This document shows positions 1 to 64,000 of a DNA stretch of 64,000 bases, one piece after another. Below the pieces are notes generated by a model. The model saw nothing but the letters and a program-made list of their open reading frames with translations. It ran no database searches and was not told the origin of the DNA. The position numbers were made by a program, and so were the translations under genes. This stretch comes from Dehalococcoidia bacterium (lineage in GTDB: Bacteria; Chloroflexota; Dehalococcoidia; GIF9; AB-539-J10): NCBI GenBank assembly GCA_040766535.1, contig JAXGQG010000004.1:25936-89935 (forward strand), read 5' to 3'. Numbering within the stretch: position 1 is the stretch's first letter; every line of letters begins with the position of its first letter.

Positions 1-500
1 CTTCCCTCATACACGTAGTCTGTGTTGAGGTGACAGACGCATGCCTTCCGTACCGTGAGGCCGCTGCCACGCAGTACGTAGAGTTGGATCGCTGTGTCGT
101 AGATGTGCTCGTCCTTGACGCGGCTCGTGGACTTGACCTCCACCAGGTCGAAGCGTCCGTTGCCCAGAGGCGCCAGGATGTCGGCTCGCATCCGCACGTC
201 ATCGTAAAGGAAGGCGGCCTCGTAGACTGGTGGGACACTCGCCAGCGACAGCATCTGCCGGGTGGAGGCCATGGCGCCCTCATGGTCGAAGTAGTCGTCC
301 CGTATTAGAACGCCGCCAGGAAACAGCTGCCGTGCAAGCGCACCCACGTCGGTGCCGGCGTCGAAGATCGCCTGCTGCTGTTCGGACACCTCGTCGGCGA
401 GGTCTCGGTTGTAGCATTCCAGATACAACCGCTTGTGGCATTGCAGGCCGGAGGTGAATCGCGACTTGGAGAGAAGGGGGATCTTACGCCCGTCGCACAT
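1..500 (-). CDS. DUF2779-like PD-(D/E)xK (Cas4/RecB-fold) nuclease family protein, N-terminal part; the 3' end runs off the window
   Basis: Absent from the ORF track because it is open to position 1. Reading the reverse complement from ATG 500-498 gives MCDGRKIPLLSKSRFTSGLQCHKRLYLECYNRDL...GRFDLVEVKSTSRVKDEHIYDTAIQLYVL. The SKS.F..G.QC.K.LY opening and the D..EVK nuclease-core spacing fit what I remember of DUF2779. Paralog of 21320..22745. Confidence 0.6.
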   Translation of the reverse strand, partial: MCDGRKIPLLSKSRFTSGLQCHKRLYLECYNRDLADEVSEQQQAIFDAGTDVGALARQLFPGGVLIRDDYFDHEGAMASTRQMLSLASVPPVYEAAFLYDDVRMRADILAPLGNGRFDLVEVKSTSRVKDEHIYDTAIQLYVLRGSGLTVRKACVCHLNTDYVYEG

Positions 501-783
501 TCCGCTTTCCACCTGCGAGATTGCTCCATGCGGTCGCGTTCAGGTCCGCGATACGCAACGCCAGGGAGCCGCTCTTCGCCGTCGCGTTCGGTCTGACACA
601 TAATAGGCTACCGCCCGGCATGCTTCAAGGAGGCCGGCAGACGCGTGATGCAACTTGCGAGAGGGGGAGCGTCGAGGGGGCATCGGGCTTCCCCGCAACT
701 ATGCCCCACGCGTTCAGCAGAATGGTGAGTTGTGCTACGCTGTGGCGGCGAAGTGCCATGCGATAGTGGGAGGCCCCCCGGTT

Positions 784-1500
784 ATGACAGACCCTGCCGT
801 CGTTCACTCTATTCACAGAGTCAGCCACACGGTTATCGAGCAGTGCCGGCATCTCTCAAGCGCCACCGTCCATGAGGCGTACGGCCGCCGGGGCGCGCTC
901 TCCAGCCGGATCAAGCCCGTGGATAATCGCATGAAGTTGTGCGGACCAGCGATGACGGTGAAGCTCAGGCCGGGCGATAACCTGATGCTGCACAAGGCGA
1001 TCTACGTCGCGCAGCCGGGTGACGTCATCGTGGCGGATGCACAGGGATTCTGCGAGGCGGGTGCATGGGGCGAGATCATGACGGTCGCCGCCATGGAACG
1101 GGGACTTGGCGGACTCGTCTTCAACGGCGCCGTACGCGATACCCGAGAGATAGCGGAACTGGGGTTTCCTGTCTTCTGCGTCGGAGTGTCCATCAAGGGC
1201 ACCGAGAAGACCTCGCTCGGACTCATCAATCACCCCCTCATCATGAACGATGTGCTCATCAACCCCGGAGACCTGGTTCTCGGCGATGTGGACGGCGTGG
1301 TGGTCGTGAGCAGGGACGATGCCGTGGAGGTTGTGTCCAGATCAGAGGAACGTCAACGCGCGGAGGCACGAGCCATGGAGCGATTGCGGGCGGGAGAGAC
1401 GACGCTTGATATGTATGGTCTGGCGCAGCTCCTGTCGGAGAGGAAGCTCACGGAAGAACGCATGCCGCCAGGCGGCGAGGGCGAGAAGGAAGAACGATGA
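784..1500 (+). CDS. RraA-family protein (RraA / 4-hydroxy-4-methyl-2-oxoglutarate aldolase-like), copy 1
   Basis: Track ORF 655..1500. ATG 784 is preferred because GGAGG lies at 768-772. LCGPAMTVKLRPGDNLMLHKAIYVAQPGDVIVADAQG...GEIMTVAAMERGLGGLVFNGAVRD is the RraA/aldolase-type pattern. Confidence 0.85.
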   Translation: MTDPAVVHSIHRVSHTVIEQCRHLSSATVHEAYGRRGALSSRIKPVDNRMKLCGPAMTVKLRPGDNLMLHKAIYVAQPGDVIVADAQGFCEAGAWGEIMTVAAMERGLGGLVFNGAVRDTREIAELGFPVFCVGVSIKGTEKTSLGLINHPLIMNDVLINPGDLVLGDVDGVVVVSRDDAVEVVSRSEERQRAEARAMERLRAGETTLDMYGLAQLLSERKLTEERMPPGGEGEKEER

Positions 1501-2162
1501 CGGACCTGCGACCGGAACTGATCCACTCCTTCAAGGCGCTTGATGCTACCTGTGTCTCCGATGCCCTGGATCGCCTCGGCATCAAGGGTGCGTGCCACGG
1601 CATTGCGCCCGTGGTTTCCGGGGTGAAGGCGGTGGGAATGGCGTTCACCGTCAAGTACCGGGCGCGCGGGACCGGATGCGGCTCCGTGGGGGACTTCATC
1701 GACGATGTGGAGCCGGGCAGGGTGGTGGTGATCGACAACGGCGGGCGCACCTATTGCACGGTGTGGGGGGACCTGATGACGATGGTGGCCGGTCGGCGAG
1801 GCATCGCGGGGACCGTGATCGATGGCGTCTGCCGCGATGTTCCGGGCATTCTTGTCGCACGGTATCCCATCTTCACCCGCGGACGATACGTGGCCACCGG
1901 CAAGGACAGGGTTGAGCTTGAGGCCGTCAACGTGCAGGTTTCCATCAGCGATGTCGGCGTGAAGCCGGGTGACATCATGGTGTGTGACGATTCGGGTGTG
2001 GTGGTCGTCCCGTATGAGCGAGCCGAGGAGGTTGCCGCGGCGGCACTGGAGATCGACCAGGCTGAGCGTACCATGCTCTCTCTCATCGAGCAGGGCATGA
2101 CGCTGCGCGAGGCGCGCCAGCAGCTTGGCTATCACTCCCTGCAATCCAGGCGGACGCAGTAG
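1497..2162 (+). CDS. RraA-family protein, copy 2
   Basis: Track ORF. ATGA start/stop overlap with copy 1. VSDALDRLGI...GMAFTVKY...PGRVVVIDNGGRTYCTVWGDLMTMVAGRRGIAGTVIDGVCRD matches the RraA-like fold. Confidence 0.85.
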   Translation: MTDLRPELIHSFKALDATCVSDALDRLGIKGACHGIAPVVSGVKAVGMAFTVKYRARGTGCGSVGDFIDDVEPGRVVVIDNGGRTYCTVWGDLMTMVAGRRGIAGTVIDGVCRDVPGILVARYPIFTRGRYVATGKDRVELEAVNVQVSISDVGVKPGDIMVCDDSGVVVVPYERAEEVAAAALEIDQAERTMLSLIEQGMTLREARQQLGYHSLQSRRTQ

Positions 2163-2246
2163 TTCTAAGACCCTCCGCGTGGCCGCCTGAGGACCGGTGG
2201 CGCCCCCGGCATGTCCTCATAGTCGGTGCACCAAGACCCTTTCGGT

Positions 2247-3491
2247 TCAGGCCGGCTCGTCTGGGAAGTACTGGCACGTTGCGTCCGGGATGATGGCGAC
2301 CTTTGCCGAGTTCCCGTAGGTCTCTTCAAGCATGGTGCGCACCTCGCTCCACGTCCGTGCACGGCTAACCAGGTGGTACGGACCGGTCCAGTCGGCGCCC
2401 ACCCTGTCCGCGTACGGCGACATGATGGTCAGTCGACTCGTGTGGGGCGGCAGCGCGGACCTCTCGAACCACGTGCGGCCTCCGATGTTGCTGCCGAATG
2501 TTCGCGCGAGGTAGTGGGTCATCTGTCCCTCCGGCGTGATTGCGATGAATACCATGTCGCCGCCGCTGGATTTCAGGAACGGGGATGCAACCCGCGGGGC
2601 CAGCGTAACCTCGTTCGCCTTGAAGTAGCAGTTGGCGATGACGATGTCGCAGTCGCCAATGAAGCCTCCGGCGTAGTGCGTCTTCGCCGCCTTCGCGCCT
2701 TCGCGGTGCGCCTCCACCACATCACCTACGAACAGCGCCGTGACCTCGCGCTTGAGGTTGAGTATGGCATCCACCTTGATATCCAGCCCTGCCATCCTTG
2801 CCGCCTCGTCTATGTCGGCGCGTGCCACGTTGCCTTCATACTTGCCGACATCCGATGTCGGCAGAGTGCCCAGTTTGTTGTGATTCACGCTGATGGTCTC
2901 CACCGATGACACCCCCGGAAGGATGATCTTGCCGCCGCCCCCGAAGCCAGCGAGAGGATGAGGCACGATGGAGCCGATCCCGATCTTGAGATCACAGCGC
3001 ATCACTTCACTATTGACAGCAACAGGTACGCTCCGGCTGGTGCTGCCCAGCGGGGTGCAGAACTCATACGGGTTGTGGTTGTAGACGAGAAAGCGCTCAA
3101 GTATGTCATCCCCCAGCTTCTTGCGCAGGCAGACGCCATTCATGGCTCCGTGCGCGCCGACAGCTGCGATCAGGCGGATCTGCCCGTCTTTGATTCCTGC
3201 CTCCCTGAGTTCTTCCAACACGTAAGGCAGCAGCGCATGTGTTGGGGTTGCCCTGGTGAGGTCGTCGAAGAGGATGACGACATCCTTCTTGCCCGCTGCC
3301 ATCTCGCGGATGGTCCCGGTTCCGATAGGCCGCGAAAACGCTGCCCGCAGACCGGCATCGTCCAGCGGTGGCGCGTTGTGTCCTCGCGCCGGGCACACGG
3401 TTACGTCCCAGGTCTCCGGGAAGTCGATCTCAAGCTCAGTATCGCCATACCAGGCCAGTTGCGGCAGTGTCACGCGCTGTGAGTTTGACAT
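2247..3491 (-). CDS. LarA-like (nickel-pincer lactate racemase family / DUF2088) protein
   Basis: Track ORF 2247..3530. ATG 3491 is preceded by GAAAGGAGGAAAACCG on the coding strand. GIGSIVPHPLAGFGGGGKIILPG and the roughly 414-aa length fit LarA homologs. No larBCE in the window. Confidence 0.8.
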   Translation of the reverse strand: MSNSQRVTLPQLAWYGDTELEIDFPETWDVTVCPARGHNAPPLDDAGLRAAFSRPIGTGTIREMAAGKKDVVILFDDLTRATPTHALLPYVLEELREAGIKDGQIRLIAAVGAHGAMNGVCLRKKLGDDILERFLVYNHNPYEFCTPLGSTSRSVPVAVNSEVMRCDLKIGIGSIVPHPLAGFGGGGKIILPGVSSVETISVNHNKLGTLPTSDVGKYEGNVARADIDEAARMAGLDIKVDAILNLKREVTALFVGDVVEAHREGAKAAKTHYAGGFIGDCDIVIANCYFKANEVTLAPRVASPFLKSSGGDMVFIAITPEGQMTHYLARTFGSNIGGRTWFERSALPPHTSRLTIMSPYADRVGADWTGPYHLVSRARTWSEVRTMLEETYGNSAKVAIIPDATCQYFPDEPA

Positions 3492-3655
3492 CGGTTTTCC
3501 TCCTTTCGGCGCCGTCGGAGCAGGCTGCATGCTTCGGAGAGGGCGTGCCGCGTCTCGGCAGGAAGGCTACTGTACACTTGACTCGTCGCGGCATTTATCG
3601 ATGGCAAGACCATGTGCCGCTCCCACTCAGTAGTGTAGGATTGAGAGGAGTCGCG

Positions 3656-4252
3656 ATGAGGCGACAGGAGGGACGGGTGAACGTCAAGGCATACCCCACC
3701 ATCGGTGCCTGTGGCATCGATTGCGGTCTGTGTCCGCGCTATCACACCAGGACGGGGACACCGTGTCCCGGCTGCGCGCCCGAGGGCTTTCTCGACCGTG
3801 GCGGCCAGTGGTGCAAGATGACCCGCTGCGCGGTACGCGGCCGCGGCTACGAGACCTGCGCCGAATGCGCCGAGTTCCCGTGTTACCGGTTCGAAGCGTG
3901 GGACAAGGGTGACTCGTTCGTCAGCCACCTCAACTCGATCGCCAATCTGCGTGCCATCCGGGCGGGGGGCATTGACGCCTTCGCGTCCCGGCAGCGGGAA
4001 CGTATTCGACTCTTGCAGGTTATGCTTGACGAGTTCGATGAGGGGCGTTCCAAGAGCTACTGCTGTCTCGCGGCTGCCCTGCTGCCACTCGATGAACTCG
4101 AGTCGGCGGTGGGCGCGGCGCGACTCGATGTGGAGCGGGGACGCATGGGGCCGGATGACACAAAGCAGCGCGCAAAGGTGCTGCATCGCACGCTGGATTC
4201 CGCCGCGGAGCGCCTGTCAATCAGCCTCAAGCTTCGTACGCAGCGTGGGTGA
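3656..4252 (+). CDS. DUF3795-like cysteine-rich protein
   Basis: Track ORF 3368..4252. ATG 3656 follows GAGAGGAG. The CGIDCGLCPRY..CPGC...C.MTRC....YETCAECAEFPC pattern is typical of DUF3795. Confidence 0.65.
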   Translation: MRRQEGRVNVKAYPTIGACGIDCGLCPRYHTRTGTPCPGCAPEGFLDRGGQWCKMTRCAVRGRGYETCAECAEFPCYRFEAWDKGDSFVSHLNSIANLRAIRAGGIDAFASRQRERIRLLQVMLDEFDEGRSKSYCCLAAALLPLDELESAVGAARLDVERGRMGPDDTKQRAKVLHRTLDSAAERLSISLKLRTQRG

Positions 4253-4632
4253 AAGCAGCACCGTGTTCTCAGACCGCGTCAAGCGCTCACGCGTGTGATG
4301 GTTGGTGTGTGGCGGAGCGGACGTCGAGCAGCTGGCAGCCTCACGCGGTCATTTCTATCTGCGCCGCGAGGTTAACATCAAGTGCTCGAAGGCTTGGCGA
4401 TCGGCTGCCCGGGTCCTCGACCGGCCATCGATGCGTACCCGATAGTGCCGGTGGAGGCATTGGCGGCGCATCCCTGCCTTTCCTCGCCGATCAACGGCGA
4501 TGGGCGCGGGATGCCCGCTGATTGTTGCCTGCTCCTATTGAACCTCCGTCCCGGGCGGTGTAGCCTGTGTCCTGGAGAGTTCTCCGGATGTCGCCGCTAG
4601 CTCCCGCCATATCTACCTCACCCGCTGCCGAG

Positions 4633-5763
4633 ATGAAGCAGCGCCTGCTGCACCTCGACTGGCTGCGTGTACTGGCCATGGGCGCCATCTTCCTCTTTCA
4701 CAACTTGCGCGCCTACGACTTCACTGACTGGCACATCAAGAACGATGTCACCACCCAGGCGGCCAGCTCGCTGGTCGAGGTTCTGAACTACTGGATGATG
4801 CCGCTCTTCTTCGTGCTCTCCAGCGCAGCTATCTATCACTCGTTGCGTTCTCGTACGCCGCGCCAGTTCGTCACGGAGCGCTTCCTCCGGATAGCCGTTC
4901 CCTGGCTTGGGCTCGGCATGTTCGTGTTCGGCCCTTTCCAGGTATACATTGAACGTCTCTCGCACGGAGACGTCCCCGGCGGATTCCTGGCTTTCCTGCC
5001 TCGCTATTTCGACGGCTTCTACGGGTTTGGCGGGAACTTCGCCTGGATGGGGCTGCATCTCTGGTATCTCATGATGCTGTTCCTGTTCGTGCTGCTGTTG
5101 CTGCCGTTCTTGCTTCCAGTGGGCAGAAGCGGGCGCAGCCTGCTTTCGCGACTCTCTCCCGCGTGTCGCCGGACTCCCGTGCTGTTGCTGCTGGTCTTCC
5201 CGCTGGCGCTGGCGTCTCTGCTCACCGACGCCCTTGGCCTTGGCGTCACGCGGGAATTCGGAAGCTGGGATCTGTTCTCGTATCTGCTGTTCTTCATCTA
5301 CGGGTATGTGCTGCATGCCGATCAGCTGGTTCAGGCCGCCATCGACCGGCTGCGGTGGCCGATGCTGTGTGCCGCGCTTGCACTCGTCGTGCTCGCGGGA
5401 GCCATGGAGCCGTCCGGATCCCTGCATTGGGCGGTTGTTCGCGCAGCCTGCGCCTGGTCTTGTGTGCTCGCCATCCTTGGATTCGGTCACGCCAGGCTCA
5501 ACTTCTCGAACGCCTTCGTGAAGCGCGCAAACGAGGCCGTCTTGCCGTTCTATATCCTGCATCAACCGATTATCCTGGCCGTGGCATTCTTCGTCGTCCA
5601 AATGGATGCCTTGCCGGTCGTGAAGTACCTGTTGACCGTCGCCGGTTCCTTCGTTGTCATTGTGGCCGTCTATGAGTATGTCGTCCGCCGGGTGGGAGTG
5701 CTGCGGTTCCTGTTTGGCATGCGGCCGCTCCCTCGCGCCGGAGACCGGTTGCCGGCGCCGTGA
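4633..5763 (+). CDS. acyltransferase family 3 (OafA/OpgC-like) integral membrane protein
   Basis: Track ORF 4567..5763. ATG 4633 gives MKQRLLHLDWLRVLAMGAIFLFHN, the usual acyltransferase_3 opening. Multiple hydrophobic helices throughout. Confidence 0.75.
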   Translation: MKQRLLHLDWLRVLAMGAIFLFHNLRAYDFTDWHIKNDVTTQAASSLVEVLNYWMMPLFFVLSSAAIYHSLRSRTPRQFVTERFLRIAVPWLGLGMFVFGPFQVYIERLSHGDVPGGFLAFLPRYFDGFYGFGGNFAWMGLHLWYLMMLFLFVLLLLPFLLPVGRSGRSLLSRLSPACRRTPVLLLLVFPLALASLLTDALGLGVTREFGSWDLFSYLLFFIYGYVLHADQLVQAAIDRLRWPMLCAALALVVLAGAMEPSGSLHWAVVRAACAWSCVLAILGFGHARLNFSNAFVKRANEAVLPFYILHQPIILAVAFFVVQMDALPVVKYLLTVAGSFVVIVAVYEYVVRRVGVLRFLFGMRPLPRAGDRLPAP

Positions 5764-5951
5764 GGCGTTCCGTAGCTGAGCCTCCACCGTAGGCCGGGCG
5801 CCAGGCGCTCACTCTCCTGTCGAATTCGGGAGTCACTGCGTTCGCCCCAGAGGCGGGTGCGTGGAACGTGCACTCCAGCATTCGTCGGGATCGTGCGACT
5901 CGATTGGCGGCGCCGTCGTGTGACTGCTTCAGACGGGGTAGTTGTCCCGCG

Positions 5952-6668
5952 CTAGTACCCGCTGGGTGAACGCGGCGGTGGCGCATGCAGGTCCAGTGCG
6001 TATCCACCTCGCGCGATAAAGAGCATCTGCGCCAGGAGCACGGCTACGAATGCCACCAGGGACGCGGCTGGACTGACCATGGCAACACCGGCGACTACGA
6101 CAAGCGCCCCCGCGCCGGCGCCGAGCAGAAGCCTGACACGAAGTACGACTCGGCGCGGCACATCGCTGCCGAAGAGCAGTCCTCCTCGTACCGCATGACG
6201 CCACGTGAGCATGAGCAGTAACTGCAGCAACACAACGTTGCACTCAAATATGAGCAGTGTTGTCTGGGTCAGCGACTGCACGTTGAGCAGGGATGCCGAG
6301 AAGGGGATGAACAGCACCGAAGGAAGCAGGACCACATGCAGCAGCAGAAGCGTACCGCTCGAGCGTGTCAGGTAGTGTGACACGAGATGGTGCAACAGCC
6401 AGTTCGCCAGCAACACGAGCAATGCGATGGCGCACGATGCGATTGCGGGCCCGATGGTCCGCAGCATCTGAATCAAGGGACGTCCCGGGAGAATCGATAT
6501 TGACGCTTGTTCGATGAGGCGTACGACCGGAAGCGCCATGGCCACGGCGAACACGGCGGTGGCGAACTGCTCCACGCGCTTGGCGGCGTGGCGCTGTCTC
6601 TCGACCGCACTCCTTGACGCCGGCTCCAGGTCCTCCCATGGCGGTCGCATCGGCGGGAACGATAGCAT
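5952..6668 (-). CDS. DUF1211/TMEM175-like membrane protein (tentative)
   Basis: Track ORF 5952..6713; the start is uncertain (ATG 6668 or 6650). RVEQFATAVFAVAMAL resembles the R...FSDGVFAIAITL motif. Several TM segments. Confidence 0.45.
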   Translation of the reverse strand: MLSFPPMRPPWEDLEPASRSAVERQRHAAKRVEQFATAVFAVAMALPVVRLIEQASISILPGRPLIQMLRTIGPAIASCAIALLVLLANWLLHHLVSHYLTRSSGTLLLLHVVLLPSVLFIPFSASLLNVQSLTQTTLLIFECNVVLLQLLLMLTWRHAVRGGLLFGSDVPRRVVLRVRLLLGAGAGALVVVAGVAMVSPAASLVAFVAVLLAQMLFIARGGYALDLHAPPPRSPSGY

Positions 6669-7038
6669 CGGCGCCCAGCATTCGCAAGCCGGGCTATGGC
6701 TTTCGAGGCACAACGCCCGTACGCCAGCCGCCGCCGCGCTCGGGTGAATCCCCGCCAGGCGCCAGCTCCGCGCTCAAGGGCCTTTGGCGCTGAGACAATG
6801 CTATACTAACAGTAGGACATTTGTATGGTATTAGTATCTGCACGTCGAGCGTGAGGAGTTGACGCTATGCGTTCGCTGAGACAGCTCATTCAACTGGGCC
6901 ATTACGAGCTTGCTGCCTACCGTCTGGTCTATGGTCTGCTGAGGGCGTGCCTGTGGCAGGACGCAACTGCTGCCTCCGAGTGCTCACCCGCTCGCACTCC
7001 GCCCGGAGAGACCATGTTGGAATCATCGCCGAAGGTGG

Positions 7039-7404
7039 ATGGCAGTGGCTAGGAAACGCGCTGCCCCCAAGGCTGCTGCAACGGAGAAGACCGGGTTCTA
7101 CTCCCGGGCTCTGAACGCGGCCGAGCAGCTCGAACTCGAAGACGCCACCGGCGTTGAGGGCATCGACGATGAGATCGCCTTGCTGCGTGTGCGGTTGCGC
7201 GCCCTCATCGAAGAGTGCCCCGACCGTGTCGAACTGCAGCTTGACCTGGCCAACGCGATCGCACGCCTGGTCAAGACCCGCTACCAGATATCGAGCGAAC
7301 AGAAGAAATCGCTCAAAGCGGCGATCACCAGGGTGCTCGAGGAGGTCGCTGTGCCGCTTGGCATTGGCATCGGCGTAGGTGTAGGCGGCTCACTGCACAG
7401 GTGA
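7039..7404 (+). CDS. hypothetical protein (basic N-terminus, helical, Gly/Ile/Val tail)
   Basis: Track ORF with protein-like composition (FYSRALNAAEQLELEDA...DDEIALLRVRLRALIEE...). No family recognised. Confidence 0.45.
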   Translation: MAVARKRAAPKAAATEKTGFYSRALNAAEQLELEDATGVEGIDDEIALLRVRLRALIEECPDRVELQLDLANAIARLVKTRYQISSEQKKSLKAAITRVLEEVAVPLGIGIGVGVGGSLHR

Positions 7405-7416
7405 CGCGTGTGCCGC

Positions 7417-7791
7417 TCAGGCCACCGCGATGGCCTCGATCTCTACCAACGCCCCACGTGCCAGACGGCTGACTTCGACGGCTGATCGTGCCGGCGGTGT
7501 TCCGGGGAAGAAGCCCGCGTACACCTCGTTCATCTTGCCGAACTCGTCCATGTTCGTGATGAACACGGTGCATTTCACGACACTGTCCATGCCGAGTCCC
7601 GCCGCGCTCACGAGGGCTTTCATGTTCTCCAGGCATTGCCTGGTCTGTGCGGTAATTCCCTCTGGAATCGCACCCGACTGGTCGATGGGTAGCTGTCCGG
7701 ACACGAATACGAGGCCGGCGGCCTTGATGGCTGGAGAGAAAGGCGCGATCGGTTTGGGTGCACCGGGCACCGAGATGGCTTCGCGCTTCAT
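7417..7791 (-). CDS. ridA: RidA/YjgF-family reactive intermediate deaminase
   Basis: Track ORF 7417..7923. ATG 7791 is preceded by AAAGGAGGAC. PKPIAPFSPAIKAAGLVFVSGQLP...KCTVFITNMDEFGKMNEVY...PARSAVEVSRLARGALVEIEAIA is the classical RidA pattern. Confidence 0.9.
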   Translation of the reverse strand: MKREAISVPGAPKPIAPFSPAIKAAGLVFVSGQLPIDQSGAIPEGITAQTRQCLENMKALVSAAGLGMDSVVKCTVFITNMDEFGKMNEVYAGFFPGTPPARSAVEVSRLARGALVEIEAIAVA

Positions 7792-8176
7792 GTAGTCCTC
7801 CTTTACGGCGTGAATATCAACGGGCACTCTACCATGGAGGCTCTCTGCTGGCAATACGAACGATGCACCACACGACGGTGAAGTTGCGGGTACTGGGTGA
7901 ACCGTATGGGCATGAGCGTACACGTGGTCCAGGAGGTGAATCGCAGGATTAAATAGTCGGGTCTGGTGTCGGTATCGGATCCTGTGGCGGGGATGCCACA
8001 GGCGACACCAGAGCCCTCCTGCACTCGAAAGTAACAGTGTGCGGTTGTTCTGTCAAACGCCCGGCGCGATTGACGCCATCGATCGCCGGCGAAGGTATGG
8101 TGGACTGGATGTGTCCGCTGCGCCCGTACGCGCACTCTCCCCGGGCAGGCGGTGCCATATGCAACTGCTGTTGCCG

Positions 8177-9067
8177 TCATCTTCCCGGCACGTACGAGGC
8201 GCCGGGAGTCACTTTCCTGTACAGATTGGCGCGGGAAAGGTAGCGCGTGCGCAGCACGAAGATGAGAACGACTGCCGTGGTGATGGTGATGACGGTGTCG
8301 ACGTAGGACACGTGGGTGCCCAGCTCCCAGTGGGGTGGGGGGCTGTTGAGCCAGCGGAACAGCAGCATGAGCGGCATGCTTCCTTCGGAGCCGTTGAATA
8401 CCACCGTCATGGTGATGCTCAATGCGATGGCGCCCGCAAAGAAACGGACGATGGCTGGAATGCTGTCGCCACCCAGCGACCAGTTCATGACTGTGCCGGG
8501 AAGCAACCAGGGCATGTACCACACGGCCCATACGGCTCCGAGTGTGATCGCCGCCAGCAGTCCGCTCATGCGACGCTGCATCAGCGGGAGCGCGAAGCCT
8601 CGCCAGCCGAGTTCGGACAGCGGACTCTCCAGCAGCGCCAGCAGACCGGCGTACGCGAGGGCGCTTCCGGTCGCCGCCGCCGCCTGCATATCGAAGGGGA
8701 TGCTGTCCTCGGACAATCCGTACGCCAGGAGCTTGAGCAACGGTATGCCGACGACCACGGCGGCCCACCAGCGCCACTTGAATCGCCCCCTGATGGAGTG
8801 GCGCAGAAACAGTGAGATCCCGTGACGTCCCTGCGTCCACCCTATTACGATGAGTGCCGAGAGGGCCGGGGTCCAGAAGAACAGGAACGATAGTGGGGAA
8901 TGCCGGACGACGGATATGTCTATGGCCCCGAATGCGGAGGCAAGCAGCAGGATTCCGGGTATGCCCCACGAGAGAGCGAAGGAGAAGAGAAAGAACGCCA
9001 CGAGCCGGTGCCGGCGCATGGTGCGATAGTAGCGAGCGGCGGCGTCCCGCGCAAGGTACCATGCCAT
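8177..9067 (-). CDS. CPBP-family (CAAX protease-like) intramembrane protein, possibly non-catalytic
   Basis: Track ORF 8177..9430; start ATG 9067 or 9019. Polytopic. LSELGWRGFALP corresponds to the EExxxR motif, but the first Glu is Ser, and I could not find the usual FxxxH / HxxxN histidines in their expected helices. Confidence 0.6.
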   Translation of the reverse strand: MAWYLARDAAARYYRTMRRHRLVAFFLFSFALSWGIPGILLLASAFGAIDISVVRHSPLSFLFFWTPALSALIVIGWTQGRHGISLFLRHSIRGRFKWRWWAAVVVGIPLLKLLAYGLSEDSIPFDMQAAAATGSALAYAGLLALLESPLSELGWRGFALPLMQRRMSGLLAAITLGAVWAVWYMPWLLPGTVMNWSLGGDSIPAIVRFFAGAIALSITMTVVFNGSEGSMPLMLLFRWLNSPPPHWELGTHVSYVDTVITITTAVVLIFVLRTRYLSRANLYRKVTPGASYVPGR

Positions 9068-9507
9068 GTGTGCGGCAGCCAGTGGCTCGTTGCCGGTAGT
9101 CGCGGCATGGTGTGGTAAACAGGATTTGGGGGGGTTCTTCCGGCCCGTCACGAATGGCCGACGATATCCTTGTGTGCCACACAACGGGCCGCGCATGTTC
9201 CGCGGCCAACGGGAACGGGCTGGCATGGCGCAACTCCAGGTTGTGAACAAGGTTGTCAACCAGATTGCTGCTATCATGCCATGCACACGATCGGACATAT
9301 CAACCGGAGTATCAACTTCACGCGTGGAGTGCTTCGGTTGTGAAGTGGACAGCGATCCGGTAAGGACCCTGGAACGCATGCTGGTGGTTTCTCGGTGACC
9401 TCGTGCCAGGTAAGCGCGAGGCGCCTGCATTGTCCGCGCGTATCAGTGTATTATGTGTGTGGCCTGTCGGTTCCTTTCATCGGACCGCGGTGCAGCACGG
9501 AGGAAAG

Positions 9508-10122
9508 ATGCAGCTCGATCAGGGGATATTTCTCGCGGCGTTCGGTGGTGGAGTTGCTGCCGGCGTCGTGATTCTTGGCATAGAGATGATCAGGCGATAC
9601 TGGGAACGGCCGCTGGTCAAGGTCACCGTTGGCGTTGGCCTTTCGATGTCTGACGACCCTGAGGCGCGTGACGCTCAACTTGTTCTCGAGGCCGCCAACG
9701 TGCATGGCCAGCCGGTTACTCTCGTCAGTTGTGGCCTCATACTCAGCACCGGACACCGCGTCGTACTGCCGCGCTCCCAGATGAGCGAGTTTCCGATTGA
9801 GCTTGGACTCCAGCGGCCGGTCGTCAAGACTGTCTCCGTGGAGCAGCTGCTCAACAGGCTGGAAGTGTGGAGTTGTGTGCCCGAGGATGTGCGCTTCGCC
9901 TATTTCACCTCGTCCACCGGCAGGATGTTCAAGACCAGGCTGTCGCGCGATATCGTGGCGGCACTCTCACGTGGCTGTGAGGCATCAACAGTCTCTTCCG
10001 TGGACTACGGTCATGAGCGGCGCGGGATGATGTCCGAACGCCCACCGGAACTGGTTGAGGGCCGGCGGGGCGATGCTTCGCCGCTCTCGTGGTCTACGTT
10101 CAGACGTTTGACCCGGCGCTGA
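9508..10122 (+). CDS. hypothetical membrane-anchored protein
   Basis: Track ORF 9403..10122. ATG 9508 follows GGAGGA. One N-terminal TM helix (IFLAAFGGGVAAGVVILGI). Confidence 0.45.
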   Translation: MQLDQGIFLAAFGGGVAAGVVILGIEMIRRYWERPLVKVTVGVGLSMSDDPEARDAQLVLEAANVHGQPVTLVSCGLILSTGHRVVLPRSQMSEFPIELGLQRPVVKTVSVEQLLNRLEVWSCVPEDVRFAYFTSSTGRMFKTRLSRDIVAALSRGCEASTVSSVDYGHERRGMMSERPPELVEGRRGDASPLSWSTFRRLTRR

Positions 10123-10463
10123 TCGGTTTGCTAGACTGGCTTCAGCAGGTGTTCGCAGCAGCGTTCGCTGGCGGGGACGAAAACCCCCGCGTTCTATGTA
10201 AGGATCGGCAGCGGTCCGTCGTCTGAGGCCCACGGGTCTTTCGAGCGTCGTTCATCTTCGCTCATTATGGCAGGGTCGTGTCGTATACATTGTCGCCCTC
10301 CCTTCCCCGGCGTTGCTGTGGCATGCCCGTCGCATACCACCGCTTGCGGTCGCAGGAGGTGATATGCACGACGGAAAGCCAATCGGGCGCCGGGATGCCC
10401 CGGTGCGGCGGATTGGACGTGTGGAGGATGGGTGGAGTATCGAATCGCGAAGGAGGATTGTGA

Positions 10464-11333
10464 ATGCGTCGAACGAAACTTATGATGGTTGTGGTGACCT
10501 GTCTCGTGGCCGCTTCCCTGGTGTTGAGTGGCTGCGCGTCCGACGGTGCTGACGGCAAGGGCACAGTCGATCTCGTTTATGTGCAGTGGGCGTGTGCGGA
10601 GTCCCAGACTCACATCGCGCAGGCGGTGTTGCAGGACATAGGCTACAACGTGGAGTTGATGACGGTCGCGGCGGGTCCGATGTGGACCGGTGTCGCAACG
10701 GGTGATGCGGATGCCTTGGTCTGTGGCTGGCTTCCCTACACTCATGAATCCTACATGGCGGAGTATGGCAACCAGGTTGAGGACCTCGGCGTAAACTTCG
10801 AAGGCGCCAGGATAGGACTGGTAGTCCCGAAGTACGTGGATATCGATTCGATTACGGAACTGAACTCCGTAGGAGATGACTTTGACTGGACAATATACGG
10901 CATCGAGCCGGGTTCCGGCCTGATGCAGCACACATACGATGAAACGATACCGACCTATGGGCTTGATGAGTGGGAAGTCATGGACGCGAGCGACATGGCG
11001 ATGACCGTGGCCCTGCAGAGTGCCTACGACAAGCAGGAGAACGTGGTAGTCACCGGATGGGCGCCTCACTGGAAGTTCTTCGCGTTCGACCTCAAGTTCC
11101 TGGAGGACCCCGGAGGAGACCTACGGCGGCTCCGAAGAGAACACACGATTGCGCGCACCGGCTTCAGTGAAGACATGCCCGAGGCGGCCTCTATGCTGAG
11201 CAAGTTCTTCCTCACCGAGGCACAGCTTGGCGAAGTCATGTACGCAGTGAACGTGGATGGAGTTGATCCTGCCACCGCTGCACGTGAATGGGTCGATGCG
11301 AATCAGGACGTCGTCGCTCAGTGGACGTCATAG
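10464..11333 (+). CDS. glycine betaine/osmoprotectant ABC-transporter substrate-binding lipoprotein (OpuAC/ProX-like), orphan
   Basis: Track ORF. Signal peptide with lipobox LSGC. VQWACAESQTHIAQAVLQDIGYNVEL...GDADALVCGWLPYTHESY...YGIEPGSGL...VVTGWAPHWKF fits OpuAC-type binding proteins. No permease or ATPase is adjacent. Confidence 0.85.
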   Translation: MRRTKLMMVVVTCLVAASLVLSGCASDGADGKGTVDLVYVQWACAESQTHIAQAVLQDIGYNVELMTVAAGPMWTGVATGDADALVCGWLPYTHESYMAEYGNQVEDLGVNFEGARIGLVVPKYVDIDSITELNSVGDDFDWTIYGIEPGSGLMQHTYDETIPTYGLDEWEVMDASDMAMTVALQSAYDKQENVVVTGWAPHWKFFAFDLKFLEDPGGDLRRLRREHTIARTGFSEDMPEAASMLSKFFLTEAQLGEVMYAVNVDGVDPATAAREWVDANQDVVAQWTS

Positions 11334-11388
11334 GTTCTTGAAGACCAGAGCAATACGGCGTAGTGCCGGGATAGCGTGATGAGTACCT

Positions 11389-11417
11389 GCCGGGCGCGGC
11401 CACAGGCCGCGCCCGGC
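11389..11417. terminator. GC-rich perfect hairpin between convergent genes
   Basis: GCCGGGCGCGGC (11389-11400), loop CACAG, GCCGCGCCCGGC (11406-11417): a 12-bp perfect stem. Only TT follows on the + strand, so it is not a canonical U-tract terminator. Confidence 0.45.
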
Positions 11418-11438
11418 TTCCTGTCAAGAGCAGAAGCG

Positions 11439-11732
11439 TCAGTGCGAGGCGCGGCCCCACAGGCTGCGTATGTTGTGCGTGTGGACATGCTCGCCGGCCG
11501 ACACCGCCCGGGTTGCCTCTCCGATGACGGCGCCGTACTTGTAGATTCTCTCCCCTGCGGCGATGTCGCGCAGTGCGATCTTGTGCAGAAAGCGGATGTC
11601 CTGCCGGGCAGTGAGGTCAGAGGCGTTGTCGCCCGCGCCGACCCGAATAGTCTCCCCGCTACTGATGTCCCGGGTAGCTGTGCCCACGTTGTCTGTGTCA
11701 CGAATCACGATGACGGCGGCCTTATCTGTCAT
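11439..11732 (-). CDS. UxaA-family (altronate/galactarate dehydratase-like) hydrolyase, small SAF-domain subunit
   Basis: Track ORF. VIVIRDTDNVGTATRDISSGE...DIRFLHKIALRDIAAGERIYKYGAVIGEATRAVSAGEHVHTHN is the N-terminal SAF module of UxaA/GarD-type dehydratases. Confidence 0.85.
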   Translation of the reverse strand: MTDKAAVIVIRDTDNVGTATRDISSGETIRVGAGDNASDLTARQDIRFLHKIALRDIAAGERIYKYGAVIGEATRAVSAGEHVHTHNIRSLWGRASH

Positions 11733-11755
11733 GAGCAGTCTCCATTACCACGCGG

Positions 11756-12913
11756 CTAGAGCGTGAGTGTCGTTCTCCATATCTGACACTGGTTCTCACC
11801 CAACTCCTCGGCCTTCGTGGTGCGACCGTTAGCTGTTTCCAGCACGAGGTCGAACAGCCTCTTTCCGGTCTCCCCTATGGTCTCCTTCCCGTCCAGTATG
11901 GTTCCCGCATTCAAGTCGGCAGTATCCTCCATCCTCCGGAAGGCGGGCGTGTTGGACATCACCTTGATGACGGGCACGATCGACATGCCAAAAGGAGTGC
12001 CCAGTCCCGTGGTGAAGACCACGACCTGTGCTCCTCCGGCTACGATTCCCGTTACTGACGGGGCGTCGTAGCTTGGAGAATCCATCAGCATGGGGCCCTT
12101 GTTCTCCGGTATGTCTGCGTATTCGATTACGTCGGTGATGGGACGTGAGCCTATCTTGCGGATGCAGCCGAGGGACTTCTCTTCAAGGGTACTGAGGCCG
12201 GCCTCCATATTGCCCTGGTTCGGTTCCCCTGTGCTCAGGTCGGCGCCGTACATCTTCACATGGTGCTCGAAGCGATGCACCGTGTCGAGTATCCGCTGTG
12301 CCACCTGCGGGGAGGCTGCGTTGGAAGCCATCTCCTCCTCAGCGCCGACACATTCGGTGGTCTCACCGATAATCGCGCTGCCCCCCGCATCCACAAGGAG
12401 GTCCACGGCTGCTCCGAGTGCCTGGTTGGCGGTGAGCCCGGATGCAGGGTCGGAGGCGCCGCAGTTCAGCCCCAGGATGAGATCGCTCACTGCAACTGGC
12501 TCCCGGCGGACATGGCTCGCCTGGCCGATCAACTCCCGGGCAATCCGCGCGCCCCTATCTACTGTGGCAGCGTAGCCTCCCGCATTGTGCATCGTTATGG
12601 CCTCAACCGGCTTTCCGAAGCGCTCGATGGCCGCCCTTGCCTGCTCCGGCTTGAAGGCTTCGCAACCAAGTCCCACGCACAGTACCGCCGCGACGTTCGG
12701 ATTACCCGCGAGGTTCGTGAGCGTCCTGGCGAAGACGATCTGGTCTTCCCGCAGCATGCCGCAACCGCTATCCATTGGCAGCATGACCGCCTCAGGGGCC
12801 TTCCTGCAGATCGCGGCAACGACGCCGTTCGCGCATGCAACCGTGGGCAGCACCAGTACGTGATTTCTGAAACCAACCCGACCGTCTGGTCGTCTGTAGC
12901 CGCTGAGTTCCAC
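11756..12913 (-). CDS. UxaA-family dehydratase, large (C-terminal domain) subunit
   Basis: Track ORF 11756..13054. GTG 12913 is preceded by GGAAAGGAGACTATC. GYRRPDGRVGFRNHVLVLPTVACAN...LGLNCGASD...TTGLGTP fits the UxaA C-terminal domain. Confidence 0.85.
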   Translation of the reverse strand: MELSGYRRPDGRVGFRNHVLVLPTVACANGVVAAICRKAPEAVMLPMDSGCGMLREDQIVFARTLTNLAGNPNVAAVLCVGLGCEAFKPEQARAAIERFGKPVEAITMHNAGGYAATVDRGARIARELIGQASHVRREPVAVSDLILGLNCGASDPASGLTANQALGAAVDLLVDAGGSAIIGETTECVGAEEEMASNAASPQVAQRILDTVHRFEHHVKMYGADLSTGEPNQGNMEAGLSTLEEKSLGCIRKIGSRPITDVIEYADIPENKGPMLMDSPSYDAPSVTGIVAGGAQVVVFTTGLGTPFGMSIVPVIKVMSNTPAFRRMEDTADLNAGTILDGKETIGETGKRLFDLVLETANGRTTKAEELGENQCQIWRTTLTL

Positions 12914-13116
12914 GATAGTCTCCTTTCCGAAAGGGTTGCCTGACTCGGGATGTCCGGGCTCTCCGGGAGTCCCTTTGCGCCCGCTGCCATATGTACGGAG
13001 CGGCCGCTGTCGCAGAGGGGTAAGCAGTCTATCACGTGCTCGGCTGTGTCGCACACGTGAGGCGCCTCAGTACTCCGTGATTCGCTGCGCGTACATTGCC
13101 GGCGGCGGGCCGTAAC

Positions 13117-13150
13117 GAAGAAGGTGGCGGGGCGACCTGCCACCTTCTTC
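13117..13150 (-). terminator. hairpin downstream of the IlvD-family gene
   Basis: GAAGAAGGTGGC (13117-13128), 10-nt loop, GCCACCTTCTTC (13139-13150): a 12-bp perfect stem, 19 nt after the stop at 13169. No clear U tract. Confidence 0.4.
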
Positions 13151-13168
13151 CGGCAAGCGCTTCGCGTG

Positions 13169-14842
13169 TTATACCTCGTCTTCGAACACCGCTCCTGTGC
13201 TGGCGGAGGTAACGAGTCTACTGTAGCGGGCAAGGAACCCCTTCTTGACCTTTGGTGTGAACGGAGGCAGCGAAGCCAGCCGCTCCTTGATCTCTCGCTC
13301 GTCGAGCTTGACGTCGAGCGTCCGCCTGCTGACATCGATGCGGATGATGTCTCCATCCCGCAGTGCGGCGATCGGTCCTCGCGCTGCTGCTTCGGGCGAT
13401 ACGTGGCCGATGGCGGCTCCGCGCGAGCCACCCGAGAAACGGCCATCGGTGATCAGCGCTACCGTGTTGTCCACTCCCATTCCTGACAGCATCGAAGTGG
13501 GCGTCAGCATCTCCCGCATTCCGGGGCCACCCTTCGGGCCTTCGTAACGCACGACGATGACATCCCCCGGCTGGAAGACACGGCCGGCGATTGCCCTGGT
13601 CGCCTCCTCTTCGCTGTTGAAACAGCGAGCCGGTCCCTCGTGCACCATCATGTTGTCGGCCACACCCGCGCTCTTCACCACGGCCCCATCGGGGGCCAGG
13701 TTCCCGAACAGGATGGTGACGCCGCCCGTGTTGTGGAGTGGCTTCTCGAAAGGATGAATCACACGGCGGTCTCGTACATCCGCATCGCGCCAGATATCGC
13801 CGATAGTACGGCTCAATACCGTCATCGCTCCTGGCCTCAGCTTCCTCGAGATCTCCTTCATGACGGCGGGGATGCCGCCCGCGAGGTCGAGGTCTACCAG
13901 ACCGTATCTTCCGTAGGGACGCATGTCGCACAGGTGAGGTACGGACTCGCTGATCTCGTTGATGCGCCGCAGTGGGAAGTCCACTCCGGCGGCATGGGCG
14001 ATGGCGGGCACATGCAGCACGGTGTTCGTGCTGCCGCCCAGAGCCATATCTACGGCGAACGCATTGTGGAACGCATCCGGGGTGAGGATGTCACGTGGCT
14101 TGAGGCCCTTCTCGAAGACCTGAACCACCTGTTTGCCGGCGAGGAACGCCAACTGCAGCCTCCTGCCCTCAGGGGCCGGAATGGTGCCGTTCCCGGGCAG
14201 TCCCAGGCCGAGGACTTCTGTCAGGCAGTTCATCGTATTGGCGGTGGCGATCGGAGAGCATGATCCACATCCGGGGCAGGCCCGCTGTTCAAGCTCGTCC
14301 AATTGCCGCTCCGTCATTTGGTGAGCCAGCACCTTGCCAACACCCTCGAAGCAATGGACGAGGTCGACCTCGACCGGTCCGTTTTCGCCGGGAACGCGGC
14401 CCGGCAGCATCGGGCCGCCGGACACGAAGACGCATGGCAGATTAAGGCGCGCGGCAGCCATCAGCATTCCTGGTACGATCTTGTCGCAATTCGGAATGAA
14501 CACCAGCGCATCGAATCCATGTGCTTCGGCCATGATCTCGACGGCATCGGCGATGAGTTCCCTGCTCGGCAGGCTGAACTTCATGCCCGGGTGATTCATG
14601 GCGATCCCGTCGCACACTCCAATGGTGTTGAACTCAAACGGCACGCCGCCGCCGGCCCGGATGCCCTCTCTCACCGATGCGGCAATGGACTGTAGGTGCA
14701 TATGGCCCGGGATGACGGATGTGTAGCTGTTGACGATTCCGACAAATGGCTTGTCAAGGTCCTCCCTGGGGTGCCCAAGGGCGTAGAACAGCGAACGATG
14801 CGGCGCCCGTTCCACCCCCCTCTTCACTGAGTCACTCTTCAT
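13169..14842 (-). CDS. ilvD: dihydroxy-acid dehydratase (IlvD/Edd family)
   Basis: Track ORF, 557 aa. [12 protein letters not shown]...[20 protein letters not shown]...[26 protein letters not shown]...[19 protein letters not shown]. The neighbouring UxaA genes leave open a sugar-acid dehydratase role. Confidence 0.9.
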
Positions 14843-14938
14843 GATCGATGTCCCTCCTCGTTGGTGCGTCTGGCTTGCCCTGATGCCGACCGTGTGAGCG
14901 GCCCCTGTCCTGTCTATCCAGTTTGTGCCGGGTGGGCT

Positions 14939-15442
14939 TCACACACCCAGCCAACCGATTGCTGTCAGCACGACCAGGATCGAAAAACAGAGCCACACGA
15001 CGAGCGGCATGATGAGCGACGATGACTCCACTGAGCGGCGGCGCACGACCACGATGCTGGCGAGTGCGAGCAACAGCGTGGCGGCGTTGCCGAAGAGCGC
15101 AACTCGAAGGTCAACCGCGGGAAGCGAGTAGAACGGCCAGAGGAGACAGCAGAGAATGAGAAGCGTCACCAGTGTTCGCGCGGTGGACACCCCGATAATC
15201 GTGTATGAATTGAGCATCCACCTTGACAGGCCGAGCAACGCGAGAAGGCCCACCCACACCAGTGCCTCAGCCCAGTCGGGCAGTGCGAACCACGGCATCG
15301 AATCCGTTGTGGCGCCTCGCGTCAGCCACAAGACCAGCCCGTGGGTCACAAGTCCCGCCACCACCGCCAGAGAGATGTTCAAGCGGCGGGAGCGTTCATC
15401 GTCCTGGTTCAGAGCCTCGGCTAATCGCAGTAGTAGTGACAT
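14939..15442 (-). CDS. small polytopic membrane protein, TspO/MBR-like (tentative)
   Basis: Track ORF 14939..15517; ATG 15442. Five hydrophobic segments. LPDWAEALVWVGLLALLGLSRW and LIMPLVVWLCFSILVVLTAIGW loosely resemble TspO helices. Confidence 0.35.
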   Translation of the reverse strand: MSLLLRLAEALNQDDERSRRLNISLAVVAGLVTHGLVLWLTRGATTDSMPWFALPDWAEALVWVGLLALLGLSRWMLNSYTIIGVSTARTLVTLLILCCLLWPFYSLPAVDLRVALFGNAATLLLALASIVVVRRRSVESSSLIMPLVVWLCFSILVVLTAIGWLGV

Positions 15443-15590
15443 AATCAACCCGCAGCCGGACTGCTCCCCGTCAGGCCTGCGCCTGATTCCATTGCTGCGT
15501 GGCAGATATCGGTTCATCAGTCGTGCGACCCACCGGCGTAGCGTACGTTCAGTTGGTCATCGTCATCCAGCCCGGACCATCTTCTCCATC

Positions 15591-16387
15591 TCAACCGGAT
15601 TCGCCGGCAGCACCGCGCTGGGCTGTCCCCGCGTCGAGATCGGCTTTCACCGGCCGCGCCGCCTGCGCATCGAGTGTGCTGCGGCGGAGAACATGGTTGG
15701 CACATGGAAGATCGCCTTGTAGCCCATGCCCCCAGCGTGTCCCGGGGCAGCGGCATTCTCGTGCCATCGCCTGTATGGTGGATAGCGGCACGCCCGCTTC
15801 CCGCCCCACCTTCTCCATCGCCTCCTTCGAAGTGAGTCCGATGGCAAGAATCATGTCGACGCCATTGCAACGTACTTCTTCGACTCGGCGACTACTTCGT
15901 CGAGCTCCTCTTGTAGTCATCAGTCCTGGCCATGATGAAGAAATCGGGATTGCGCGCGCCCTCCACTGCGGCTCGTATCTTCTGCACCATATCATCGCTT
16001 GGGATGAGGCGTCCTCCGCCCAGTGGAGCACCGCAACGGACGGCGGAGGTCCTCGATGTACATCCCGGCAGCGCCGATCTGCTCCACGAGTTGGACGGTC
16101 CGGCGCACGTTCATCGGATCGCCGAATCCATCATCGCAGTCCACGATGAGCGGGACCGACACGGCGCGGATGACACGACGGGCAGCGTCAAGCATCTCCG
16201 TCTGCGTGATGTTCCCCGAGTCCGGCCTGCCGATCATCGACCAGGAAGTCATGGAGCCGAACAGGGTGAGAACCTCAAAACCCTCCTGTTCAGCGACTAT
16301 CGCACTGAAGGGATCCCATACGCCGATGCTGACCATGGGGCCCGGGCGTTCCAGTATTTCGCGAAGCCTGCGTGCCATAGTGATCAT
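15591..16387 (-). pseudogene. isocitrate lyase / PEP mutase family gene (methylisocitrate lyase-like), multiply frameshifted
   Basis: Frame 1 (track ORF 15992..16387) gives MARRLREILERPGPMVSIGVWDPFSAIVAEQEGFEVL...PLIVDCDDGFGDPMNVRRTVQLVEQIGAAGMYIED, then stops early. The family continues in other frames: GGRLIPSDDMVQKIRAAVEGARNPDFFIMARTDDYK, then EELDEVVAESKKYVA, then NGVDMILAIGLTSKEAMEKVGREAGVPLSTI (inside track ORF 15591..16031), then MGYKAIFHVPTMFSAAAHSM (inside 15647..15847). Confidence 0.7.
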
Positions 16388-16672
16388 TTCACTCTCCAGT
16401 CTTACCGAGCGCTTGTGGCAATTGTAGCCGTCAGCAGGCGTGCAATGTCAATGTGCCACCAAATGGAGCGTAGTCCTTCTTCTGCCGTCCGGTTGTCGGA
16501 AATGCCCGGTTCCAGAGGGAATCTGACATGCCCCACGCATGATGTCCGTTCGGCGACAAGGGACGTGCTCCATCCTGCGAGGGGACGTATGCCTCGCTCT
16601 ACGGTGGTGTTACCCTCGTTCAGTTATGTAGAATGCCCCGCAATTCCTTACACTGTGCCGGTGGAGGCGATA

Positions 16673-18086
16673 ATGCCCGGTGCCAGAGACGTCATTGATT
16701 ACCTTGATGGTCTGCGTGAGGACCTGTCCGCCGCGGCACGTGATGTGTGGCAGCACCCGCAGGTGGGATTCAGGGAAACGTACGCGTCCGGGCGAATCCT
16801 CGAGATGCTCTCAGCCCATGGCTTCAGAATCCTGAAGCCCGTTGCCGGCATCGACACGGCGTTCGTAGCGGAATGGGGAGAAGGCCGGCCGGGTGGGCAT
16901 CCTCGCTGAGTATGATGCACTTCCGGGACTGTCACAGAAAGTGACCGCCTCAAAGGAACCTGTGGAGCCCGGTGCTCCCGGTCATGCCTGCGGACACAAC
17001 CTTCTGGGAGTTGCCGGCTTGGGAGCAGCCCTTGCCGCTCGCCGGCAGATGGAGGCTGAAGGACTTGGCGGCACGCTGCGTTACTTCGGCTGTCCGGCGG
17101 AAGAGACGTTGATGGGCAAGGTCTTTATGGCTCGAGAGGGAGTGTTCGACGGTGTCGACGCGTTCTTCACGTGGCATCCGATGTATGCCAACACGTTGTG
17201 GGCCGCGTCGTCCGCGGCTCTCAACTCGTTCAGACTGTCGTTCCATGGTGTGTCTGCCCACGCCGCCTCTTCCCCGGAGGCAGGGAGAAGCGCCCTGGAT
17301 GCGGTGATGCTCACGGATGTGGGGATCAACTACCTGCGTGAGCACATCATACCGGAGGCGCGGATTCACTCCGTCGTCACACACGGAGGAGAAGCCCCCA
17401 ACATCGTGCCCTCCTTCGCGCAGAGCTGGTACTACGTCCGCGCCCCCAGGCGTTCTCAGGTGGAGGAGATATACGCGCGCGTGCTCAACGTGGCGAGAGG
17501 CGCCGCCTTGATGACGGATACGTCGCTGGACGTTGAGCCGGTGGCCGCGTGCTACGACTATCTGCCCAACGAGACCCTGCAGGAAGTCGTCCTGTCCAAC
17601 ATGAAGAGGCTGGGGCCTCCCGCGTTCGACGACGCGGATGTTACGTTCGCCCGGGAACTGCAACAGACGCTGCCTCAAGGCGCGGTGGACGACGCTGTGC
17701 AGGCGTATGGCCTCCCGCGGGAAGTGCTGGGTGATCCGTTGTGTACGTCCGTGCTTGATGAAGTGGGGACACTGCGCAGGGGCGCGGTGCAGCCGGTGTC
17801 CACGGATGTCGGAGATGTCTCCCACATCGCGCCCACCGTGCAGATGGCCGCGTGCTGCATGCCGCTTGGAGTGCCTTTGCACTCCTGGCAGGCTGCCGCG
17901 TCATGCGGGTCGTCGATCGGCCTGAAGGCGATGCACTGGGCGGCGAAAGTGCTGGCTCTCAGCATGGTGGAAGTGCTGCGCGGCCCCGCCGTGCTCGATG
18001 TGGCACAGAGAGAATTCACGCTGGCGATGGGTGGCAGGTGCTATGAGTGCCTCATCCCTCAGGAGTTGAAGCCTCCAAGTGTCTGA
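16673..18086 (+). pseudogene. M20-family amidohydrolase (AbgB / aminobenzoyl-glutamate utilisation-like) interrupted by one +1 frameshift
   Basis: The N-terminus MPGARDVIDYLDGLREDLSAAARDVWQHPQVGFRETYASGRILEMLSAHGFRI...AFVAEWGEGRP (ATG 16673 after GGTGGAGG) ends at TGA 16907-16909. The family continues one base out of frame as VGILAEYDALPGLSQ...GHACGHNLLG... (track ORF 16893..18086). The junction lies in the GGCCGGCCGGGTGGG run at 16883-16897. Confidence 0.75.
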
Positions 18087-18510
18087 GAAAGGAAATTGCC
18101 CGAGATGATCGACAGTATTGGCGAAGTGCCGTGACCCTCTGCGCTCGATACTCGCCGTCATGCACAACCGCATCATGGATGCCTATCCCGACACGGCACA
18201 GGAACCACCCACCATGGACAAAGAGGGTGGTTCGATTATGCGGTGCCTGACGGAGCGGGCAGTCTCAGAGTATTTGCGGGAGCGCGCTTTCGAAGAGACA
18301 AGCCGTCCTGCGCCATAGTCCCGGCTGGTGAGTCGAGCACGACCCGATGGAATGGGTTCATGCGGACATGGGAAAGGTGAAGCCCCTGGGATTCGCATTC
18401 GGACTGCCGCGGCCGTTCGAGAAGGATGTCTCCGAGGACTCGATGCGCTACGTATGCGATCTTGTGGCGCAGTCCCGTGCTGCCGTGCTGAGGTCCTCGT
18501 AAGGGGCCGA

Positions 18511-19326
18511 CTAGCCGGTGCTCGTGGCGCCGCCCCCGGCCTGGCGGTCGAATGTCCGGTACTCGGGGCCGAAGTCCACGGTGGTGGTGAGCCCGCCGTC
18601 CACCGCCAGCGTCTGCCCGGTGATGTAGTCTGACTCGCCGGCGCTCAAGAAGAGGACCGCGGCGGTGATGTCCGCGGGTTTGCCCCATCCGAGGGGGATG
18701 GTCTCGCCGATGCGTTTGGCTACTGGCGTCTGCCTGAGCTTCTCGTTGATGGGCGTCGCCGTGTACCCCGGTGCCACACTGTTCACGCGTATCCCATGCG
18801 GAGCGAGTTCAAGGGCCCACTGCCGGGTCAACCCGTTGATTCCGGCCTTCGAGGCCGCATACGCGGTGGAGATGCAGCCCACGATACCCGCCACGGACGA
18901 GATGTTCACTATCTTGCCGTAGCCTCGCTCGATCATGTGTGGGACGGTTGCCCTGGCGCAGAGGAAGGGTCCCTTGAGGTCCGTATCGATTTCCCTGTCC
19001 CAGTCTTCTTCGGTCGTGCCGATCAGGCTGCGGCGTCGAATGACGCCGGCATTGTTGATGAGCACGTCTATGTGTCCGTAGACCTTCAGCGCCTCCTGGA
19101 CCATCTGTTGCGCGTCTCGCTCCTTCGTCACATCGCAGGCGACGGCCATGGCCTTGCCCCCGGCCGTGTTCAGGCTCTGGGCCGTGCGTGCAGCCGCGGC
19201 TTCGTCGATGTCCGCGCACACCACCTTTCCGCCCTCGGCACAGAAGGCTCTGCAGTAGTCCTCGCCCAGGCCTGAGCCGCCACCAGTGACGATGATAACC
19301 CGGTCTACAAATCTCGATCTGTTCAC
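18511..19326 (-). CDS. SDR-family oxidoreductase (FabG-like)
   Basis: Track ORF 18511..19464. GTG 19326 is preceded by GGAAGGAGCGACGCAG. TGGGSGLG, NNAG and the YAASKAG catalytic motif are present. Confidence 0.85.
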   Translation of the reverse strand: MNRSRFVDRVIIVTGGGSGLGEDYCRAFCAEGGKVVCADIDEAAAARTAQSLNTAGGKAMAVACDVTKERDAQQMVQEALKVYGHIDVLINNAGVIRRRSLIGTTEEDWDREIDTDLKGPFLCARATVPHMIERGYGKIVNISSVAGIVGCISTAYAASKAGINGLTRQWALELAPHGIRVNSVAPGYTATPINEKLRQTPVAKRIGETIPLGWGKPADITAAVLFLSAGESDYITGQTLAVDGGLTTTVDFGPEYRTFDRQAGGGATSTG

Positions 19327-19590
19327 CTGCGTCGCTCCTTCCGTGCCGGGAACAGCGGGCGAATCCACCTCCACCACATTCTCAGACACAACTGAGCGCC
19401 CGCAGTGTTCTCCTGAGCGTGTCTGCTGTGGATTGAGTGTAGTCACACCGTCGCCGGTCGTCAATGCATTGCGACCCGGCCCCGGCGCAGGCCATCAAGG
19501 CCGCAGTGCGGTGCGCTCCGGGCCGGCGGTATCCGGTTGTGCAGAACCCGCGCCGTGAGCCGTGCTGCCCCTGTGATTTCGGTTCCGGCG

Positions 19591-19619
19591 TTGACGATGC
19601 CTGTGATGGATACTACAAT
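19591..19619 (+). promoter_or_regulatory. sigma-70-like promoter for the mgtE leader
   Basis: TTGACG (19591-19596), 17-nt spacer, TACAAT (19614-19619). It sits about 320 nt upstream of the mgtE ATG. Confidence 0.45.
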
Positions 19620-19862
19620 GCTTCGAGAAGAACACCGCGGCGCGATAGCCGCATGTTGTCGTGCCCGGTGTCTGGTAGTCAGTAGACATGGATTCAGACA
19701 GCGATTCAGGCGACCGTAGCCCTGTAGCTCGCCCTGAGAGCGAGGGGCCGAAGCAGCGTCGTAGTGCCGCGCATCTCGGCGCAGACTATGTGGGCCGTCC
19801 ACGTGTGTGTGCGGGACGCGATAGGGCGCCATAGCGCGCCCGGTGAGGCGTTGTTCCTCGGT

Positions 19863-19889
19863 CGCCACCCTCGTCTCGACAGGGTGGCG
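19863..19889 (+). promoter_or_regulatory. terminator-like hairpin inside the mgtE 5' leader
   Basis: CGCCACCCT (19863-19871), 9-nt loop, AGGGTGGCG (19881-19889), followed by ATTCGTTTAT. About 50 nt before the mgtE start. Confidence 0.4.
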
Positions 19890-19939
19890 ATTCGTTTATG
19901 GGAGCGGGAGTCTGAGAACCCGACCGGAGGCTGAGTGGC

Positions 19940-21316
19940 ATGGAGACACTGGACGAGAGGACCTTCCAGGAGTTGATGGACTCGCGCAATTTGACCGCGC
20001 TCCGTGAACGCATGATGAGCATGGAGGCGCCTGCCGTCGCCCTGCTACTGGAGTCGGTGTCGGAGGACGAAATGGCTCTCGCCTTTCGCATCCTGCCCAA
20101 GGCACTCGCGGTCGATGTCTTCGATGAATTCGACGGGCCGACACAGCACCGGCTGCTTGAATCCATGGCGAACCGCACCGCAGGGCAGCTCCTGGAGGCG
20201 ATGTCGCCGGACGACCGGACGGAGTTGCTGGAGGAGGTTCCGGCCTCGGTCACGCGCAGACTCCTGGGATTGCTCTCTCCAGAGCAGAGACAGCTGACGC
20301 TCCAGTTGCTGGGCTACGAGGAAAACAGCGCGGGTCGTGAGATGACTCCGTACTTCGTAGACCTGCGCAGTACCATGACGGTCGCGCAGGCAATGGAACG
20401 GATTCGGAAGCTGGCGATGGACCGTGAGACCATCTATGAATGCTACGTCATCGATCCCCGGCGAAGGCTTGAGGGAACGGTCTCGCTGAAGGCGCTTGTG
20501 CTTGCGAGTCCCGACATGACTGTGGCCGATGTCACCCAGCCCAACCCCAGAAAGGTGGGCACCCACAGCGACCGAGAGGAAGCGGCGATGGTGTTGCGGG
20601 AGAACAGGCTGCTGGCCGTGCCGGTAGTTGATAGCGAGGAACGGCTGGTGGGCATCATCACGCAGGATGACGTGGCCGACATCATGGAGGAAGAGGTCAC
20701 TGAAGACATCTACCGCTTCGGTGCTGTTCAAGGCACGGAGCGTGGCTATTTCACCACGCGGGTATTCAACGTGGTCCGCCGCCGCATCTCCTGGCTGCTA
20801 CTGCTCCTTGTGGTCAACACCGCCACCGCGTCGATCATCGCCGGCCAGGAGCAGCTGCTTGCCGAAGTGGTGTTGCTGGCTGCTTTCATTCCGTTGCTCA
20901 TCGGTACGGGGGGCAATATCGGCGCCCAGTCAGCCACTGTTGTCATCAGAGGTCTTGCCACGGGAGAGATACGGCCACGCAGGGCACTGAGTATCGTCGG
21001 ACGTGAAGTCTGCGTTGGACTCCTGCTGGGAGTGACGCTCGGCTCCGCTGTACTGGCGTGGTCGTTCTGGCTGGGGCGGGACATGTCAGTGTCGCTCATT
21101 GTCGCGTTGACGCTGGTAGTTGTGGCAACGCTGAAGCAGGTTGGAAGTGCGCTGCCATTCGCTTTTCGCCTTTCGAGAGTTGACCCGGCACTCGTTTCCG
21201 CTCCGCTCGTGACAACGGTGATGGATATCTCCCACGTCGGCGTCTTCATGACCGCGGGTGCTTCTCTCCGCGGCTTTGAGGATCGGCCGGGAATGCCCAC
21301 GGCGATGACACGGTGA
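19940..21316 (+). CDS. mgtE: magnesium transporter MgtE
   Basis: Track ORF, 458 aa. N-domain, tandem CBS region (MTPYFVDLRSTMTVAQAMERIR...LLAVPVVDSEERLVGIITQDDVADIMEEE) and a TM domain with FIPLLIGTGGNIGAQSATVVIRGLATGEI. Confidence 0.9.
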   Translation: METLDERTFQELMDSRNLTALRERMMSMEAPAVALLLESVSEDEMALAFRILPKALAVDVFDEFDGPTQHRLLESMANRTAGQLLEAMSPDDRTELLEEVPASVTRRLLGLLSPEQRQLTLQLLGYEENSAGREMTPYFVDLRSTMTVAQAMERIRKLAMDRETIYECYVIDPRRRLEGTVSLKALVLASPDMTVADVTQPNPRKVGTHSDREEAAMVLRENRLLAVPVVDSEERLVGIITQDDVADIMEEEVTEDIYRFGAVQGTERGYFTTRVFNVVRRRISWLLLLLVVNTATASIIAGQEQLLAEVVLLAAFIPLLIGTGGNIGAQSATVVIRGLATGEIRPRRALSIVGREVCVGLLLGVTLGSAVLAWSFWLGRDMSVSLIVALTLVVVATLKQVGSALPFAFRLSRVDPALVSAPLVTTVMDISHVGVFMTAGASLRGFEDRPGMPTAMTR

Positions 21317-21319
21317 GGA

Positions 21320-22745
21320 GCGCACGAACAGCACGGCGAGCGCAAGGTGTCGCGCGCGCAGTGGCAGATACAGGTCGCGCCTCACGGGCGGTGCTCTCAT
21401 CGCACTGTAAGTAGTCACCCCATCAGGGCACGAAGGCGGCGCTTGCGGTCTGCGCATCCTCGATCTCGAGGTCGATGTAGCTCGAACCGGATACGCGCAC
21501 TGACGACGGCTCTCAGGGACGTGGCCCCGTGGAACTCGGGGTGGTAGACGGAATGGCGGATGATGGATTCGAAATCAACCAGCCGGCCGCGCAACCACTG
21601 TTCAGCGCCTCGGAGAGGTCAGCGTGCCGCCTCGCCAGTCCCGAATGACCCGCGCCTGGCACTGCGAGTAGATCACTATGCTTCCTTCGTTGCCCAGGTC
21701 CTGCAGCCGCTCGGTCATTTCTCGTGAGCCGTCTCGGTCGTGCGGGGCCAGGTACGCACGATGCATACGCATTGCCGGCTTGTCGCGGATACCGAGTACA
21801 GGAACGGCATCTGCTCGAATGGCGCATAGTCAGGGAGCAATGGGAGTGCGGTTCAACGGTCGAAATCGAGATAGTGAGTTGGCCATGATAGCGTTCAGCT
21901 CTGCGTTCAGGTCACCCGTGAGGACGACTTCATGTTCCTGACGCTCTCCATACCGCAGTCTGACGCTCCTTCAGCAGTGTCCGGTCCGGCACGTCCGTGA
22001 TCGCCCTGCAACCCATCTCGAGCATAGTCTCCAGTTGAGACGGCGTAACGTGGGGAAGCTCGAACACCGGATGCTTCAGGTCGGCTCCAAAGCAAGAGCG
22101 GAACAGAGGACAATGCCGGCAATGCGCTATGAGATGAGGCGTGGGTGGTTCGGCGCGGCGCGTCTCGACGTTGAGCGGCGGAAGCATGCGGGCGAACTCC
22201 CCCGCCCTCGCCGCCGTCGGAGTGGTAACGTCCTCCAGGTGGAAGAGTTCACGAGCCGGGCTTCCGGCGCGGTAGTCTCGCGCGACAAGTACCATCGAGG
22301 CGCGGCTCAACTGCACCCCAGCCTCATCCAGGACCATCCAGATGAACGCCATCTGGTCCACGGCCTCGTTTGTGAGGTGAGTCTGTGCCTTCACTTCGTA
22401 GAGGTGCCAGCTCTCGCCTTCGCGCGCGAGTATGTCCGCGCGGGCTCGGCATGTGCTGGTGCCGAATGCTGCCTCCAGAACCGCAGTCGTTGAGGCGAGG
22501 TCCATGAGGTCCTGAGTCTGCCAGCACGCGGCCTCGTATGCCTGCCGGGTCACCATCGCTGCCTCCGGGAACAGCGACCGCGCTCTACCGTGTACGTTCC
22601 GTTGCTCTTCGGCCAGGAACCGTTCCGCGAGAGTGCCCTGTCCAGGTGACAGCTCCACCGGCGGAGTAGCCAGCCGGCTGAACCATCCCAGCCGCGGACA
22701 GGCTACCGCGTTGAGAAACGACTGTCTTGAAAACCGAGTGGACAT
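21320..22745 (-). pseudogene. DUF2779-like PD-(D/E)xK nuclease gene: N-terminal half intact, C-terminal half decayed
   Basis: Track ORF 21930..22760 (start ATG 22745, MSTRFSRQSFLNAVACPRLGW...ADILAREGESWHLYEVKAQT...CRHCPLFRSC) stops at 21930. Downstream, family-like pieces appear in shifting frames with stops: HYLDFD, LPLLPDYAPFEQMPFLYSV, LGNEGSIVIYSQ, RLVDFESIIRHSVYHPEFHGATSL, SYIDLEIEDAQTASAAFV, ARDTL/ALAVLF. Confidence 0.65.
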
Positions 22746-22856
22746 CTCAAGCTCTCTCACTCTGCGCGTGGAAGCGGTGATACCTGATCCGGCGCGGCGG
22801 GCGACGCGAAGGCGCGAGTGCGAACGGGTGTCACCAGCGGTGAGTCCTCGCCGCCC

Positions 22857-23822
22857 TCACAGCCCGAATCTTGCCCCATTGGCTCGCACCTCGTGAATGA
22901 AATCCGGGACTATCTCGCCAAGTGTGCCGAAACGAGGTTGCCAGCCCCATTCGTGTCTGGCGCAGGAATCATCGAAGACCTCCATCTTCGCGCTGGCATA
23001 GTACTGCATGATAGCCGGGTCGGGACGATACGTCACTACTGCGTCAGAGATGTGGCCCCTCACAGCGGACTCCACCTCTTTCGCGCTGGGAGTCGGGGTC
23101 AGACCGCCTACGTTGTAGGTGAGCGTCTCTATGCCGTCGAGGGGCGCCTCCGCGAGCGTCAGCAGCGCGGTCACCGCGTCCTTGAAGTACATGCCGGGCC
23201 CTTTCGTTTCAGGTGTGACGAAGCACTCGAACGGCTTTCCCAACGCCGGGTACTCGATCATCCAGGAGTTGTACTGTGCGACGGTTCGCTGCGTTGTGCC
23301 GGGCCCGATAACGGAGGGGAAGCGTACCCCGCGGTAATCAAGGCCGAAGCGGCTCTTGTAGAACCTTCCGAGGCATTCGCCGTAGAGCTTGCCTGCTCCG
23401 TACATGGTGGCAGGACGCTGTATGGTGTGGTCTGTGGCCACCGCACCTGCCCCTATGCCGAATGTGCTGATGCTGCTGGTGAAGATGACCTGTGGTACCT
23501 CGAAGAGGCGGGCCGCCTCGAACACGTTCATCGTGCCCACCACATTCACCTGGAATGACGCCCACGGATCGGACTGCGAAGGAGAACTGAGCATGGACCC
23601 CAGGTGGTAGATGCGCTCGATGCGGCAGTCCTTTACCGCGTTGTTCACCTCGGCTGCGTAGGCAAGCGAGCCTCTGATGGCTGTGATGTCCTTCAAGATA
23701 TCCGCTACCCTCCCCAGGTTCGATGATGGACCGAACGTCACCACATCGTGTCCTTCATTGAGCAGGGCGCGTACGAGTTCGGCGCCGATGTAGCCGGTGC
23801 CGCCAGTCACGAGGATTCTCAC
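22857..23822 (-). CDS. NAD-dependent epimerase/dehydratase family protein (L-threonine 3-dehydrogenase-like)
   Basis: Track ORF. MRILVTGGTGYIGAELV Rossmann motif and the YGAGK catalytic motif. Confidence 0.85.
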   Translation of the reverse strand: MRILVTGGTGYIGAELVRALLNEGHDVVTFGPSSNLGRVADILKDITAIRGSLAYAAEVNNAVKDCRIERIYHLGSMLSSPSQSDPWASFQVNVVGTMNVFEAARLFEVPQVIFTSSISTFGIGAGAVATDHTIQRPATMYGAGKLYGECLGRFYKSRFGLDYRGVRFPSVIGPGTTQRTVAQYNSWMIEYPALGKPFECFVTPETKGPGMYFKDAVTALLTLAEAPLDGIETLTYNVGGLTPTPSAKEVESAVRGHISDAVVTYRPDPAIMQYYASAKMEVFDDSCARHEWGWQPRFGTLGEIVPDFIHEVRANGARFGL

Positions 23823-23997
23823 CTGTCAGTTCCCCCTCTTGTGGAGCCTGCCTACCGGTCTCGACGGATGCAGCCGGATCTCAGTTCGCCGATGAGCCGC
23901 ATACGGCGAACCGATTATGCTCGCTACGGGTCGTCGGTGCAACGCGAGCGGGCCCCGGCTGGCAATGGCGTCCCGCACCGTTGTACCATACGTGTCC

Positions 23998-24738
23998 ATG
24001 AATGTGATTGCGCTGGATGCCAGCCCCCACGGGGAACAGGGCAACACGTCCCTCGTACTGGAACGGTTCGTCGCCGGTGCGATCGAAGCGGGGGCCAGCG
24101 TTGAACGGGTCTCACTGCGATCACTGAAAGTTGAGCCGTGTTGTTGCCGGATGGTCTGCTGGTACAAGACTCCCGGGTTTTGCATTCACAAGGATGATGC
24201 GACCGAGATCATCCAGCGAATGGCGCTTGCGGACGTGTGGGTGTTGTCCACCCCGGTGCACGTCGGAGGCATGACTGAACTCGCGGTGCGCTTCATGGAG
24301 CGGACGGTGATGCTCATGTCTCCGATGTTCGAGGTGCATGATGGTATCACTCGTCACGTCGGCCCACCGGATGACGGGAGAAAGGCGGTGGTGCTTGTGT
24401 CGACGTGCGGATACTACGAGGTGGCTGCATTCGACTCGCTGGTCGCACAGGTGCGCGATCTGACCCGCTCTCATCACCGCCGTTTTGCGGGGGCGTTGCT
24501 GCGGCCCCACGGTCTGGCGCTCAAATTCATGCAGGCGAATGGCGTCGATGTTCGCGACGTACTTGATGCGGTCCAGCGCGCCGGCGGAGAACTCGTTCGA
24601 ACCGGAGGACTGAGCGACGAGGCACTCCGGGCCGTTCGTCGCCCGCTGATGCCGCAGGGTGATTTTGTTGCGCTGATGAACAGCGCCTTTGAGCGGCGAA
24701 TGGGTTGCCGTCCCGGGAACACTCCCGGCTGCGTGTGA
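23998..24738 (+). CDS. flavodoxin-like / NAD(P)H-dependent FMN reductase family protein (iron-sulfur flavoprotein-like)
   Basis: Track ORF 23917..24738; ATG 23998. MNVIALDASPHGEQGNTS...PCCCRMVCWYKTPGFCIHKDDATEIIQRMALADVWVLSTPVHVGGMT. Confidence 0.65.
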   Translation: MNVIALDASPHGEQGNTSLVLERFVAGAIEAGASVERVSLRSLKVEPCCCRMVCWYKTPGFCIHKDDATEIIQRMALADVWVLSTPVHVGGMTELAVRFMERTVMLMSPMFEVHDGITRHVGPPDDGRKAVVLVSTCGYYEVAAFDSLVAQVRDLTRSHHRRFAGALLRPHGLALKFMQANGVDVRDVLDAVQRAGGELVRTGGLSDEALRAVRRPLMPQGDFVALMNSAFERRMGCRPGNTPGCV

Positions 24739-24765
24739 ATGCCTTCCCGGCAGGGGTTATGTGAG

Positions 24766-25065
24766 ATGATACGAAGCAAAGGACATGTGGCCATCCTCCT
24801 CGTTCTCTGTGTGGCGTTTCTGGCTGGCTGTGGCACGGGCTCCGGTCAAATCGACGAGGCCTACTCGCGGGGTTACGCGGATGGCGTTGCCTCGCTCCAG
24901 GACCAGATCGCGCAGGGGGAGCAGGCCTATCAGGATGGCTACGAAGCCGGCCTCGCGGCGGCTGAGGAACAGCATGATGCTGACCTGTGTCAGTCGTGCT
25001 ACGGGCTCGGCTTCGCGGACGGCTATGAGTCGGGGTTGGCCGCCGAGAAACCGCCCGCGGGCTAG
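24766..25065 (+). CDS. small lipoprotein with GY-x-DG repeats
   Basis: Track ORF 24739..25065; ATG 24766. Lipobox FLAGC. Repeats RGYADGV / DGYEAGL / DGYESGL. Resembles 34124..34432. Confidence 0.55.
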   Translation: MIRSKGHVAILLVLCVAFLAGCGTGSGQIDEAYSRGYADGVASLQDQIAQGEQAYQDGYEAGLAAAEEQHDADLCQSCYGLGFADGYESGLAAEKPPAG

Positions 25066-25090
25066 CAGGCGTCGTGGACCCCAGTGATGG

Positions 25091-25528
25091 TTACTTGATC
25101 AGCCGGCTTTCGGCCTCTGCAAGTTCCCGTCTCGCCACTACCAGTTTGCGATACTTGGCCAGCAGCTTGTCCGCGCTTCCTGCCGCGGCTGCCTTGGCCA
25201 TATCGCCCTCTATCTCGGCCACATCGAGGCGCTGATAGTAGTCCAGAGACTCCTTGAAGTGGGCCATCACGATCTTCCCGGTGAGTATCGGGTGATTGTT
25301 CGTGACATTGGCGTCCGGAAAGACCACGCCATGCTCCAGTTCGACTTCAAGGCCGGACTTGAAGTCCGCGAGCGTGACCGGCATGTTGGTGACATTGACC
25401 TCGGCGAGTATCCTGGACGCCTCATCGCTCGTGACCTCGGGCTTCTTGAGCGTTGTCCAGTCGCGGATGCCCAGTTCCCTGCACACCCGTTTGACCTCAT
25501 CCACTGTGATGTACTCCGGCAGCTTCAT
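25091..25528 (-). CDS. conserved hypothetical protein with GLEVELEHG motif (DUF5661-like, from memory)
   Basis: Track ORF. Strong RBS GAAGGAGGAGGG. Motif FKSGLEVELEHG...NVTNNHP. Confidence 0.55.
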   Translation of the reverse strand: MKLPEYITVDEVKRVCRELGIRDWTTLKKPEVTSDEASRILAEVNVTNMPVTLADFKSGLEVELEHGVVFPDANVTNNHPILTGKIVMAHFKESLDYYQRLDVAEIEGDMAKAAAAGSADKLLAKYRKLVVARRELAEAESRLIK

Positions 25529-25687
25529 GAGCCCTCCTCCTTCTGCACGCGGTTTCGGTGTGCCGCCACATCATGATATCCCAAAACGGTGTGTCCTGAA
25601 GCAGGCTGCTGCTCGAGGGCGTTTCATGCTCCGGGGAGATTGAGCGTGTAATATCTGTGGGACGAAGCGCCGCAGAGGAGGGTCGCC

Positions 25688-26080
25688 ATGCCGGAACCGA
25701 TCGAGACACGTGCAACTGAAGAGGAGATGAAGCGGGTCAAGCGTTGCTGGGGATTGCCATCGATCCAGCTGGGCCCGGGGGCCGTGGCGCATCTCTTCGC
25801 CGCGAAGAACATGACGGTAAGCTTCATCTCACAGGAGCCGCACTGTTCCTTCAGAGTCCACAGCCACGAGCCCGAGGAGATTGTGATCGTTCTCGAAGGC
25901 GAGCGCGACGAGATTGTGGACGGCAAGCTGTACCGCATCACCGCGGGGGATATCATGACGGTGCCGTCCGGGTCCGCTCATGGCTCCTACACGCATGAGT
26001 CGGGCTGCAAGGTGATAGAGGTGTTCGCCCCGCCCCGCCTCGATCTGCTGGCACGGCTGCAGCCTTTGGAAGAGAAGTAG
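25688..26080 (+). CDS. cupin-domain protein
   Basis: Track ORF; RBS GGAGGG. HSHEPEEIVIVLEGE...GDIMTVPSGSAHG are the two cupin motifs. Confidence 0.75.
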   Translation: MPEPIETRATEEEMKRVKRCWGLPSIQLGPGAVAHLFAAKNMTVSFISQEPHCSFRVHSHEPEEIVIVLEGERDEIVDGKLYRITAGDIMTVPSGSAHGSYTHESGCKVIEVFAPPRLDLLARLQPLEEK

Positions 26081-26153
26081 CTGCTGCGAACGCGATTCGC
26101 GAGACCGGGACTACGGCTCGCTACCTGCTGACAGGGGTGATTGTCGGCCTCGC

Positions 26154-26654
26154 CTACTCGAGATCGGTTGAACTCCTTCGTCCCGTTACCTCTTCGAGGG
26201 CGAGCGTACAGATGACCACGGGCAGTGCCGAGAGGTCATCGTCTCCAGGCGGCTCGGCTCCGGAAAGAACGAAGAATGCGCGTTTCGCGTCGACTGAATC
26301 GCTCAGGGATGCGGAGCCGTAGCAGATGACCGAGCGCCAGCCGTGCTCGTTCACGTCATCAACTTCGAAACACGCTTGTGGATTTGCCTGAAGGTAGGTG
26401 GTCGTCTTGCCTTGCTTCCCGATGCAGAAATGGAGTGCCGCGCCGTCGTAGAAATGCGAAACCGGCACAACGTAGGGTTCGTTTTCAAAGGAGAGGGCCA
26501 GCCGTCCGTAGCGCGCCTCCCTCAGCAGCTGGTCGATCGCCTCCCGCGGCAATTCCTGGGTAGCCTCGTTTGCGTACACCACCTGCTGTTCCTCCTGGCC
26601 TGGTGAGTTTTGTTGAGAGGGACTCTTCGGGAACGGCCTATCGGCCACGATCAT
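26154..26654 (-). CDS. pyridoxamine 5'-phosphate oxidase-family (NimA-like) flavoprotein
   Basis: Track ORF. LLREARYGRLALSFENEPYVVPVSHFYDG.ALHFCIGKQGKTTTYLQANPQACFEVD. Confidence 0.75.
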   Translation of the reverse strand: MIVADRPFPKSPSQQNSPGQEEQQVVYANEATQELPREAIDQLLREARYGRLALSFENEPYVVPVSHFYDGAALHFCIGKQGKTTTYLQANPQACFEVDDVNEHGWRSVICYGSASLSDSVDAKRAFFVLSGAEPPGDDDLSALPVVICTLALEEVTGRRSSTDLE

Positions 26655-26720
26655 GGGACTTGCCGTCGTGTGTCACCTCTTGTGGGGAGCATGACATGAG
26701 GGAGGATCTTGATCGGACAG

Positions 26721-27086
26721 CTACCCCAGCCTCGCCACCTCACCGGTTACCCCGACTTTCTTGAAGACGTGTTCCTCGACTACATAGCGTCTTGTCTGCG
26801 GCTCATCGAGGAACTTCTCCTCGCTCTCTTTCATCGCCTGGGCCGCGTCGGAGTCACGCCATTCGATGTAGTCGTTGTACGCATCCATGTCCTCGAACCA
26901 CATCTCAGTTATGCCGTCGGCATCGTCCTCCGTGCCCGGGCCGATGACCGGATGGTTCTGCGTGTAGTGGAGCACGCCGGGAATATGTTCCACCGCCAGC
27001 GGGCCGTGCTTATCAAGCCAGTAGGAGAGGAACTGCTTGTTGCTGATGCCCTTCTTCCTGTACACGAGGGAGATGACCTTGATCAT
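26721..27086 (-). CDS. EthD-family protein, copy 1
   Basis: Track ORF 26721..27140; ATG 27086 after GAGGAGGA. MIKVISLVYRKKGISNKQFLSYWLDKHGPL...YTQNH...DGITEMWFEDMDAY. Confidence 0.8.
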   Translation of the reverse strand: MIKVISLVYRKKGISNKQFLSYWLDKHGPLAVEHIPGVLHYTQNHPVIGPGTEDDADGITEMWFEDMDAYNDYIEWRDSDAAQAMKESEEKFLDEPQTRRYVVEEHVFKKVGVTGEVARLG

Positions 27087-27391
27087 CCGACGCGAATCCT
27101 CCTCTGCCGCCATCGGCGGCACGGCACCATTGTAGCCCACATGACCCTGTCAGTGGCAAGACGGGGTTGCGACTGTCTGACCGCAGTGCGTCCTCGTCCC
27201 GTTCGTCCCCCTGCATCAGGCCGGTTCAGCGCCACGGCGCCTCTGCGCCTTTGCGCAGGGACGGGTATGAGATCCGGCGCTTCGCGGAATCGCTGTCTCA
27301 GGGGTTGAACGGCCTGGGCATCCAACTGATGTGCGTTTCCTGTGCCGGCCTCCGGGTAGAATCACGCGTTCGCGTCGGGCGCGGGATCGCT

Positions 27392-27772
27392 CTAGCCCCC
27401 GGAGTCGGGCAGTCCGGCCGCCGGATTCCACTGCCTGCCGGATGTCTCGAACTGATACTCGTGAACCACGAATCTGCGGGTCTTCTTGAAATCCTGGAAG
27501 CGGTCTTCGTCTTCCCGCAGTTCGCTTGCCTCGGCCGTATCACGCCACTCGAGGTATCTGCGCAGTTCATCCTCCGTCTCGAACCACATCTCGACGATGC
27601 CATCGGCGTCATATGCCAGTCCCGGCCATTGAACTGGATGATTCTGCACATAGCGTTTGGCGAACGGAATCATGCTGGTTACCAGCGGACCGTGCGTTTC
27701 TCGCCAGTGCCGGTAGAACTCCTCGTCGTTCAGTCCCTTCTTCCTGTAGACAAGTGAAATCAACTTGACCAT
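27392..27772 (-). CDS. EthD-family protein, copy 2
   Basis: Track ORF 27392..27844; ATG 27772. MVKLISLVYRKKGLNDEEFYRHWRETHGPL...YVQNH...DGIVEMWFETEDEL. Confidence 0.8.
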   Translation of the reverse strand: MVKLISLVYRKKGLNDEEFYRHWRETHGPLVTSMIPFAKRYVQNHPVQWPGLAYDADGIVEMWFETEDELRRYLEWRDTAEASELREDEDRFQDFKKTRRFVVHEYQFETSGRQWNPAAGLPDSGG

Positions 27773-27863
27773 CGCCGCGTGTCTCCCCGCATGGTTCGTT
27801 CTGACGTGCCGCACTTCATTGTACCGCGTCCCGCTTGGGTGCACGGAATCCCCGGAGTGGGCG

Positions 27864-28601
27864 CTACATGATCCACCGCCTGCGGATATTGTGCAGACTC
27901 AGGCCGAACAGGGCCGCGCAATAGGCGGCAAGAACCGCGAAGTCCAGTGGAAGAGGCAGCATGCTGCGGGCGCCGAATGCGCTGTGCAGCGCGTCCACGC
28001 CATACGTCAGCGGCAAAACGTAGGCGAGTGGCTGCAGGAATTCCGGCAGCATCGCGATCGGAAAGAAGAGCCCGCAGAGAAAGATCATCGGGAAGCGGAT
28101 GAAATTCGAGAAGGTCTGTGCCTCGAATACTTCGCTCACGGAGACTGCGATGAACAGTCCGAGGAACGTGGATGTCATCGCTATGAGCAGAACCGATGGG
28201 ATAAAGGTGCTCCAGTTGGCCCCCGAAGTGTCGGTGAAGACGCTGGCGAGTAGGACGGGGACGAACGCATTGATCACGCCAAACAGAATCGCGCCGGATG
28301 TCTTGGCCAGCATGAGCAGCTCAAGCGAGATTGGCGCCAGCAGCAGTCTCTCGAAAGAGCGCCCCTTCTTCTCGAAGGTAACGGTGACCGCGAGGACCGA
28401 TGTGGTCCCGAAGAGCACGGAAAGCGCCACCACTCCCGGAAGGATGGACATGATGCTCTCGATGCCGCCACCGGACCTTACGAAGAACATGCCTGTCCAT
28501 GCGAGCGGAAAGACGATGCCCCAGCTGATGTTGGGTGGCTTCAGGTAGTATGAGCGGATGTCTTTGAGCAGGATGTTCCAGAACGCGATGCGCCACATCA
28601 C
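27864..28601 (-). CDS. ABC-2 type transporter permease
   Basis: Track ORF. Six hydrophobic segments. 4-nt overlap with the upstream ATPase gene. Confidence 0.85.
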   Translation of the reverse strand: MMWRIAFWNILLKDIRSYYLKPPNISWGIVFPLAWTGMFFVRSGGGIESIMSILPGVVALSVLFGTTSVLAVTVTFEKKGRSFERLLLAPISLELLMLAKTSGAILFGVINAFVPVLLASVFTDTSGANWSTFIPSVLLIAMTSTFLGLFIAVSVSEVFEAQTFSNFIRFPMIFLCGLFFPIAMLPEFLQPLAYVLPLTYGVDALHSAFGARSMLPLPLDFAVLAAYCAALFGLSLHNIRRRWIM

Positions 28602-29608
28602 TGCGCTCCTCCCCCGCCCATTCTTTCCTTCTCGCGTTTCATCTCCTGGGAGCCAAGGCCGGTAACACGCACGAATACGTCCTCCAGAGACAGCCGGCTC
28701 TCACGGGCTTCCGATACCGCGATGCCATGCTCTTCCAGGAAGACGACCAGGCTCCCCACCCGCAAGGGCGCGGAGGAGGTCGCTTTGAAATGCGTACGGG
28801 ATTCCGCCTCGAACTCCGTTCCCGAAAACGCTGCTGCCAGCATCGATGCCATCTCGGGAGTTGCGGATGAGACGGCGAATTCCACCACATGTTTTCCTTC
28901 CACTTGCCGCATAAGATGGGAGACGGAGTCCTCGCAGACAATGTGTCCGGATACGATGAACGCGACCCTGCGACAGAGGCGCTCAGCCTCTTCGATGTAG
29001 TGTGTCGTCAGGAACACCGTGGTACCGGCGCCGTTGAGTTCGCTGATCAGCTGCCGAACCTGCCGGGCGCTCGCGATGTCAATGCCGGTGGTGGGCTCAT
29101 CGAGGAACAGTATTGAAGGCCGGTGCATGATGCCTGCCGCGATGGTCAGCCGGCGCTTCATTCCGCGGGAGTAAGCCGCGAACTTGCGTTGTGCCGCATT
29201 GGTGAGATCGAACCGGCCGAGAAGCTCCTGTGCGCGTGACTCCCGGTCCGAGCGGCTCATACCGTAAAGCGCTCCGCAGAAGCAGAGATTCTGGAAGCCG
29301 GTAAGTTCCGGGTACAGGTTGCTCTCATCCGGCACGATGCCCATCAGATGCTGGGCTGCCTTGGGATTGAGTGAGCAGTCGATTCCCCTCACGCGTATCT
29401 CCCCGTGGAGCGGACGCGCAAGTCCGGTGAGCATGTTGATGGTGGTTGTCTTTCCGGCGCCATTGGGCCCCAGGAATCCGAACAACTCACCTGCGGACAC
29501 TGTGAAGGAGATGTTGTCAACCGCGGTCACTTCTCCAAACCGCTTGGTGAGATTCCGGACCTCGATCGCACTGGGAGGTGCGTCGACGTGTGTCGCCACT
29601 TCGTTCAT
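28598..29608 (-). CDS. ABC transporter ATP-binding protein (DrrA/ABC-2 exporter type)
   Basis: Track ORF. Walker A GPNGAGKTT, signature YSRGMKRRL, Walker B ILFLDEPTTG. Confidence 0.9.
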   Translation of the reverse strand: MNEVATHVDAPPSAIEVRNLTKRFGEVTAVDNISFTVSAGELFGFLGPNGAGKTTTINMLTGLARPLHGEIRVRGIDCSLNPKAAQHLMGIVPDESNLYPELTGFQNLCFCGALYGMSRSDRESRAQELLGRFDLTNAAQRKFAAYSRGMKRRLTIAAGIMHRPSILFLDEPTTGIDIASARQVRQLISELNGAGTTVFLTTHYIEEAERLCRRVAFIVSGHIVCEDSVSHLMRQVEGKHVVEFAVSSATPEMASMLAAAFSGTEFEAESRTHFKATSSAPLRVGSLVVFLEEHGIAVSEARESRLSLEDVFVRVTGLGSQEMKREKERMGGGGAQ

Positions 29609-29656
29609 GCCACTGATTCTACTCCGCGCGTCTCAGGCTGGCACATGAGACGTCTG

Positions 29657-30337
29657 TCATAAGACGGTGAAGGCGAGCGCCAGGAATCCGGCTCCCGGAA
29701 CAACTCCTTGTACAATGCGCGCTGGCGCCTCCGGTGCGACTTCCGGCGGCCAGAACAGTGTGGAGGCCGCCGCGCGCAGGATGAATCCCTTCGCGGCAAC
29801 AAGACATTCCAGCTCTGTCATGGTGGTGAAGCGCGCATGGGAATACACGGGGTGGCCTGCCTTACCTTTCTCGATGTACGCCCTGCCCCACGGACCGTCG
29901 GCCGGGATGTGGCCGATGACAAGCGAGCCCCCCGGGCGCAGCACTCGATGTGACTCCTCAAGGGCGCGCGGCGGATCAGGAACAAAGCAGAGCGACGCAA
30001 CCATCAGCACGCCGTCGAAGGAGCCCGTGCGGCAGGGTAGTCTCTCTCCAATCGCTCTCCCGGTTCTGATCCCACGGCGAGCCGCCATGGTCAGCATCGC
30101 GGCCGATGGGTCTATGCCCAGGCTCACACCAAGCGCCTGTGCGAATCGGCCTGTGCCCACTCCCACTTCAAGCCATCGTGTCGCTGCTGAAGGGAAGACC
30201 GAGAGCAGGCACGAGACTTCCGCGGCATAGACCGGCGCGCCTTCAGGACTGTCGTACCAGCGGTCGTACTGCTCCGCTACCGGTTCGAACGCTCCCGACG
30301 AGTGTCTCTCTACTGGCTCCCGTGCCATTCTCGCCAT
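29657..30337 (-). CDS. class I SAM-dependent methyltransferase
   Basis: Track ORF 29657..30511; ATG 30337 or 30328. WLEVGVGTGRF motif I and FDGVLMVASLCFVPDP...LRPGGSLVIG. Confidence 0.8.
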   Translation of the reverse strand: MARMAREPVERHSSGAFEPVAEQYDRWYDSPEGAPVYAAEVSCLLSVFPSAATRWLEVGVGTGRFAQALGVSLGIDPSAAMLTMAARRGIRTGRAIGERLPCRTGSFDGVLMVASLCFVPDPPRALEESHRVLRPGGSLVIGHIPADGPWGRAYIEKGKAGHPVYSHARFTTMTELECLVAAKGFILRAAASTLFWPPEVAPEAPARIVQGVVPGAGFLALAFTVL

Positions 30338-30507
30338 CCTGCTGGACGATCTTCGTTCGTGGTCCGAACCAGTCAATCGTAGTGCGCGGAGACTGACGAT
30401 GCTATCGTACCATGAACGCTGCCGACGAACGGAGTTGGCATCATGAGGGAGCGCAGGGGGTGTCGTGGACCCGTTTCGGGCCGGTCGATGGGCTCGAATC
30501 CTGCCCG

Positions 30508-31359
30508 TCACTCTCCCGCGAGTGTCTGCAGCGCCTGCATCAACTGCGCACTGTTGAAGGCTTCCTTGCGCACTCTCAGGTCCAGGTAGATGTACAGGTT
30601 GCCGATGACCGTCAGCGGCGCGGCCACGAGGGTGGCCAGTGTCGCTCCCACCACCGACCCCGTGCCGAGGGTGAGTTCAAACAACACCTGAACTGTGAAC
30701 GCGCACAGCGACAGGAGCACCGCGAGCCGGAATGTGCGTCGCCAGCAGCCGGAGACGAGCTTCCAGCTTCGCTCAACTGCCGTCAGAGCACCAGCTTGTT
30801 CCAGCACCGCGGCGTAGCCCGCGAACATCACCCTCACCGCCAGGTACAGGACAAGCATCGCCATCGGCACGAGTAGCACGACTCCTGAAAGCGTAAACGT
30901 GGCAGGCAGCGTGAACATGAGCAACGTCGGGACCCCGACCACCAGCGCCATTATGAGTCCGGCGCCAATCATCGCCGGCAGTCGTCGTACGGCGATGCCG
31001 TATGCCCTGGAGATCGATACCGTCGAGCCTGCGAGTCTCCTTGCTCCCACCTCCATCGTGGCGCCCCCGGCTGCCATCATCCCCACCAGGTGGAGCGACG
31101 CATAGGCCGCGAGCGTCCCGAGCGGCGCATCCAGGGGCTGTGCGGACGTTGTTCCGGGCAGGCCTCTCGACAGCGACGCGTATTCCGGGCCGAGTATAGC
31201 CGTACCTGCCAGGACAAGTGGTACCGTCACAACCGCAGTGATGACCGTCATCGGCACAATGCACCGCCCGTAAAGGCGGAACATGTCCTTGACGATGCCC
31301 CAGGCTCCGCGAGGGACCAGGCGAGGGCTCGTGTTTTCGATGTGAGGATTCACTTCCAA
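30508..31359 (-). CDS. polytopic membrane protein, function unknown
   Basis: Track ORF (TTG 31359; GTG 31353 is an alternative start). About 6 TM helices. No family assigned with confidence. Confidence 0.55.
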   Translation of the reverse strand: MEVNPHIENTSPRLVPRGAWGIVKDMFRLYGRCIVPMTVITAVVTVPLVLAGTAILGPEYASLSRGLPGTTSAQPLDAPLGTLAAYASLHLVGMMAAGGATMEVGARRLAGSTVSISRAYGIAVRRLPAMIGAGLIMALVVGVPTLLMFTLPATFTLSGVVLLVPMAMLVLYLAVRVMFAGYAAVLEQAGALTAVERSWKLVSGCWRRTFRLAVLLSLCAFTVQVLFELTLGTGSVVGATLATLVAAPLTVIGNLYIYLDLRVRKEAFNSAQLMQALQTLAGE

Positions 31360-31682
31360 GGTGCCTGTCTCAAACGCTGCCTGCTTGCGAGAGCCGCGGA
31401 TCGGGCCCCATGCACAAACAGGAAGACAGCATCGTGATTGCGCCGGCGGACCAAGGCTAGCGTTACGTGCGACTGTCTGTCAACCCGGGAGGCTCGCCCG
31501 AGGGTACACTGCCGCTCGGTGCAGCCTCGTGCCCGCCTGCCGGCACAATCATTCTCGCCCCAAGCTGTCCGGCGGTCCGTCCGGCTGTGATAGTATGGCG
31601 GCGGCTTTGCCGGGAAGGTCTTCGGCGGACGGGCCGGTTTCCGGGATGTGACCGGGCGTGCGAGGGTGCGGAGTATCGAAGT

Positions 31683-32405
31683 ATGAACTATGACGTGCGC
31701 AGAAGCCGGCGTGCGCGCCATGTCTGGCTGCGCTTCTCAGCCTCTGGTGAACTTGTCGTGACCGTGCCCTGGCGTTTCGATCTGCGTATTCTTCCGGACG
31801 TGGTGGCGTCAAGACGCACCTGGATCGAGCGCACCGCGGCCCGTCTTGCGCTGCAGCGGCAGCGCGACACGCTGATGCAGGCCGCCGTCTTGCCGGAGAC
31901 GGTTCACCTCGCGGCGACCGGTCAGTCCTTCACGGTAGAGTACCGCGAGACGGATTCACAGCGGCTGACTGCCGTGGAGCGCCCGGGTGGGATTCTGCTG
32001 GTGCGTGGCGCCATTCGTGACGATGAGGCGTGCCGTGCTGCACTCATGCGGTGGCTGAAACGCAACGCCCGGCGGACGCTGCTGCCCCTTCTGGTGGATA
32101 CGGCGGGCAGCGCGGGACTGGCGGTTGGCCGCGGCGTTGTACGATCGCAGCGAACCCGCTGGGCGAGTTGCTCTCGCACGGGCACCATCAGTCTCAATGT
32201 GCGCCTGATGTTCGTGCCTCCGGCACTGGTTCGTCACACGATTCTCCATGAACTCTGCCACACAGTGCACATGAATCATGCGCCGGCATTCTGGCAGCTG
32301 TTGGAGCGGCACGATGCGAATTGGAGGGAGCATCGCCGCATGCTCAGGGCTGCTTGGAAAGAAACGCCGGCGTGGGTCGCCCGCTGGCCGGAATCGCGAA
32401 GGTGA
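31683..32405 (+). CDS. YgjP-like (DUF45 / M48-related) metal-dependent hydrolase
   Basis: Track ORF 31467..32405; ATG 31683. RTRWASCS..G.ISLN..L...P..LV.HTILHELCH with an HExxH motif. Confidence 0.8.
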   Translation: MNYDVRRSRRARHVWLRFSASGELVVTVPWRFDLRILPDVVASRRTWIERTAARLALQRQRDTLMQAAVLPETVHLAATGQSFTVEYRETDSQRLTAVERPGGILLVRGAIRDDEACRAALMRWLKRNARRTLLPLLVDTAGSAGLAVGRGVVRSQRTRWASCSRTGTISLNVRLMFVPPALVRHTILHELCHTVHMNHAPAFWQLLERHDANWREHRRMLRAAWKETPAWVARWPESRR

Positions 32406-32532
32406 CTGTACAATTGTCAATCTCGACTCACTGTCTGTCATGCGGGCTTCACGCGGAATTGCGGCTCGCACATCTCGATGCTACACTTCGCCGCTATTGG
32501 TATGATCGGCCCTGGTTGCTGAAGCTGTCCAC

Positions 32533-33768
32533 GTGATATCGCTCGCTGTCCTTGCTCTCGTCTTTCTCCTCATTGCCGTGAGGCGGATCGGCCGCATCCG
32601 TTTGCAGATATGGCAGGTGATGCTCGCGGGGGCCGCTGCGGTACTTCTCACCGGCGAGATAGCACCTGGCGATGCGATTCGTGCCATCAACGCTGACGTC
32701 ATGGTCTTCCTCTTCGGCATGTTCGTGGTCGGACAGGCGATGGATCAGAGCGGCTATCTCTCGCATCTCTCCTACCGCATCTTCCGGTACGCTCGTACCA
32801 CCAATGGACTGCTGCTCGCCGTGCTGCTGGTGATGGCGTTGTTCTCAGCTCTGCTCATGAACGACACGATGGCGATCATCGGTACCCCAGTGGTCCTCTC
32901 TCTCGCGCGGTATGCCGGGATCCGCGCCAAGCCTCTACTGCTGGCGCTCGCCTGTGCTGTCACCGTGGGCAGTGTCATGAGCCCCATAGGGAATCCGCAG
33001 AATCTGCTGGTCGCAGTGCACGGGAATGTGGCCAACCCATTTGTCACGTTCGGGCGGTATCTGTTGCTGCCGACGATGCTCTGCCTGCTTGTGGTCTACG
33101 CGATGCTGCGCCTACTCTATCGCGCGGATTTCGACGGCTCGCCGGTGGTTCACGTCTATGCCTCGCTTTCCGATCCGGCCATGGCGAGGTTGTGCCGCAT
33201 CTCGCTTCTGGTTCTGGCGGTGATGCTGGGAGTCAAGGTATCTCTGGTGCTTGCCGGCATTCAGGTCGATTTTCGCCTTACGTATATCGCCCTTGCCGCG
33301 GCCCTGCCGATTCTTGCCGGAAGCGCGGACCGGGTCGGAGTAGTTCGCCGCATCGACTGGAGCACGCTCGTCTTCTTTGCCGCCATGTTCGTGCTGATGG
33401 AGAGCGTCTGGCTTTCTGGCTATCTGCAGCGGGCGATCGGGAGCGCCGGTCTGGACCTGTCCGCGCCTGGCGTGGTCATGACGCTCAGTGTGTCAGCCTC
33501 ACAGCTGCTGTCCAACGTCCCGTTGACGGCGCTCTACCTGCCGCTGCTGGCGGGGCTCGGTGCGTCCGTTGAGGCCTATATGGCGCTGGCGGCAGGATCG
33601 ACGATTGCGGGCTTGCTGACGATTCTTGGGGCGGCTAGCAACGTGATCATCATTCAGAATGCCGAGAAACGGGCGGGAGTGACGCTCACGTTTGCGGAGT
33701 TCGCGAGACTTGGTATTCCCTGTACGGCCGTCTGCGCGGGAGTCTACTGGCTGTTCCTGGCGGCATAG
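32533..33768 (+). CDS. ArsB/NhaD (citrate-transporter-like) family anion permease
   Basis: Track ORF (GTG start). DVMVFLFGMFVVGQAMDQSGY...LSALLMNDT...GSVMSPIGNPQNLLVA. Confidence 0.8.
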   Translation: MISLAVLALVFLLIAVRRIGRIRLQIWQVMLAGAAAVLLTGEIAPGDAIRAINADVMVFLFGMFVVGQAMDQSGYLSHLSYRIFRYARTTNGLLLAVLLVMALFSALLMNDTMAIIGTPVVLSLARYAGIRAKPLLLALACAVTVGSVMSPIGNPQNLLVAVHGNVANPFVTFGRYLLLPTMLCLLVVYAMLRLLYRADFDGSPVVHVYASLSDPAMARLCRISLLVLAVMLGVKVSLVLAGIQVDFRLTYIALAAALPILAGSADRVGVVRRIDWSTLVFFAAMFVLMESVWLSGYLQRAIGSAGLDLSAPGVVMTLSVSASQLLSNVPLTALYLPLLAGLGASVEAYMALAAGSTIAGLLTILGAASNVIIIQNAEKRAGVTLTFAEFARLGIPCTAVCAGVYWLFLAA

Positions 33769-33792
33769 ACAGCCAGGGGGTTGACACGATGC

Positions 33793-34047
33793 TCACTCAT
33801 CCATGGCGCGTGCGCGCCGCTTGAGCAGGGCGTGGAAGCTATCTGCCGCCCGGCGGCGGTTCAGCTCTGCTGACTCGAATTCGCGCACCGCTGCGACATC
33901 GAACACGCGCGAAGGCCGCTTCTTTGTTTCGTCTGGGCCGGGATTGCCTAACACGACGTACTTCGAAATGAGTCCCCAGTATTCACGCTCGGCTTGCTGC
34001 ACGGCTTCCGCCCAGCGGCGGACTTCGTCTCCCTGCTTCGTTGACAT
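33793..34047 (-). CDS. small charged helical protein (paralog of 34697..34999)
   Basis: Track ORF 33793..34107; ATG 34047 after GGGAGGAC. EREYWGLISKYVV...VFDVAAVREFESAE lines up with DDKVWALTRKYLY...VFPNVAARDQYEEAK in the paralog. Confidence 0.5.
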   Translation of the reverse strand: MSTKQGDEVRRWAEAVQQAEREYWGLISKYVVLGNPGPDETKKRPSRVFDVAAVREFESAELNRRRAADSFHALLKRRARAMDE

Positions 34048-34123
34048 GTCCCCAGGTCCTCCCAGTCCGTCGCGATTGCTGTACGATGCACGCCGGGCCG
34101 CCCTCACGCCAGCGGAAAAGCGC

Positions 34124-34432
34124 TCATTCGTCTGTCGTGGTGTCCGGTTCCTCGGTCGCGGAGGGCGTCACCCCGCAGCCGCGGCTTGTTGCGACAGCTG
34201 CTGTGGTCTGATCGGCCACGGCGGACTTCATGCCTGCGGAGAAACCATCAGAGTAGCCCTTGGAGTAGCCATCGAGGTAACCTTGCTGATAGGCGTTCAG
34301 TACCGCCTCCTCCTGTGGCACGTCAGCAGGAGTCCCTCCATTGCCGCACGTGGTCAGCCCGATGAGGGCTATGATGAACACGAGGACGGTGCCGGCCGCC
34401 GCTGCGTAGTACAGGGTGTTCCTTCTATCCAT
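34124..34432 (-). CDS. small lipoprotein with GY-x-DG repeats
   Basis: Track ORF; RBS GGGAGGG. Lipobox-like LTTC. QQGYLDGYSKGYSDGFSAG. Confidence 0.55.
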   Translation of the reverse strand: MDRRNTLYYAAAAGTVLVFIIALIGLTTCGNGGTPADVPQEEAVLNAYQQGYLDGYSKGYSDGFSAGMKSAVADQTTAAVATSRGCGVTPSATEEPDTTTDE

Positions 34433-34696
34433 GCCCTATTCCCTCCCGCGAAGGTGAGGATGGTCGATGTGTCACTGGGGTAGCCTGTTGCCCGATCCAG
34501 CATACTGCCTCCGGAGCATCTCTTCCCTTACCCCGTCTCTGGCTCCCGCAGTCGCATCATCCAAGAGTAACGCTCCGCTGGCAACCGCGCAAATCAGTTC
34601 TCAATAGCGCTTGTTGCGCAAATGAAGGGTAATCCCGACTGTCACCAGCTACCTCGTCACGGGTGTGGTCGCTCTCAGTTCGCTTGAATTTCGCTT

Positions 34697-34999
34697 CTAC
34701 TGTCCCTTGTCCGGTTGCTCACGCTGCTGGCGTTCATGAGCGATACGCTCATAACGTTCCTCAGCCTCTCTCGCAACGCGCTTCGCTTCTTCATACTGGT
34801 CCCGTGCTGCCACATTGGGGAACACCAGTTGGCGCTGGCCGACATACGGCACTTCCTCGGGAGGGTACAGGTACTTGCGAGTGAGCGCCCACACCTTGTC
34901 ATCTGCAGCCTTGTATTCTTCAAGTGCGGCTTCCAGGCTTCGGTCCTCTGAGACGTGGTATCCCTCGAATGGCGTGCCACCTTTCGACTCTTCTTCCAT
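34697..34999 (-). CDS. small charged helical protein (paralog of 33793..34047)
   Basis: Track ORF 34697..35050; ATG 34999 after AGAGGAG. 10 nt after the stop of 35010..35654. Confidence 0.55.
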   Translation of the reverse strand: MEEESKGGTPFEGYHVSEDRSLEAALEEYKAADDKVWALTRKYLYPPEEVPYVGQRQLVFPNVAARDQYEEAKRVAREAEERYERIAHERQQREQPDKGQ

Positions 35000-35009
35000 G
35001 CTCACTCCT

Positions 35010-35654
35010 CTAATCTGCTGGTATGTTGACGGTGAAGTGGCACCAGGCATCCTGCCGTGCGGTGTTGGTCAGTATCAGCCAGTAGAAGTCGCTGCTGAGC
35101 GCCGTTATCGCCCAGTTCACGGTCCAGTTGGCGCCAACCCGCTCCAGTCCGCTGAAATACCCGGTCGTGCTGGCTTCTGTCTGGGGTAGATACATGTTGA
35201 TTCGTGACTGGTCATAGGGCGCACTCCCCGCTATCAGCGACACTGAGACCCCCTCATTACTGTCGCCGAGATCTGCTCCCATGGGGACGTTCGCCTCGAG
35301 CGCGACCTCAACGGTCTCCCCCTCTTTCAGGAAGAAACGCGTGTAGTAGCGGTTGTACCTGTTGAATGGAATGCCCAGTGCGACCACGTTGTCCAGGGTC
35401 ATATCCCGCCATAGTTGAGCGGCCTCGGGAGGCAGGGTTCCGAAGTTCTGCAGTACGAAGCTCGCCTCCGCCACGTATGGAGACTGGGCCGGACCCGACA
35501 AGAGGTCCACGTCGGCTGGTGGCTCTTCGCCGCCAAGAGTGACCGCGGCGGCGATGATGAGGGCGATGGCCGCAACGAGCGCAGCCGCAATCAGTATCAG
35601 TCTGCCGCCGCGCGGTCTACGCGATGGGACTTCTGGTTCTACTACTGTGGTCAC
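35010..35654 (-). CDS. membrane-anchored extracytoplasmic protein, function unknown
   Basis: Track ORF (GTG start). Single N-terminal TM (LILIAAALVAAIALIIAAAV), then a beta-rich-looking domain. Confidence 0.55.
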   Translation of the reverse strand: MTTVVEPEVPSRRPRGGRLILIAAALVAAIALIIAAAVTLGGEEPPADVDLLSGPAQSPYVAEASFVLQNFGTLPPEAAQLWRDMTLDNVVALGIPFNRYNRYYTRFFLKEGETVEVALEANVPMGADLGDSNEGVSVSLIAGSAPYDQSRINMYLPQTEASTTGYFSGLERVGANWTVNWAITALSSDFYWLILTNTARQDAWCHFTVNIPAD

Positions 35655-35845
35655 GGCACCCCAATTGTGTCACAAGTCCCTGCCGGAGTCACAGCCAACC
35701 GATTCAGGGAATCTCTCCCAATGGGCGCGAGGAAACATCCCGGCGTGAGGGGAGAGGAGGTGACACTGAGGTTAACGGCTGGCGAAACCATCCGGTTCAT
35801 TCCATCCGGCATTAAGCTGGCCTTACTATCGTCCTGATGCCGTGT

Positions 35846-37243
35846 TCATGATTTGGCCCTGTTGAGCCAGGAATCAGGGTCCACCTTCGATATTACGAGG
35901 AGATGTTTGCCTCCCGACGTCAGGGGGATCTCGTTGCACAACTCGACCTCAACGCGCACATCGCTGCCGATGGTTTCGTTGAGCATCGGAGGAATCCTTC
36001 TCATCATCTGTTCGAGATCCTCCGCCCGGGTATCGGGATGGGGAACGACACGGACCACGAGACGGTCGAGTTCCTCCTGTACGAACTGGAACTGGAGTAC
36101 CGGAAACTGCGCGAGTCGACTTGAGCCAATGTTGGAGCCCGTGATGCGGCGACCGGACGGGGTGTGGATGGTGTCGAATCTCCGCCCAACTACGTGGGCC
36201 AGGAGCGGCAAGGAGCGACCGCAGGGACAGTGGCCGGGGACAAAGGAGCCGGAATCACCGTTCTCATAGCGGATGAACGGCATAACGTAGTTGTGCAGGT
36301 TCGTGAGCAGAATGCGGCCTTCCTCTCCTGGAGGGAGGGGATTGCCTTCAGAGTCAGCGGTTTCTACCACTACATCCTCTGCTGCCACGTGCAGTCCCGT
36401 GTGTGCCGCGCATTCCATCGCGATCTCGAAGACCTCCTGACAGGAGTACTTCGAATGTGGCTCCTGTCTGAAGACATCCCGGATCCATTGCCGCTGGTGT
36501 TCAAACAGCTGCTCGCCGCCAGTGATGACCGAGTCCAGTGCGGGTGGGGTGACTCCTGTCTGACGTATCCATGCGGCTATGTACGCCACTGCGGTCGGGT
36601 AACCGGTGAGGCAGTGCAGTCCCGGACGCCGCAGGGTTGCGACGATGGCCGGCAGGGTGCTGAGTGTGATGTCGCGACCATCGAGTTCGGTCACTCGTTC
36701 GATGCGCCGGCTCATGTAGTGCAGCGCCTTCTCCTTGACGCCCTCCTTGTGGCGGGCCCTGCGGATCAGCATTCGGCCATCTCCCAGCCTCACCCCGGCG
36801 TATTCGAGGGCGCGGATGCCGCGGGCGAATCCATGTTCGCGCTGGTCCTCACTTGTGGTGTAGAAGGAGAGGGGAGTACCGGTCGATCCTCCCGTGGACG
36901 CCTTCCATACCGGCGTGCGCAGCGGCACGCGAGAGACAAGGTCGGCGGCGTTCAAACGCACCAGTTCTCGTGTCAGGACCGGCATTCGTGAAAGGTCCGT
37001 TGCGGAACGAATATCGTCCGGACCGAGGCCGCGGTCGTCCATGACCTTCCGGTAGTACGGCACGTTCTCGTATACGTGCCGGATCAGACGTCGAAGCCTC
37101 TCAGCCTGCAGTTCCTCGATGCGCTCCGCCGGCCACCATTGAGACTCCTCCAGTTCTCGGAGGTACCTCATGGTTTGAGTGCCGCGTATCAAGTCCATCG
37201 CCGGGGCGAGCACGCCGCGTGCGAAGCTACTGTATTTGACCAT
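35846..37243 (-). CDS. PaaK/CapK/F390-synthetase-type adenylate-forming ligase, array copy 1 (most downstream)
   Basis: Track ORF 35846..37288; ATG 37243 after CAGGAGGATTGG. Motifs SQWWP, VPYYR, STGGSTGTP, RYENGDSG, CPCGRSLP, GGKHL. Confidence 0.85.
   Translation of the reverse strand: MVKYSSFARGVLAPAMDLIRGTQTMRYLRELEESQWWPAERIEELQAERLRRLIRHVYENVPYYRKVMDDRGLGPDDIRSATDLSRMPVLTRELVRLNAADLVSRVPLRTPVWKASTGGSTGTPLSFYTTSEDQREHGFARGIRALEYAGVRLGDGRMLIRRARHKEGVKEKALHYMSRRIERVTELDGRDITLSTLPAIVATLRRPGLHCLTGYPTAVAYIAAWIRQTGVTPPALDSVITGGEQLFEHQRQWIRDVFRQEPHSKYSCQEVFEIAMECAAHTGLHVAAEDVVVETADSEGNPLPPGEEGRILLTNLHNYVMPFIRYENGDSGSFVPGHCPCGRSLPLLAHVVGRRFDTIHTPSGRRITGSNIGSSRLAQFPVLQFQFVQEELDRLVVRVVPHPDTRAEDLEQMMRRIPPMLNETIGSDVRVEVELCNEIPLTSGGKHLLVISKVDPDSWLNRAKS
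37131..37210. repeat. 80-bp near-identical patch shared with 38575..38654 (5' ends of ligase copies 1 and 2)
   Basis: Hand alignment: 76 of 80 positions are identical, whereas flanking sequence and the other three copies are clearly more diverged. Confidence 0.7.
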
Positions 37244-38714
37244 CCAATCCTCCTGTCCCAATGCTACGGGGTGCGGTATCGGCCCCATTCTCGTCCTCGA
37301 TAATCGTGTCGAGATGGCGCGGCGCGATCTTCGATACGACGACCATGTGTTTGCCCGCGGGAGTTGGCATGATCCAGGGTACGGCTCTCACGGTCACGCT
37401 GATCTCGCTTCCCATGCTTCGGCTCAGGGTATGGCTGAGTTCTCGTTCTTGGTCCACTCTGGCGGTGGGATCCACGTCGTCGTGCCACACAATGAATGCG
37501 GTGACGCTCCCTATGTCCTCCTGGAGAATCTGGAACTGGCGGATTCCGAGCGCAGAGAATGCTTCCAGGTCTATGTCCGCAGCGAATATGCGTCTCCCGC
37601 TCGGGGTGACAATAAGCTCAGTTGTGCGGCCAATCATGTCCTTGAGGCGGGGCAGGCTGCGTCCGCAACGGCATGGTTCAGGGTCCGCGGAACCGATGTC
37701 ACCGATGGCGTATCGTATGAAGGGCATGGCGTAGTTGTGCAAGTTCGTTAAACACAATGAGCCGGTCTGTCCGGCTGGAACCGGCAGGCCACGCTCGCCA
37801 GTGATCTCAACGATTACGTCTTCGGCCTGCACGTGCACACCTTCATGTGCATCGCACTCCGCGGCGATATCGTAGATCTCGTACGAACTGTACTTGGAGT
37901 GCGGCTCGGGACCCCATGTGGCGCGGAGCAGGCGGCGCTCGTGCGGAAACAACTGCTCTCCTCCACATACGATCGCGCGCACAGGCGGCATCGACGCGGA
38001 GTGAATGCGAGCGTAGTCCGCGACGAGGGCGAGAAGGGGAGGTGAGCCACCGAGAGAAGTGAACCTCCCTCGGGAAAGCTGTGCAACAACGGCTGACAGG
38101 CTCTCATCGGAAAGGGAACCGTAGTTGATGGCAACTGAGCGCCTCACCCGCTGACTGGCGTCATTCAGGAGCTGTTCCCGTCTTCTCGCGTAGTGTCTCG
38201 GCCGACTCACGGTGGCGTGGCGGTCTCCGATGTTCACACCGGCCCATTCCAGGGCACGGAACGAACGGGCCAATCCACGGGAGAACTGATCCTCGACCGT
38301 ACTGTAGAAGTGCAGAGGTTCTCCTGTGGATCCACTTGTGGACGTGGGGCGTAGCGCAGATCTCGGGACGTTGTCAGCGATGAGGGAGTCACCAGCCGAA
38401 CGGATCGCCTGTCTGGTGAGCACCGGCAATATGGAGAGGTCCCCGGATGTTCGGATATCGTCGGGTGTGAGTCCCGCTCGCTGCATTATCTGCCGGTAGT
38501 ACGGCACATGTACGTATGCGTGCTTCACAAGAGCCTGCAGTCGCCTGGATTGCAACTCCTCGATACGTTCGGCGGGCCACCATTGAGACTCCTCCAGTTC
38601 CCGGAGGTGCCTCATGGTCCGAGTGCCGCGTATCAAGTCCATCGCCGGGGCGAGGCCGTAGCGGACGATCTGGTTGTACAAGCTCACGGTGCCCCCACGT
38701 GATGCGCGGGCCAT
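37227..38714 (-). CDS. PaaK/CapK/F390-synthetase-type adenylate-forming ligase, array copy 2
   Basis: Track ORF. An alternative GTG start at 38687 aligns better with the paralog N-termini. Motifs SQWWP, VPYYR, TSGSTGEP, RYAIGDIG, CRCGRSLP, AGKHM. Overlaps copy 1 by 17 nt. Confidence 0.85.
   Translation of the reverse strand: MARASRGGTVSLYNQIVRYGLAPAMDLIRGTRTMRHLRELEESQWWPAERIEELQSRRLQALVKHAYVHVPYYRQIMQRAGLTPDDIRTSGDLSILPVLTRQAIRSAGDSLIADNVPRSALRPTSTSGSTGEPLHFYSTVEDQFSRGLARSFRALEWAGVNIGDRHATVSRPRHYARRREQLLNDASQRVRRSVAINYGSLSDESLSAVVAQLSRGRFTSLGGSPPLLALVADYARIHSASMPPVRAIVCGGEQLFPHERRLLRATWGPEPHSKYSSYEIYDIAAECDAHEGVHVQAEDVIVEITGERGLPVPAGQTGSLCLTNLHNYAMPFIRYAIGDIGSADPEPCRCGRSLPRLKDMIGRTTELIVTPSGRRIFAADIDLEAFSALGIRQFQILQEDIGSVTAFIVWHDDVDPTARVDQERELSHTLSRSMGSEISVTVRAVPWIMPTPAGKHMVVVSKIAPRHLDTIIEDENGADTAPRSIGTGGLDGQIQ
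38575..38654. repeat. 80-bp near-identical patch shared with 37131..37210
   Basis: See the partner repeat. The mismatches are T/C, A/G and TT/CC. Confidence 0.7.
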
Positions 38715-38786
38715 GCGGTGATTCCGCTGGTTGACTCGCAGGCAGCATGGTGTACGCCGTACGCATACGACACGGCAGGGACTCCC

Positions 38787-40181
38787 TCACCCACATCCTT
38801 CTTGGTGGCCACGTCCGGATACCCGCGAAATCATGAACAGATGCTTGCCCTCCTCCGTCGGTTCGATGCGGTCCACGAAGTCGACCTTCAGAGCCATCTC
38901 AGAGCCGAGACTGGACTCGAACATGGCGAGCACCCTCTTCTCGAGGTCGTTTCTTTGAGCCTGGCCCGCATCGGGTGGAGCAACCAGCCGCAGTAGGACA
39001 CTGTCAACGCTCTCCTGGACGAGTTGATATTGCCGCATCCCCAGCAGGGCAAGGTCCTCCAGGAACAGCGTGCCGAAGAACACTCGCGAGCCGCTCCGCG
39101 TGATGAAGAACTGGTCTCGCCTGCCTACCAGTGCGCTGATACGGGGCAGGGTCCGTCCGCATGGACAGTCTCCCTCCACAAGTGATCCGGAGTCTCCGAT
39201 GTCATAGCGGAGGAAGGGCATGCCGTAATTGTGCAGGTTGGTGATTACGATCCGCCCCTCCGCACCCGGTGGCAGGGGCCTCCCCTCGCTGTCCAGGATC
39301 TCCAGCACAAGGTCCTCCATCGAAACGTGGAGCCCCTGGTGAGCACTGCACTCGGATGCGATTTCGAGCGCCTCGGATGAACTGTAGTCCGAATGGGGCT
39401 CGGCGCCGAAGACCTCACGAATGATGCGGCGCTCGTGGCTGAGGATCTGCGCTGCTCCCGTCACGATGGACGGTACCGCCGGCATCGGCACACCATTATC
39501 CTTGATGAATCCGGCGATCAGAGCGAGTGCGTTTGGATACGCACGGATTCCGGATAGGTGAGATTCGGCAAGGCGGCGGACCACCTGCGGAAGAACCTCG
39601 TCCGAGAGAATATCCACGGGGATATTCTGGCACCGCTGCAGACGATTGCTGAAGGATTGAAGTATGCGGCCACGGCGGGTCCTGGCGTAGTGAATCCTCC
39701 CGATCCGTGCGATGCGGTCGCCAAGCGCGATACCTGCCCAGGACATGGCGCGGATGCTCCGGGCGTATCCGTGGTCGATCTGGTCCTCCCTGGTGCTGTA
39801 GAAGCGCAGAGGAGTGCCGGTGGAGCCGCTGGTATTCATGGCGTGCAGGCGTCTTCGCGGCCAGTTGTCGGCGACCAGGCTCTCCAGGTTCTGCTGGACT
39901 TGCTGACGCGTGAGCACAGGCAGCAGCGCCAGGTCGGCCGCCGTACGGATGTCTGAAGGGGTCATATGGCGTTGGGTCATCACCTGCCGGTAGTACGGCA
40001 CGTGTTCATACGCGTGGGCGATGAGCCGCTGCAGTCTCAGGTTCTGAATTTCTTCTAAACGCTCTCTGGGCCACCACTGCGACTCTTCGAGTTCCTTCAG
40101 GAACCGCATGGTGTGCGTCTTCCTGAGTGTGTCGACAATCGGCGCCATCACGTGGCGCGCCACCGTGTTGTACGCGCTCAT
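38787..40181 (-). CDS. PaaK/CapK/F390-synthetase-type adenylate-forming ligase, array copy 3
   Basis: Track ORF; RBS GGGGTGAGG. Motifs SQWWP, VPYYR, TSGSTGTP, RYDIGDSG, CPCGRTLP, EGKHL. Confidence 0.85.
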   Translation of the reverse strand: MSAYNTVARHVMAPIVDTLRKTHTMRFLKELEESQWWPRERLEEIQNLRLQRLIAHAYEHVPYYRQVMTQRHMTPSDIRTAADLALLPVLTRQQVQQNLESLVADNWPRRRLHAMNTSGSTGTPLRFYSTREDQIDHGYARSIRAMSWAGIALGDRIARIGRIHYARTRRGRILQSFSNRLQRCQNIPVDILSDEVLPQVVRRLAESHLSGIRAYPNALALIAGFIKDNGVPMPAVPSIVTGAAQILSHERRIIREVFGAEPHSDYSSSEALEIASECSAHQGLHVSMEDLVLEILDSEGRPLPPGAEGRIVITNLHNYGMPFLRYDIGDSGSLVEGDCPCGRTLPRISALVGRRDQFFITRSGSRVFFGTLFLEDLALLGMRQYQLVQESVDSVLLRLVAPPDAGQAQRNDLEKRVLAMFESSLGSEMALKVDFVDRIEPTEEGKHLFMISRVSGRGHQEGCG

Positions 40182-41584
40182 AGCGCCTCACCCCGCTTGG
40201 TGACGAAGGGCCTTCGCAGGTCTTCGAGGTTTGACACGAAGGACAGTCGCTTCCCTGACAGGTTCATCTCGATCTCGTTCATGTATCGCACCTCAACTTG
40301 GGCGCTTCCGCGCAAATACGTGTTCAGGAGATCGGAAACGCGCCGCTGCAGGTGCAGGCAATCCGCACTCTGGCCGGGTGCCGCCGGTACAACCCTGAGA
40401 AGAAAGCGGTCCAGGGACTCCTGCACCAGCTGATACTGGACCGCGCCGTCCGGCAGTAGTGGCTCCAATGGGATATCCGTTGCCGCAACTCGTTCGCCTG
40501 ATGCCGAGCGCAGGTACTCACGGGTGCGCCAGACGAGAGGACTCATCAGCGGCAATCCTCGACCGCAGGGACACACGTCGCTGCGGAGCGTCCCGATATC
40601 GCCGGGCGCGTAGCGTATGAAGGGCTGTCCGTAGTTATGCAGGCTGGTGATCAGCAGATGCCCAGGCGTACCCGGTGGTACCGGCCGCGCCTCTGAGTCG
40701 ACCACCTCGATGATGAAGTCCTCGGCGAGTACGTGCAGGCCGTCCTTGACCTCGCACTGGCCAGCTACCTCGTGCAACTCGTTTGAGCCATAGCGTATGA
40801 AGGGAATGCTGCCGAACACCTCGGTTAGGATACGCTCCTGTCTCTCTGACAGCCGCTCGCCGGCAACGCAGACTGAGGGTATCCGGGGACAGCTCAGTCC
40901 GCCGTTCTTCATGAAAGCAGCTATCAGGACGAGCGTGCTCGGATATGAGTGCACCGTTCGCGGCCGAATCTGCTGCAGCAGGCGGGCGATGGCCGCGAGG
41001 TTCTCCTCGCGCACACTCATCACGTCCACCCTGGTCAGCCGCTGCAGCCGATGGCTTAACCTGGGAGGCGGCGTGATCTCCACACCCGAGGTACGTTGCT
41101 GCCTGATAGACACGTGTGCTTCACCCAGGTTCACCCCGGTCCATTCCAGGGTCAACGCCCAGCGCGCATAGGCATAGGTCAGCCGCTCCTGCCGCGTCGA
41201 GAAGAAGGTGAGCCGTTCGCCGGTGGTGCCTCCAGACCAGCCTGCTCTCAACTGGTCCCGGGGTACCGCATCACTGATAAGCTCGGCCGCGTGTTCGCGG
41301 ATATCGTCCTTTGAGAGAACAGACAGCAACCTAAGGTCCTCGGGAGTCTGTATGCTGTCGGGACTGAGACCACGTTCATCAAACATGCGGCGGTAGTACG
41401 GGACGTGGCCATAGGCGTGCTGCACCAGTGCCCGGAGGTGCGTGGCTTGTTGGACTTCGATCCGGTCACGTGGCCACCACTGCGAGCGTTCAAGGTGTCC
41501 CAGGCGGCTCATCGTCCCTGTGCCGCGCGCCACGTCGAACGCGGGCGCAAGAAACCGCCGCACCAATGCTGAGTAGATGCTCAC
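40178..41584 (-). CDS. PaaK/CapK/F390-synthetase-type adenylate-forming ligase, array copy 4
   Basis: Track ORF (GTG start). ATGA-type overlap with copy 3. Motifs SQWWP, VPYYR, SGGTTGER, RYAPGDIG, CPCGRGLP, SGKRL. Confidence 0.85.
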   Translation of the reverse strand: MSIYSALVRRFLAPAFDVARGTGTMSRLGHLERSQWWPRDRIEVQQATHLRALVQHAYGHVPYYRRMFDERGLSPDSIQTPEDLRLLSVLSKDDIREHAAELISDAVPRDQLRAGWSGGTTGERLTFFSTRQERLTYAYARWALTLEWTGVNLGEAHVSIRQQRTSGVEITPPPRLSHRLQRLTRVDVMSVREENLAAIARLLQQIRPRTVHSYPSTLVLIAAFMKNGGLSCPRIPSVCVAGERLSERQERILTEVFGSIPFIRYGSNELHEVAGQCEVKDGLHVLAEDFIIEVVDSEARPVPPGTPGHLLITSLHNYGQPFIRYAPGDIGTLRSDVCPCGRGLPLMSPLVWRTREYLRSASGERVAATDIPLEPLLPDGAVQYQLVQESLDRFLLRVVPAAPGQSADCLHLQRRVSDLLNTYLRGSAQVEVRYMNEIEMNLSGKRLSFVSNLEDLRRPFVTKRGEAL

Positions 41585-41696
41585 TGGAGTGAACTCCTGT
41601 TCGTTCCCTGTCGCGTCCTCATGCTGCGCCTTTCAATACCGGGGGATGAGGACCCAATCGTGTGCATGCTTGACTATCGCCGCTCCTCGCCGGGTG

Positions 41697-43076
41697 CTAC
41701 GTGTGCTCGTTTCCAATCATCGAGATGAGAAACAGGTGTTTGCCTGCGGCCGTTGGCTCGATGCTCTGAACTACCTGGACATCGACTTCCACCTCGGGCC
41801 CCAGCGTGTAGCCGAAGTGTGTCGCCACGCGGGAGGGAAGAGCCTCCACTTCGTTTGGAGACAGTCCCGATCCGGGCACCAACTTCACCGTGACATGGTC
41901 GACCCTCTCCTGAATGAACTGGAACCGGCGCACCCCCATCGGGCCCAGTGACGAAGAACCAAGAGTGAGTGGAGAGAGGCGCTTTCCGGATGGCGTGTGG
42001 ATGATGTTGCCCGTCTTGCCGACCACTGCGCCGATGCGCGGCAATTGCCTGCCGCACGGGCACGCGCCGTCCAGCACGAAGCTCTCGTCGTCAGTGTTGT
42101 AGCGGATCAGAGGCATTCCGTACTCGTGGAGATTCGTTACCAGAACGTGGCCGAATTGCCCTGGAGGCAACGGTCTGCCGCTGTCGTCCACGATCTCGAC
42201 GATGAGGTCCTCCGCGTTCACGTGCATTCCCTGGTGCGCCTCACACTCCATCGCGATCTCGAAGTTCTCGAAGGAGCTGTAGCACGAGAACGGCTGCCTG
42301 CCGAACACCTGGCGCAGCAGCGCTCTCTGCTCGTCAAAGAGCTGCTCTCCTCCTACGACGATGACGCCTACGTCCGGAGCGTCTCTCCCTGTGTCCCTGA
42401 TGTGCTCGCCGATGATGCAGATGGCGCTGGTGTAGCCGCGGAGGGCCGACGGTTTCGCCCTGGCGATCCTTTCGACCACGTGGGGGAGTGTCGCGTCTGT
42501 GAAGGTGGAGCAGTCGATGAACGTGTCCCTCGAAAGGCGGCTGGCGAGGGATTGCAGCAGACTCGCACGCTCGCTCCCGGGCAAGCGCCCCTTCGCCACG
42601 AGACAGGTACGGTCGCCCGGGTAGATTCCGGCCCATTCGAGCGCCCGCATCGATCTGGCGTAGCCGTGCGTCCATCGTCCCTCTCGCGATGCGACGAAGC
42701 ACAGTGGCGTTCCCGTCGATCCCCCCGTCTCTCCCTCCAACAGTCGACCGTGTGGGAAACCTTCGGCCAGCAACTCCGGAGACCGCATGCGGATGTCTTC
42801 CTTGGTCAGGATGGGCAGCCGTGGCAGGTCGGAAGGTCTCGCGATGTCCGCCGGGCTGATGCCATGCTCATCCATCAGGCGCCGGTAGTACGGCACGCGG
42901 TCATACACGTACCGTATGAGATGCTGTAGCCGCTGCGACTGGAGGTCTTCAATGCGGTCGCGTGGCCACCACTGCGACTCCTCGAGCTCCCCGAGACAGC
43001 GCATGCTGCGGGTGCCCCGAATGCGGTCGTATGCGGGTGCGAGGAAACGCCGAGTAAGAGTGCGGTAGAAACTCAT
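41697..43076 (-). CDS. PaaK/CapK/F390-synthetase-type adenylate-forming ligase, array copy 5 (most upstream)
   Basis: Track ORF. Motifs SQWWP, VPYYR, TGGSTGTP, RYNTDDES (DD in place of GD), CPCGRQLP, AGKHL. Confidence 0.85.
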   Translation of the reverse strand: MSFYRTLTRRFLAPAYDRIRGTRSMRCLGELEESQWWPRDRIEDLQSQRLQHLIRYVYDRVPYYRRLMDEHGISPADIARPSDLPRLPILTKEDIRMRSPELLAEGFPHGRLLEGETGGSTGTPLCFVASREGRWTHGYARSMRALEWAGIYPGDRTCLVAKGRLPGSERASLLQSLASRLSRDTFIDCSTFTDATLPHVVERIARAKPSALRGYTSAICIIGEHIRDTGRDAPDVGVIVVGGEQLFDEQRALLRQVFGRQPFSCYSSFENFEIAMECEAHQGMHVNAEDLIVEIVDDSGRPLPPGQFGHVLVTNLHEYGMPLIRYNTDDESFVLDGACPCGRQLPRIGAVVGKTGNIIHTPSGKRLSPLTLGSSSLGPMGVRRFQFIQERVDHVTVKLVPGSGLSPNEVEALPSRVATHFGYTLGPEVEVDVQVVQSIEPTAAGKHLFLISMIGNEHT

Positions 43077-43181
43077 CTGCCGTGCGGCCGCCTGGCCCGT
43101 TCACCCCATTATGCAGTGACCAGAAACGGTACACAACGGGCGCTGACACGGGTCTCCTGCCGGCGCCGGTAGAGCGGCGGA

Positions 43182-44985
43182 TTATTCTCTCTCACTTCTG
43201 GCCGCAGCCCTGAGCCGCTGCTGCTGCGTGAGCAGCTTCTTGCGCAGGCGGATGTTCTGCGGCGTGACTTCAACCAGCTCGTCTTGCGCCACGAAATCGA
43301 GTGACTGCTCCAGGCTCAGCTTGATCGGAGGCTCGAGCTTGATCGCGATGTCCGCTGTCGACGAGCGCATGTTCGTCTTCTTCTTCTCTTTACACACGTT
43401 CACCGCGATATCCTGCTGGCGGGGGTTGATGCCGACGATCATGCCTTCATACACCGCGATCCCCGGTTCGATGAATGTCTGCCCGCGCCCCTGGGTGTTT
43501 TCGAGCCCGTACGCGACAGCTGTCCCTTCGTCGGAGGCGACCAGGACTCCGCTGCGCGTCGGCGCCAGTTCCCGCCGCCATGGTCGGTAGCCGAGAAACA
43601 CGGAGTTGAGTACGCCCTGTCCACGGGTCGCAGTCAGGAAGGCACTGCGGAAGCCGATGAGTCCCTTGGTCGGAATGTGGTACTGCAGCCGGATGTTGCC
43701 GTTGCCGTCACTGTGCATGTCGACCAGTTCGGCCTGACGTCGGCTCAGCATCTCACTGATTACGCCGTAGAACTCCTCGCGGGTGTCGATGAGGAGGTCC
43801 TCCACAGGCTCCATGAGCGTGCCGTCCATGTACTTGGTGATGGCCTCGGGTTTGGACACCTCGAATTCGTAGCCCTCCCGGCGCATCGTCTCGATGAGTA
43901 TGGCGAGGTGCAGTTCTCCACGTCCCTTGACCAGAAAGGTGTCGGGACTGTCTGTGTCCTGCACCCTGAGACTCAGGTTCGTCTCCAGTTCCTTGTGTTG
44001 CGGCGCTTGCGCAACTGCCGGGTGGTGCAGAACTCCTCCCGTCCGGCGAACGGTGACGTATTCACGCCGAAGGTCATCTCCACCGTCGGCTCGCCGATGG
44101 ATATTCGCGGCAGCGCCTCTGGTTGCTCCGGAGCCGCCAGCGTGTCGCCGATGGTGATCTCCTTCATGCCGGTGATGGCCACGATATCGCCTGCCTCCGC
44201 CAACGGCACTCCATACCGGGTAAGCCCAAGGTGCGTGAACACCTCGGTGACCTCGAATTGCGTCGCTGAACCATCGGACGCGATGCAGACAAGTGATTGC
44301 CTGGGGCTGATACTTCCTCTCCATACCCGCCCGATGGCGATGCGGCCCCGCGGTTGTCGTAGTCCAGGTTCGAGACCATCATCCGAAAGGCGCCCTCCTG
44401 AATGACGGGAGGCGGAACGCGCTGCAGGATGCAGTCGAACAGCGGGGAGACGTCACGGCCCGGTGCGCCGGGGTCGGTGGTCACGGTTCCTTCCTTCCGT
44501 ACAACACCGGGAAATCGAGTTGCTCCGCGGTAGTGCGAGGTCGAGGAACAAGATCCCGAGTGAGTCGAAGCACGTCGGCGACGCGTGCGTCTTTGCGGTC
44601 TATCTTGTTGATGACCACGATGTAGGCAAGGTTCCGTCTCATTGCCCGGGCAAGCACGTAGCGTGTTTGCGGCATCGGTCCTCCGCCGCATCCACCAGAG
44701 CAGACACCCATCGGCCATGTTGATCACCCTTTCGACTTCGCCGCTGAAATCAGCGTGTCCGGGCGTGTTCATGATGTTTATCCTCACGCCCCGGTACTCG
44801 ACGGCGGTGTTCTTCGCCATGATGGTGATGCCGCGTTCTCGTTCCAGCGCATTTTGGTCCATGACCAGCTCCCCCCACGTTCTGATTGTCCCCGAACACG
44901 GTCGTCTTTATAGCGCGTCGACGAGCACCTTCCGGCGCTGTTCATCGTGAATGACACGCCGGCGGTGTTGCGGATGTCGTTTCAT
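43182..44985 (-). pseudogene. typA: typA/bipA translational GTPase, heavily decayed
   Basis: The C-terminal roughly 250 aa are intact in track ORF 43182..44324 (GRGELHLAILIETMRREGYEFEVSKPE...). The N-terminal two thirds are scattered over at least 3 frames: [45 protein letters not shown] (44164..44862), [34 protein letters not shown]...[11 protein letters not shown] (44481..44711), [18 protein letters not shown]...VNTSPFAGRE (43973..44242). The region where the P-loop AHVDHGKTT should be reads VIHDEQRRKV and is followed by an in-frame TAA. Confidence 0.8.
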
Positions 44986-45480
44986 AGTGCATTGTGGACT
45001 CCTGTCTATCGGTCTACCACGGTGATCCGGCATTGCCGCGCAGAACAGCCGCGAGCGCACGCGGCGGTGCCGCCGTGGGGGACTCCCCCGTAGGCTGGGG
45101 CATGCAGTTCAGCATTCTACGCATCATGAGTTTCCACCAGTGGATCTGGAACGAGAAGAGCGTCAGACGTGGATGGGTATCAGGCGCGCCGGACTGCCCG
45201 GTGGCCATGGTCTCGAAATCTCGAGCGGCGCAGGCAGAGCGCGCGAGTGAGTTCTGGGTCTATACCGTGTGTGAGCGGTTGCACTTCAATCGATGTAGTC
45301 CGGCCTGCCTCCGGCCGGAGAAGCGGCGTTTCGCCGCGGCCGACATATTGTATGTGGCGACGGGACGGCCGTCCAATCGAGGCCATACGTCCGAAGTGGA
45401 TGACTGGGCAGGGGGCCGGTCCGGGCTCATTCCCGAGACGTGAAGAAATCTCCCGTGGCTGGTCTCGTATGTAGCCGAAT

Positions 45481-46041
45481 TCAGTTGATCAACCCGGGTT
45501 GTGTGTGGAAGACCCGGCGTTTCACGATGCGGTGCCAGTCGTTATAGCACAGTATGCCCTGAAGCATGAGGCCTCCGAGCACCCCGTAGAAGAGCCCGGG
45601 AGTCACAAGAGAGAATCCATGGATGGCGCTGGTTGCTGTGGCCACAGCCGAAAGCAGCCAGTGATGCAGATGCAGTTCATGGCTTCGTATCGGGATGATG
45701 ATCGACCGAACGCGCCCTTGCAGCCCGCTTTCTGTCCCGCCGCAGACCTTGCAGACGGCGAACCCAGCGGCGCACCCGAGGTAGAAGAGATACCCGAGAC
45801 TGAAGCCCGCGGGCACAAGACTCAGTAGAACAAGTCTCTTCCTCAGGGTGCTGGCATCGATTCGCACGAGGCCCGAGGTCAGAGAAGAGGCCCTCCGTCG
45901 CCATCGCCCGACGAGGCCTTCAGAGCTCGCTTCTTGCTCAGTGGTTTGTGGGACAGCGCAGATCTGTCGCCATTCGTCGACTGGATAAGCGCCCTGACGC
46001 ATTATCCTGACATGGTAGCGGGTATGCCCTCCGGAGCGCAA
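45481..46041 (-). CDS. hypothetical membrane protein
   Basis: Track ORF. Hydrophobic segments (LVLLSLVPAGFSLGYLFYLGCAAGFAV; GLFYGVLGGLMLQGILC). Start uncertain, no family recognised. Confidence 0.35.
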   Translation of the reverse strand: MRSGGHTRYHVRIMRQGAYPVDEWRQICAVPQTTEQEASSEGLVGRWRRRASSLTSGLVRIDASTLRKRLVLLSLVPAGFSLGYLFYLGCAAGFAVCKVCGGTESGLQGRVRSIIIPIRSHELHLHHWLLSAVATATSAIHGFSLVTPGLFYGVLGGLMLQGILCYNDWHRIVKRRVFHTQPGLIN

Positions 46042-46083
46042 GCCTTGTTCGCGGCGGAAGATGTCGCAGGGCCACCGGCCGGC

Positions 46084-46941
46084 TCACTCACCGCAGTAGA
46101 GGGCGAATCCCAGCAGCGACGGACCCGCCACCGCTTGAGTCACCGGGCTGGCGACGGCCAGGAGAGACTCCTCTGGTTGCAGCATCTCGTTGATCTCGCG
46201 CTGCATCTCACCAGCCTCATCGTAGCGCTCGGACGTGACAATAGCGATGTGTAGCGGTCTATCAGGTTCGTCCAGATTGCGCGCCAGGTCAAGTAGTCGT
46301 TCCTTCGCCTTGTTCCTGGACCGCGTCAACGCTATCGGACGTTCACGCCCCTGCGACAACCCTACCACGGGGAATACATGCAGCAGCGAACTGGCCCATG
46401 CCGCAAGCCTCGTCGCTCTACCCGTCCTGGCGAGGCACTGGAGCGAATCAAACGTGAAAGCCGCGGTCACACTGTGCTTGACTCGCTCGGCTGCTGCCAG
46501 CACTGCCGAAAGATCCGCACCCCGCGCAGCCGATCGCGCCGCCGCCAGGGCGACGAATCCCTGGGCCGTTGAGGTTGTGGCGGAGTCAAACACCACGACT
46601 TGAAGTGATGGGTTCCGCCGTTGCGCCGATTCTGCGCCGGCGCGAGCGAGCGAAATCGTGGACGTGAACTGCGAGAAGGCCACTACGTGTACGACGCACC
46701 CGGTGGCCGCGCCGGCCTCCTCATAAGTCCGCCGGTATACCTCGGGCGGCCATGGCGTCGTGTCTATAGCTGGCGCCCGTTGCAGTTGGGTCACCTCTGA
46801 AGGAGGCAGATCATCGCCGGTATCTCTGTAAACCCTGTCGCCGATGGAGAGCCTGACGGGCAGGACGTGAACGTCGCACGCCGCCACGAGATGCTGAGGC
46901 AGGCAGGCAACGCTGTCAGTGACGATCGTGACCTTTCTCAT
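46084..46941 (-). CDS. DegV-family (fatty-acid-binding) protein
   Basis: Track ORF. MRKVTIVTDSVACLP...VLPVRLSIGDRVYRD...VVFDSATTSTAQGFVALAAA fits DegV. Confidence 0.8.
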   Translation of the reverse strand: MRKVTIVTDSVACLPQHLVAACDVHVLPVRLSIGDRVYRDTGDDLPPSEVTQLQRAPAIDTTPWPPEVYRRTYEEAGAATGCVVHVVAFSQFTSTISLARAGAESAQRRNPSLQVVVFDSATTSTAQGFVALAAARSAARGADLSAVLAAAERVKHSVTAAFTFDSLQCLARTGRATRLAAWASSLLHVFPVVGLSQGRERPIALTRSRNKAKERLLDLARNLDEPDRPLHIAIVTSERYDEAGEMQREINEMLQPEESLLAVASPVTQAVAGPSLLGFALYCGE

Positions 46942-47323
46942 GCTCGCTCACGGTGCGGCGGCGCTCCGGGACAGGGAACGCCAGACCTGGCGCCGCCGTT
47001 GTATGGTACCTCATTCCGCGGTAGTGGCGTCTTTCTGAATGCGTGCCGTGTCGCCAATCACTCGGCGCTGCGGCTATGCGTCCATCCGTATTCGCTGTGC
47101 GCAATGGGGCGGTGCAATCACGCCGCGTCCCTTCGCCCGGCAACAGGACTCGGAAGAGCACGCGGATCCCTCCCGACGGTCCTGCGTCCTCTCCTGCGGT
47201 ATCGTCATGCCGTCATATCGCACTGGCTGTTTGCACTCCTTTGCTGGTCGGCACTGGTCCGGCCAACGCAGTGTTGTTGTAGAATGTGGCCGGACGCCGG
47301 TGGGCGTACAACAGGGGTGGACA

Positions 47324-48037
47324 ATGCCGGAGCGTTCTCAGTGGTCGTGGACGGGTTTGAATACCGGATTCTGGGCTGCGGTATGTGCGGCGATCTGGAC
47401 CGTCTGGTTCATGGCGGCGTTCGGAGTGTGGCAGTACAGACTGCCTGCGTGGCATGGTATCGATGCCTATGTGGCCGGTTTTGACGCTCTCGGCTACATG
47501 GCGTGGGTGGTGCCGTGCTTCCTGCTCGCGGTGACGTTCCCGGTGCTCATGGCTGCGGTATACCTGTATCTGCCCGCTGACAGGAGGGCGCCGGCACTGG
47601 TGTCGCTGGTGTTCGCCTGCCTCTACGGAGCTGTTCTGGGAGCCACGTATTTCCTGCTGGGCACGGTTGTCAGGTTCGCGGTGGCGGCGGGTGAGACGGC
47701 AGGAGGGATGGAGTGGCTGGTTGTGGGAAGCCCCTATTCGCTTCTCAATGCACTGGGAGGCGCCGGTTACCTCATGATGGGCCTGTCTACGGTTTTCGCG
47801 GGCCTCGCCTGGCGCGTGCCCGGCCGCTGGCGCAGAGCCACCCGGTGGTTGCTCCTCGTGAACGGCACGATGGCGATCGTCGGCGTTATGGCAGGAGTCC
47901 TCGGACTGGCGCCCGCGTCGATGTTCTTTCTGGGAGTATGGGGAGGGACATTCCCTGTGGCTGCCGTGCTCCTCGCGGTTCGCTTCAGACGGGACCTCAG
48001 AGTAGCCCCGGTCAGCAGCCGGGTGCTCCGGGCGTAG
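47324..48037 (+). CDS. polytopic membrane protein, function unknown
   Basis: Track ORF 47039..48037; ATG 47324. About 6 TM helices. Confidence 0.5.
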   Translation: MPERSQWSWTGLNTGFWAAVCAAIWTVWFMAAFGVWQYRLPAWHGIDAYVAGFDALGYMAWVVPCFLLAVTFPVLMAAVYLYLPADRRAPALVSLVFACLYGAVLGATYFLLGTVVRFAVAAGETAGGMEWLVVGSPYSLLNALGGAGYLMMGLSTVFAGLAWRVPGRWRRATRWLLLVNGTMAIVGVMAGVLGLAPASMFFLGVWGGTFPVAAVLLAVRFRRDLRVAPVSSRVLRA

Positions 48038-48074
48038 CTGCTCCTCAGATGCGGCGCAGCCGGCAACATTGCCG

Positions 48075-49208
48075 TCACGCCGCGGTGCGCAGGACCGGGT
48101 TATCGCCAGCGGCCTCCGCGGGTGGCGGGAGCTTGATGGGCAACCTGGCCCTCACACGCGTCCCTTCGTTTGGCCGACTCCTGATGGTGAGGTTGCCCTG
48201 AAGTGATGCCACCCTCTCCTTCATGCCAGAGAGCCCGAGGTGTCCGTCCAGCACCGCTCGAGTTGTGGTCGCATGTCCCGGGGAGAAACCGACTCCGTTG
48301 TCGGATACCTCAAGCACGATATGATCCGGGTTGAACAGCAGACTGACCACGGTCTCGGTTGCCTGAGAATGACGTGCGACATTGTGGAGCGCCTCCTGCG
48401 CGATACGGAAAGCCGCGGTCTCCACCGCGTCAGGCAGTCTTCTGGTTTCGCCCCTGGTGACCACGCGTGTGTTGATGCCCGATTCATTCCGCATTCGGAC
48501 GCATAGCCAGTTCACCGCCGGGAGCAGTCCAAGGTTGTCGAGGATGCTGGGTCGCAGATCGTAGCTGAGCCGCCGCAGTTCGTCCGAAAGACGGATACTC
48601 TCATCCCTGATGGCGAACGACTGCGGCTGTATGGAGGCAGGGTCCCAGGGCCCTGCGGTTCCGAGGCTCTCCGCCATGTAGGCGATGCTGAGCAGCCGCT
48701 GCAGCACATCGTCATGAAGTCCCTGAGAGATCCTCTGGCGCTCGCTCTCCTGTGCGGCGAACACTCGCTCGATCTGCATGCGCCGTTCGTTCTCCCGTTC
48801 AATCATGAGTTGCCTGTGCCGTTCGCGCCAGCGCATCTCCAGCAGCACAACCAGGGCTATGAGGAAGGGCACGCTCAAGTTCGCCGCATTGTGGACACTG
48901 GAATCGAGGCCGAGCGAGTACCTGGCGAGGCGGGGGGCGGCCACCGCACAGATCAGCAGCCACGAGGCGATGGCTCCGCTGAGGCGCAGTGTCAGAGTCG
49001 CGTAGACGAAGGGTATGAGGTACAGCACTCCAACCAGGTCGTTCCTCAGTTCGAAGAAGAAGTACTGGGTCAGGCTGAATCTGCTGTCACAGAACTGCCA
49101 GTAGAAGATGGTAATGATGACCACCAGTGCCATGGTCACCCACCAATGCTTGCTTGGCAGAGTCTGCCTCACGTGCTCCTTCAGGCGGGCGGCTGCAGAC
49201 GACGGCAT
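48075..49208 (-). CDS. sensor histidine kinase (HisKA_3 / NarL-partner type) with membrane N-terminal domain
   Basis: Track ORF. ERQRISQGLHDDVLQRL H-box, HNVARHS N-box, DNGVGF and GLSGMKERV G-boxes. Confidence 0.85.
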   Translation of the reverse strand: MPSSAAARLKEHVRQTLPSKHWWVTMALVVIITIFYWQFCDSRFSLTQYFFFELRNDLVGVLYLIPFVYATLTLRLSGAIASWLLICAVAAPRLARYSLGLDSSVHNAANLSVPFLIALVVLLEMRWRERHRQLMIERENERRMQIERVFAAQESERQRISQGLHDDVLQRLLSIAYMAESLGTAGPWDPASIQPQSFAIRDESIRLSDELRRLSYDLRPSILDNLGLLPAVNWLCVRMRNESGINTRVVTRGETRRLPDAVETAAFRIAQEALHNVARHSQATETVVSLLFNPDHIVLEVSDNGVGFSPGHATTTRAVLDGHLGLSGMKERVASLQGNLTIRSRPNEGTRVRARLPIKLPPPAEAAGDNPVLRTAA

Positions 49209-49215
49209 GGATTCC

Positions 49216-49914
49216 CTACTGGAGATCCTGCATCCCGAGGATCCCTAATCGTAACGCGGCTGTGACAGCAGCGGTTCGGCTATCCACTTCAAGTTTCGCG
49301 AACAGCTCCTCAAGATGCCCCTTCACCGTCCTCGTACTCACGCCCAGCCGTTGGGCTATCTCGTTGTTGCTGAGACCCTGAGCAAGTAGCGACAGTACCT
49401 CGAACTCGCGGGTGGTCAGCCGCGGCCCGGCAGCCTCAGGTGACGTATGGGCGCTGGAGATGGCGGAATCGACGACGTGACGTAGAGCCACCGCGCACAG
49501 GTAGATCTCACCTGCGACCACGCGGCGAATGGCTTCCACGATTTCGCCTCCCAGTACATCCTTCGTGAGAAAGCCGCTGGCGCCTCCTTGAAGCATGGAG
49601 CGTACATGCTCCGCATCATCATGAACGGTGAGCGCCAGGACTGCCGTTGTCGGGCATTCGGCCTTGATCTGGCGCACTGCTTCGAGACCGCTGACACCCC
49701 GTAGACCGATGTCCAGGATGACCACACTCGGATGGAGTTCCACCGCAAGGCGTACTGCCTCCTGGCCCTCACCTGTCTCGGCCACCACCTTGAAGTCGCT
49801 TTCTCGATCGAGAACACGCTTCACTGCATCGCGGAACAGCGGGTGGTCGTCCACCAGCATTATTGCTATCGTCGAGTCCGTAGCCCCATTGTATACGGCT
49901 TCGTTCTGACTCAC
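49216..49914 (-). CDS. NarL/FixJ-family response regulator (REC + LuxR HTH)
   Basis: Track ORF 49216..50076; GTG 49914 suggested. IAIMLVDDHPLFRDAV...VVILDIGL...LTTREFEVLSLLAQGLSNNEIAQRLGVSTRTVKGH. Confidence 0.85.
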   Translation of the reverse strand: MSQNEAVYNGATDSTIAIMLVDDHPLFRDAVKRVLDRESDFKVVAETGEGQEAVRLAVELHPSVVILDIGLRGVSGLEAVRQIKAECPTTAVLALTVHDDAEHVRSMLQGGASGFLTKDVLGGEIVEAIRRVVAGEIYLCAVALRHVVDSAISSAHTSPEAAGPRLTTREFEVLSLLAQGLSNNEIAQRLGVSTRTVKGHLEELFAKLEVDSRTAAVTAALRLGILGMQDLQ

Positions 49915-50419
49915 TCTGTGTGTGCTGCGGTTGGCCGCAGTCCTTTCTTCGCTCTCAGTCGGGGGATGTCTGGCGCCGCCAGTATACCGCGTGAGACGCC
50001 TGCAGGTACAAAGTATGGCTCTCCTACACGCGCTGAGCACCTGACTGAGAGCAGAGGCCAAATGGCCCCCGGCCATTGGGTCACCCTGTCAACGGGATGG
50101 CAGACCCTTGAACAGTTTACTCTTCGCCGATACTCTGCGCTTAGTGTCAGGCGCGCCCAGGATTGCCGATGGATGGCGACAGGAGCGGCTTCGTGATGCG
50201 GCAAGGTGGACCTGGACGGGTCTCCCGCTCTTCGGTTGCCTGATGCTGCATGAGCGTGAATCTCGTCGCCTTGCGGTTTGCAGATTACATAAGGGTATGT
50301 CACACTCGAATTCTACCCCGCAACTGTTCGGAGGTCTGCCTATGTAACAGTCGTACGTGCAGTATCCATCTCACAACGCAATAACCTCAAGTGAATATAG
50401 AGAGGAGGTTTGATTTGCC

Positions 50420-51568
50420 ATGAGAAGTGTCTTGCGGATCCTGACCATGGTCGGTGTGGTGAGTGCGCTCGTGCTGGGTTCTGTCGGCTGCGCGCCCGAA
50501 ACCACTCCTACCACTCCCACCACCCCCACGACTCCGACCTCTCCCACCACTCCCACCACCCCCACTACACCGTCCCAGCCGTCCACCCAGACCGTCAAGT
50601 GGGTGCAGGCGACCCCCTGGGTTGCGGCCGAGCTTGGCTTTCAGGGCATAGAACTACGAAATCAGATCCTGAAGGACATCAGCGGCGGCCGGTTCATCAT
50701 TGAGTCGCATCCTTCCGGCGCGTTGATGGGTGCCGAGGACGTGTTCGATGCCGCGCATGACGGCACGATCGATGCCTTCAACGCAACCCTTCACACATTC
50801 ATCGGTAAGATCCCCGCATCCCCGATGTTCGCCGCCATGCCGCTGGGCCTGAAGCGCGATGAGTACCAGGCGTGGTACGACTATGCCGGCGGCAAGGATC
50901 TCCTGATGGAGATGCTTGAGCCCTACAACTTCGGCTATGCGCAGCCGGTTGTCTTCCAGACACCCGAGGGCCTTTGCTGGTCCAACGTGAAGCTTGACAA
51001 CCTCGCCGCGTGGAAGGGTCTCAAGTTCCGCACGAAGGGTATCTGGGCGAACATACTGCAGAATCCTCAGGTGGGCGCGGCTGTGACGACGCTCTCCAGC
51101 TCAGAACTCTACTCCGCACTGGAGCGCGGCATCCTCGATGCGCTGGAGTACTCTACGCCTGGAAGCGACCTGCCCCTCGGCTTCTACGAGGTAACGAAAT
51201 ACCTGATGGTTCCTGGCTTCCATCAGCCGGCCACCGTGCTGTCTGACGTGGTGAACAAGGATTCCTGGAACAAGCTTCCCGCCGATATGAAGGCCATGTA
51301 TGACGCAGCCAACAGGGCGGCCGGCGTGCAGTGGTACGGCAATTACGTACTCGCCGATGCCGAGGCACTGGCCTTCTACGCGTCCCTTCCGTCTCTCGAA
51401 ATCGTCGTCTGCCCCGCGGACCTGCAGAAGACGTTCGCCGGTTTTGCTGATCAGGAGTACGCCAAGAACTCCGCTGCTGATCCCTTCTTCAAGAAGGTGT
51501 ATGACAGCCAGCGTGAATTCAAGGCCAAGTACGACTTCTTCAGCGGCTATCAGTCGATGAACTTCTAA
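50420..51568 (+). CDS. dctP: TRAP transporter substrate-binding protein (DctP family), lipoprotein with Thr/Pro linker
   Basis: Track ORF; RBS GAGAGGAGG. Lipobox LGSVGC. Body GLKFRTKGIWANILQ..GAAVTTLSSSELYSALERGILDALEYSTP. Confidence 0.85.
   Translation: MRSVLRILTMVGVVSALVLGSVGCAPETTPTTPTTPTTPTSPTTPTTPTTPSQPSTQTVKWVQATPWVAAELGFQGIELRNQILKDISGGRFIIESHPSGALMGAEDVFDAAHDGTIDAFNATLHTFIGKIPASPMFAAMPLGLKRDEYQAWYDYAGGKDLLMEMLEPYNFGYAQPVVFQTPEGLCWSNVKLDNLAAWKGLKFRTKGIWANILQNPQVGAAVTTLSSSELYSALERGILDALEYSTPGSDLPLGFYEVTKYLMVPGFHQPATVLSDVVNKDSWNKLPADMKAMYDAANRAAGVQWYGNYVLADAEALAFYASLPSLEIVVCPADLQKTFAGFADQEYAKNSAADPFFKKVYDSQREFKAKYDFFSGYQSMNF
50501..50572 (+). repeat. imperfect 9-nt (ACC ACY CCN) tandem repeat encoding (TTP)n linker
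   Basis: Encodes TTPTTPTTPTTPTSPTTPTTPTTP directly after the lipobox cysteine. Confidence 0.8.
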
Positions 51569-51580
51569 GAGTTGAGAAAC

Positions 51581-51615
51581 GGGCTCTGGCCATGGGCAAA
51601 ACCGGGCCAGAGCCC
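51581..51615 (+). promoter_or_regulatory. stem-loop between dctP and dctQ
   Basis: GGGCTCTGGCC (51581-51591), 13-nt loop, GGCCAGAGCCC (51605-51615): an 11-bp perfect stem. No U tract. Plausibly an mRNA-stability or attenuation element favouring binding-protein excess. Confidence 0.45.
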
Positions 51616-51641
51616 TCCCCTTCTCTAGAGGCAGGTTTGAC

Positions 51642-52178
51642 ATGCAGAATGAAAAAAGTGTGCAGGGTGGCAGTGGGATTCTCTCGTGGATCGACAGAGC
51701 CATATCGTGGTTAGGAGAAGCATCAGGGTTTCTTGTTCTGCCCCTCATCGCGGTAGTCGTGGTTGAGGTCTTCTCCCGGTATGTGCTGCATTCTCCGACC
51801 ATCTGGGCATGGGAGATGAGCCGGTTCTTCGGCGGCTCCATGTTCGTTCTTGCCCTTGGCTACATCTACCTTCGGGACCAGCATGTACGGGTGGACATCC
51901 TGTATAACCGCTGGAGCCCGCGTACTCGCGCCATCATCAATGTGGTGGTAGTCCTCATCATCGTCCTGCCGGTGCTCATCCCCGCGCTTCGTGTCATGTA
52001 CAACACAGCCGCGTTGTCGTGGAGCATAAAGGAAGTCAGCTCGGACAGCGCCTGGCGCGTGCCGATCTACTGGTTCAAGGCCATAATGCCGTTCTCGATG
52101 TTCCTGCTGCTCGTTTCCGTGATCGTCAAGTTCATTCGAGACCTGCGCGTGGTCTTCAAGGGGGAGTCCAATGCTTGA
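51642..52178 (+). CDS. dctQ: TRAP transporter small permease (DctQ family)
   Basis: Track ORF. Four TM segments. Position between the P and M genes. Confidence 0.8.
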   Translation: MQNEKSVQGGSGILSWIDRAISWLGEASGFLVLPLIAVVVVEVFSRYVLHSPTIWAWEMSRFFGGSMFVLALGYIYLRDQHVRVDILYNRWSPRTRAIINVVVVLIIVLPVLIPALRVMYNTAALSWSIKEVSSDSAWRVPIYWFKAIMPFSMFLLLVSVIVKFIRDLRVVFKGESNA

Positions 52179-53511
52179 TTTCACGCCTTCCCCTCAAATG
52201 GTAACCCTCATCATGTTTGGCCTCCTGGTCGTCGGTATCTTCACCGGTTTTCCCCTTGGCTTCGTGATTCTCGGCGTGGCCTTCATCACGGGCCTCCTGT
52301 TCATGGGGCCGACTCGAGTCTATGGCATTGTGGGTGCACACACCTACAAGCTGATGGTGAACTACATTCTCCTCGCGCTTCCTCTGTTCGTGTTCATGGG
52401 CTCGATGATTGGCTCTTCAGGCATGGCTGAACGCTTGTTTAGCACCCTCTATACGATTCTTGGCGGCATGCGTGGTGGACTTGCGTTGACGGTGATCGTA
52501 GTCTCCACCGTGTTTGCCGCCTGCACCGGCGTTATTGCTGCCTCGGTCACGACCATGGGCATCATCGCCATGGCCCCGATGGTTGCCCGGGGGTACGATA
52601 GGTCGCTCTCAGCGGGCGCTGTGGCGGCAGGTGGTACCCTCGGCATCCTCATTCCCCCCAGCATCATGCTGGTTATCTATGGCCCGATGGCCGAGATCTC
52701 GGTTGGCAAGCTGTTTGCCGGAGCCATCTTTCCAGGTCTCCTGCTCTCAGCCTTGTACATCCTATACATCATCGTGTACTGCCGCGTGAAGCCGCATGCC
52801 GGCCCTCCGATTCCACTGGAGGAACGGGAGGCGGTGCCTGCGGCCCGGAAGCTATTCCTTGCCGTTGTGTACATGGTGCCGCCGCTGGCCATCATTTTTG
52901 CGGTTCTCGGGACTATCCTGTTTGGCGTTGCGACGCCGACGGAGGCTGCCGGAATGGGCGCCTTCGCTTCGATTGTCGTGGCAGCAGCCTTCAAGTCCCT
53001 CAACTGGCAGACGCTCAGGAAAGCCATTTCTGAGACGTTGAGAATCACTGCGTTCGCCGGTCTCCTCACTATCGGCGCGGGCGTCTTCGCTGCCATCTTC
53101 CTGTACCTTCGCGGTGGTGAGTTTGTCACCGCGATGGTTACCAACGTGCCTGGAGGCAAATGGGCCAGCCTGCTCATCATCCTGGTAGTTATCTATCTCC
53201 TGGGCATGTTCATCGAATGGATCGGTTCCATCTACATCGTCGTACCGGTCTTCACGCCGATTGGGGCCGCCCTCGGATTCGATCCCGTCTGGTTCGCCAT
53301 CATCATCTGTGTTGCCTACCAGACCGGATTCCTCAGTCCGCCGAACGCGCATGCCATCTTCTACCTCAAAGCGGTCTCGCCGCCGGAGGTGACCCTTGGA
53401 GACATCATTAAGGGTGTTGTGCCGTTCATCGGACTGATTACCATCGGGCTTGTTCTATGCATAGTCTTCCCGAGCATCGTGACGTGGTTGCCCTCGGTGA
53501 CGGTAGGCTAG
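52171..53511 (+). CDS. dctM: TRAP transporter large permease (DctM family)
   Basis: Track ORF, 446 aa, highly hydrophobic. 8-nt overlap with dctQ. Confidence 0.9.
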   Translation: MLDFTPSPQMVTLIMFGLLVVGIFTGFPLGFVILGVAFITGLLFMGPTRVYGIVGAHTYKLMVNYILLALPLFVFMGSMIGSSGMAERLFSTLYTILGGMRGGLALTVIVVSTVFAACTGVIAASVTTMGIIAMAPMVARGYDRSLSAGAVAAGGTLGILIPPSIMLVIYGPMAEISVGKLFAGAIFPGLLLSALYILYIIVYCRVKPHAGPPIPLEEREAVPAARKLFLAVVYMVPPLAIIFAVLGTILFGVATPTEAAGMGAFASIVVAAAFKSLNWQTLRKAISETLRITAFAGLLTIGAGVFAAIFLYLRGGEFVTAMVTNVPGGKWASLLIILVVIYLLGMFIEWIGSIYIVVPVFTPIGAALGFDPVWFAIIICVAYQTGFLSPPNAHAIFYLKAVSPPEVTLGDIIKGVVPFIGLITIGLVLCIVFPSIVTWLPSVTVG

Positions 53512-53547
53512 TAGAGCCCAGGACTATACCTAAGGAGAAGCGAACAC

Positions 53548-54273
53548 ATGCGAGTCAATCAGGATACGTGCATCGGCTGTGGTCAGTGCGTTCTGCAGTG
53601 CACGGTCGGCGCGATCCGCATGAATGATGGAGTTGCACACATCGACAGGGATGAATGCGTCGAGTGCGGCGTCTGCTACCGCTTCAAGATCTGCCCCGTG
53701 GAGGCCATTGAGGAGGAGGAGCTGACCTGGCCACGGCAGGTTCGGGCCGATTTCTCTAATCCCACCACGCTGCACAAGACCACCGGTCTGGCCGGACGCG
53801 GGACCGAGGAGATGAAGACCAACGAGATCACCGGGAGGTTCCAACGCGGCTGGGTCGGACTTGGACTGGAATTCGGACGGCCGGGAATCGGCGCGCGGTT
53901 GCGCGATGTGGACAAGGCCAGCCGCAGGCTTGCCGCCCTGGGTGCCCACTTTGAGCCTCAGAGTCCGGTTACCGTGCTCATGGAAGACGTCAAGACCGGC
54001 AAGCTGCGCGAGGATATTCTCAATGAGAAATGCCTGTCGGCGATCATCGAGTGCGCCTTGCCCATCGAGAAGATCCGTGAAGGGTTGCTGGCTCTTCAGG
54101 AGATCGCCAACGAGGTGGAGACGGTCTTCACTGTGGATTGCATCAATGTGGCAGAGGATGATGAATCCCTGCCGATGGATCCCATTCTTGAGGAGATGGG
54201 CATTCCCCGCTATCCCAATGGCAAGACCAACGTTGGGCTTGGCCGCCCTCTCTTTGCAGGAGATGCCAGATGA
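53548..54273 (+). CDS. cassette gene A1: 2x[4Fe-4S] ferredoxin-domain protein with unassigned roughly 170-aa C-terminal domain
   Basis: Track ORF; RBS AAGGAG. CIGCGQCVLQC and CVECGVCYRFKIC motifs, then TWPRQVRADFSNPT, AGRGTEEMKTNEITG, GLEFGRPGIGARLRDVD, NGKTNVGLGRP. Confidence 0.8.
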   Translation: MRVNQDTCIGCGQCVLQCTVGAIRMNDGVAHIDRDECVECGVCYRFKICPVEAIEEEELTWPRQVRADFSNPTTLHKTTGLAGRGTEEMKTNEITGRFQRGWVGLGLEFGRPGIGARLRDVDKASRRLAALGAHFEPQSPVTVLMEDVKTGKLREDILNEKCLSAIIECALPIEKIREGLLALQEIANEVETVFTVDCINVAEDDESLPMDPILEEMGIPRYPNGKTNVGLGRPLFAGDAR

Positions 54274-54884
54274 CCCATTCGCTTCACAGACGAGGCAGCC
54301 GCGATAGTCTGGTCAAGGACTATCCTGTGCTGTGTATGGTGGCCATGGGCCACAACAATGTTGGCTCCAAGCCCGCACTGCAGGAGTTCTTCCGGATCGC
54401 GAGCCGCCACAACCCCTCCAACATGGGCACGGTGACTGCCAACGTGATCGGGACGCCGCTGGAGGACGTTATTGCAGGCGCCCACAACCTGTCGCAGGCG
54501 GTTTTCTCCAGCAAAGAAGACCTCATCGGCATGCTCAAGGACCTTAAGGAAGCTGATCTCGGAATCTCCATAATCGTGAGCGGACTGGTTGATGTGGTCC
54601 ACGAGTGCTGCCGCGCGGCCGGACTCAAGCGCCACACCGTCGAGTTCTCTCTCGGCATTTGGGGTAAGAAGGAACTGCTGCCAGCCGACGATGTGCTCGA
54701 GGTGACGACCATGTGCGGTCATGGCATGGTCCCTCCCAGGCTTGTGGAGTCGATCGTGGTGGATGTCCGGGAGGGCAAGCTGACGGCCGAGGCGGCCGGC
54801 AGGGCTCTCGCGTCCAAGTGCACCTGCGGCATCTTCAACCCGCTGCGTGCAGCAGAGTTGCTCGATGCGATGGCCCGGAAGTAG
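54270..54884 (+). CDS. cassette gene B1: Cys-rich protein of unknown family (MTHSLHRRGS... / TTMCGHG / CTCGIFNP)
   Basis: Track ORF. ATGA overlap with A1. Intact, with two paralogs downstream. Confidence 0.8.
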   Translation: MTHSLHRRGSRDSLVKDYPVLCMVAMGHNNVGSKPALQEFFRIASRHNPSNMGTVTANVIGTPLEDVIAGAHNLSQAVFSSKEDLIGMLKDLKEADLGISIIVSGLVDVVHECCRAAGLKRHTVEFSLGIWGKKELLPADDVLEVTTMCGHGMVPPRLVESIVVDVREGKLTAEAAGRALASKCTCGIFNPLRAAELLDAMARK

Positions 54885-54985
54885 TACGTATGCGACTGAT
54901 GGCCGTGGTGAGGCGGTACGCCGTCGTCGCCGTAACGGTCATCGTTGCTGATGGTTTCTCATAGTATCAAAGGAGTGGTGAACAT

Positions 54986-55711
54986 ATGCGAGTCAATCAA
55001 GATATGTGCATCGGCTGTGGCCAGTGCGTCCTGCACTGCACGGTCGGTGCTATCAGTCTGAACGATGGTGTGGCTGAGATCGACAGGGATGAGTGCGTCG
55101 AGTGTGGCGTGTGCTACCGGTTCCATGTGTGCCCTGTGGGCGCCATTGAGCAGGAAGAACTCACCTGGCCTCGTGAAGTCAGGTCCACGTTCTCCGATCC
55201 GACCACCGTTCATAAGGCGACGGGCATCGCCGGACGTGGCACTGAGGAGATGAAGACCAACGAGGTCACCGGCAGGTTTCAGCCTGGCTGGATTGGACTT
55301 GGACTGGAGTTCGGACGGCCCGGTATCGGTGCGCGACTCCGTGACGTCGACAAGGCCAGCCAGCGGCTCGCCAGGTTGGGTGCTCATTTCGAGGCCAACA
55401 GCCCGGTCACGATCCTGATGGAAGATGTGAAGACGGGCAAGATTCGCGAGGACGTCCTCGACGAGAAGTGCCTGTCCGCCATCATCGAGTGTGCCCTGCC
55501 GGTCGAGAAGATCCGTGACGGCCTCAAGGCTCTTCAGGAGATAGCCAAGGAAGTTGACACGGTCTTCACGGTCGACTGCATCAACGTAGTGGCGCCGGAC
55601 AACTCCCTGCCGATGGAGCCCATTCTCACGGAAATGGGCATCGCCCGGTATCCCAATGGCAAGACCAATCTGGGACTGGGCCGCCCGGTCTACAAAGGAG
55701 GCGCCAAATGA
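54986..55711 (+). CDS. cassette gene A2 (close paralog of A1)
   Basis: Track ORF; RBS AAGGAG. The first 69 nt differ from A1 at 7 positions. Same motifs as A1. Confidence 0.8.
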   Translation: MRVNQDMCIGCGQCVLHCTVGAISLNDGVAEIDRDECVECGVCYRFHVCPVGAIEQEELTWPREVRSTFSDPTTVHKATGIAGRGTEEMKTNEVTGRFQPGWIGLGLEFGRPGIGARLRDVDKASQRLARLGAHFEANSPVTILMEDVKTGKIREDVLDEKCLSAIIECALPVEKIRDGLKALQEIAKEVDTVFTVDCINVVAPDNSLPMEPILTEMGIARYPNGKTNLGLGRPVYKGGAK

Positions 55712-56328
55712 CCCATACACTACACCGACGTGGAAGCCGCCAGAGTCTCGCCCACGATTTTCCCATGCTGTCTATCAAGGCCGTGGGATTCAATGACGAA
55801 GGTTCTGAGCTCAAGTTGCGGAAGTTCCTGGAAATCGCCAGGCGTCACAATCCTGTCAACATGGGCAGCACTACAGCCAACGTCTTTCAGCAGCCTGTGG
55901 AGCAGGTGCTGCAGGGCGCCGGCAAGGTCTCTCACGCGGTCTTCTCAACTACCGACGATCTCGTCGCGATGATGAAGGACCTCAAGGAGGCCGATCTCGG
56001 CATGTCCGTGGTTGTCAGCGGGTTGGTCGATGTGGTCGACGAATGCTGCCAGAAGGCAGGCATTCAGCGCCATACTGTTGAGTTCTCTCTCGGCATCTGG
56101 GGCAAGACCGAATTGCTTCCTCCGGATGACATCCTTGAGGTGACCACGATGTGCGGCCATGCCATGGTTCCTCCTAAACTCGTTCAGTCCGTTGTCGAGG
56201 ACGTGCGCGCTGGCAAGATGACCGGGGAGGCGGCCGGAAAGGCGCTTGCGCCGCAGTGCACGTGCGGCATTTTCAATCCGGTGCGCGCCGGCGAGCTGGT
56301 GGCGGCCATGGCCGCCAAGAAGAAGTAA
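55708..56328 (+). CDS. cassette gene B2 (paralog of B1)
   Basis: Track ORF. ATGA overlap with A2. MTHTLHRRGS, ECC, TTMCGHA, CTCGIFNP. Confidence 0.8.
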   Translation: MTHTLHRRGSRQSLAHDFPMLSIKAVGFNDEGSELKLRKFLEIARRHNPVNMGSTTANVFQQPVEQVLQGAGKVSHAVFSTTDDLVAMMKDLKEADLGMSVVVSGLVDVVDECCQKAGIQRHTVEFSLGIWGKTELLPPDDILEVTTMCGHAMVPPKLVQSVVEDVRAGKMTGEAAGKALAPQCTCGIFNPVRAGELVAAMAAKKK

Positions 56329-56551
56329 CCGTCCGTTGCTGCCGGCGGCGCTGGTCGCAAACTGGCGCCGCCGGCAGACTGATCTGCAGCGCGTGTGGCC
56401 AGGTGAGATGATGTCGAAGTTGGGTGGTCACCGGGAATCCGTGCCCGCAGACTGGCATGCATGAGGGGGTGGAGGTGGCCATGGTGGTGCGCTCTGTCCT
56501 GCTCCATGCCTGTGATTCCAGGGTGGCAATTCTGTTCCTAGGAGAAACCCG

Positions 56552-57262
56552 ATGAGAATAGATGAGAATCTGTGTATCGCGTGCGGCTCCTGTGTGCCGT
56601 ACTGCCCTATGAAGGCGATCAGTCTCGGTGACGTCGCGGTCATCGACCAGGATGAGTGCGTCGAATGTGGCGTCTGTGCTCGGGCCGCGGTGTGTCCCGT
56701 CGATGCCTTCGTTGACGAACCGGCCTCGTGGCCGCGTTCGGTTCGTTCCGCCTTCTCTAATCCCACGGTTGAACACAAGGAGACCCGTGTGGCCGGCCGT
56801 GGGACCGAGGAGATGAAGACGAATGAAGTCACGGGACTGTTCAAGAGCGGCTGGATCGGAATGGGCTTCGAGTTTGGCCGACCTGGCATCGGCGCCCGTT
56901 TCCGTGACGTGGATTTGGTCGCTCAGGCGCTGGCCCGTCTGGGTGTGGTCTTCGCGGACAACAACCCTGTGACGAAGCTCATGGTGGACAAGAAGACCGG
57001 CAAGATAAGCGATGAGGTTCTTGACCAGAAGGTGATGTCCGCCATCATCGAGTGCATGTTCCCCATCGAGAAGATGAAAGACGTCCTGCGAACCTTCACG
57101 ACACTGGCTCCGAAGTTGCATACGGTCGTCAGCGTGGAGTGCATCAACAAAGTGGAGCCGGATGACTCGCTGCCGATGGATGCGATTCTGAAGGAGATGG
57201 GCATCACGAGACGCATCAATGGTAAGACCAACGTGGGGCTCGGTCGCCCGCTGGCGGCATGA
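56552..57262 (+). CDS. cassette gene A3 (more diverged paralog of A1/A2)
   Basis: Track ORF; RBS AGGAG. CIACGSCVPYC and CVECGVCARAAVC, AGRGTEEMKTNEVTG, FEFGRPGIGARFRDVD, NGKTNVGLGRP. Confidence 0.8.
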   Translation: MRIDENLCIACGSCVPYCPMKAISLGDVAVIDQDECVECGVCARAAVCPVDAFVDEPASWPRSVRSAFSNPTVEHKETRVAGRGTEEMKTNEVTGLFKSGWIGMGFEFGRPGIGARFRDVDLVAQALARLGVVFADNNPVTKLMVDKKTGKISDEVLDQKVMSAIIECMFPIEKMKDVLRTFTTLAPKLHTVVSVECINKVEPDDSLPMDAILKEMGITRRINGKTNVGLGRPLAA

Positions 57263-57354
57263 CGACGCGGGTGCTCGCGGTCGGTTGGGATCTCTCAACC
57301 TGTCACCGGCGACGCGAGGCCTTCGGTCTGGTAGCTTTGCAGGAGGACAATGGA

Positions 57355-57972
57355 ATGACACATACATTGCACAGGCGGGGTTCCGCTGAAAGCCTCTCCA
57401 ACGATTTTCCCATGCTTTCCATCAGGGCCGTCGGCTTCAACGATGAGGGCTCCGATGAGAAGCTTCAGAAATTCATGCGCATCGCCATGCACCACAAGCC
57501 GGTGAATATCGGTGCGGTGAGCCTTGGCAACATGTTCAGTCACGAACCCGAGGAAATCATCTCGAAGGCGCATGGGGTAATGCACGCCGTCTTCGATAAT
57601 CCACAGGCGGTAATCGCGTGTCTGCGTGAACTGAAGAGCGCCGACGTAGGCATGTCTGTGGTGGTGAGCGGCATCCTCGATGAAGTGAACAAGTGCTGTA
57701 AGGATGCCGGCCTCAAGCGCCACACCGTGGAGTTCTCACTTGGTGTGTGGGGTGAGACCGACAGGCTTCCCCCCGAAGAGGTTCTCGAGGTGACCACGAT
57801 GTGTGGTCACGGACTGGTTTCGGCAAGTCTCGTCACCCATATGGTGGAGCAGATACGCTCGGGCGCTCGAACCGCTGAAGATGCGGCGAAGGAGCTGGCA
57901 CGGCAGTGTACGTGTGGCGTCTTCAATCCGGTCAGGGCCGCGAAGCTTCTATCTGCGATGGCCGCTGCCTAG
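57355..57972 (+). CDS. cassette gene B3 (more diverged paralog of B1/B2)
   Basis: Track ORF 57259..57972; ATG 57355 after GCAGGAGGAC gives MTHTLHRRGS, as in B1/B2. KCC, TTMCGHG, CTCGVFNP. Confidence 0.8.
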   Translation: MTHTLHRRGSAESLSNDFPMLSIRAVGFNDEGSDEKLQKFMRIAMHHKPVNIGAVSLGNMFSHEPEEIISKAHGVMHAVFDNPQAVIACLRELKSADVGMSVVVSGILDEVNKCCKDAGLKRHTVEFSLGVWGETDRLPPEEVLEVTTMCGHGLVSASLVTHMVEQIRSGARTAEDAAKELARQCTCGVFNPVRAAKLLSAMAAA

Positions 57973-57982
57973 CGTCCAGCAG

Positions 57983-58990
57983 CTACTTCAGAGAGGCCTT
58001 CAGGTTGCCCGCGGCAAGCCGCGTCAGCAGTTTGAAGGCCTCTTTCGTCGCCCCGGGGTTGGCTATGCCTTTGCCCGCAATATCCATTGCCGTGCCGTGA
58101 GCGGGTGTGGTGATCGGGATGGGAAGTCCCCCACAAACCGTCACTCCCCTGTGGAAACCGAGGAGCTTGGTGGCTATCTGCCCCTGGTCGTGGTACATGG
58201 ACACCACGCCATCGTATCGCTCAACCTTGATGCGCAGGAAAATGGTATCGGCCGGGAATGGCCCGAATGCGGCGATTCCCTCTCTCACCGCATCTTCGAT
58301 AGCAGGGGCAATCTGGGCCTTCTCCTCCGAGCCGAAGAGGCCGCCATCACTTGCGTGTGGGTTCAGTGCAGATACTGCGATTCGCGGAGCCTTGATTCCG
58401 TAGTTCCGGAGAGATCTGTCCAGGAGACGTATGGTCTCAAGCACCCGCGTTCTTGTGATCAGAGACGGAACCTTCGCCAGTGACACGTGTGAACTGACAC
58501 GTGACGTCCAGAGATCGCGCAGGACATTGTGCTCTCCGTAGGACGTGGTCACGCCGAGTTCGTGCGCAAATAGCGCCAGCTCGCTTGGATAGGGTGAGCC
58601 GGCCAGGCGCAGAGCCTCTTTGTTGAAGGGCGCGAAAAGGATGCCATGCAAATTGCCAGCTCTTGCCTGTTCAAGCGCGAATCGTGCGGTGATGAGGGCG
58701 CTCTTGCCTCCCGCGGCACTGACTCTGCCGTGAGTGATTGGCCCAACCTCTGCAGCAGAGAGATGCAGAAACCTGACGCCGGTCTGATTGGGGAGGTCGC
58801 GGATGTCCTCGATGGCGTCCAGTTGAACGCGTGTGCCCGCGATGCGTTGGGCGTCGGCAAGTACGCCGCGATCGCCGATGACGGCCACGTGGACCGACCG
58901 GGCGATGTCCCTGGACGCGAGCAGCCTGGCGACAAGTTCCGGTCCGATGCCTGCGGGGTCTCCGAGCAGTATGGCGATTCTCGGCTTCAT
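57983..58990 (-). CDS. PdxA-family NAD(P)-dependent dehydrogenase (4-hydroxythreonine-4-phosphate dehydrogenase-like)
   Basis: Track ORF. IAILLGDPAGIGPEL...ALNPHASDGGLFG.EE...MYHDQGQIA.K...TTPAHGTAMDIAGKG.ANP. Confidence 0.85.
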   Translation of the reverse strand: MKPRIAILLGDPAGIGPELVARLLASRDIARSVHVAVIGDRGVLADAQRIAGTRVQLDAIEDIRDLPNQTGVRFLHLSAAEVGPITHGRVSAAGGKSALITARFALEQARAGNLHGILFAPFNKEALRLAGSPYPSELALFAHELGVTTSYGEHNVLRDLWTSRVSSHVSLAKVPSLITRTRVLETIRLLDRSLRNYGIKAPRIAVSALNPHASDGGLFGSEEKAQIAPAIEDAVREGIAAFGPFPADTIFLRIKVERYDGVVSMYHDQGQIATKLLGFHRGVTVCGGLPIPITTPAHGTAMDIAGKGIANPGATKEAFKLLTRLAAGNLKASLK

Positions 58991-59167
58991 AGCACTCCTT
59001 GGAGCACGTGATGCCGGCTAGACTAGACGTCTGATTCCCACATGTCAAACCGGTGCTGGCTGAGAACCGGTTGTGGGTGGCGCGAATGTGCAAGCCGTGT
59101 GTCGCGCACTGACTTCCTGTGGTGGGGTGATTGTGGATTGGCCGGCGTGGTGGCTTCGCCGGACAGT

Positions 59168-59620
59168 TCAAGAACGCAGAGTGCGGGCGCCTCGCTCCGT
59201 CAGTCTCCGGGCGAGTGGCCCCATGACCTCGCGCACGCCGTTCAACCGCACCGTTTCCCGCCTCCCTGTCACCATGAGTTCCAGTTCGCGGGCACGGACC
59301 ATTATTCCAAGTAGCAGGAGCGCGGCGCCCGCGACAGGAAATGCGGTGCTTGTGCCGCCGAGCGCGAAGAGGGCGACACCGCAGAGGATGAGCCAGACAT
59401 TGACATGTGTCACTTCTCGCAGTCCTGCGATGCTGCGATACTCAAAGGCATCGGCGGCGCCGTCGCGCAGGATGATGAGACGGGTTGCCGTGGCATACGC
59501 CTCGGCGCCCTTGAGTTCGTAACGAACCTCGACTTCCTCACCCGTCGTCAAGAGCTGTCGTACCGCGGCGGGCAAGGGATGAGCAGCGCTTTCGGAGTTG
59601 GGTGGCGTTGAGGGCGACAT
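59168..59620 (-). CDS. hypothetical protein, bacterial PH-like domain followed by two TM helices (tentative)
   Basis: Track ORF. EEVEVRYELKGAEAYATATRLIILRDG, then hydrophobic WLILCGVALFALGG / AGAALLLLGIMV. Confidence 0.4.
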   Translation of the reverse strand: MSPSTPPNSESAAHPLPAAVRQLLTTGEEVEVRYELKGAEAYATATRLIILRDGAADAFEYRSIAGLREVTHVNVWLILCGVALFALGGTSTAFPVAGAALLLLGIMVRARELELMVTGRRETVRLNGVREVMGPLARRLTERGARTLRS

Positions 59621-59715
59621 GACCAGAGGCTACTGCCTGCACGGTGCCGTGTCAAACGCGGTAAGTCACGTTGGTGGTCTGAGGCACCCCGGGGTCAGAG
59701 CCCGGTTGACGGCGC

Positions 59716-59997
59716 TCAGGCTTTGAGCTTCTTACCCGTGGCTTTGCAGAAGGCTTCCAATGCGGAGTGCTGCACGAGATAAGCCCGCCCGACGCGGAAG
59801 GCCTCAAGTTTCGTGCCGTTGACCCCGCGTTTGATCCACTGGTGGACCGCCTGCCGGGTGACAGGAGGGTCTATCAGCTTCCCCGCCTCCTCCACACTGT
59901 GGTAGTCGCGCGTCTCTCCGTCGGACGGGTGCCGCTTGCCGCCCCCGCGGCCGACACGAAAGCGCGCCAAAGTATCGCCGAGGTTCACGAGTGTCAA
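59716..59997 (-). CDS. excisionase/MerR-like helix-turn-helix DNA-binding protein
   Basis: Track ORF (TTG start; a GTG 9 nt downstream is also possible). YHSVEEAGKLIDPPVTRQAVHQWIKRG...FRVGRAYLVQHSALEAF. Confidence 0.55.
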   Translation of the reverse strand: MTLVNLGDTLARFRVGRGGGKRHPSDGETRDYHSVEEAGKLIDPPVTRQAVHQWIKRGVNGTKLEAFRVGRAYLVQHSALEAFCKATGKKLKA

Positions 59998-60245
59998 CTA
60001 TACCACACTGTGCACAACGGTGCGATAGCCATTTGGATGATTCTGCGGATGGATTCGTACCGTTGTCCTGCGAAGCTGGCAGCCCCCGGATGGCTCGCCG
60101 CGGTCCGGCGTAGTGTCCGTCCCCTCGGTCCACGCCACCGCCGCCTCGTAGTGCTGCTCCGTTGGCATCGTGTCTCGCGCTGTGTGGTCTAAGGAGTGCC
60201 TCTTCGGCATTTCGCATTCGGTCGCATGCGCTGCTGAGAATGGTG

Positions 60246-60274
60246 GACAATTGTCAATGACGTTCACGTGAACG
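60246..60274. promoter_or_regulatory. two adjacent perfect palindromes in a divergent intergenic region
   Basis: GACAATTGTC (60246-60255) and CGTTCACGTGAACG (60261-60274), 25 nt upstream of the 60299 start. Confidence 0.4.
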
Positions 60275-60298
60275 CATGCTGGTGCGGATGAGAGGTTT

Positions 60299-60718
60299 GT
60301 GGCACACTACACCGTTGTTATGGAGAACTCCGTAGATACATCGTTGCCCGACTACCGCTGCGCCCGTCACCCATCCCGCGTGTATCAGGGGCGGGAGCTG
60401 GATAGCGAATTCGTTGTTACGGTATACGATTCCGCGTTGCCCTGCGATGATCAGAACCCCCGTGCGCTGTCGCCCTCGGCGTCAAAAGCGATCAAGGACG
60501 CCTCACCACGCTTTGGCTGGGGAACAGAGGACGAATCATCGCTTCAACTCGCTATCGCCCTGTTGTTCGATGTGAGCGGGGATGCCGGGGTGGCGCTCAA
60601 GTGGTGTCAGCAGTTCACGAGAACATATGTAGGCAAACTGGGTCCCGTCTGGACCGTACCCGAGGTGGACATCGCGTTGTGGCTCTACTGCTACGAGAAC
60701 GCCGGGCCCCAGGCGTAA
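60299..60718 (+). CDS. hypothetical protein
   Basis: Track ORF (GTG start). Protein-like composition, no family assigned. Confidence 0.4.
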   Translation: MAHYTVVMENSVDTSLPDYRCARHPSRVYQGRELDSEFVVTVYDSALPCDDQNPRALSPSASKAIKDASPRFGWGTEDESSLQLAIALLFDVSGDAGVALKWCQQFTRTYVGKLGPVWTVPEVDIALWLYCYENAGPQA

Positions 60719-60880
60719 CCACGTACGGTCGTTTCCGCTTCTGACCTTTCCGAATCGCCAGCCGACAGTCGTCAGTGCCGCTGTCCTTCCGCCGTTGCCA
60801 TGGGACCGGCCTTCGCGCGCTGCTCGAGCCGCGCAGTCGTCGTCTTTGATTGCCCCGCAACGTGAGATATGGCGCACGAT

Positions 60881-60918
60881 TTGACAGATCACTCGTTTAT
60901 TTCTAACATATGTCAGAA
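60881..60918 (+). promoter_or_regulatory. sigma-70-like promoter with overlapping near-palindrome upstream of the DUF134 gene
   Basis: TTGACA (60881-60886), 17-nt spacer, TAACAT (60904-60909). TTCTAACAT|ATGTCAGAA (60901-60918) is an 18-bp inverted repeat with one mismatched pair, covering the -10. Confidence 0.5.
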
Positions 60919-60947
60919 ATGATGATGGTCGCTTCGAGGATGAAGAC

Positions 60948-61607
60948 ATGCCAAGACCACCGAAACTGAGACAGATCGCGGCAGTACCAGCGGTAACGTT
61001 CTTCAAGCCGGCGGGAATGCCGATGAATAGCCTGGAGATGGTGACGCTGGCGCTGGAAGAGGTTGAGGCGATACGGCTTAAGGATGTTGAAGACCTGCAT
61101 CAGGAAGAATGCGCGCAACGGATGGGTGTGTCCCGAGGCACATTCCATCAGATCCTCAAATCGGCTCGTGGCAAGTTGGCCGATGCCATATTGAACGGCA
61201 AGGCGATACGGGTTGAGGGCGGATCGTTTGCCTTCCCGGGTGGGCGTTTCCGCTGTCGACGCGATGGTAGTGAATGGACCCTGCCACCTGGCCCGCTGCC
61301 CGGCCTGTCTTCGGTAACCTGTCCTACATGCAACAGCCACGAAGTGCATCCGGTGCCGCAACCGTGCGGACCGATGCGGAATGCCATGCCCGGACGCTGG
61401 GGACACGGCTGGCAGGGGCCGTGGGGGAGACGCCCCAATTCACCCCAATGGCGGGGGAGACTCCGAGAAGACGAGTCGGAACCAGACGTTGATCAGGGTA
61501 TGTCACAAGTTGAAGCACGTACCGATGAGAACGGGCCACGGTCTGGTATGAGCCTGGATTCACCGGGGTCCCGTGTGCGTGAGCAACAGGAACATGAACT
61601 GGAATAA
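60948..61607 (+). CDS. DUF134 (UPF0251) putative DNA-binding protein with long Cys/Trp/Gly-rich C-terminal extension
   Basis: Track ORF. MPRPPKLRQIAAVPAVTFFKPAGMP...LEEVEAIRLKDVEDLHQEECAQRMGVSRGTFHQILKSARGKLADAILNGKAIRVEGG is the DUF134 pattern. The extension carries C..(x)..CPTC. Confidence 0.8.
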   Translation: MPRPPKLRQIAAVPAVTFFKPAGMPMNSLEMVTLALEEVEAIRLKDVEDLHQEECAQRMGVSRGTFHQILKSARGKLADAILNGKAIRVEGGSFAFPGGRFRCRRDGSEWTLPPGPLPGLSSVTCPTCNSHEVHPVPQPCGPMRNAMPGRWGHGWQGPWGRRPNSPQWRGRLREDESEPDVDQGMSQVEARTDENGPRSGMSLDSPGSRVREQQEHELE

Positions 61608-61627
61608 CGCTGTGAAGGAGGTGCACG

Positions 61628-61870
61628 ATGCCGAGAGGTGATGGCACTGGTCCGATGGGTATGGGCCCGATGACGGGTCGGGCGGCTGGCTTCTGCGCCG
61701 GCTTTGGTACGCCTGGCTACATGAATGCCGGCCCTGGCTGGGGCTATGGCCGTGGATTCGGCCGCGGACTCGGCCCGGGATTTGGCCGCGCTTGGGCAGG
61801 CCGGGGACGCCCCGGTCGTGGCTTCGGCATGCGGGCAGGCTGGTACGGCATGCCGTATGGCCGCTGGTAG
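61628..61870 (+). CDS. DUF5320-type glycine/arginine-rich small protein 1
   Basis: Track ORF. MPRGDGTGPMGMGPMTGRAAGFC, then GFGRG repeats. Confidence 0.75.
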   Translation: MPRGDGTGPMGMGPMTGRAAGFCAGFGTPGYMNAGPGWGYGRGFGRGLGPGFGRAWAGRGRPGRGFGMRAGWYGMPYGRW

Positions 61871-61916
61871 CAGAAGTCGATGAATGACGAATGCAATGCG
61901 GATGGAGGGATGAACT

Positions 61917-62270
61917 ATGCCTGGAGGAGATAGAACAGGACCGATGGGTATGGGCCCGATGACGGGGCGCGGATTGGGCTATTGTGGCGGTCCTGGCGCG
62001 CCTGGCTATGCCAGGGGGGCGTCTGGATGGGGTGGTGGCTTTGGCCGAGGGTTCGGCTGGAGGTTCACTCGCAGGCCGGGGCCGTGTTTCGTGGCTCCTC
62101 GGTGGGCTGCGCCTGCCGGCAGATGGGGAGCGTGGCAGATCAGCCGCGAAGAAGAACTCGAGTACCTGAAGGGACAAGCCGACATGCTCAAAGATGAACT
62201 CGATGCCATACGTGGACGCATCGGTCAGATCGAGGCAGAAGGTGCTTCCGATTCTGGGGAGGAAGAGTGA
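61917..62270 (+). CDS. DUF5320-type small protein 2 with C-terminal coiled coil
   Basis: Track ORF. MPGGDRTGPMGMGPMTGRGLGYC, GFGRGFG, then EELEYLKGQADMLKDELDAIRGRIGQIE. Confidence 0.75.
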   Translation: MPGGDRTGPMGMGPMTGRGLGYCGGPGAPGYARGASGWGGGFGRGFGWRFTRRPGPCFVAPRWAAPAGRWGAWQISREEELEYLKGQADMLKDELDAIRGRIGQIEAEGASDSGEEE

Positions 62271-62821
62271 GAGTCGCCGTATCGGCTGCCGGGCCGACGC
62301 TCGATTCACCGGTTGATCCCCGGTTTGGTCGGTGCACGTATTTCGTGGTGGTGGATACGGACACGATGTCCGCTGAGGCCATCGAGAATGCAAGTGTGGC
62401 GGCAGCCCAGGGCGCAGGGATTGCGACCGCTCAGATGATCGCCGGCAAGGGAGTTGAGGTGGTTCTCACCGGCAACTGTGGACCGAATGCGTATGAGGCA
62501 CTCGCGGCCGCAGGAATCCGGGTCGTCACCGGCGTCACAGGGTCGGTGCGCGATGCCGCCCGTGCGTATGCCAGTGGGCAGATGCAGCCGAGTGACCGGC
62601 CAAACGTGGCCTCGCACCATGGAATGGGGTTGACCCAGGGGCGTGGCATGGGGAGTGGGATGATGCGCAGCGAAACACCTGCGCGGGCCAATTCCTCGAC
62701 CTCACAGCCTGCTACCGCAGTGACCGACTTGCTGCTCGATCTCAAGATGCAACTCGATGCGCTGCGCGAACAGGTTGCCGAGATAAACAACCGTATCGAT
62801 CAACTGCACAAGCAGAACTGA
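62267..62821 (+). CDS. NifB/NifX-type (dinitrogenase FeMo-cofactor-binding fold) protein fused to Gly-rich/coiled-coil tail
   Basis: Track ORF (GTG; GTGA overlap with the previous stop). MRVAVSAAG.....VDPRFGRCTYFVVVD...GAGIATAQMIAGKGVEVVLTGNCGPNAYEALAAAGIRV. Tail GRGMGSGM...DLLLDLKMQLDALREQVAEINNRIDQL. Confidence 0.8.
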   Translation: MRVAVSAAGPTLDSPVDPRFGRCTYFVVVDTDTMSAEAIENASVAAAQGAGIATAQMIAGKGVEVVLTGNCGPNAYEALAAAGIRVVTGVTGSVRDAARAYASGQMQPSDRPNVASHHGMGLTQGRGMGSGMMRSETPARANSSTSQPATAVTDLLLDLKMQLDALREQVAEINNRIDQLHKQN

Positions 62822-62833
62822 TTGGACTGCTCT

Positions 62834-62915
62834 GCGGGCGAGGCCAGCTGTAGGGTGGCCTCGCCCGCACCAGGTACAGTCGCAAACGACGCTGTGCGAG
62901 ACCCATTCGCACAGC
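62834..62915 (+). promoter_or_regulatory. two consecutive perfect stem-loops in the spacer before the zinc-ribbon DUF5320 gene
   Basis: GCGGGCGAGGCC (62834-62845), 11-nt loop, GGCCTCGCCCGC (62857-62868). GCTGTGCGA (62891-62899), 7-nt loop, TCGCACAGC (62907-62915), immediately followed by CTGGGAGGTGTGGAAATG (RBS + start). Confidence 0.5.
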
Positions 62916-62930
62916 CTGGGAGGTGTGGAA

Positions 62931-63155
62931 ATGCCATTCGGAGATGGAACTGGACCTATGGGACAGGGAGCCGGCACTGGTCGTGGACTGGGACGTGGAC
63001 TGGGTCGCGGTCGCATGGCGGGCGACAGGGCTGGAGCGGGGCCGGGGGGCTCATGCGTCTGTCCCGCGTGTGGTGCCCGGGCGCAGCACCAGGTGGGAGT
63101 CCCCTGCAATTCGTTGAAGTGTCCCAACTGCGGGGCGCGGATGACGCGAGCGTAG
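62931..63155 (+). CDS. DUF5320-type small protein 3 with C-terminal zinc ribbon
   Basis: Track ORF 62925..63155; ATG 62931 after GGGAGG. MPFGDGTGPMGQGAGTGRGLGRGLGRG, then CVCPACG...CNSLKCPNCG. Confidence 0.75.
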   Translation: MPFGDGTGPMGQGAGTGRGLGRGLGRGRMAGDRAGAGPGGSCVCPACGARAQHQVGVPCNSLKCPNCGARMTRA

Positions 63156-63158
63156 TTC

Positions 63159-64000
63159 ATGATAGTCTCAATCGCGAGCGGAAAAGGCGGCACAGGCAAG
63201 ACGCTGGTAGCGACCAGCCTTGCGTGTGCCCTGAATGGAACCGTGCCTGTTACATTGCTGGACTGCGATGTGGAAGAGCCGAACGATCACCTGTACATGA
63301 ACGCTCGTCTCATCGCATCCCGGCCCGTGGCGATTCAGGTGCCTTTCGTGGATGAATCGAAGTGTATCCACTGTGGCATGTGTCACGATGTCTGTGAGTT
63401 CAATGCCATCGCGGTGATGGGCTCGGCGGTCCTCGTCTTCAAAGAGCTGTGCCATGGATGTGGTGCGTGCACGCACTTCTGCCCGGTGGGCGCAATCACC
63501 GAAGTGCCTCACGAGATCGGAGTTGTGGAGGAGGGCGATGCCGGTGGCATTTGTTTCATCGATGGCGTACTCACCATCGGCCAGCCCATGGCGCCGCCCA
63601 TAATCCGCCAGGTCAAACAGCATACAGGTACAGAGGGCATCACCATCATAGACGCCTCTCCAGGGACCTCGTGCCCGGTGGTTGAGGCGGTGAAAGGGAG
63701 CGACTTCTGCATTCTTGTCACTGAACCGACTCCGTTCGGGTTGAACGACCTTCGGCTGGCCGTGGAGACGATGCGGGAGCTTGGCCTGCCGCACGGCGCC
63801 ATCATCAACAGGGTTGGTGTCGGCGACGCGCGAACCGAGGAATACTGCGCACAGGAAGGCATCCCTGTGCTGATGACTATCCCGTTGGATGAAAGAATCG
63901 CACGAACCTATTCGCGGGGAATTCCCCTCGTTGAGGCCCTTCCGGAATACCGCCAACGGTTTCTGAGCCTTTATCAGCGGGTCACGGAGTTGGTCAATGA
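63159..64000 (+). CDS. MinD/ParA/Mrp-type P-loop ATPase with inserted 2x[4Fe-4S] ferredoxin domain; the 3' end runs off the window
   Basis: Not in the track (open at the window end). From ATG 63159: MIVSIASGKGGTGKTLVATSLA (deviant Walker A), CIHCGMCHDVCEFNAI and CHGCGACTHFCPVGAI, IIDASPGTSCPV, ILVTEPTPFGLNDL. Confidence 0.8.
   Translation, partial: MIVSIASGKGGTGKTLVATSLACALNGTVPVTLLDCDVEEPNDHLYMNARLIASRPVAIQVPFVDESKCIHCGMCHDVCEFNAIAVMGSAVLVFKELCHGCGACTHFCPVGAITEVPHEIGVVEEGDAGGICFIDGVLTIGQPMAPPIIRQVKQHTGTEGITIIDASPGTSCPVVEAVKGSDFCILVTEPTPFGLNDLRLAVETMRELGLPHGAIINRVGVGDARTEEYCAQEGIPVLMTIPLDERIARTYSRGIPLVEALPEYRQRFLSLYQRVTELVN

Follow-up and report, generated by a model that had tools for sequence, protein, structure and literature searches.

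The five ligase genes that lie head to tail on the minus strand between positions 35846 and 43076 of the window (the whole 64,000-nucleotide stretch of Dehalococcoidia bacterium DNA analyzed here) are best explained as an accessory, copy-number-variable operon of anciently diverged CapK-type ligases. What the array represents is a genuine paralog expansion within an enzyme fold already known, and not a novel type of system. As to function, the best reading, tentatively held and put slightly short of even, is that the ligases work in parallel, probably as dimers, to decorate an envelope glycan.

The co-oriented genes, termed here ligases A to E, are arranged in the ORF listing just as had been described from the sequence: E and D overlap by 17 nt, a 72-nt gap separates D from C, C and B overlap by 4 nt (ATGA), and B is 112 nt from A (Table 1). 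The ORF of ligase E itself extends to 37288 (35846-37288, 480 aa), and the 5′ 118 nt of ligase D is 86% identical to ligase E.

Table 1. The ligase array and its boundaries (positions in the window)
Feature	Coordinates	Strand	Remarks and evidence
p214	35010..35654	-	Downstream boundary; clade-restricted 214-aa membrane-anchored beta-sandwich protein
16-nt element GGACTTGTGACACAAT	35664..35679	-	Just upstream of p214; identical in L082 (blastn, L082 gap against window spacers)
Ligase E	35846..37243	-	465 aa from homologous Met at 37243; last gene of array
Ligase D	37227..38714	-	486-495 aa; ORF, profile match, tree
Ligase C	38787..40181	-	464 aa; modelled as PaaK-fold two-domain enzyme
Ligase B	40178..41584	-	468 aa; most divergent orthogroup; ORF, profile match, alignment
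Ligase A	41697..43076	-	459 aa; first gene of array; ORF, PaaK-superfamily match, tree orthogroup A/a
Spacer, typA pseudogene to ligase A	43077..43181	-	105 nt; probably the only plausible site for an array promoter
typA/BipA pseudogene	43182..44957	-	Upstream boundary of array; split Pfam/NCBIfam matches

That the five proteins form one family sharing all of the motifs quoted for them is borne out by a MAFFT alignment with ~90 invariant columns. Identity is 38-46% in protein (figures relative to the first copy) and 48-54% between copies in DNA. Each has the N-terminal LE.SQWWP...VPYYR block and the P-loop (A3) pattern (S/T)(S/T/G)G(S/T)TG.P, with GER for G.P in ligase B (STGGSTGTP, TSGSTGEP, TSGSTGTP, SGGTTGER and TGGSTGTP across the five), followed by LHNY/LHEY..P.IRY..(G/D)D, C.CGR.LP and GK(H/R). 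A5 Glu E285, A7 Asp D345 and A10 Lys K461 (first-copy numbering) are invariant, and the Arg of the A8 hinge G(R/K) is Lys in ligase A, as it is for most members of the broader A/a orthogroup. All five match PaaK-superfamily NCBIfam models (E 1e-35 to 1e-44) and solved PaaK-family structures (profile against PDB sequences, 1.2e-44). In the AF2 model of ligase C (pLDDT 91.2, pTM 0.89) a two-domain PaaK-type fold carries an N-terminal helical microdomain, and the top Foldseek matches to it in the PDB are BT_0428 (9e-33), PaaK1/2 (1.7e-31 for PaaK1), AjiA1, HCL, NatL2 and ClxA.

The initial designation as ‘PaaK/CapK/F390-synthetase-type’ thus stands for the PaaK fold and a CapK_C-type affiliation, and fails for PaaK and F390 synthetase as identities, both of which are rejected since the curated cutoffs are missed by a factor of 2-10. 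For the PaaK equivalogs the five ligases score 81-95 bits against 646.3 (TIGR02155) and 106-126 against 700 (NF041878), for F390 synthetase 56-86 against 458.7 (TIGR03335) and for F390 synthetase-related proteins 23-44 against 252 (TIGR02304). No other NCBIfam cutoff of those tested is reached either: FlxY (NF053551) gives 100-125 bits against 520, BagE/FevW (NF041217) 46-68 against 800, and even the best NCBIfam match of all five, the DVU_1553 family (NF045666), gives 123-151 against 300. F390 synthetase FtsA (TIGR03335) and the TIGR02304 proteins are of the same superfamily, with weak matches (E 1e-15 to 1e-24), and a five-fold need for cofactor nucleotidylation would be implausible. A protein 100% identical to ligase C (P0001) carries the precomputed Pfam assignment PF27533 CapK_C (‘capsular polysaccharide biosynthesis protein CapK’, COG1541-type), as do array genes in four related loci (L001, L003, L084 and L086); judged by these matches and by the LE.SQWW and LHNY..P.IRY blocks, the window ligases belong to the CapK_C-type subfamily.

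In a phylogenetic tree the copies resolve into five orthogroups, each common to other Dehalococcoidia genomes. Relative to L001, the closest relative, dN/dS is 0.152 for ligase A, 0.145 for both B and C and 0.172 for E, the same as for flanking genes; ligase D, the orthogroup of which L001 lacks, is 63% identical to its ortholog in L003. By these sequence comparisons the five are old, diverged paralogs, not a recent amplification, and with catalytic motifs kept and dN/dS of ~0.15 they look functional, in keeping with the original prediction that none is dead. Two features listed at first as the only deviations, GGTTGER in ligase B and DD for GD in ligase A, are kept within their own orthogroups and so are orthogroup signatures rather than decay. 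The GER P-loop recurs in 8 of 9 B orthologs, and the B signature (P-loop SGGTTGERL, A5 YGSNELHEVAGQC, A10 MNLSGKRL) is accompanied by group-specific substitutions kept across 9 orthologs; that of ligase A (LHEYGMPLIRY..DDES and GKTG) is kept in 15. To read the array as redundant dosage, as paralogs in decay or as an artefact of repeat assembly would have some local precedent, given the pseudogene status of the neighboring typA and the ligase fragments in relatives (176 aa in L008, 273 aa in L012, 95 aa in L007). This reading is nonetheless refuted, and its probability negligible, by the low identities in protein and DNA, the existence of orthologs of each copy elsewhere, their dN/dS, the intact motifs and the independent assembly of the array in other metagenomes (L001, L002).

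The array is no isolated case: a single collinear locus in a Dehalococcoidia clade holds 0, 1, 3, 4, 5, 6 or 7 ligase copies, within a 20-kb region that is collinear as a whole among these genomes. Its orthogroup content is A B C D E in the window, A B C E in L001, A C D in L003 and A C D E among the arrays of other relatives, with A plus a truncated C-type copy in L012 and no ligase in L082. Gene pairing within the array is not constant between genomes, and members of orthogroup A/a are also found as single genes at other sites in related genomes. Because orthogroups have been lost independently, the modules look individually dispensable and parallel, and not like one obligate series. Between the two possibilities offered at the outset, five different carboxylate substrates or successive ligations on one scaffold, this favors the former.

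The latter, an assembly line on which the ligases add units in turn to a scaffold (as do Mur ligases, NIS synthetases or NatL2/AjiA1/ClxA) to give an oligo-amide or oligo-ester metabolite, is improbable. Tight packing of co-oriented genes with overlapping stops and starts would suit it, as would fused di-ligases in the family and the precedent of PaaK-fold enzymes that join two aromatic acids by ester or amide bonds (AjiA1, NatL2, ClxA). However, the differing orthogroup content of close relatives would break an obligate series, and genes for precursor supply, tailoring, export or resistance are absent beside the array in every genome examined. AjiA1 and NatL2 (PDB 6WUQ, 6SIW-6TM4) and ClxA (9S3L/9S45) have the same fold (Foldseek E 1e-22 to 1e-26, ~19-24% identity), but they belong to natural-product clusters that also encode precursor and cyclization enzymes, whereas genes for aminohydroxybenzoate or 3-hydroxyanthranilate supply and for an amidohydrolase cyclase were not found next to the array.

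CapK_C-type relatives do keep pathway company, that of glycan biosynthesis. A profile search yields 9,718 representative clusters (50% identity) at E<=1e-30, and a scan for distant homologs with two patterns, the N-terminal LE.SQWW block and the LHNY..P.IRY block, recovers archaeal and bacterial proteins sharing both. Across 22 distant loci, GT4/GT1 glycosyltransferases make up 24 of the 131 neighbors; GT2, Wzy_C, Asn synthase, epimerases and hexapeptide transferases are also represented. Of the nearest Chloroflexota relatives, some adjoin GT2 (L010, with a 4-nt overlap, and L036) and others Wzx (L023), GT4 (L034, L037) or two GT4 genes with a GNAT, a methyltransferase and a FemAB-like GNAT (L030/L031). 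In two representatives (P0219, P0272) the ligase is fused with a GT4. Fusions of two ligase units occur in ~18 of the best 150 representatives, the units being 26-64% identical, and in L007 B and E units are fused in one 983-aa ORF.

It is from this genomic company that the envelope-glycan role is drawn. Going by conservation of motif and fold, the N-terminal domain would bind ATP at the P-loop and adenylate a carboxylate, after which the C-terminal domain, with its A10 lysine, may help acyl transfer to a nucleophile. PaaK-type enzymes require dimerization (PMC8388817), and this, together with the two-unit fusions, suggests that the ligases are probably dimers, possibly heterodimers of paralogs, although gene pairing that varies between genomes counts against the latter; independent gain and loss of orthogroups points to parallel action on different substrates. 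The most likely role would be to place different acyl, aminoacyl or amide decorations on a glycan of the cell envelope, or on precursors of it, whose synthesis is encoded elsewhere in the genome, formation of CoA thioesters for catabolism being less likely. Acceptors other than CoA are used within the PaaK fold by AjiA1, NatL2 and ClxA (PMC8388817). Against the glycan reading, the association comes from relatives at 30-40% identity and may not transfer to a clade-specific expansion; family membership by itself confers no function, as no demonstrated reaction for any CapK-type member was found in the searched literature, nor, as anticipated, was a described pathway for such an array. In contrast to those homologs among GT4, GT2, Wzy and Asn-synthase genes, the window operon, with five diverged copies in a row (0-7 in relatives), has no glycosyltransferase, flippase or sugar-nucleotide gene, and neither it nor the orthologous arrays lie in a polysaccharide-biosynthesis locus. 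The statement that the window contains no carrier protein, condensation enzyme, thioesterase, glycosyltransferase or paa gene holds for the 52 ORFs scanned with Pfam, among which there is no flippase or sugar-nucleotide gene either. The only glycan-like genes among the 52, an Acyl_transf_3 (4567-5763) and an epimerase (22857-23822), are both far from the array.

The main rival, put at somewhat lower odds, is a battery of acyl- or aryl-CoA ligases in which each paralog would make the CoA thioester of a different acid (aromatic, alicyclic, hydroxy or fatty) and so widen the range of carboxylates that this anaerobe can ferment or assimilate. CoA ligases (BT_0428, PaaK1/2, HCL) are the nearest of the solved structures and give the best matches in sequence, the NCBI label of the orthologs is ‘phenylacetate--CoA ligase family protein’, and differences in copy number would suit differences in substrate range. 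Some close Dehalococcoidales singletons adjoin CoA-ester enzymes, a point that also counts against the glycan reading: MaoC dehydratase and ketosynthase (L019), thiolase and a ChsH2-type OB protein (L026), HpcH-like lyase (L011) and acyl-CoA dehydrogenase (L017). The window has carboxylate transporters (CitMHS 32533-33768, TRAP DctPQM 50420-53511) as well as sugar-acid dehydratases. Opposed to this are the wide margins by which the PaaK and DVU_1553 models are missed, the absence of any CoA-ester-processing enzyme in or next to the array in ~12 genomes, and the glycan association and GT4 fusions of the CapK-type subfamily as a whole.

Burkholderia cenocepacia PaaK1/PaaK2 (PDB 2Y27/2Y4N/2Y4O) and BT_0428 (4R1L) share with the array ligases the two-domain fold (19-24% identity by Foldseek), P-loop, A5 Glu, A7 Asp, A10 Lys and N-terminal helical microdomain, and BT_0428 the CPCGR motif too. 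The array ligases differ in an extra N-terminal extension of ~35 aa and, contrary to what the CoA-ligase battery would lead one to expect, in the acyl-pocket segment of PaaK (..FGYGLFTGGLG..), in place of which they have a poorly conserved stretch rich in Arg and Lys; paa and ior genes were found neither among the 52 scanned window ORFs nor in syntenic loci. PaaK1 and PaaK2 are themselves paralogs in one genome that differ in pocket size and substrate tolerance (PMC4498308). That pair, however, is 69% identical, each member being among paa genes, whereas the array has five copies of far lower identity and no pathway genes. A screen for specificity-determining positions in the ligases gave only 4 multi-state columns; from their sequences, differing substrate pockets are plausible.

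CapK-type ligases are common, and annotations routinely give them the wrong name, ‘phenylacetate-CoA ligase’ or ‘F390 synthetase’. The present locus amounts to a natural experiment, a clean, ligase-only operon whose orthogroups come and go between close relatives, which suits substrate assignment by expression and phylogenetic profiling, and the recurrent fusions (of two diverged units, or to GT4) make heterodimeric action and a glycan target testable. If real, such a target would have consequences for envelope chemistry and strain diversity in the poorly known anaerobic Dehalococcoidia. An elaboration, unlikely as it stands, is a combinatorial toolkit of homo- and heterodimers, in which each pairing would add a different carboxylate or amine decoration to the envelope glycan, and gain or loss of modules (0-7 per genome) would generate strain-level surface diversity. 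Were it correct, it would be the first defined function for this large subfamily. Should the enzymes prove to be CoA ligases, the array would instead point to a broadened capacity for carboxylate activation in these organisms.

The flanks had been correctly described as a decayed typA upstream and membrane-anchored and small helical proteins downstream. The window typA has at least 10 frame-breaking indels when mapped against the intact 607-aa typA of L001; it is not part of the system, and its place before the array is taken by DegV/p186 in L007 and L009. In the 105-nt spacer a weak promoter candidate, TTGTGT-17-CATAAT at ~43136-43108, was seen by eye only and not called by a consensus scan, in which promoter-like matches in the region do not exceed those in shuffled sequence.

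On the other side, p214 follows directly downstream in every case where the contig includes an intact 3′ end of the array. This, the overlap of the last ligase with the p214 start in L081, the coincidence of a truncated second ligase with loss of p214 in L012/L086/L087 and the confinement of both families to the same clade would fit modification by the ligases (e.g. acylation or group ligation) of the constant downstream products p214, p117, p102 and p104. Such a role is very improbable: L082 has typA, a 319-nt gap and then p214, and keeps p214, p105, p104 and p85 without any ligase, the 20-kb collinearity makes adjacency expected from synteny alone, and p214 is predicted to be mostly outside the cell and the ligases cytoplasmic. 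The conserved 16-nt element suggests that p214 may have its own control region, and since p214 and its companions occur without the array in L082 they are not demonstrably part of the system. The AF2 model of p214 has a pLDDT of 65, with only weak, PPC/collagen-binding-domain-like matches. Further downstream, the genes that are conserved lie on the minus strand (34124-34432 and 33793-34107), and a plus-strand ORF at 33803-34483 is probably spurious.

That the array comprises five consecutive minus-strand ORFs, with the spacing originally reported (gaps of 112 nt between A and B and 72 nt between C and D, overlaps of 4 nt between B and C and 17 nt between D and E), is borne out by the ORF listing, and every one of the motifs quoted as shared is present in an alignment of the five copies, where identity to the first copy is 38-46% and ~90 columns are invariant. 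The proteins belong to the PaaK-fold superfamily and, within it, to the CapK_C-type subfamily. NCBIfam yielded PaaK-superfamily matches for all five (E 1e-35 to 1e-44), as anticipated, with scores far below every curated cutoff, including those for membership of PaaK, F390 synthetase, DVU_1553, FlxY and BagE. With the local Pfam copy the sole match is a sub-threshold AMP-binding one on ligase B, and in the protein database a newer Pfam model, CapK_C (PF27533), is annotated on P0001, whose sequence equals that of ligase C, and on orthologs. Against solved structures, a profile of the five ligases retrieves BT_0428 (1e-44) and PaaK1/2 (1e-34), and a Foldseek search with the confident AlphaFold2 model of ligase C (pLDDT 91.2) finds BT_0428, PaaK1/2, AjiA1, HCL, NatL2 and ClxA (E 1e-22 to 1e-32). 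Motifs and modelled fold show the products to be ATP-dependent carboxylate-adenylating enzymes that possess the lysine catalyzing the adenylation half-reaction.

Coordinates of the ligase array and flanking features in the window
Feature	Position	Strand	Remarks
typA/BipA pseudogene	43182-44957	minus	frame-breaking indels relative to the related locus L001
Ligase A	41697-43076	minus	459-aa ORF
Ligase B	40178-41584	minus	468-aa ORF
Ligase C	38787-40181	minus	464-aa ORF
Ligase D	37227-38714	minus	495-aa ORF
Ligase E	35846-37288	minus	480-aa ORF; 465 aa from the Met aligned with the other starts
16-nt element GGACTTGTGACACAAT	35664-35679	minus	directly upstream of p214
p214	35010-35654	minus	clade-restricted family
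p117	34697-35050		
p102	34124-34432	minus	N-terminal hydrophobic segment ending ..LTTCG, then YQQGYLDGYSKGYSDGF repeat-like motif
ORF	33803-34483	plus	226 aa; conserved genes lie on the opposite strand
p104	33793-34107	minus	conserved gene

Judged by their sequences, the five are old paralogs and not recent copies or junk. In a neighbor-joining tree they fall into five separate orthogroups, each with members elsewhere, and there is a sixth, F, that the window lacks. The motif deviations pointed out earlier are orthogroup-wide signatures, in keeping with the prediction that none of the copies is dead: of 9 B orthologs 8 carry the GER P-loop, accompanied by A5 and A10 motif contexts peculiar to B, and a wider A/a group, which takes in singletons elsewhere in genomes, keeps LHEY...DD almost without exception and GKTG in the majority of its members. 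For A, B, C and E, dN/dS (window against L001) is 0.145-0.172, the flanking genes giving 0.05-0.17. Collapse or expansion of a repeat in assembly, raised earlier as a possibility, is excluded because DNA identity among the copies is only 48-54%, and with that identity, the dN/dS values and the orthogroup-wide signatures all against it, the reading of the array as artefact or decay is scarcely credible. A local exception to the overall paralog DNA identity of ~50% is a 118-nt segment at the 5′ coding ends of E (37107-37224) and D (38551-38668), 86% identical between these two and 60-64% in the other copies, which hints at gene conversion of a short tract between these neighboring copies. Immediately before the A5 Glu stand F (A), N (B), Y/F (D), Q/R/N (E) and, for C, S in the window and S/F/Y across orthologs. 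A screen for specificity positions, giving 4 multi-state columns and a list of 27 columns with one deviating orthogroup, mostly B, points to group-specific differences in a suggestive, not decisive, way.

The search for conservation of the array that had been proposed was run, and orthologous arrays, variable in copy number and composition, were found in relatives, with homologs nearly all in metagenome-assembled genomes of Dehalococcoidia/Chloroflexota. Gene order is collinear: DegV, p186, typA, the ligases, p214, p117, p102 and p104, followed (convergently) by a CitMHS transporter, a YgjP-like gene, a membrane protein, a methyltransferase and an ABC-2 transporter. Among the compared loci the number of ligases at this one spot varies from 0 to 7. 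In the zero case, L082 (a 735-kb contig, at 9682-10000), typA is followed by 319 nt and then p214, ligase and ligase remnant being absent, so that its genome provides a natural array-less control. DegV/p186, not typA, precede the array in L007 and L009, leaving downstream p214 as its only constant neighbor. In a long-read metagenome-assembled genome (L039, 9508-13552) an orthologous array is broken into many short ORFs, probably through assembly frameshift errors rather than biology.

Ligase complement at the compared loci, by orthogroup in transcription order (neighbor-joining tree; lower-case a, wider A/a group)
Locus	Ligases	Composition
Window	5	A B C D E
L001	4, proteins ~88% identical to those of the window	A B C E
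L003	3	A C D
L084/L085	4	A C D E
L004	7	a a B F C D E
L006	7	a a B C D E E
L007	~5	F F B~E (fused)
L008	6, one a 176-aa fragment	F B (fragment) F E C
L009	5	D B F F C
L012/L086	1 and a truncated copy	L012: A and truncated C
L082	0	none

The decayed typA reported upstream is a true pseudogene. Compared with the 607-aa gene of L001, which is intact, its frame is broken by at least 10 indels, from ~44957 to 43999 in the GTPase half, only the C-terminal ~262 residues still being in frame; sequencing noise is not the cause since neighboring genes are intact, and typA is intact (607-613 aa) in all relatives examined. As a functional partner of the ligases it was discarded, being a pseudogene here and not array-adjacent in L007 and L009. 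On the other side, p214 belongs to a family of 53 clusters, all at least 48% identical, that is restricted to this Dehalococcoidia clade and has no Pfam domain. Its model (pLDDT 65) has a transmembrane helix and a beta-sandwich weakly resembling PPC (pre-peptidase C-terminal)/collagen-binding domains, the best E of 4.5e-3 meaning that the fold search gave no match at E<=0.001. The 16-nt element directly upstream, identical in array-less L082 (~9976-9991), could serve the p214 unit as promoter or operator, and the retention there of both the element and the genes speaks for a unit of p214 and the small genes after it that is separate from the array. Modification by the ligases of the small proteins encoded downstream is accordingly very improbable, and p214, p117, p102 and p104 were largely rejected as ligase partners or substrates, L082 having these with no ligase. 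The resemblance between p117 and p104 is too weak (E 0.05) for them to be considered paralogs, and the plus-strand ORF overlapping p102 and p104 is probably spurious. In consensus scans promoter-like matches were no more frequent than in shuffles (3 against 3.0 expected) and terminator-like ones numbered 11 against 6.0 +/- 2.6, with none convincing inside the array; Rfam families and tRNAs are absent from the window.

Scanning a genome collection for the N-terminal LE.SQWW and LHNY..P patterns revealed relatives, 30-35% identical, among archaea and in many phyla of bacteria. The 131 ORFs pooled from within 4.5 kb at 22 of these loci include GT4/GT1 glycosyltransferases (24/131), GT2 (6/131), Asn-synthase-type amidotransferases (5/131) and Wzy_C (4/131), as well as epimerases, hexapeptide acyltransferases and methyltransferases. 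Among the nearest Chloroflexota relatives outside arrays, the ligase overlaps a GT2 gene by 4 nt (L010), has GT2-like genes on both flanks (L036), adjoins GT4 (L034, L037), is preceded by a Wzx-type flippase (L023) or by a radical-SAM/SPASM protein (L028, L032; in L028 a methyltransferase also), or stands in the order GT4, GT4, GNAT, methyltransferase, ligase, two unknowns, FemAB-like GNAT (L030/L031). Fusions with GT4 exist in both domain orders, ligase-GT4 in P0219 (827 aa) and GT4-ligase in P0272 (897 aa). Pointing away from glycans, neighbors in L014/L022 are a beta-eliminating lyase, PhzF, a 2-hydroxyacid dehydrogenase and an amidohydrolase. The association overall favors glycan biosynthesis, not unanimously. 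On the strength of the company that the subfamily keeps and of the GT4 fusions, the acceptor would more likely be an amine or hydroxyl on a glycan or its precursor than CoA, non-CoA acceptors having precedent within the PaaK fold in AjiA1, NatL2 and ClxA (PMC8388817). The array could instead be a battery of CoA ligases, and some close singletons do lie beside CoA-ester enzymes: MaoC and a ketosynthase (L019), a thiolase and a ChsH2-type OB protein (L026), an HpcH-like lyase (L011) and an acyl-CoA dehydrogenase (L017). We consider this unlikely, if still to be taken seriously.

Each orthogroup is old, conserved in its own right and dispensable on its own, and residues around A4/A5 differ by group, from which we infer that the five would work in parallel, each on a different substrate; a serial assembly line is improbable. 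Dimers, possibly heteromeric, are also envisaged. The exhaustive profile search gave 36,416 representative clusters at E<=1e-3, of which 9,718 reach E<=1e-30, and among the best 150 matches ~18 have two ligase units (P0177, P0180, P0183, P0184, P0189-P0194, P0196, P0198-P0200, P0202, P0211, P0224 and P0277; 830-983 aa). Their halves are 26-64% identical, the range of the window paralogs, and in some the N-terminal unit is without the C-terminal domain. Within an orthologous array, orthogroups B and E are themselves fused (L007, 8450-11401). Given that the PaaK fold has an exposed P-loop and requires dimerization via its N-terminal domain (PMC8388817), such fusions, frequent among relatives, suggest that diverged paralogs may act as heterodimers. 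In the window the overlapping pairs are B-C and D-E, pairings that are not constant across genomes. PDB 6SIW was dismissed as a heterodimeric PaaK-like ligase, its chains differing by one residue and the entry series being NatL2. Taken jointly, parallel substrates, a glycan-type acceptor rather than CoA, and dimers are put forward tentatively, as a plausible account that could well be wrong, a small share of probability being left for readings other than those discussed.

The architecture is unusual: the operon consists of ligases alone, its single hotspot carries 0-7 paralogs of ancient divergence, and genes of glycan or CoA pathways do not lie close by. In the literature searched full-text, no description was found of tandem CapK/PaaK-like arrays or of the CapK-type reaction, and the earlier remark that the array could not be mapped to a described pathway holds for the searchable literature. 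The array is a paralog expansion of a known subfamily, not a new category, and its function is inferred. The locus offers a clean entry to an abundant, uncharacterized and routinely mis-annotated enzyme subfamily, NCBI annotating the orthologs as 'phenylacetate--CoA ligase family protein'. As noted earlier for glycosyltransferases, carrier proteins and paa genes, none of these is among the 52 of the window's ORFs that were scanned, nor is an NRPS/PKS or ior gene. Elsewhere the window carries housekeeping and metabolic genes, e.g. a TRAP transporter, a two-component system, an ABC-2 exporter, sugar-acid dehydratases, Acyl_transf_3 and an epimerase. Genes at 655-1500, 2247-3530, 11756-14842 and 50420-53511, with products that include an RraA-like aldolase, a LarA N-domain protein, a galactarate/altronate-type dehydratase, an IlvD/EDD dehydratase and a TRAP DctPQM transporter, are suggestive of sugar-acid/organic-acid use.

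Follow-up and report, generated by a model that had tools for sequence, protein, structure and literature searches.

The three tandem gene pairs that follow a TRAP transporter operon in a 64,000-nucleotide stretch of Dehalococcoidia bacterium DNA (the whole of which we call the window) encode two proteins, A and B, which gene data strongly indicate to be obligate partners in a predicted complex. We give an even chance to the reading that they are the two subunits of an undescribed ferredoxin- or NAD(P)H-linked Fe-S oxidoreductase with small oxo or hydroxy carboxylates as its substrates. Six intact open reading frames, A1/B1, A2/B2 and A3/B3, lie directly 3' of dctPQM on the plus strand, with the A1 start 36 nt after the dctM stop at 53511, confirming the triplicated, co-directional arrangement described in the first-pass annotation. 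The features of the region are as follows.

48075..49208, minus strand: sensor histidine kinase (HisKA_3 / HATPase_c, by Pfam on the identical contig L087), divergent from the operon
49216..50076, minus strand: NarL/GerE-type response regulator (Response_reg + GerE), adjoining the operon also in L001 and L011
50420..51568, plus strand: dctP, TRAP solute-binding protein (Pfam DctP, 92.3 bits)
51642..52178, plus strand: dctQ, small TRAP membrane subunit (Pfam DctQ, 86 bits)
52171..53511, plus strand: dctM, large TRAP membrane subunit (Pfam DctM, 264.8 bits)
53548..54273, plus strand: A1, 241 aa, Fer4 families; AAGGAG ribosome-binding site
54270..54884, plus strand: B1, 204 aa, unassigned; M-T-H N-terminus, CGH...CxC site; ATGA overlap with A1
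54986..55711, plus strand: A2, 241 aa, 81% amino acid identity to A1; own orthologues in L001 and L011
55708..56328, plus strand: B2, 206 aa, 67% amino acid identity to B1; ATGA overlap with A2
56339..56377, plus strand: G+C hairpin, perfect 13-bp, no U-tract, immediately 3' of the B2 stop
56552..57262, plus strand: A3, 236 aa, 59-63% identity to A1/A2; TAGGAG ribosome-binding site
57355..57972, plus strand: B3, 205 aa from ATG 57355, AGGAGG 8 nt upstream; gene callers sometimes start at 57259
57983..58990, minus strand: PdxA-family dehydrogenase (Pfam PdxA, 284.9 bits), convergent with B3, whose stop is 10 nt away

The TRAP transporter is complete, DctP, DctQ and DctM all scoring above their Pfam cut-offs. 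The ATGA overlaps reported for the first two pairs, at 54270-54273 and 55708-55711, are both implied by the ORF coordinates, and the reported gap of 92 nt between A3 and B3 holds if B3 starts at the ATG at 57355, behind its Shine-Dalgarno sequence. The alternative ATG at 57259 would give a longer ORF and an ATGA overlap with the A3 stop; it is probably not a real start, since it adds 32 residues ahead of the family's invariant N-terminus.

Copies 1 and 2 had been described as close in their DNA, and this stood for the beginning of the cassette, where the opening 69 nt of A1 and A2 differ at 7 positions, but not for its whole length: because DNA identity over the entire cassette is only 74%, the two copies are not especially close overall by this comparison. 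Copy 3 shares 53-63% protein identity with copies 1 and 2. Each of the three copies has a separate orthologue in two other lineages (L001 and L011), which bears out the proposal of at least two rounds of duplication and, judged from these orthologues, places the triplication before the split from the two related lineages. With dN/dS of 0.02-0.10 in comparisons with orthologues and of 0.11-0.25 among paralogues, all six genes are by this measure under strong purifying selection. Three conserved paralogues are the diversification expected of catalysts and would support an enzyme; many genomes hold multiple A-B copies in different contexts, with 5 or more divergent copies per genome seen.

The evidence for a joint function comes from both genes. 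A lies directly upstream of B in 82 of 97 B genes (85%), with a gap of -4 to +18 nt in 79 of the 82, and a separate, independent scan of metagenomes that started from A found B following 62 of 67 A genes (93%); seven B genes were solitary, mostly adjoining trpEGDC. By mirror-tree analysis, B correlated with the C-terminal domain of A at r 0.887; the value fell to 0.53 when B partners were swapped within a locus and to about 0 with random pairing. Moreover, the protein P0386 is a natural B-A fusion (B, residues 1-187; full A, residues 215-470), whose gene is surrounded by housekeeping genes. Thus, near-universal adjacency in both directions, co-diversification and a natural fusion strongly indicate the heteromeric A:B unit that had been suggested.

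The N-terminus of A matched Fer4 at 39-43 bits (cut-off 21.1) and Fer4_21 at 38 bits (cut-off 35), and its residues C8, C11, C14, C18, C37, C40, C43 and C49 were invariant in 71 sequences. In the AF2 model of A1 (pLDDT 83.8) the PDB match was confined to the ferredoxin domain, Foldseek giving, for residues ~1-57 only, a target TM of 0.90 (rmsd 1.4) against 9g03_E and of 0.84 against 1fdn. The two ferredoxin-type motifs noted in A therefore form, by profile and fold match, a canonical 8-Cys 2x[4Fe-4S] domain (residues 2-58 of A1), which is predicted to adopt the clostridial ferredoxin fold. The C-terminal domain of about 180 aa that follows it, as well as B over its whole length, had no counterpart in Pfam or NCBIfam, nor among PDB sequences and folds, although the models were confident (for B1, pLDDT 91.8 with a best Foldseek match at E 0.02 and TM 0.3), in agreement with the initial description of both as uncharacterised. 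B is annotated as 'hypothetical protein' in RefSeq; A is named 'PreA subunit' by JGI owing to its Fer4_21 domain, and one A homologue, P0143, is named DUF362 by NCBI. DUF362 proteins resemble A in that their Fer4 segment is accompanied by an alpha/beta domain of unassigned family; the name is unsupported, as 0 of 71 A homologues matched PF04015 even at E<=10.

Conservation in B centres on a few residues. The five cysteines first listed as invariant are so only among close relatives, and family-wide the set shrinks to C149, C184 and C186 together with H151, C113 being present in only 50 and C114 in only 78 of 136 aligned sequences. Across 135 diverse representatives, CGH was found in all and both CxC cysteines in 134, while R7, H6, H122 and N190 were near-invariant; nearly all of them align to the family from residue 1 onward, and the N-terminus, M-[T/S]-H-x-L-H-R-x-G, is strictly conserved. 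Such a Cys3His pattern would equally fit a structural zinc site. We rejected B as a CCG-domain protein, since PF02754 was absent in 77 B sequences (E<=10) and the CC pair at 113/114 is not conserved, and also, despite its N-terminal HRRGS, as a nitroreductase-like FMN protein, the best PDB profile match being 8cqu at E 0.71 and nitroreductases being absent from the top 50 Foldseek matches. CDGSH (mitoNEET-type) Cys3His [2Fe-2S] domains share with B an invariant set of three Cys and one His, but their motif, tested in order as C-X-C-X2-(S/T)-X3-P-X-C-D-G-(S/A/T)-H, runs from CxC to CDG(S/A/T)H within 16 residues, whereas B has CGH (149-151) first and CxC (184-186) after a 32-residue spacer, with no profile match to CDGSH. 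Known Fe-S hydro-lyases (class I fumarase/tartrate dehydratase, serine dehydratase, IlvD/Edd, aconitase) were found for neither A nor B in the Pfam/NCBIfam scans or among the Foldseek matches.

Judged by its distribution, A-B is a widespread family among anaerobes without known relatives, the B family comprising 838 clusters at 50% identity, mainly from Dehalococcoidia, plus Firmicutes and Deltaproteobacteria. The proposed link to TRAP transport is present here and recurs elsewhere, TRAP operons that hold A-B without a partner enzyme being common, the window included. However, no fewer than four genomic settings recur, and besides TRAP operons they comprise AFOR/LarA/glycolate-oxidase clusters, CooF/CODH-like/FNOR operons and ThDP-enzyme/CoA-transferase operons. 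The commonest neighbour is a LarA-type 2-hydroxyacid racemase (23 loci), GlcDEF stands beside A-B in 14 loci and a PdxA-type gene in seven, Lut-like genes occur in L045 and L046, and glyoxylate carboligase, glycerate kinase, DUF1537 kinase and HpcH aldolase are further neighbours. In 18 loci the gene immediately before A encodes AFOR, and in seven Firmicute loci the one immediately after B encodes FNOR.

The strongest functional clue is that NAD(P)H-flavin and polyferredoxin modules for electron input are repeatedly fused to A or B or encoded beside them, which points to redox catalysis as judged from gene architecture. A 707-aa variant of A carries Fer4_20 and Pyr_redox_2, a GltD/NfnB-like NAD(P)H module, inserted between its ferredoxin domain and its C-terminal domain in three genomes, in one of them directly 3' of dctPQM; B is fused to a CooF-like Fer4_11 in an operon of the order Fer4_11 - FNOR - A - B::Fer4_11; and in L031 a 1493-aa multi-flavin/GltD-like protein is encoded immediately upstream of A-B. 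A would thus be the wiring subunit, its 2x[4Fe-4S] domain exchanging electrons, in either direction, with soluble ferredoxin or with a dedicated partner such as the NAD(P)H-flavin module, a CooF-like polyferredoxin, a tungsten aldehyde oxidoreductase or a CODH-like enzyme, and its novel C-terminal domain would provide the docking surface for B. B would be the catalytic subunit, in which the loops of C149-G-H151 and C184-x-C186 may hold a metal centre of the Cys3(His) type; the likeliest would be an Fe-S cluster in which one coordination position is non-cysteine or open. An anion-binding active site could be completed by the B N-terminus together with Gly/Arg/Lys-rich loops of A (GRGTEEMKTN, GRPG, NGKxNxGLG), which are coil or poorly ordered in the A-only model.

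Known systems offer partial parallels to this putative oxidoreductase. HdrC/HdrB, GlcF and LutA/LutB, which serve heterodisulfide reduction and glycolate or lactate oxidation, also have a 2x[4Fe-4S] module whose extension is the dock for a small catalytic partner bearing Cys, and GlcDEF and Lut-like genes share neighbourhoods with A-B; however, HdrB, GlcF and LutA carry a CCG domain, whereas B has none but three invariant Cys and a His in a fold without a solved match, nor is the C-terminal domain of A related to the extensions of HdrC or LutB. The 707-aa variant repeats the wiring of PreT/PreA, with Fer4, Fer4_20 and Pyr_redox_2 ahead of the catalytic part, and its NAD(P)H module is of the GltD/NfnB/PreT type, which feeds a catalytic subunit via Fer4 (dihydropyrimidine dehydrogenase, glutamate synthase). 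Unlike PreT/PreA and glutamate synthase, A-B has no DHODH-like or GltB-like flavin barrel, the acceptor being the A C-terminal domain plus B. IspH/IspG and 4-hydroxybutyryl-CoA dehydratase, which contain a site-differentiated [4Fe-4S] cluster and receive electrons from ferredoxin or flavodoxin, also combine three Cys and one non-Cys ligand (3 Cys and 1 His in the dehydratase) with external low-potential electrons. By analogy they are a plausible mechanistic model for reductive chemistry on hydroxylated acids; they bear no sequence or fold relation to A-B, the likeness being one of ligand count only.

The carboxylate transporters near A-B are TRAP systems in Chloroflexota and TctABC in Deltaproteobacteria, and together with neighbours such as LarA, GlcDEF, glyoxylate carboligase and glycerate kinase they tie A-B to carboxylates in several phyla. 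The nearest solved relatives of the window's DctP are ketoacid-binding 7ug8 (6.5e-34), the Thermus lactate-binding 2zzv, and 2hzk, which we take to be TakP, and such a ketoacid/lactate-binding type might supply the A:B isoenzymes. The three old pairs would then be specialised isoenzymes for TRAP-imported small 2-oxo/2-hydroxy carboxylates, and the adjoining PdxA-type dehydrogenase might act in the same pathway. TRAP being one context among several, the earlier suggestion that the pairs were amplified to handle related TRAP-imported substrates is no more than plausible for the window's operon. Desulfosporosinus lacus, for example, has A-B with TRAP plus a DcuS/CitA-type sensor, and its DctP shares 23% identity with that of the window and belongs to another subfamily; because binding proteins differ between A-B contexts, there is, by this comparison, no single substrate across them. 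For some members the substrate may be internal or inorganic and not an imported acid, since the B-A fusion lies among housekeeping genes and electron carriers are all that accompanies A-B in the L091 operon. The downstream gene matches the PdxA family PF04166 with 2hi1 and 6e85 as nearest PDB entries, but it is not a PdxA/PdxA2 equivalog (4-hydroxythreonine-4-P or D-threonate-4-P dehydrogenase), its best NCBIfam score being 260 bits against cut-offs of 290-583. No DUF1537 kinase homologue was found within the 64-kb window, so that the DUF1537 tetronate pathway is not indicated there.

A dedicated electron acceptor or adaptor would equally be expected where A stands, immediately after AFOR, a CODH-like protein or a ThDP enzyme, all of them low-potential oxidising enzymes that are unrelated to one another. 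We leave a modest share of probability to A-B being an adaptor in which B has an unusual redox centre and no organic substrate, and which would pass low-potential electrons from these enzymes to NAD(P)+ via FNOR or GltD-like modules, or in reverse. The fusion or adjacency of such modules and the composition of the L091 operon fit this; however, TRAP operons holding A-B without a partner enzyme do not, a tandem triplication kept as three orthologous lineages and such high numbers of divergent copies per genome are rare for adaptors, and the many invariant Arg/Lys/His and the strictly conserved B N-terminus resemble a ligand-binding site. We consider it unlikely that A-B is a non-redox hydroxy-acid dehydratase like the serine/tartrate dehydratases or IlvD, with the three-Cys cluster as Lewis acid and the ferredoxin domain solely for cluster reduction or repair: three independent fusions to NAD(P)H/polyferredoxin modules imply stoichiometric electron flow, the eight ferredoxin cysteines of A are invariant, and similarity to known Fe-S dehydratases is absent in sequence and fold, even though B has exactly three invariant Cys and hydroxy-acid and sugar-acid neighbours (DUF1537 kinase, PdxA, HpcH aldolase, glycerate kinase) would suit such an enzyme.

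The frequency of LarA, AFOR and CODH-like proteins beside A-B would also agree with a reductive activase or maturation factor for these nickel-pincer, tungsten and Ni/Fe enzymes. This is quite improbable, given that no such metalloenzyme adjoins A-B in the window, where the LarA-like gene lies 50 kb off, or in many TRAP-type loci, that no client is encoded near the B-A fusion, which stands alone, and that ATPase or metallochaperone signatures are absent. Cys3His being a common zinc ligand set, the B site could be structural only and the pair a redox-sensing or regulatory module; we regard this as very unlikely, as DNA-binding and signalling domains are absent, A and B are translationally coupled within catabolic operons, residues are conserved in the manner of an enzyme, and it is as whole cassettes that the paralogues have diversified.

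As to the operon itself, the hairpin between pairs 2 and 3 is a possible transcript-processing, stabilising or attenuating element. The dctP product has a Pro/Thr-rich linker after its signal/lipobox-like segment, and the synteny of the histidine kinase gene with the operon is kept in L001 and L011.

The array downstream of the TRAP importer genes dctPQM is built of three tandem gene pairs, each encoding a protein with a 2x[4Fe-4S] ferredoxin domain and a novel C-terminal domain (A) followed by a partner with a CGH...CxC site (B). The ORF list confirmed the first-pass annotation in that the six reading frames after dctPQM are intact and co-directional.

Genes of the TRAP operon and the A-B array
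Upstream of dctP, divergent: histidine kinase and response regulator
50420-51568, + strand: dctP (ORF list)
51642-52178, + strand: dctQ (ORF list)
52171-53511, + strand: dctM (ORF list)
53548-54273, + strand: A1, 241 aa
54270-54884, + strand: B1, 204 aa, ATGA overlap with A1
54986-55711, + strand: A2, 241 aa
55708-56328, + strand: B2, 206 aa, ATGA overlap with A2
56552-57262, + strand: A3, 236 aa
57355-57972, + strand: B3, from the conserved MTHTLHRRGS start, AGGAGG 8 nt upstream of the ATG
57983-58990, convergent: PdxA-family gene, its end 10 nt from B3

The ORF coordinates bear out the ATGA coupling proposed for A1/B1 and A2/B2, and a good Shine-Dalgarno sequence stands in front of each of A1, A2 and A3. 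An alternative start of B3, ATG 57259, forms an ATGA overlap with the A3 stop and would lengthen the product by 32 residues to 237 aa; this start is used in public gene calls on L087, the contig identical to the window. Since ATG 57355 is preceded by a Shine-Dalgarno sequence and the N-terminus of the family is invariant, beginning at residue 1 in nearly all B members, we argue that the long form is a mis-annotation, and with ATG 57355 as the start the 92-nt gap described between A3 and B3 is right. Directly 3' of the B2 stop, inside the 223-nt gap before A3, lies a perfect 13-bp G+C-rich inverted repeat (window 56339-56377; CTGCCGGCGGCGC / GCGCCGCCGGCAG) with a 13-nt loop and without a U-tract, which may separate or stabilise the transcripts of pairs 1-2 versus pair 3. 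An Rfam search of 49900-59300 for a riboswitch or RNA leader gave no match, and the results of promoter and terminator scans were no better than those with shuffled sequence.

Copies 1 and 2 had been called close at the DNA level on the basis of 7 mismatches in 69 nt between A1 and A2, and this count stands, but over the whole cassette they share only 74% DNA identity, with 81% amino acid identity for A and 67% for B. Copy 3 is 53-63% identical to copies 1 and 2 at the protein level. Neighbour-joining placed every A and every B copy of the window with its own orthologue from L001 (a 167-kb JGI metagenome contig) and L011 (a Chloroflexota MAG), both of which keep the order of the window, namely two-component system, TRAP genes and three A-B pairs; the tree joins copies 1 and 2 as sisters, copy 3 having branched off before them. 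The dN/dS ratios were 0.02-0.10 for orthologues and 0.11-0.25 for paralogues, with dS near saturation. From these ratios and the orthologue grouping we infer that all six genes are under purifying selection and that the duplication is old. The tree and the orthologues in L001 and L011 also agree with the proposal of at least two duplication rounds, the cassette having been copied as a unit at least twice, long ago.

Residues 2-58 of A constitute a ferredoxin domain of the canonical 2x[4Fe-4S] type, whose eight cysteines are invariant and whose fold is that of clostridial ferredoxin, and for the remaining ~180 residues of A and the whole of B no Pfam or NCBIfam match was found. These scans, run individually on all six window proteins and on 71 A and 77 B homologues down to E 10, returned nothing but ferredoxin-domain matches for A and noise for B (top, HAD_2, E 0.0034). 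Single-sequence and profile searches of the PDB with B and the A C-terminal domain gave nothing significant, the best non-significant matches being a nitroreductase (E 0.71) and a glycerate kinase (E 0.081). The predicted models are confident (B, pLDDT 91.8 and pTM 0.89; A, pLDDT 83.8), and neither gave a Foldseek match to the PDB at E<=0.001; in the A model the ferredoxin domain alone aligned to solved structures (best E 1.5e-3). The view that the family is uncharacterised is thus upheld by the Pfam, NCBIfam, PDB profile and Foldseek checks alike. As modelled, the unknown parts of both proteins contain ferredoxin-like beta-alpha-beta units, to which B adds a helical C-terminal half with the Cys motifs. 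That A and B are a duplicated heterodimer was rejected because hhalign shows no relationship between them. The name 'DUF362', found in one NCBI record, was not reproducible by profile scan of A homologues; in RefSeq B is listed as 'hypothetical protein' and A as '4Fe-4S binding protein', and a full-text literature search found no description of the A-B pair, only the 'mini-CooS' literature being related.

Clustered at 90%, the relatives of B number more than 2380; at 50% identity they form 838 clusters, 232 of them with E<=1e-30. For the A C-terminal domain over 5800 relatives were counted. Among species-representative genomes the carriers are mostly Dehalococcoidia, and further ones are Anaerolineae, Desulfobacteraceae and other Deltaproteobacteria, Peptococcaceae, Desulfosporosinus, Gracilibacter and Negativicutes, often with several A-B loci per genome; a cultured carrier is Desulfosporosinus lacus DSM 15449 (B, WP_073032059.1). 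For 82 of the 97 B genes with enough upstream sequence A lies directly upstream, and 79 of these pairs have a gap of -4 to +18 nt; eight others stand behind another B (A-B-B) and seven are solitary. Conversely, an independent metagenome scan seeded from A found A followed by B for 62 of 67 A genes. Pairwise divergences of the A C-terminal domain and B correlate at r = 0.887 over 68 adjacent pairs, compared with 0.53 when B partners were swapped within a locus and ~0 with random shuffling, and both full modules occur fused, B before A, in the 476-aa Chloroflexota protein P0386. Adjacency in both directions, co-divergence and the fusion make a physical A:B complex very likely.

Conservation in B was measured over 135 representatives with mutual identity <=50%. 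C149-G150-H151 is invariant (135/135), C184, C186 and N190 are each found in 134/135, R7 in 131/135 and H6 and H122 in 127/135 each, and the N-terminus reads M-[T/S]-H. Five invariant cysteines had been claimed for B; the CC pair 113/114 among them is not conserved in this set. The A C-terminal domain has no invariant cysteine and many invariant Gly, Arg, Lys, Thr and Glu residues, and its invariant segments WPRxxR, GRGTEEMKTN, GRPG and the C-terminal NGKxNxGLG are poorly ordered or coil in the A-only model. We infer that these segments and the B N-terminus fold round a Cys3His metal centre where A and B meet, binding an anionic ligand there. Since the two Cys-bearing loops of B flank an antiparallel helix pair in the B model, they could plausibly meet.

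A context census of ~80 loci revealed the following gene orders.

Gene neighbourhoods of A-B (optional genes in brackets)
Dehalococcoidia type: HpcH/HpaI aldolase - (MoaD/ThiS-like) - tungsten-type aldehyde oxidoreductase (AFOR) - A - B - (B) - (A - B) - LarA-type nickel-pincer 2-hydroxyacid racemase - AP_endonuc_2 barrel - GlcD, GlcD, GlcF - glycerate kinase; at some loci also glyoxylate carboligase, Lut-like proteins, or divergent DUF1537 kinase + PdxA + Zn-ADH
TRAP type (the window's own): dctPQM - A - B (one to three pairs) - (PdxA)
Firmicutes type (L068, L070, L071, L075, L080-L083, L086, L173; e.g. L173 7113-12896): CooF-like Fer4_11 - 514-aa Prismane/CODH-like protein - A - B - FAD/NAD oxidoreductase (PadH-like) - Zn-ADH
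Deltaproteobacteria type: (AFOR) - ThDP enzyme - A - B - two family-III CoA-transferases; or A-B beside TctABC
Solitary B type (several Dehalococcoidales genomes; L019, L024, L033, L034, L037, L055, with a truncated A at the contig edge in L019): B directly upstream of trpEGDC

The 514-aa protein matches TIGR01702 with 78 bits and may belong to the 'mini-CooS'/clade G group (PMC3328121, PMC8776680), itself uncharacterised. The Deltaproteobacterial ThDP enzymes adjoining A-B could not be assigned to oxalyl-CoA decarboxylase, HACL or ALS. In D. lacus the Firmicutes-type locus adjoins dctPQM and a DcuS/CitA-type sensor kinase. The proposed link to TRAP import holds insofar as the TRAP-A-B order recurs, the window included, but it is one context among several and the claim was too narrow. 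The broader description, an uncharacterised heteromeric family of probable Fe-S enzymes, was largely right in kind, with an imprecise cysteine count and too narrow a context.

Three fusions, independent of one another, were found: a 707-aa A with an inserted GltD/NfnB-like NAD(P)H-FAD module (L012, L015, L017; A at ~5865-7988), a B joined to a CooF-like polyferredoxin in an operon that also holds a second CooF-like protein and an NAD(P)H-flavin module (FNOR), and the B-A fusion. In L031 (1823-6301) a 1493-aa multi-flavin protein, which combines several FAD domains with a GltD-like part and has Fer4 at its C-terminus, precedes A-B; this architecture and that of the 707-aa A are reminiscent of flavin-based electron-bifurcating complexes. 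The strongest pointer to function is this recurrent supply of an electron-input chain that ends at B.

Taking these contexts together, we think it probable that A-B is a redox enzyme with B as its catalytic end. The fuller reading, that A:B is an Fe-S oxidoreductase linked to ferredoxin or NAD(P)H and the three pairs are specialised isoenzymes for related acids, we hold to be evenly poised; electrons would then pass from the two A clusters to the Cys3His centre of B, where a small carboxylate would be reduced or oxidised, and the TRAP system would import the related acids for which the three isoenzymes are specialised. Three kinds of carboxylate importer, together with lactate, glycolate, glyoxylate, glycerate and C4 sugar-acid enzymes beside A-B, point tentatively to small oxo/hydroxy carboxylates as the substrate class. 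The nearest relatives of the window DctP are a ketoacid-binding protein (7ug8), the Thermus lactate-binding protein (2zzv) and 2hzk, which we take to be TakP. Reading the substrate from the binding protein was rejected as a general rule, as it fits the window (ketoacid/lactate subfamily) but fails for the D. lacus DctP, which belongs to another subfamily. A further proposal, possible though doubtful, is that B holds a new catalytic metal centre (Cys3His Fe-S or Fe-S-heterometal, completed by its own N-terminus and A loops), A:B forming a new ferredoxin/NAD(P)H-dependent reductase class that serves fermentative anaerobes as electron sinks on small hydroxy/oxo acids, e.g. by CoA-independent reductive dehydroxylation; if true, it would explain why A-B is placed behind AFOR, CODH-like and ThDP oxidising enzymes and carboxylate importers.

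The serious rival is that A-B is a pure electron-transfer adaptor between low-potential oxidases and NAD(P)+, as the position of A directly behind AFOR, the CODH-like protein and ThDP enzymes and the locus L091, which holds carriers only, would suggest. However, TRAP-A-B operons occur without a partner enzyme, the tandem triplication has been retained as three orthologous lineages, genomes carry many divergent copies and the conservation resembles a ligand site, and we consider a mere adaptor unlikely. It is improbable that A-B is a non-redox Fe-S dehydratase, quite improbable that it serves LarA, AFOR or the CODH-like protein as a reductive activase or in maturation, and highly improbable that it is a zinc-containing regulatory module.

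In design A-B is closest to HdrC/HdrB, GlcF and LutAB, which join a ferredoxin module to a small Cys-bearing catalytic partner, and to GltD/PreT-fed enzymes; in ligand set it is closest to the site-differentiated [4Fe-4S] enzymes IspH, IspG and 4-hydroxybutyryl-CoA dehydratase and to the Cys3His CDGSH proteins. Profile, motif or fold tests placed A-B in none of these families, and it may work like them without belonging to them, as a modular Fe-S oxidoreductase whose catalytic parts are without known relatives.

In many anoxic sediments, aquifers and digesters the dominant organisms are Dehalococcoidia and related uncultured Chloroflexota, whose fermentative carbon and electron flow is poorly understood. 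A-B is abundant in such anaerobes, often in several copies per genome, annotated merely as 'ferredoxin' and 'hypothetical protein', and it sits at the junction of low-potential oxidising enzymes, NAD(P)H and carboxylate import; assigning its reaction would close a recurrent gap in metabolic reconstructions. Since B and the A C-terminal domain are unlike any solved structure, the pair could reveal a new Fe-S active-site architecture, and because D. lacus DSM 15449 is a cultured carrier the question is directly testable.

Elsewhere in the window, the DctP start (50420-50600) has a signal/lipobox-like segment (…LGSVGC) and after it an extended Pro/Thr repeat (PTTPTTPTTPTSPTTPTTPTTPS), which suggests a lipid-anchored, tethered binding protein, as expected for a monoderm Chloroflexota cell. 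At its far end the window has two adjoining RraA-like aldolase/decarboxylase genes on the + strand (655-1500, 1497-2162) and, on the - strand, a LarA-like gene (2247-3530) that shares 29% identity with the LarA neighbours of A-B known from other loci. These genes belong to families that recur beside A-B in other genomes and lie 50 kb away from it in the window. Downstream, 60948-64000 (L087 16633-20254; also in L001) is a conserved cluster with a gene set recurrent in anaerobes: a regulator of the DUF134 family, a pair of DUF5320 paralogues rich in Gly, Pro and Met, a Nitro_FeMo-Co protein resembling NifX/NifB, and ATPases of the CbiA/ParA type that carry Fer4 insertions.

Follow-up and report, generated by a model that had tools for sequence, protein, structure and literature searches.

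An ORP-type operon of nine genes in a Dehalococcoidia genome, with DUF5320 small proteins and a possible role in handling metal-sulfide clusters

Introduction

In Desulfovibrio, five Orp proteins (Orp3, Orp4, Orp5, Orp8 and Orp9) are physically associated in the orange protein (ORP) complex; Orp3, Orp4 and Orp8 co-purify and receive Fe-S clusters from MrpORP, and the orp genes are redox-controlled, being expressed only at low redox potential (PMC6345978, PMC8359166). Orp7 was not in the complex pulled down from D. vulgaris, and ORP itself holds an anionic [S2MoS2CuS2MoS2]3- cluster non-covalently (PMC6345978). An orpR mutant has morphological defects, MrpORP is polar, and the authors propose a role in septum positioning (PMC6345978, PMC8359166). 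The cellular role of ORP was still termed unclear in a 2021 paper. [quoted passage not shown]

The cluster described here is a Dehalococcoidia version of the published ORP gene set of strict anaerobes. The first-pass annotation of this DNA had stated that no experimentally established function was known for it; this overlooked the Desulfovibrio work, and the published complex, Mo-Cu-S cluster, Fe-S transfer and redox data make the statement wrong (PMC6345978, PMC8359166). As for the DUF5320 proteins, no study of them was found in the literature searched.

Results and Discussion

Extent and Gene Order of the Operon

Positions 60881 to 64000 of the window (the whole stretch of DNA that was analysed, 64,000 nucleotides) form the front two-thirds of a nine-gene ORP-type operon in a Dehalococcoidia genome. 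The features are as follows.

60881..60909, + strand: sigma-70-type promoter, TTGACA (60881-60886), 17-nt spacer, TAACAT (60904-60909); 10/12 positions matched
60900..60919, no strand assigned: candidate DUF134 operator, 20-bp palindrome TTTCTAACAT followed by ATGTCAGAAA, overlapping the -10 element
60948..61607, + strand: DUF134 regulator, 219 aa; Pfam DUF134 (PF02001) 92.5 bits, residues 3-94
61628..61870, + strand: DUF5320a, 80 aa; Pfam DUF5320 56.4 bits, N-terminal half only
61917..62270, + strand: DUF5320b, 117 aa; Pfam DUF5320 88.9 bits, full length
62267..62821, + strand: ORP-type NifX-like protein with a DUF5320-type C-terminal helix, 184 aa; Pfam Nitro_FeMo-Co 93 bits
62834..62915, + strand: structured spacer, two GC-rich hairpins, no U-tail; MFE -63.2 kcal/mol, z -4.4
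62931..63155, + strand: zinc-ribbon protein with the DUF5320 N-terminal motif, 74 aa; Pfam DUF5320 21 bits, sub-threshold
63159..64000, + strand: MinD-type ATPase 1 with a 2x[4Fe-4S] ferredoxin insert, 286 aa; Pfam CbiA, Fer4, ParA
Beyond the window end, found on the contig extension: second MinD-Fer4 ATPase
Beyond the window end, found on the contig extension: second Nitro_FeMo-Co gene (NifX2), 119 aa
Beyond the window end, found on the contig extension: DUF59-Mrp/NBP35, 334 aa

All six co-directional, tightly packed genes of the first-pass annotation are thus found as ORFs on the + strand at the expected place. Its view that the cluster continues past 64000 was borne out as well: the reading frame of ATPase 1 ends 19 nt beyond the window, and the contig, which runs 9.3 kb further, adds three operon genes, nine in total. 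The order is DUF134, DUF5320a, DUF5320b, the ORP-type NifX protein with its coiled-coil tail and the N-motif zinc-ribbon protein, then two paralogous MinD-type ATPases with 2x[4Fe-4S] inserts, NifX2 and the DUF59-Mrp/NBP35 ATPase. The proposed domains (DUF134, DUF5320, Nitro_FeMo-Co, and CbiA/ParA with Fer4) were all matched in Pfam, where the gathering cut-off is 27 bits for both DUF134 and DUF5320 (PF17253), and the second ATPase likewise carries CbiA, ParA and two Fer4 domains. Of the three DUF5320 proteins claimed, two stand above that cut-off, while the third has the N-terminal motif only. Gene order, whose conservation the annotation had proposed to survey, is identical in 20/20 loci examined from relatives, and the gene arrangement is far beyond chance.

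The DUF134 Regulator and Its Candidate Operator

The promoter is the top promoter-like site within L001 2400-9600. Most relatives examined retain its TTGACA ahead of DUF134, and a few have one-base variants. Twenty loci were examined for the palindrome, which is centred on CATATG and was found at the DUF134 promoter in 19/19 relatives having DUF134, at the same position though the flanking DNA is not alignable. It is unique in the genome (1 of 140 CATATG sites), and in other phyla similar palindromes occur wherever DUF134 heads the operon. No EBP gene was found in the operon.

The DUF134 protein comprises a sigma-region-4-like HTH (residues ~20-100), a small beta module bearing C103, C125 and C128, a Gly/Arg/Trp tail (141-170) and an acidic end, an architecture conserved across 19 relatives. 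The AF2 model has a confident HTH and predicts disorder for residues 142-219; Foldseek returned local matches to sigma-70 region 4 only, on which the HTH superposes at 0.7-0.8 A over 49 residues. RG tails are seen on DUF134 proteins across phyla, and one Desulfovibrionales locus (L180) encodes a DUF134::ORP-domain fusion.

The DUF5320 Proteins and Their Co-inheritance With the ATPases

DUF5320a consists of the N-terminal motif MPRGDGTGPMGMGPMTGR..GFC and a Gly/Arg/aromatic tail with a final W (37% Gly, 14% Arg/Lys, 21% aromatic, zero acidic residues, pI 11.8). In DUF5320b the same kind of motif, here with the invariant Cys23, is followed by a cationic Gly/Arg/Trp middle region and then by a C-terminal helix that is acidic and coiled-coil-like; the invariant residues of this protein are M1 P2 G8 P9 G11 G13 P14 T16 G17 G21 C23 (alignment A1). 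In the zinc-ribbon protein the N-terminal motif is followed by CxCPxCG...CPxCG, and its orthologues of 74-76 aa retain MPxGDGTGPxGQGPGTGRG...CxCPxCG...CPxCG. Judging from the ribosome-binding site GGGAGG 9 nt upstream, its true start is most likely the ATG at 62931 (MPFGDGTGP), giving 74 aa as in orthologues, with GTG 62925 as the alternative. The structured spacer separates the scaffold/carrier genes from the zinc-ribbon/ATPase genes; its two-hairpin fold is also present in most same-genus relatives, from differing sequences, and an Rfam search of 62834..62915 matched no family.

In many phyla, DUF5320 genes are members of ORP-type clusters, and Desulfovibrionales loci are among these. In long loci from more than 20 phyla (n=35), DUF5320 stands beside MinD-Fer4 in 32/35, ORP-type NifX in 31/35 and Mrp in 28/35, all three partner families being present in 26/35. 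In Desulfovibrionales, OrpR-like EBPs (GAFTDA motif), ORP, two MinD-Fer4 ATPases and MrpORP occur together, with DUF5320-type genes within or near the ORP locus; among the loci examined, OrpR-like EBPs were seen in this order only. Among 61 relatives, DUF5320 and MinD-Fer4 are both present in 42, both missing in 13 and discordant in 6, and the six discordant genomes are accounted for by contig ends, one pseudogene and sub-threshold matches. The genes of the set are passed on, or lost, together, and their recurrence in anaerobic bacteria and archaea, stated in the first-pass annotation, was confirmed by the survey of relatives and other phyla.

These data bear on the idea of the DUF5320 proteins and the DUF134 tail as RGG-type nucleic-acid binders or condensate formers, linked to the Fe-S genes through regulation only. 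The tails are indeed predicted to be disordered, and a motif scan of Methanosarcina mazei flagged one DUF134 and one DUF5320 protein for an RG-type G-quadruplex-binding motif, but as a pattern match without experiment (PMC7565180). Strict co-inheritance with the ATPases, fusion of the DUF5320 helix to the ORP domain (see below) and the invariant Cys after the N-terminal motif argue instead for a structural role of DUF5320 inside the machine, and we consider the RGG-type explanation highly improbable.

NifX-Fold Carriers and the Mrp/NBP35 Protein

The gene of the ORP-type NifX protein overlaps the DUF5320b stop by 4 nt (start at 62267). Its C-terminus matches the C-terminal half of DUF5320 at a sub-threshold 21.7 bits, orthologous tails in relatives reach as much as 49 bits, and of the 120 closest homologues listed about half combine PF17253 with PF02579; the protein is a fusion with the DUF5320 coiled-coil half. 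The linker (residues 104-150) has a pI of 11.5 and no aromatics, and ends in the helix. Several relatives have an ORP protein without coiled-coil tail, yet keep the DUF5320b helix, so that pairing in trans with ORP cannot be the only role of this helix.

The two last genes with carrier or Mrp domains are a split MrpORP. Both find their best NCBIfam model in MrpORP (NF041136; cut-off 450 bits) and both remain below the cut-off, Mrp with 287 bits over positions 2-234 and NifX2 with 117 bits over positions 265-365. Mrp has the deviant Walker A SGKGGVGKS and matches Pfam ParA (NUBPL) at 273.7 bits. The CxxC cluster-binding motif of Mrp is absent, ENMSYLYVPEIDKR being at that place here and in 16/16 relatives of the order, whereas CxxC is kept in 32/41 cluster-linked Mrp proteins from other phyla.

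The best solved relative of the ORP-type protein is D. gigas ORP (2WFB; E 1.3e-24, 90 bits). One alternative is that the carrier, like that protein, would bind a heterometallic cluster of Mo- or W-sulfide, which the ATPases would insert or extract to serve Mo/W enzymes; thiomolybdate or thiotungstate would be buffered by the cationic tails of the DUF5320 proteins. This closest relative does bear [S2MoS2CuS2MoS2]3- (PMC6345978), members of the NifX/NafY family serve as carriers of Mo-containing cofactor precursors (PMC5524996), and a cationic tail would be expected to bind anionic metal sulfides of any kind. However, the physiological relevance of the Mo-Cu cluster of ORP is itself unproven, no molybdate/tungstate transporter or molybdopterin gene was found in or adjoining the cluster, and the neighbouring operon, with an Rrf2 regulator (an iron-dependent family) and FtrD-like proteins, suggests iron instead. 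We consider a Mo/W-handling system unlikely. Client genes for nitrogenase, CODH or hydrogenase were not found nearby either.

The MinD-Type ATPases

The two MinD-Fer4 ATPases correspond to Orp3/Orp4. Across 137 homologues, all eight ferredoxin Cys are invariant, and the deviant Walker A, C36 and C172 are invariant or nearly so. The AF2 model of ATPase 1 (pLDDT 94) has archaeal MinD, ATPase-type HypB and ApbC as top Foldseek matches, with BchL only at rank 41, well below them.

Short conserved N-terminal peptides on different small proteins are typical of ParA/MinD partner proteins, and one such peptide is shared here by several small proteins. The operon could then encode a cell-division or positioning system, in which the ATPases would use ATP to set up a spatial pattern at the membrane or poles. 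Their MinE/ParB-like partners would be the DUF5320 proteins, with an N-terminal peptide that stimulates the ATPase and an RG tract that binds nucleoid DNA, and the Fe-S clusters would only gate activity by redox state. Archaeal MinD, FleN and Soj are the nearest matches to the ATPase model, and FtsZ is present in 41/41 relatives. The septum-positioning proposal of the Desulfovibrio authors, with its orpR morphology and polar MrpORP, points the same way (PMC6345978, PMC8359166); this published mutant phenotype is morphological, pointing to cell division, and counts against cluster handling. By contrast, the NifX-fold carriers, Mrp/NBP35 and DUF59 partners all come from cofactor-handling families, no MinC/MinE-like gene was found within the cluster, and the whole set is absent from the high-quality relatives G053 (97% completeness) and G041 (99%), so that division in this order does not depend on it. 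We hold a positioning function to be rather improbable.

Proposed Mechanism

We infer, as a proposition of somewhat better than even probability, that the operon encodes a machine under its own regulation, which holds metal-sulfide clusters and delivers them; the metallocofactor assembly or delivery role suggested by the first-pass annotation fits the evidence. In such a machine, a DUF134 dimer on the palindrome would repress its own operon, the Cys module and the Gly/Arg/Trp tail being the putative sensing part. The two ATPases may act as a heterodimeric, Fe-S-loaded, ATP-gated switch that moves inorganic metal-sulfide species onto or off the two NifX-fold carriers. The DUF5320 mid-regions and the DUF134 tail resemble the IssA tail in composition, and the DUF5320 tails would hold anionic metal-sulfide material; the phase-separating scaffold also envisaged for this cluster appears compatible with the IssA precedent. 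The shared DUF5320 N-terminal motif is predicted to dock on a common partner, most likely the ATPases, and the DUF5320b helix could pair with its counterpart on the ORP protein, so that an IssA-like domain plus tail would be rebuilt in trans. In view of its lost CxxC cluster site, the Mrp homologue of this lineage would be an adaptor or ATPase partner, not a classical cluster scaffold.

Comparison With Known Systems

Like the ORP system of D. vulgaris Hildenborough, the locus encodes a pair of paralogous MinD-type ATPases that both bear a 2x[4Fe-4S] insert, an ORP-type Nitro_FeMo-Co protein (Orp8 there) with 2WFB as best PDB match, and a Mrp/NBP35 ATPase with a further Nitro_FeMo-Co domain. 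Both systems are confined to anaerobes and have one dedicated local regulator, the palindrome being unique here and OrpR targets being restricted to the orp operons. They differ in that a single co-directional sigma-70-type operon under DUF134 is found here, as against two divergent sigma-54 operons controlled by OrpR there. The two parts of MrpORP are here encoded by separate genes in the opposite order, and the Mrp part carries DUF59 as its N-terminal domain and has YLYVPEIDKR in place of CxxC. Moreover, there is no separate Orp5-type third NifX gene here, the ORP protein has a coiled-coil tail, and three small proteins bear the DUF5320 N-terminal motif.

With MrpORP (Orp9; NF041136) and the Mrp/NBP35/ApbC carriers the Mrp protein shares the deviant Walker A GKGGVGKS, and as for MrpORP its gene lies inside an ORP-type operon, downstream of the ATPases; two polypeptides, scoring below the family cut-off, stand here for one there.

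IssA is alike in belonging to the same IPR003731/Nitro_FeMo-Co clade (MTH1175 and ORP-like) and, in composition only, in its cationic, aromatic, Gly-rich, acid-free disordered tract with a single Cys. Here, however, this tract is mostly on DUF5320a/b and the regulator rather than on the NifX-fold protein, it follows a conserved N-terminal motif and in DUF5320b is joined by a coiled-coil helix, and ATPases are part of the system; thioferrate and nanoparticles are described for IssA, while the present system is known from its genes.

Finally, NifH/NifX/NafY, CooC and ATPase-type HypB similarly combine a SIMIBI-class dimeric ATPase with small NifX-fold carriers of pre-formed clusters, and have the conserved Cys in the switch II region (DxxPGxxC), whereas the ferredoxin insert is unique to the MinD-Fer4 family.

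Organization and identity of the operon

The six open reading frames of the first-pass annotation are all present on the + strand at 60948-64000. Its expectation that the cluster runs past position 64000 was borne out by extending the contig by 9.3 kb (region L001, whose coordinates are those of the window minus 58064), which adds three genes after the first ATPase. The window spans 25936-89935 of contig C34 in the source genome, a 1.53-Mb assembly in 60 contigs, 72% complete.

Table. Genes of the operon (window coordinates unless L001 is given)
60948-61607, +, DUF134 gene: 219 aa; Pfam DUF134, 92.5 bits
61628-61870, +, DUF5320a: 80 aa; Pfam DUF5320, 56.4 bits, N-terminal half only
61917-62270, +, DUF5320b: 117 aa; Pfam DUF5320, 88.9 bits, full length
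62267-62821, +, ORP-type NifX-like protein: 184 aa; Nitro_FeMo-Co, 93 bits, plus sub-threshold DUF5320 C-terminal half
62925/62931-63155, +, zinc-ribbon protein: 76/74 aa; sub-threshold DUF5320 N-terminal motif (21 bits), then CxCPxCG...CPxCG
63159 onward, +, MinD-Fer4 ATPase 1: 286 aa; P-loop ATPase, two Fer4 motifs
L001 5933-6790, MinD-Fer4 ATPase 2: overlaps the first ATPase by 23 nt
L001 6883-7242, NifX2: second Nitro_FeMo-Co protein
L001 7249-8253 (window-equivalent 65313-66317), DUF59-Mrp/NBP35 ATPase

Pfam indeed matched DUF134, DUF5320 (two genes), Nitro_FeMo-Co and a P-loop ATPase with two Fer4 motifs, as had been proposed; of the three DUF5320 proteins claimed, two were recovered (56.4 and 88.9 bits), while the zinc-ribbon protein stayed below threshold (21 bits). 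The longest frame of the latter gene begins with GTG at 62925, but orthologues and the ribosome-binding site point to the ATG at 62931 (MPFGDGTGP..., 74 aa) as the probable true start. The nine genes overlap or lie a few bases apart, save for short gaps before DUF5320b and NifX2 and a 103-nt structured spacer after the ORP gene, and the sole good promoter-like site of the operon lies upstream of DUF134. The spacer carries two strong hairpins (window 62834-62915; z -4.4) with no U-tail and had no credible match in Rfam; most relatives of the same genus have a comparable pair of hairpins there, formed from different sequences. The spacer may tune the proportion of upstream scaffold proteins to downstream ATPases.

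A second unit begins about 1.2 kb downstream of the operon (L001 9434-13850) and comprises an Rrf2 regulator (CX6CX5C), a MacB/FtsX-type ABC transporter and three lipoprotein-like FtrD-like proteins ending in CC motifs. It adjoins the ORP-type cluster in same-genus relatives too; a linked system for metal uptake or efflux is a possible function.

The assignment of the locus as an ORP (orange protein)-type cluster is secure. The NifX domain of the fusion protein found its best solved match in the Desulfovibrio gigas ORP (PDB 2WFB, E 1.3e-24), followed by TM1290 and then MTH1175, and NifX2 is closest to the TM1816 type. MrpORP (NCBIfam NF041136) was the top NCBIfam model both for Mrp (287 bits, model positions 2-234) and for NifX2 (117 bits, model positions 265-365), so that the two genes represent a split MrpORP. 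The function is most likely the handling (storage, assembly or hand-over) of pre-formed metal-sulfide clusters under DUF134 autoregulation; less probable rivals are a MinD-like positioning role, a Mo/W thiometallate role and an RGG nucleic-acid role.

Conservation and co-inheritance

Among 61 genomes of the same order (hereafter relatives), 45 matched PF17253, the DUF5320 family, mostly with three to five clustered copies. The recurrence of this gene combination, stated in the first-pass annotation, was confirmed at the level of gene order: at least 15 of 20 relatives' loci read DUF134, DUF5320(s), ORP (with or without helix), N-motif zinc ribbon, two MinD-Fer4, NifX2 and Mrp, and the remaining loci lack one or more genes, several of them at a contig end. 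The presence and absence of DUF5320 and MinD-Fer4 were almost perfectly coupled across the 61 relatives, both occurring in 42 and neither in 13, including 97-99% complete assemblies. MinD-Fer4 alone was found in three (two contig ends and one pseudogenised copy) and DUF5320 alone in three, all sub-threshold helix matches. In the relative G048 (G048:C1:636301-637868), the MinD-Fer4 genes are interrupted by stop codons and a DUF5320 gene is undetectable; this copy looks like a decaying cluster, as expected if the genes of the set are lost together.

Among anaerobe-specific gene clusters that lack a known job, that of ORP is one of the most widespread. A scan of species-representative genomes with the DUF5320b alignment as query gave 460 confirmed loci, and the 80 that were kept span more than 20 phyla and take in Asgard and Thermoplasmatales archaea. 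Neighbouring families were counted in those loci that reach 15 kb or more, 35 in all: MinD-Fer4 lies near DUF5320 in 32, ORP-type NifX in 31 and Mrp in 28, all three together in 26, and DUF134 in six.

The DUF134 regulator and its candidate operator

All 19 DUF134 proteins of relatives share a single architecture, namely an HTH, a conserved RFRCxxDG(H/S)EW...CPxC module and a Gly/Arg-rich tail ending in W or R; RG-rich tails also terminate DUF134 proteins of other phyla, often behind Cys-rich segments. In the AF2 model (pLDDT 69), the HTH is predicted with confidence, a small beta module follows, and residues 142-219 are disordered. Foldseek returned only local matches to sigma-70 region 4 (rmsd 0.7-0.8 A over 49 residues) and no whole-protein fold match at E <= 1e-3. 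In the literature library searched, we found no functional paper on DUF5320, DUF134, UPF0251 or COG1342.

Upstream of 19/19 DUF134 genes, in otherwise unalignable DNA, lies a palindrome of about 20 bp centred on CATATG, placed just past or over the -10 element. It reads TTTCTAACATATGTCAGAAA within the genus and TTATTGACATATGTTCATAA or TTATGAGCATATGCTCATTA in other genera, and Desulfobacteraceae, Kiritimatiellales, Acidobacteriota and other MAGs have related sites whenever DUF134 is the first gene of the operon. The position of this candidate operator predicts autorepression by DUF134. Of the 140 CATATG sites in the genome, that at window 60900-60919 alone lies in such a palindrome; the search yielded no second site there, hence no wider regulon is proposed.

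The ATPases

Across 137 homologues of the two MinD-Fer4 ATPases (window 63159-64000 and L001 5933-6790), the deviant Walker A and the eight ferredoxin cysteines are invariant or nearly so, and two further cysteines are conserved: C36 in DCD (93%) and C172 in the switch II motif DxxPGxxC (99%). From this conservation, C36 and C172 are candidates for a further metal or cluster site between the subunits of the dimer. C172 lies seven residues past the switch II Asp, as does NifH Cys132. A NifH-like electron-transfer ATPase was considered and is kept as a lead only: for the AF2 model (pLDDT 94), Foldseek put archaeal MinD, ATPase-type HypB, FleN and ApbC at the top, with BchL in 41st place. As a test of the cell-division rival, FtsZ does not discriminate, being present in 41/41 relatives.

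The CxxC motif defines the Fe-S-carrying Mrp/NBP35 proteins. In the operon's Mrp (L001 7249-8253), the only Mrp homologue found in the 72%-complete genome, Walker A is present and CxxC is absent, the site reading ENMSYLYVPEIDKR. This loss was seen in all 16 relatives examined; CxxC is retained (CPxCG) in 32 of 41 cluster-linked Mrp proteins of other phyla.

The small proteins and a possible metal-sulfide store

The DUF5320a and DUF5320b types share the motif MPxxDGTGPxGxGPMTGxxxG(F/Y)C, with eleven invariant positions including Cys23; the zinc-ribbon type has the N-terminal motif and lacks the Cys, and no clear form of the motif was found elsewhere in the 72%-complete genome. The regions that follow the motif contain 29-37% Gly, 14% Arg/Lys, about 20% aromatic residues and 9-12% Pro, with zero acidic residues and a pI of about 12, and the DUF134 tail resembles them in composition. 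Most of the short DUF5320a proteins (window 61628-61870 and relatives) have W, or a stretch rich in aromatic residues and Arg, at their C-terminus (GRW, GWW, PWW, PRW), and DUF134 tails frequently share this kind of ending (RRW, GW).

IssA, the iron-sulfur storage protein of Pyrococcus furiosus, shares the NifX-type domain and keeps its store of anionic thioferrate in particles of 20-300 nm; its 70-residue tail has 21% Gly, 10% cationic and 20% aromatic residues, 16% Pro, a pI of 10.7 and one Cys (PMC5524996). The DUF5320 post-motif regions and the DUF134 tail are like this tail in composition only. Moreover, the IssA tail sits on the NifX-fold chain, whereas the NifX-fold protein of the window has a helix instead, and it is DUF5320b that carries both a tail and a helix like that of the ORP protein. 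By analogy, the two helices may pair and so build an IssA-like unit in trans. Obligate pairing is weakened by relatives that have a tail-less ORP yet a helix-bearing DUF5320b, so that pairing with ORP is not the only role of the DUF5320b helix.

Taken further, the DUF5320 proteins, the ORP-type NifX domain and the two Fe-S MinD-type ATPases would form an ATP-driven store and dispenser of an inorganic metal-sulfide polymer, thioferrate-like or thiometallate, as a modular and widespread relative of the IssA nanoparticle. The cationic Gly/Arg/aromatic tails would hold the mineral, the N-terminal peptide common to the small proteins would link these with the ATPases, and a tail of the same kind would let the DUF134 repressor sense the fill state. 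We regard this joint reading of tails, motif coupling and fill sensing as rather unlikely. If true, it would provide a function for the ORP system, unexplained since 2011, and roles for two DUF families, and an ATP-coupled route for storing and dispensing iron-sulfur material, bypassing ISC and SUF scaffolds, would be common to anaerobes of more than 20 phyla; if the likeness to IssA fails, the cluster is an ordinary, already named system of unknown role.

Comparison with the Orp system of Desulfovibrio

Loci were surveyed in 61 genomes of the order containing L068, presumably Desulfovibrionales since L068 is labelled a Desulfohalobiaceae MAG. PF17253 matched 42 of these genomes, and a true MrpORP, above the model cut-off of 450 bits, occurred in 21, and each of these 21 also encodes a protein of DUF5320 type. 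Several locus layouts exist, of which the most frequent reads OrpR-like EBP, ORP, in some cases a small zinc-ribbon gene, two MinD-Fer4 and MrpORP, and the OrpR-like EBPs carry GAFTDA, the motif listed for DVU2106 (PMC4641369). DUF5320 thus belongs to genuine orp clusters, although the exact orp7-orp8-orp9 layout of D. vulgaris Hildenborough was absent from the Desulfovibrionales loci searched. In the locus L180 of the same order, a 238-aa frame (6896-7612) joins a DUF134 domain (1-97) to an ORP-type NifX domain (117-238), which ties the regulator to the carrier fold; it adjoins a second, stand-alone DUF134 gene.

In Desulfovibrio, the Orp proteins form a complex, and MrpORP passes Fe-S clusters to Orp3-Orp4-Orp8 (PMC6345978; PMC8359166), and ORP binds an anionic Mo-Cu-sulfide cluster non-covalently (PMC6345978). 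The orp operons are on only at low redox potential and are the sole targets of the sigma-54 activator OrpR (PMC6345978; PMC8359166), a single-locus regulon that the single-site palindrome of the window genome resembles. Orp3 and Orp4 of D. vulgaris Hildenborough correspond to the two MinD-Fer4 ATPases of the window operon, Orp8 to its ORP-type protein, and Orp9 (MrpORP) to its Mrp plus NifX domain. By contrast, sigma-54/OrpR control is lacking in the window operon, and the fused, CxxC-bearing MrpORP is there split and devoid of CxxC; the operon is therefore a variant of the Desulfovibrio system and not a copy of it.
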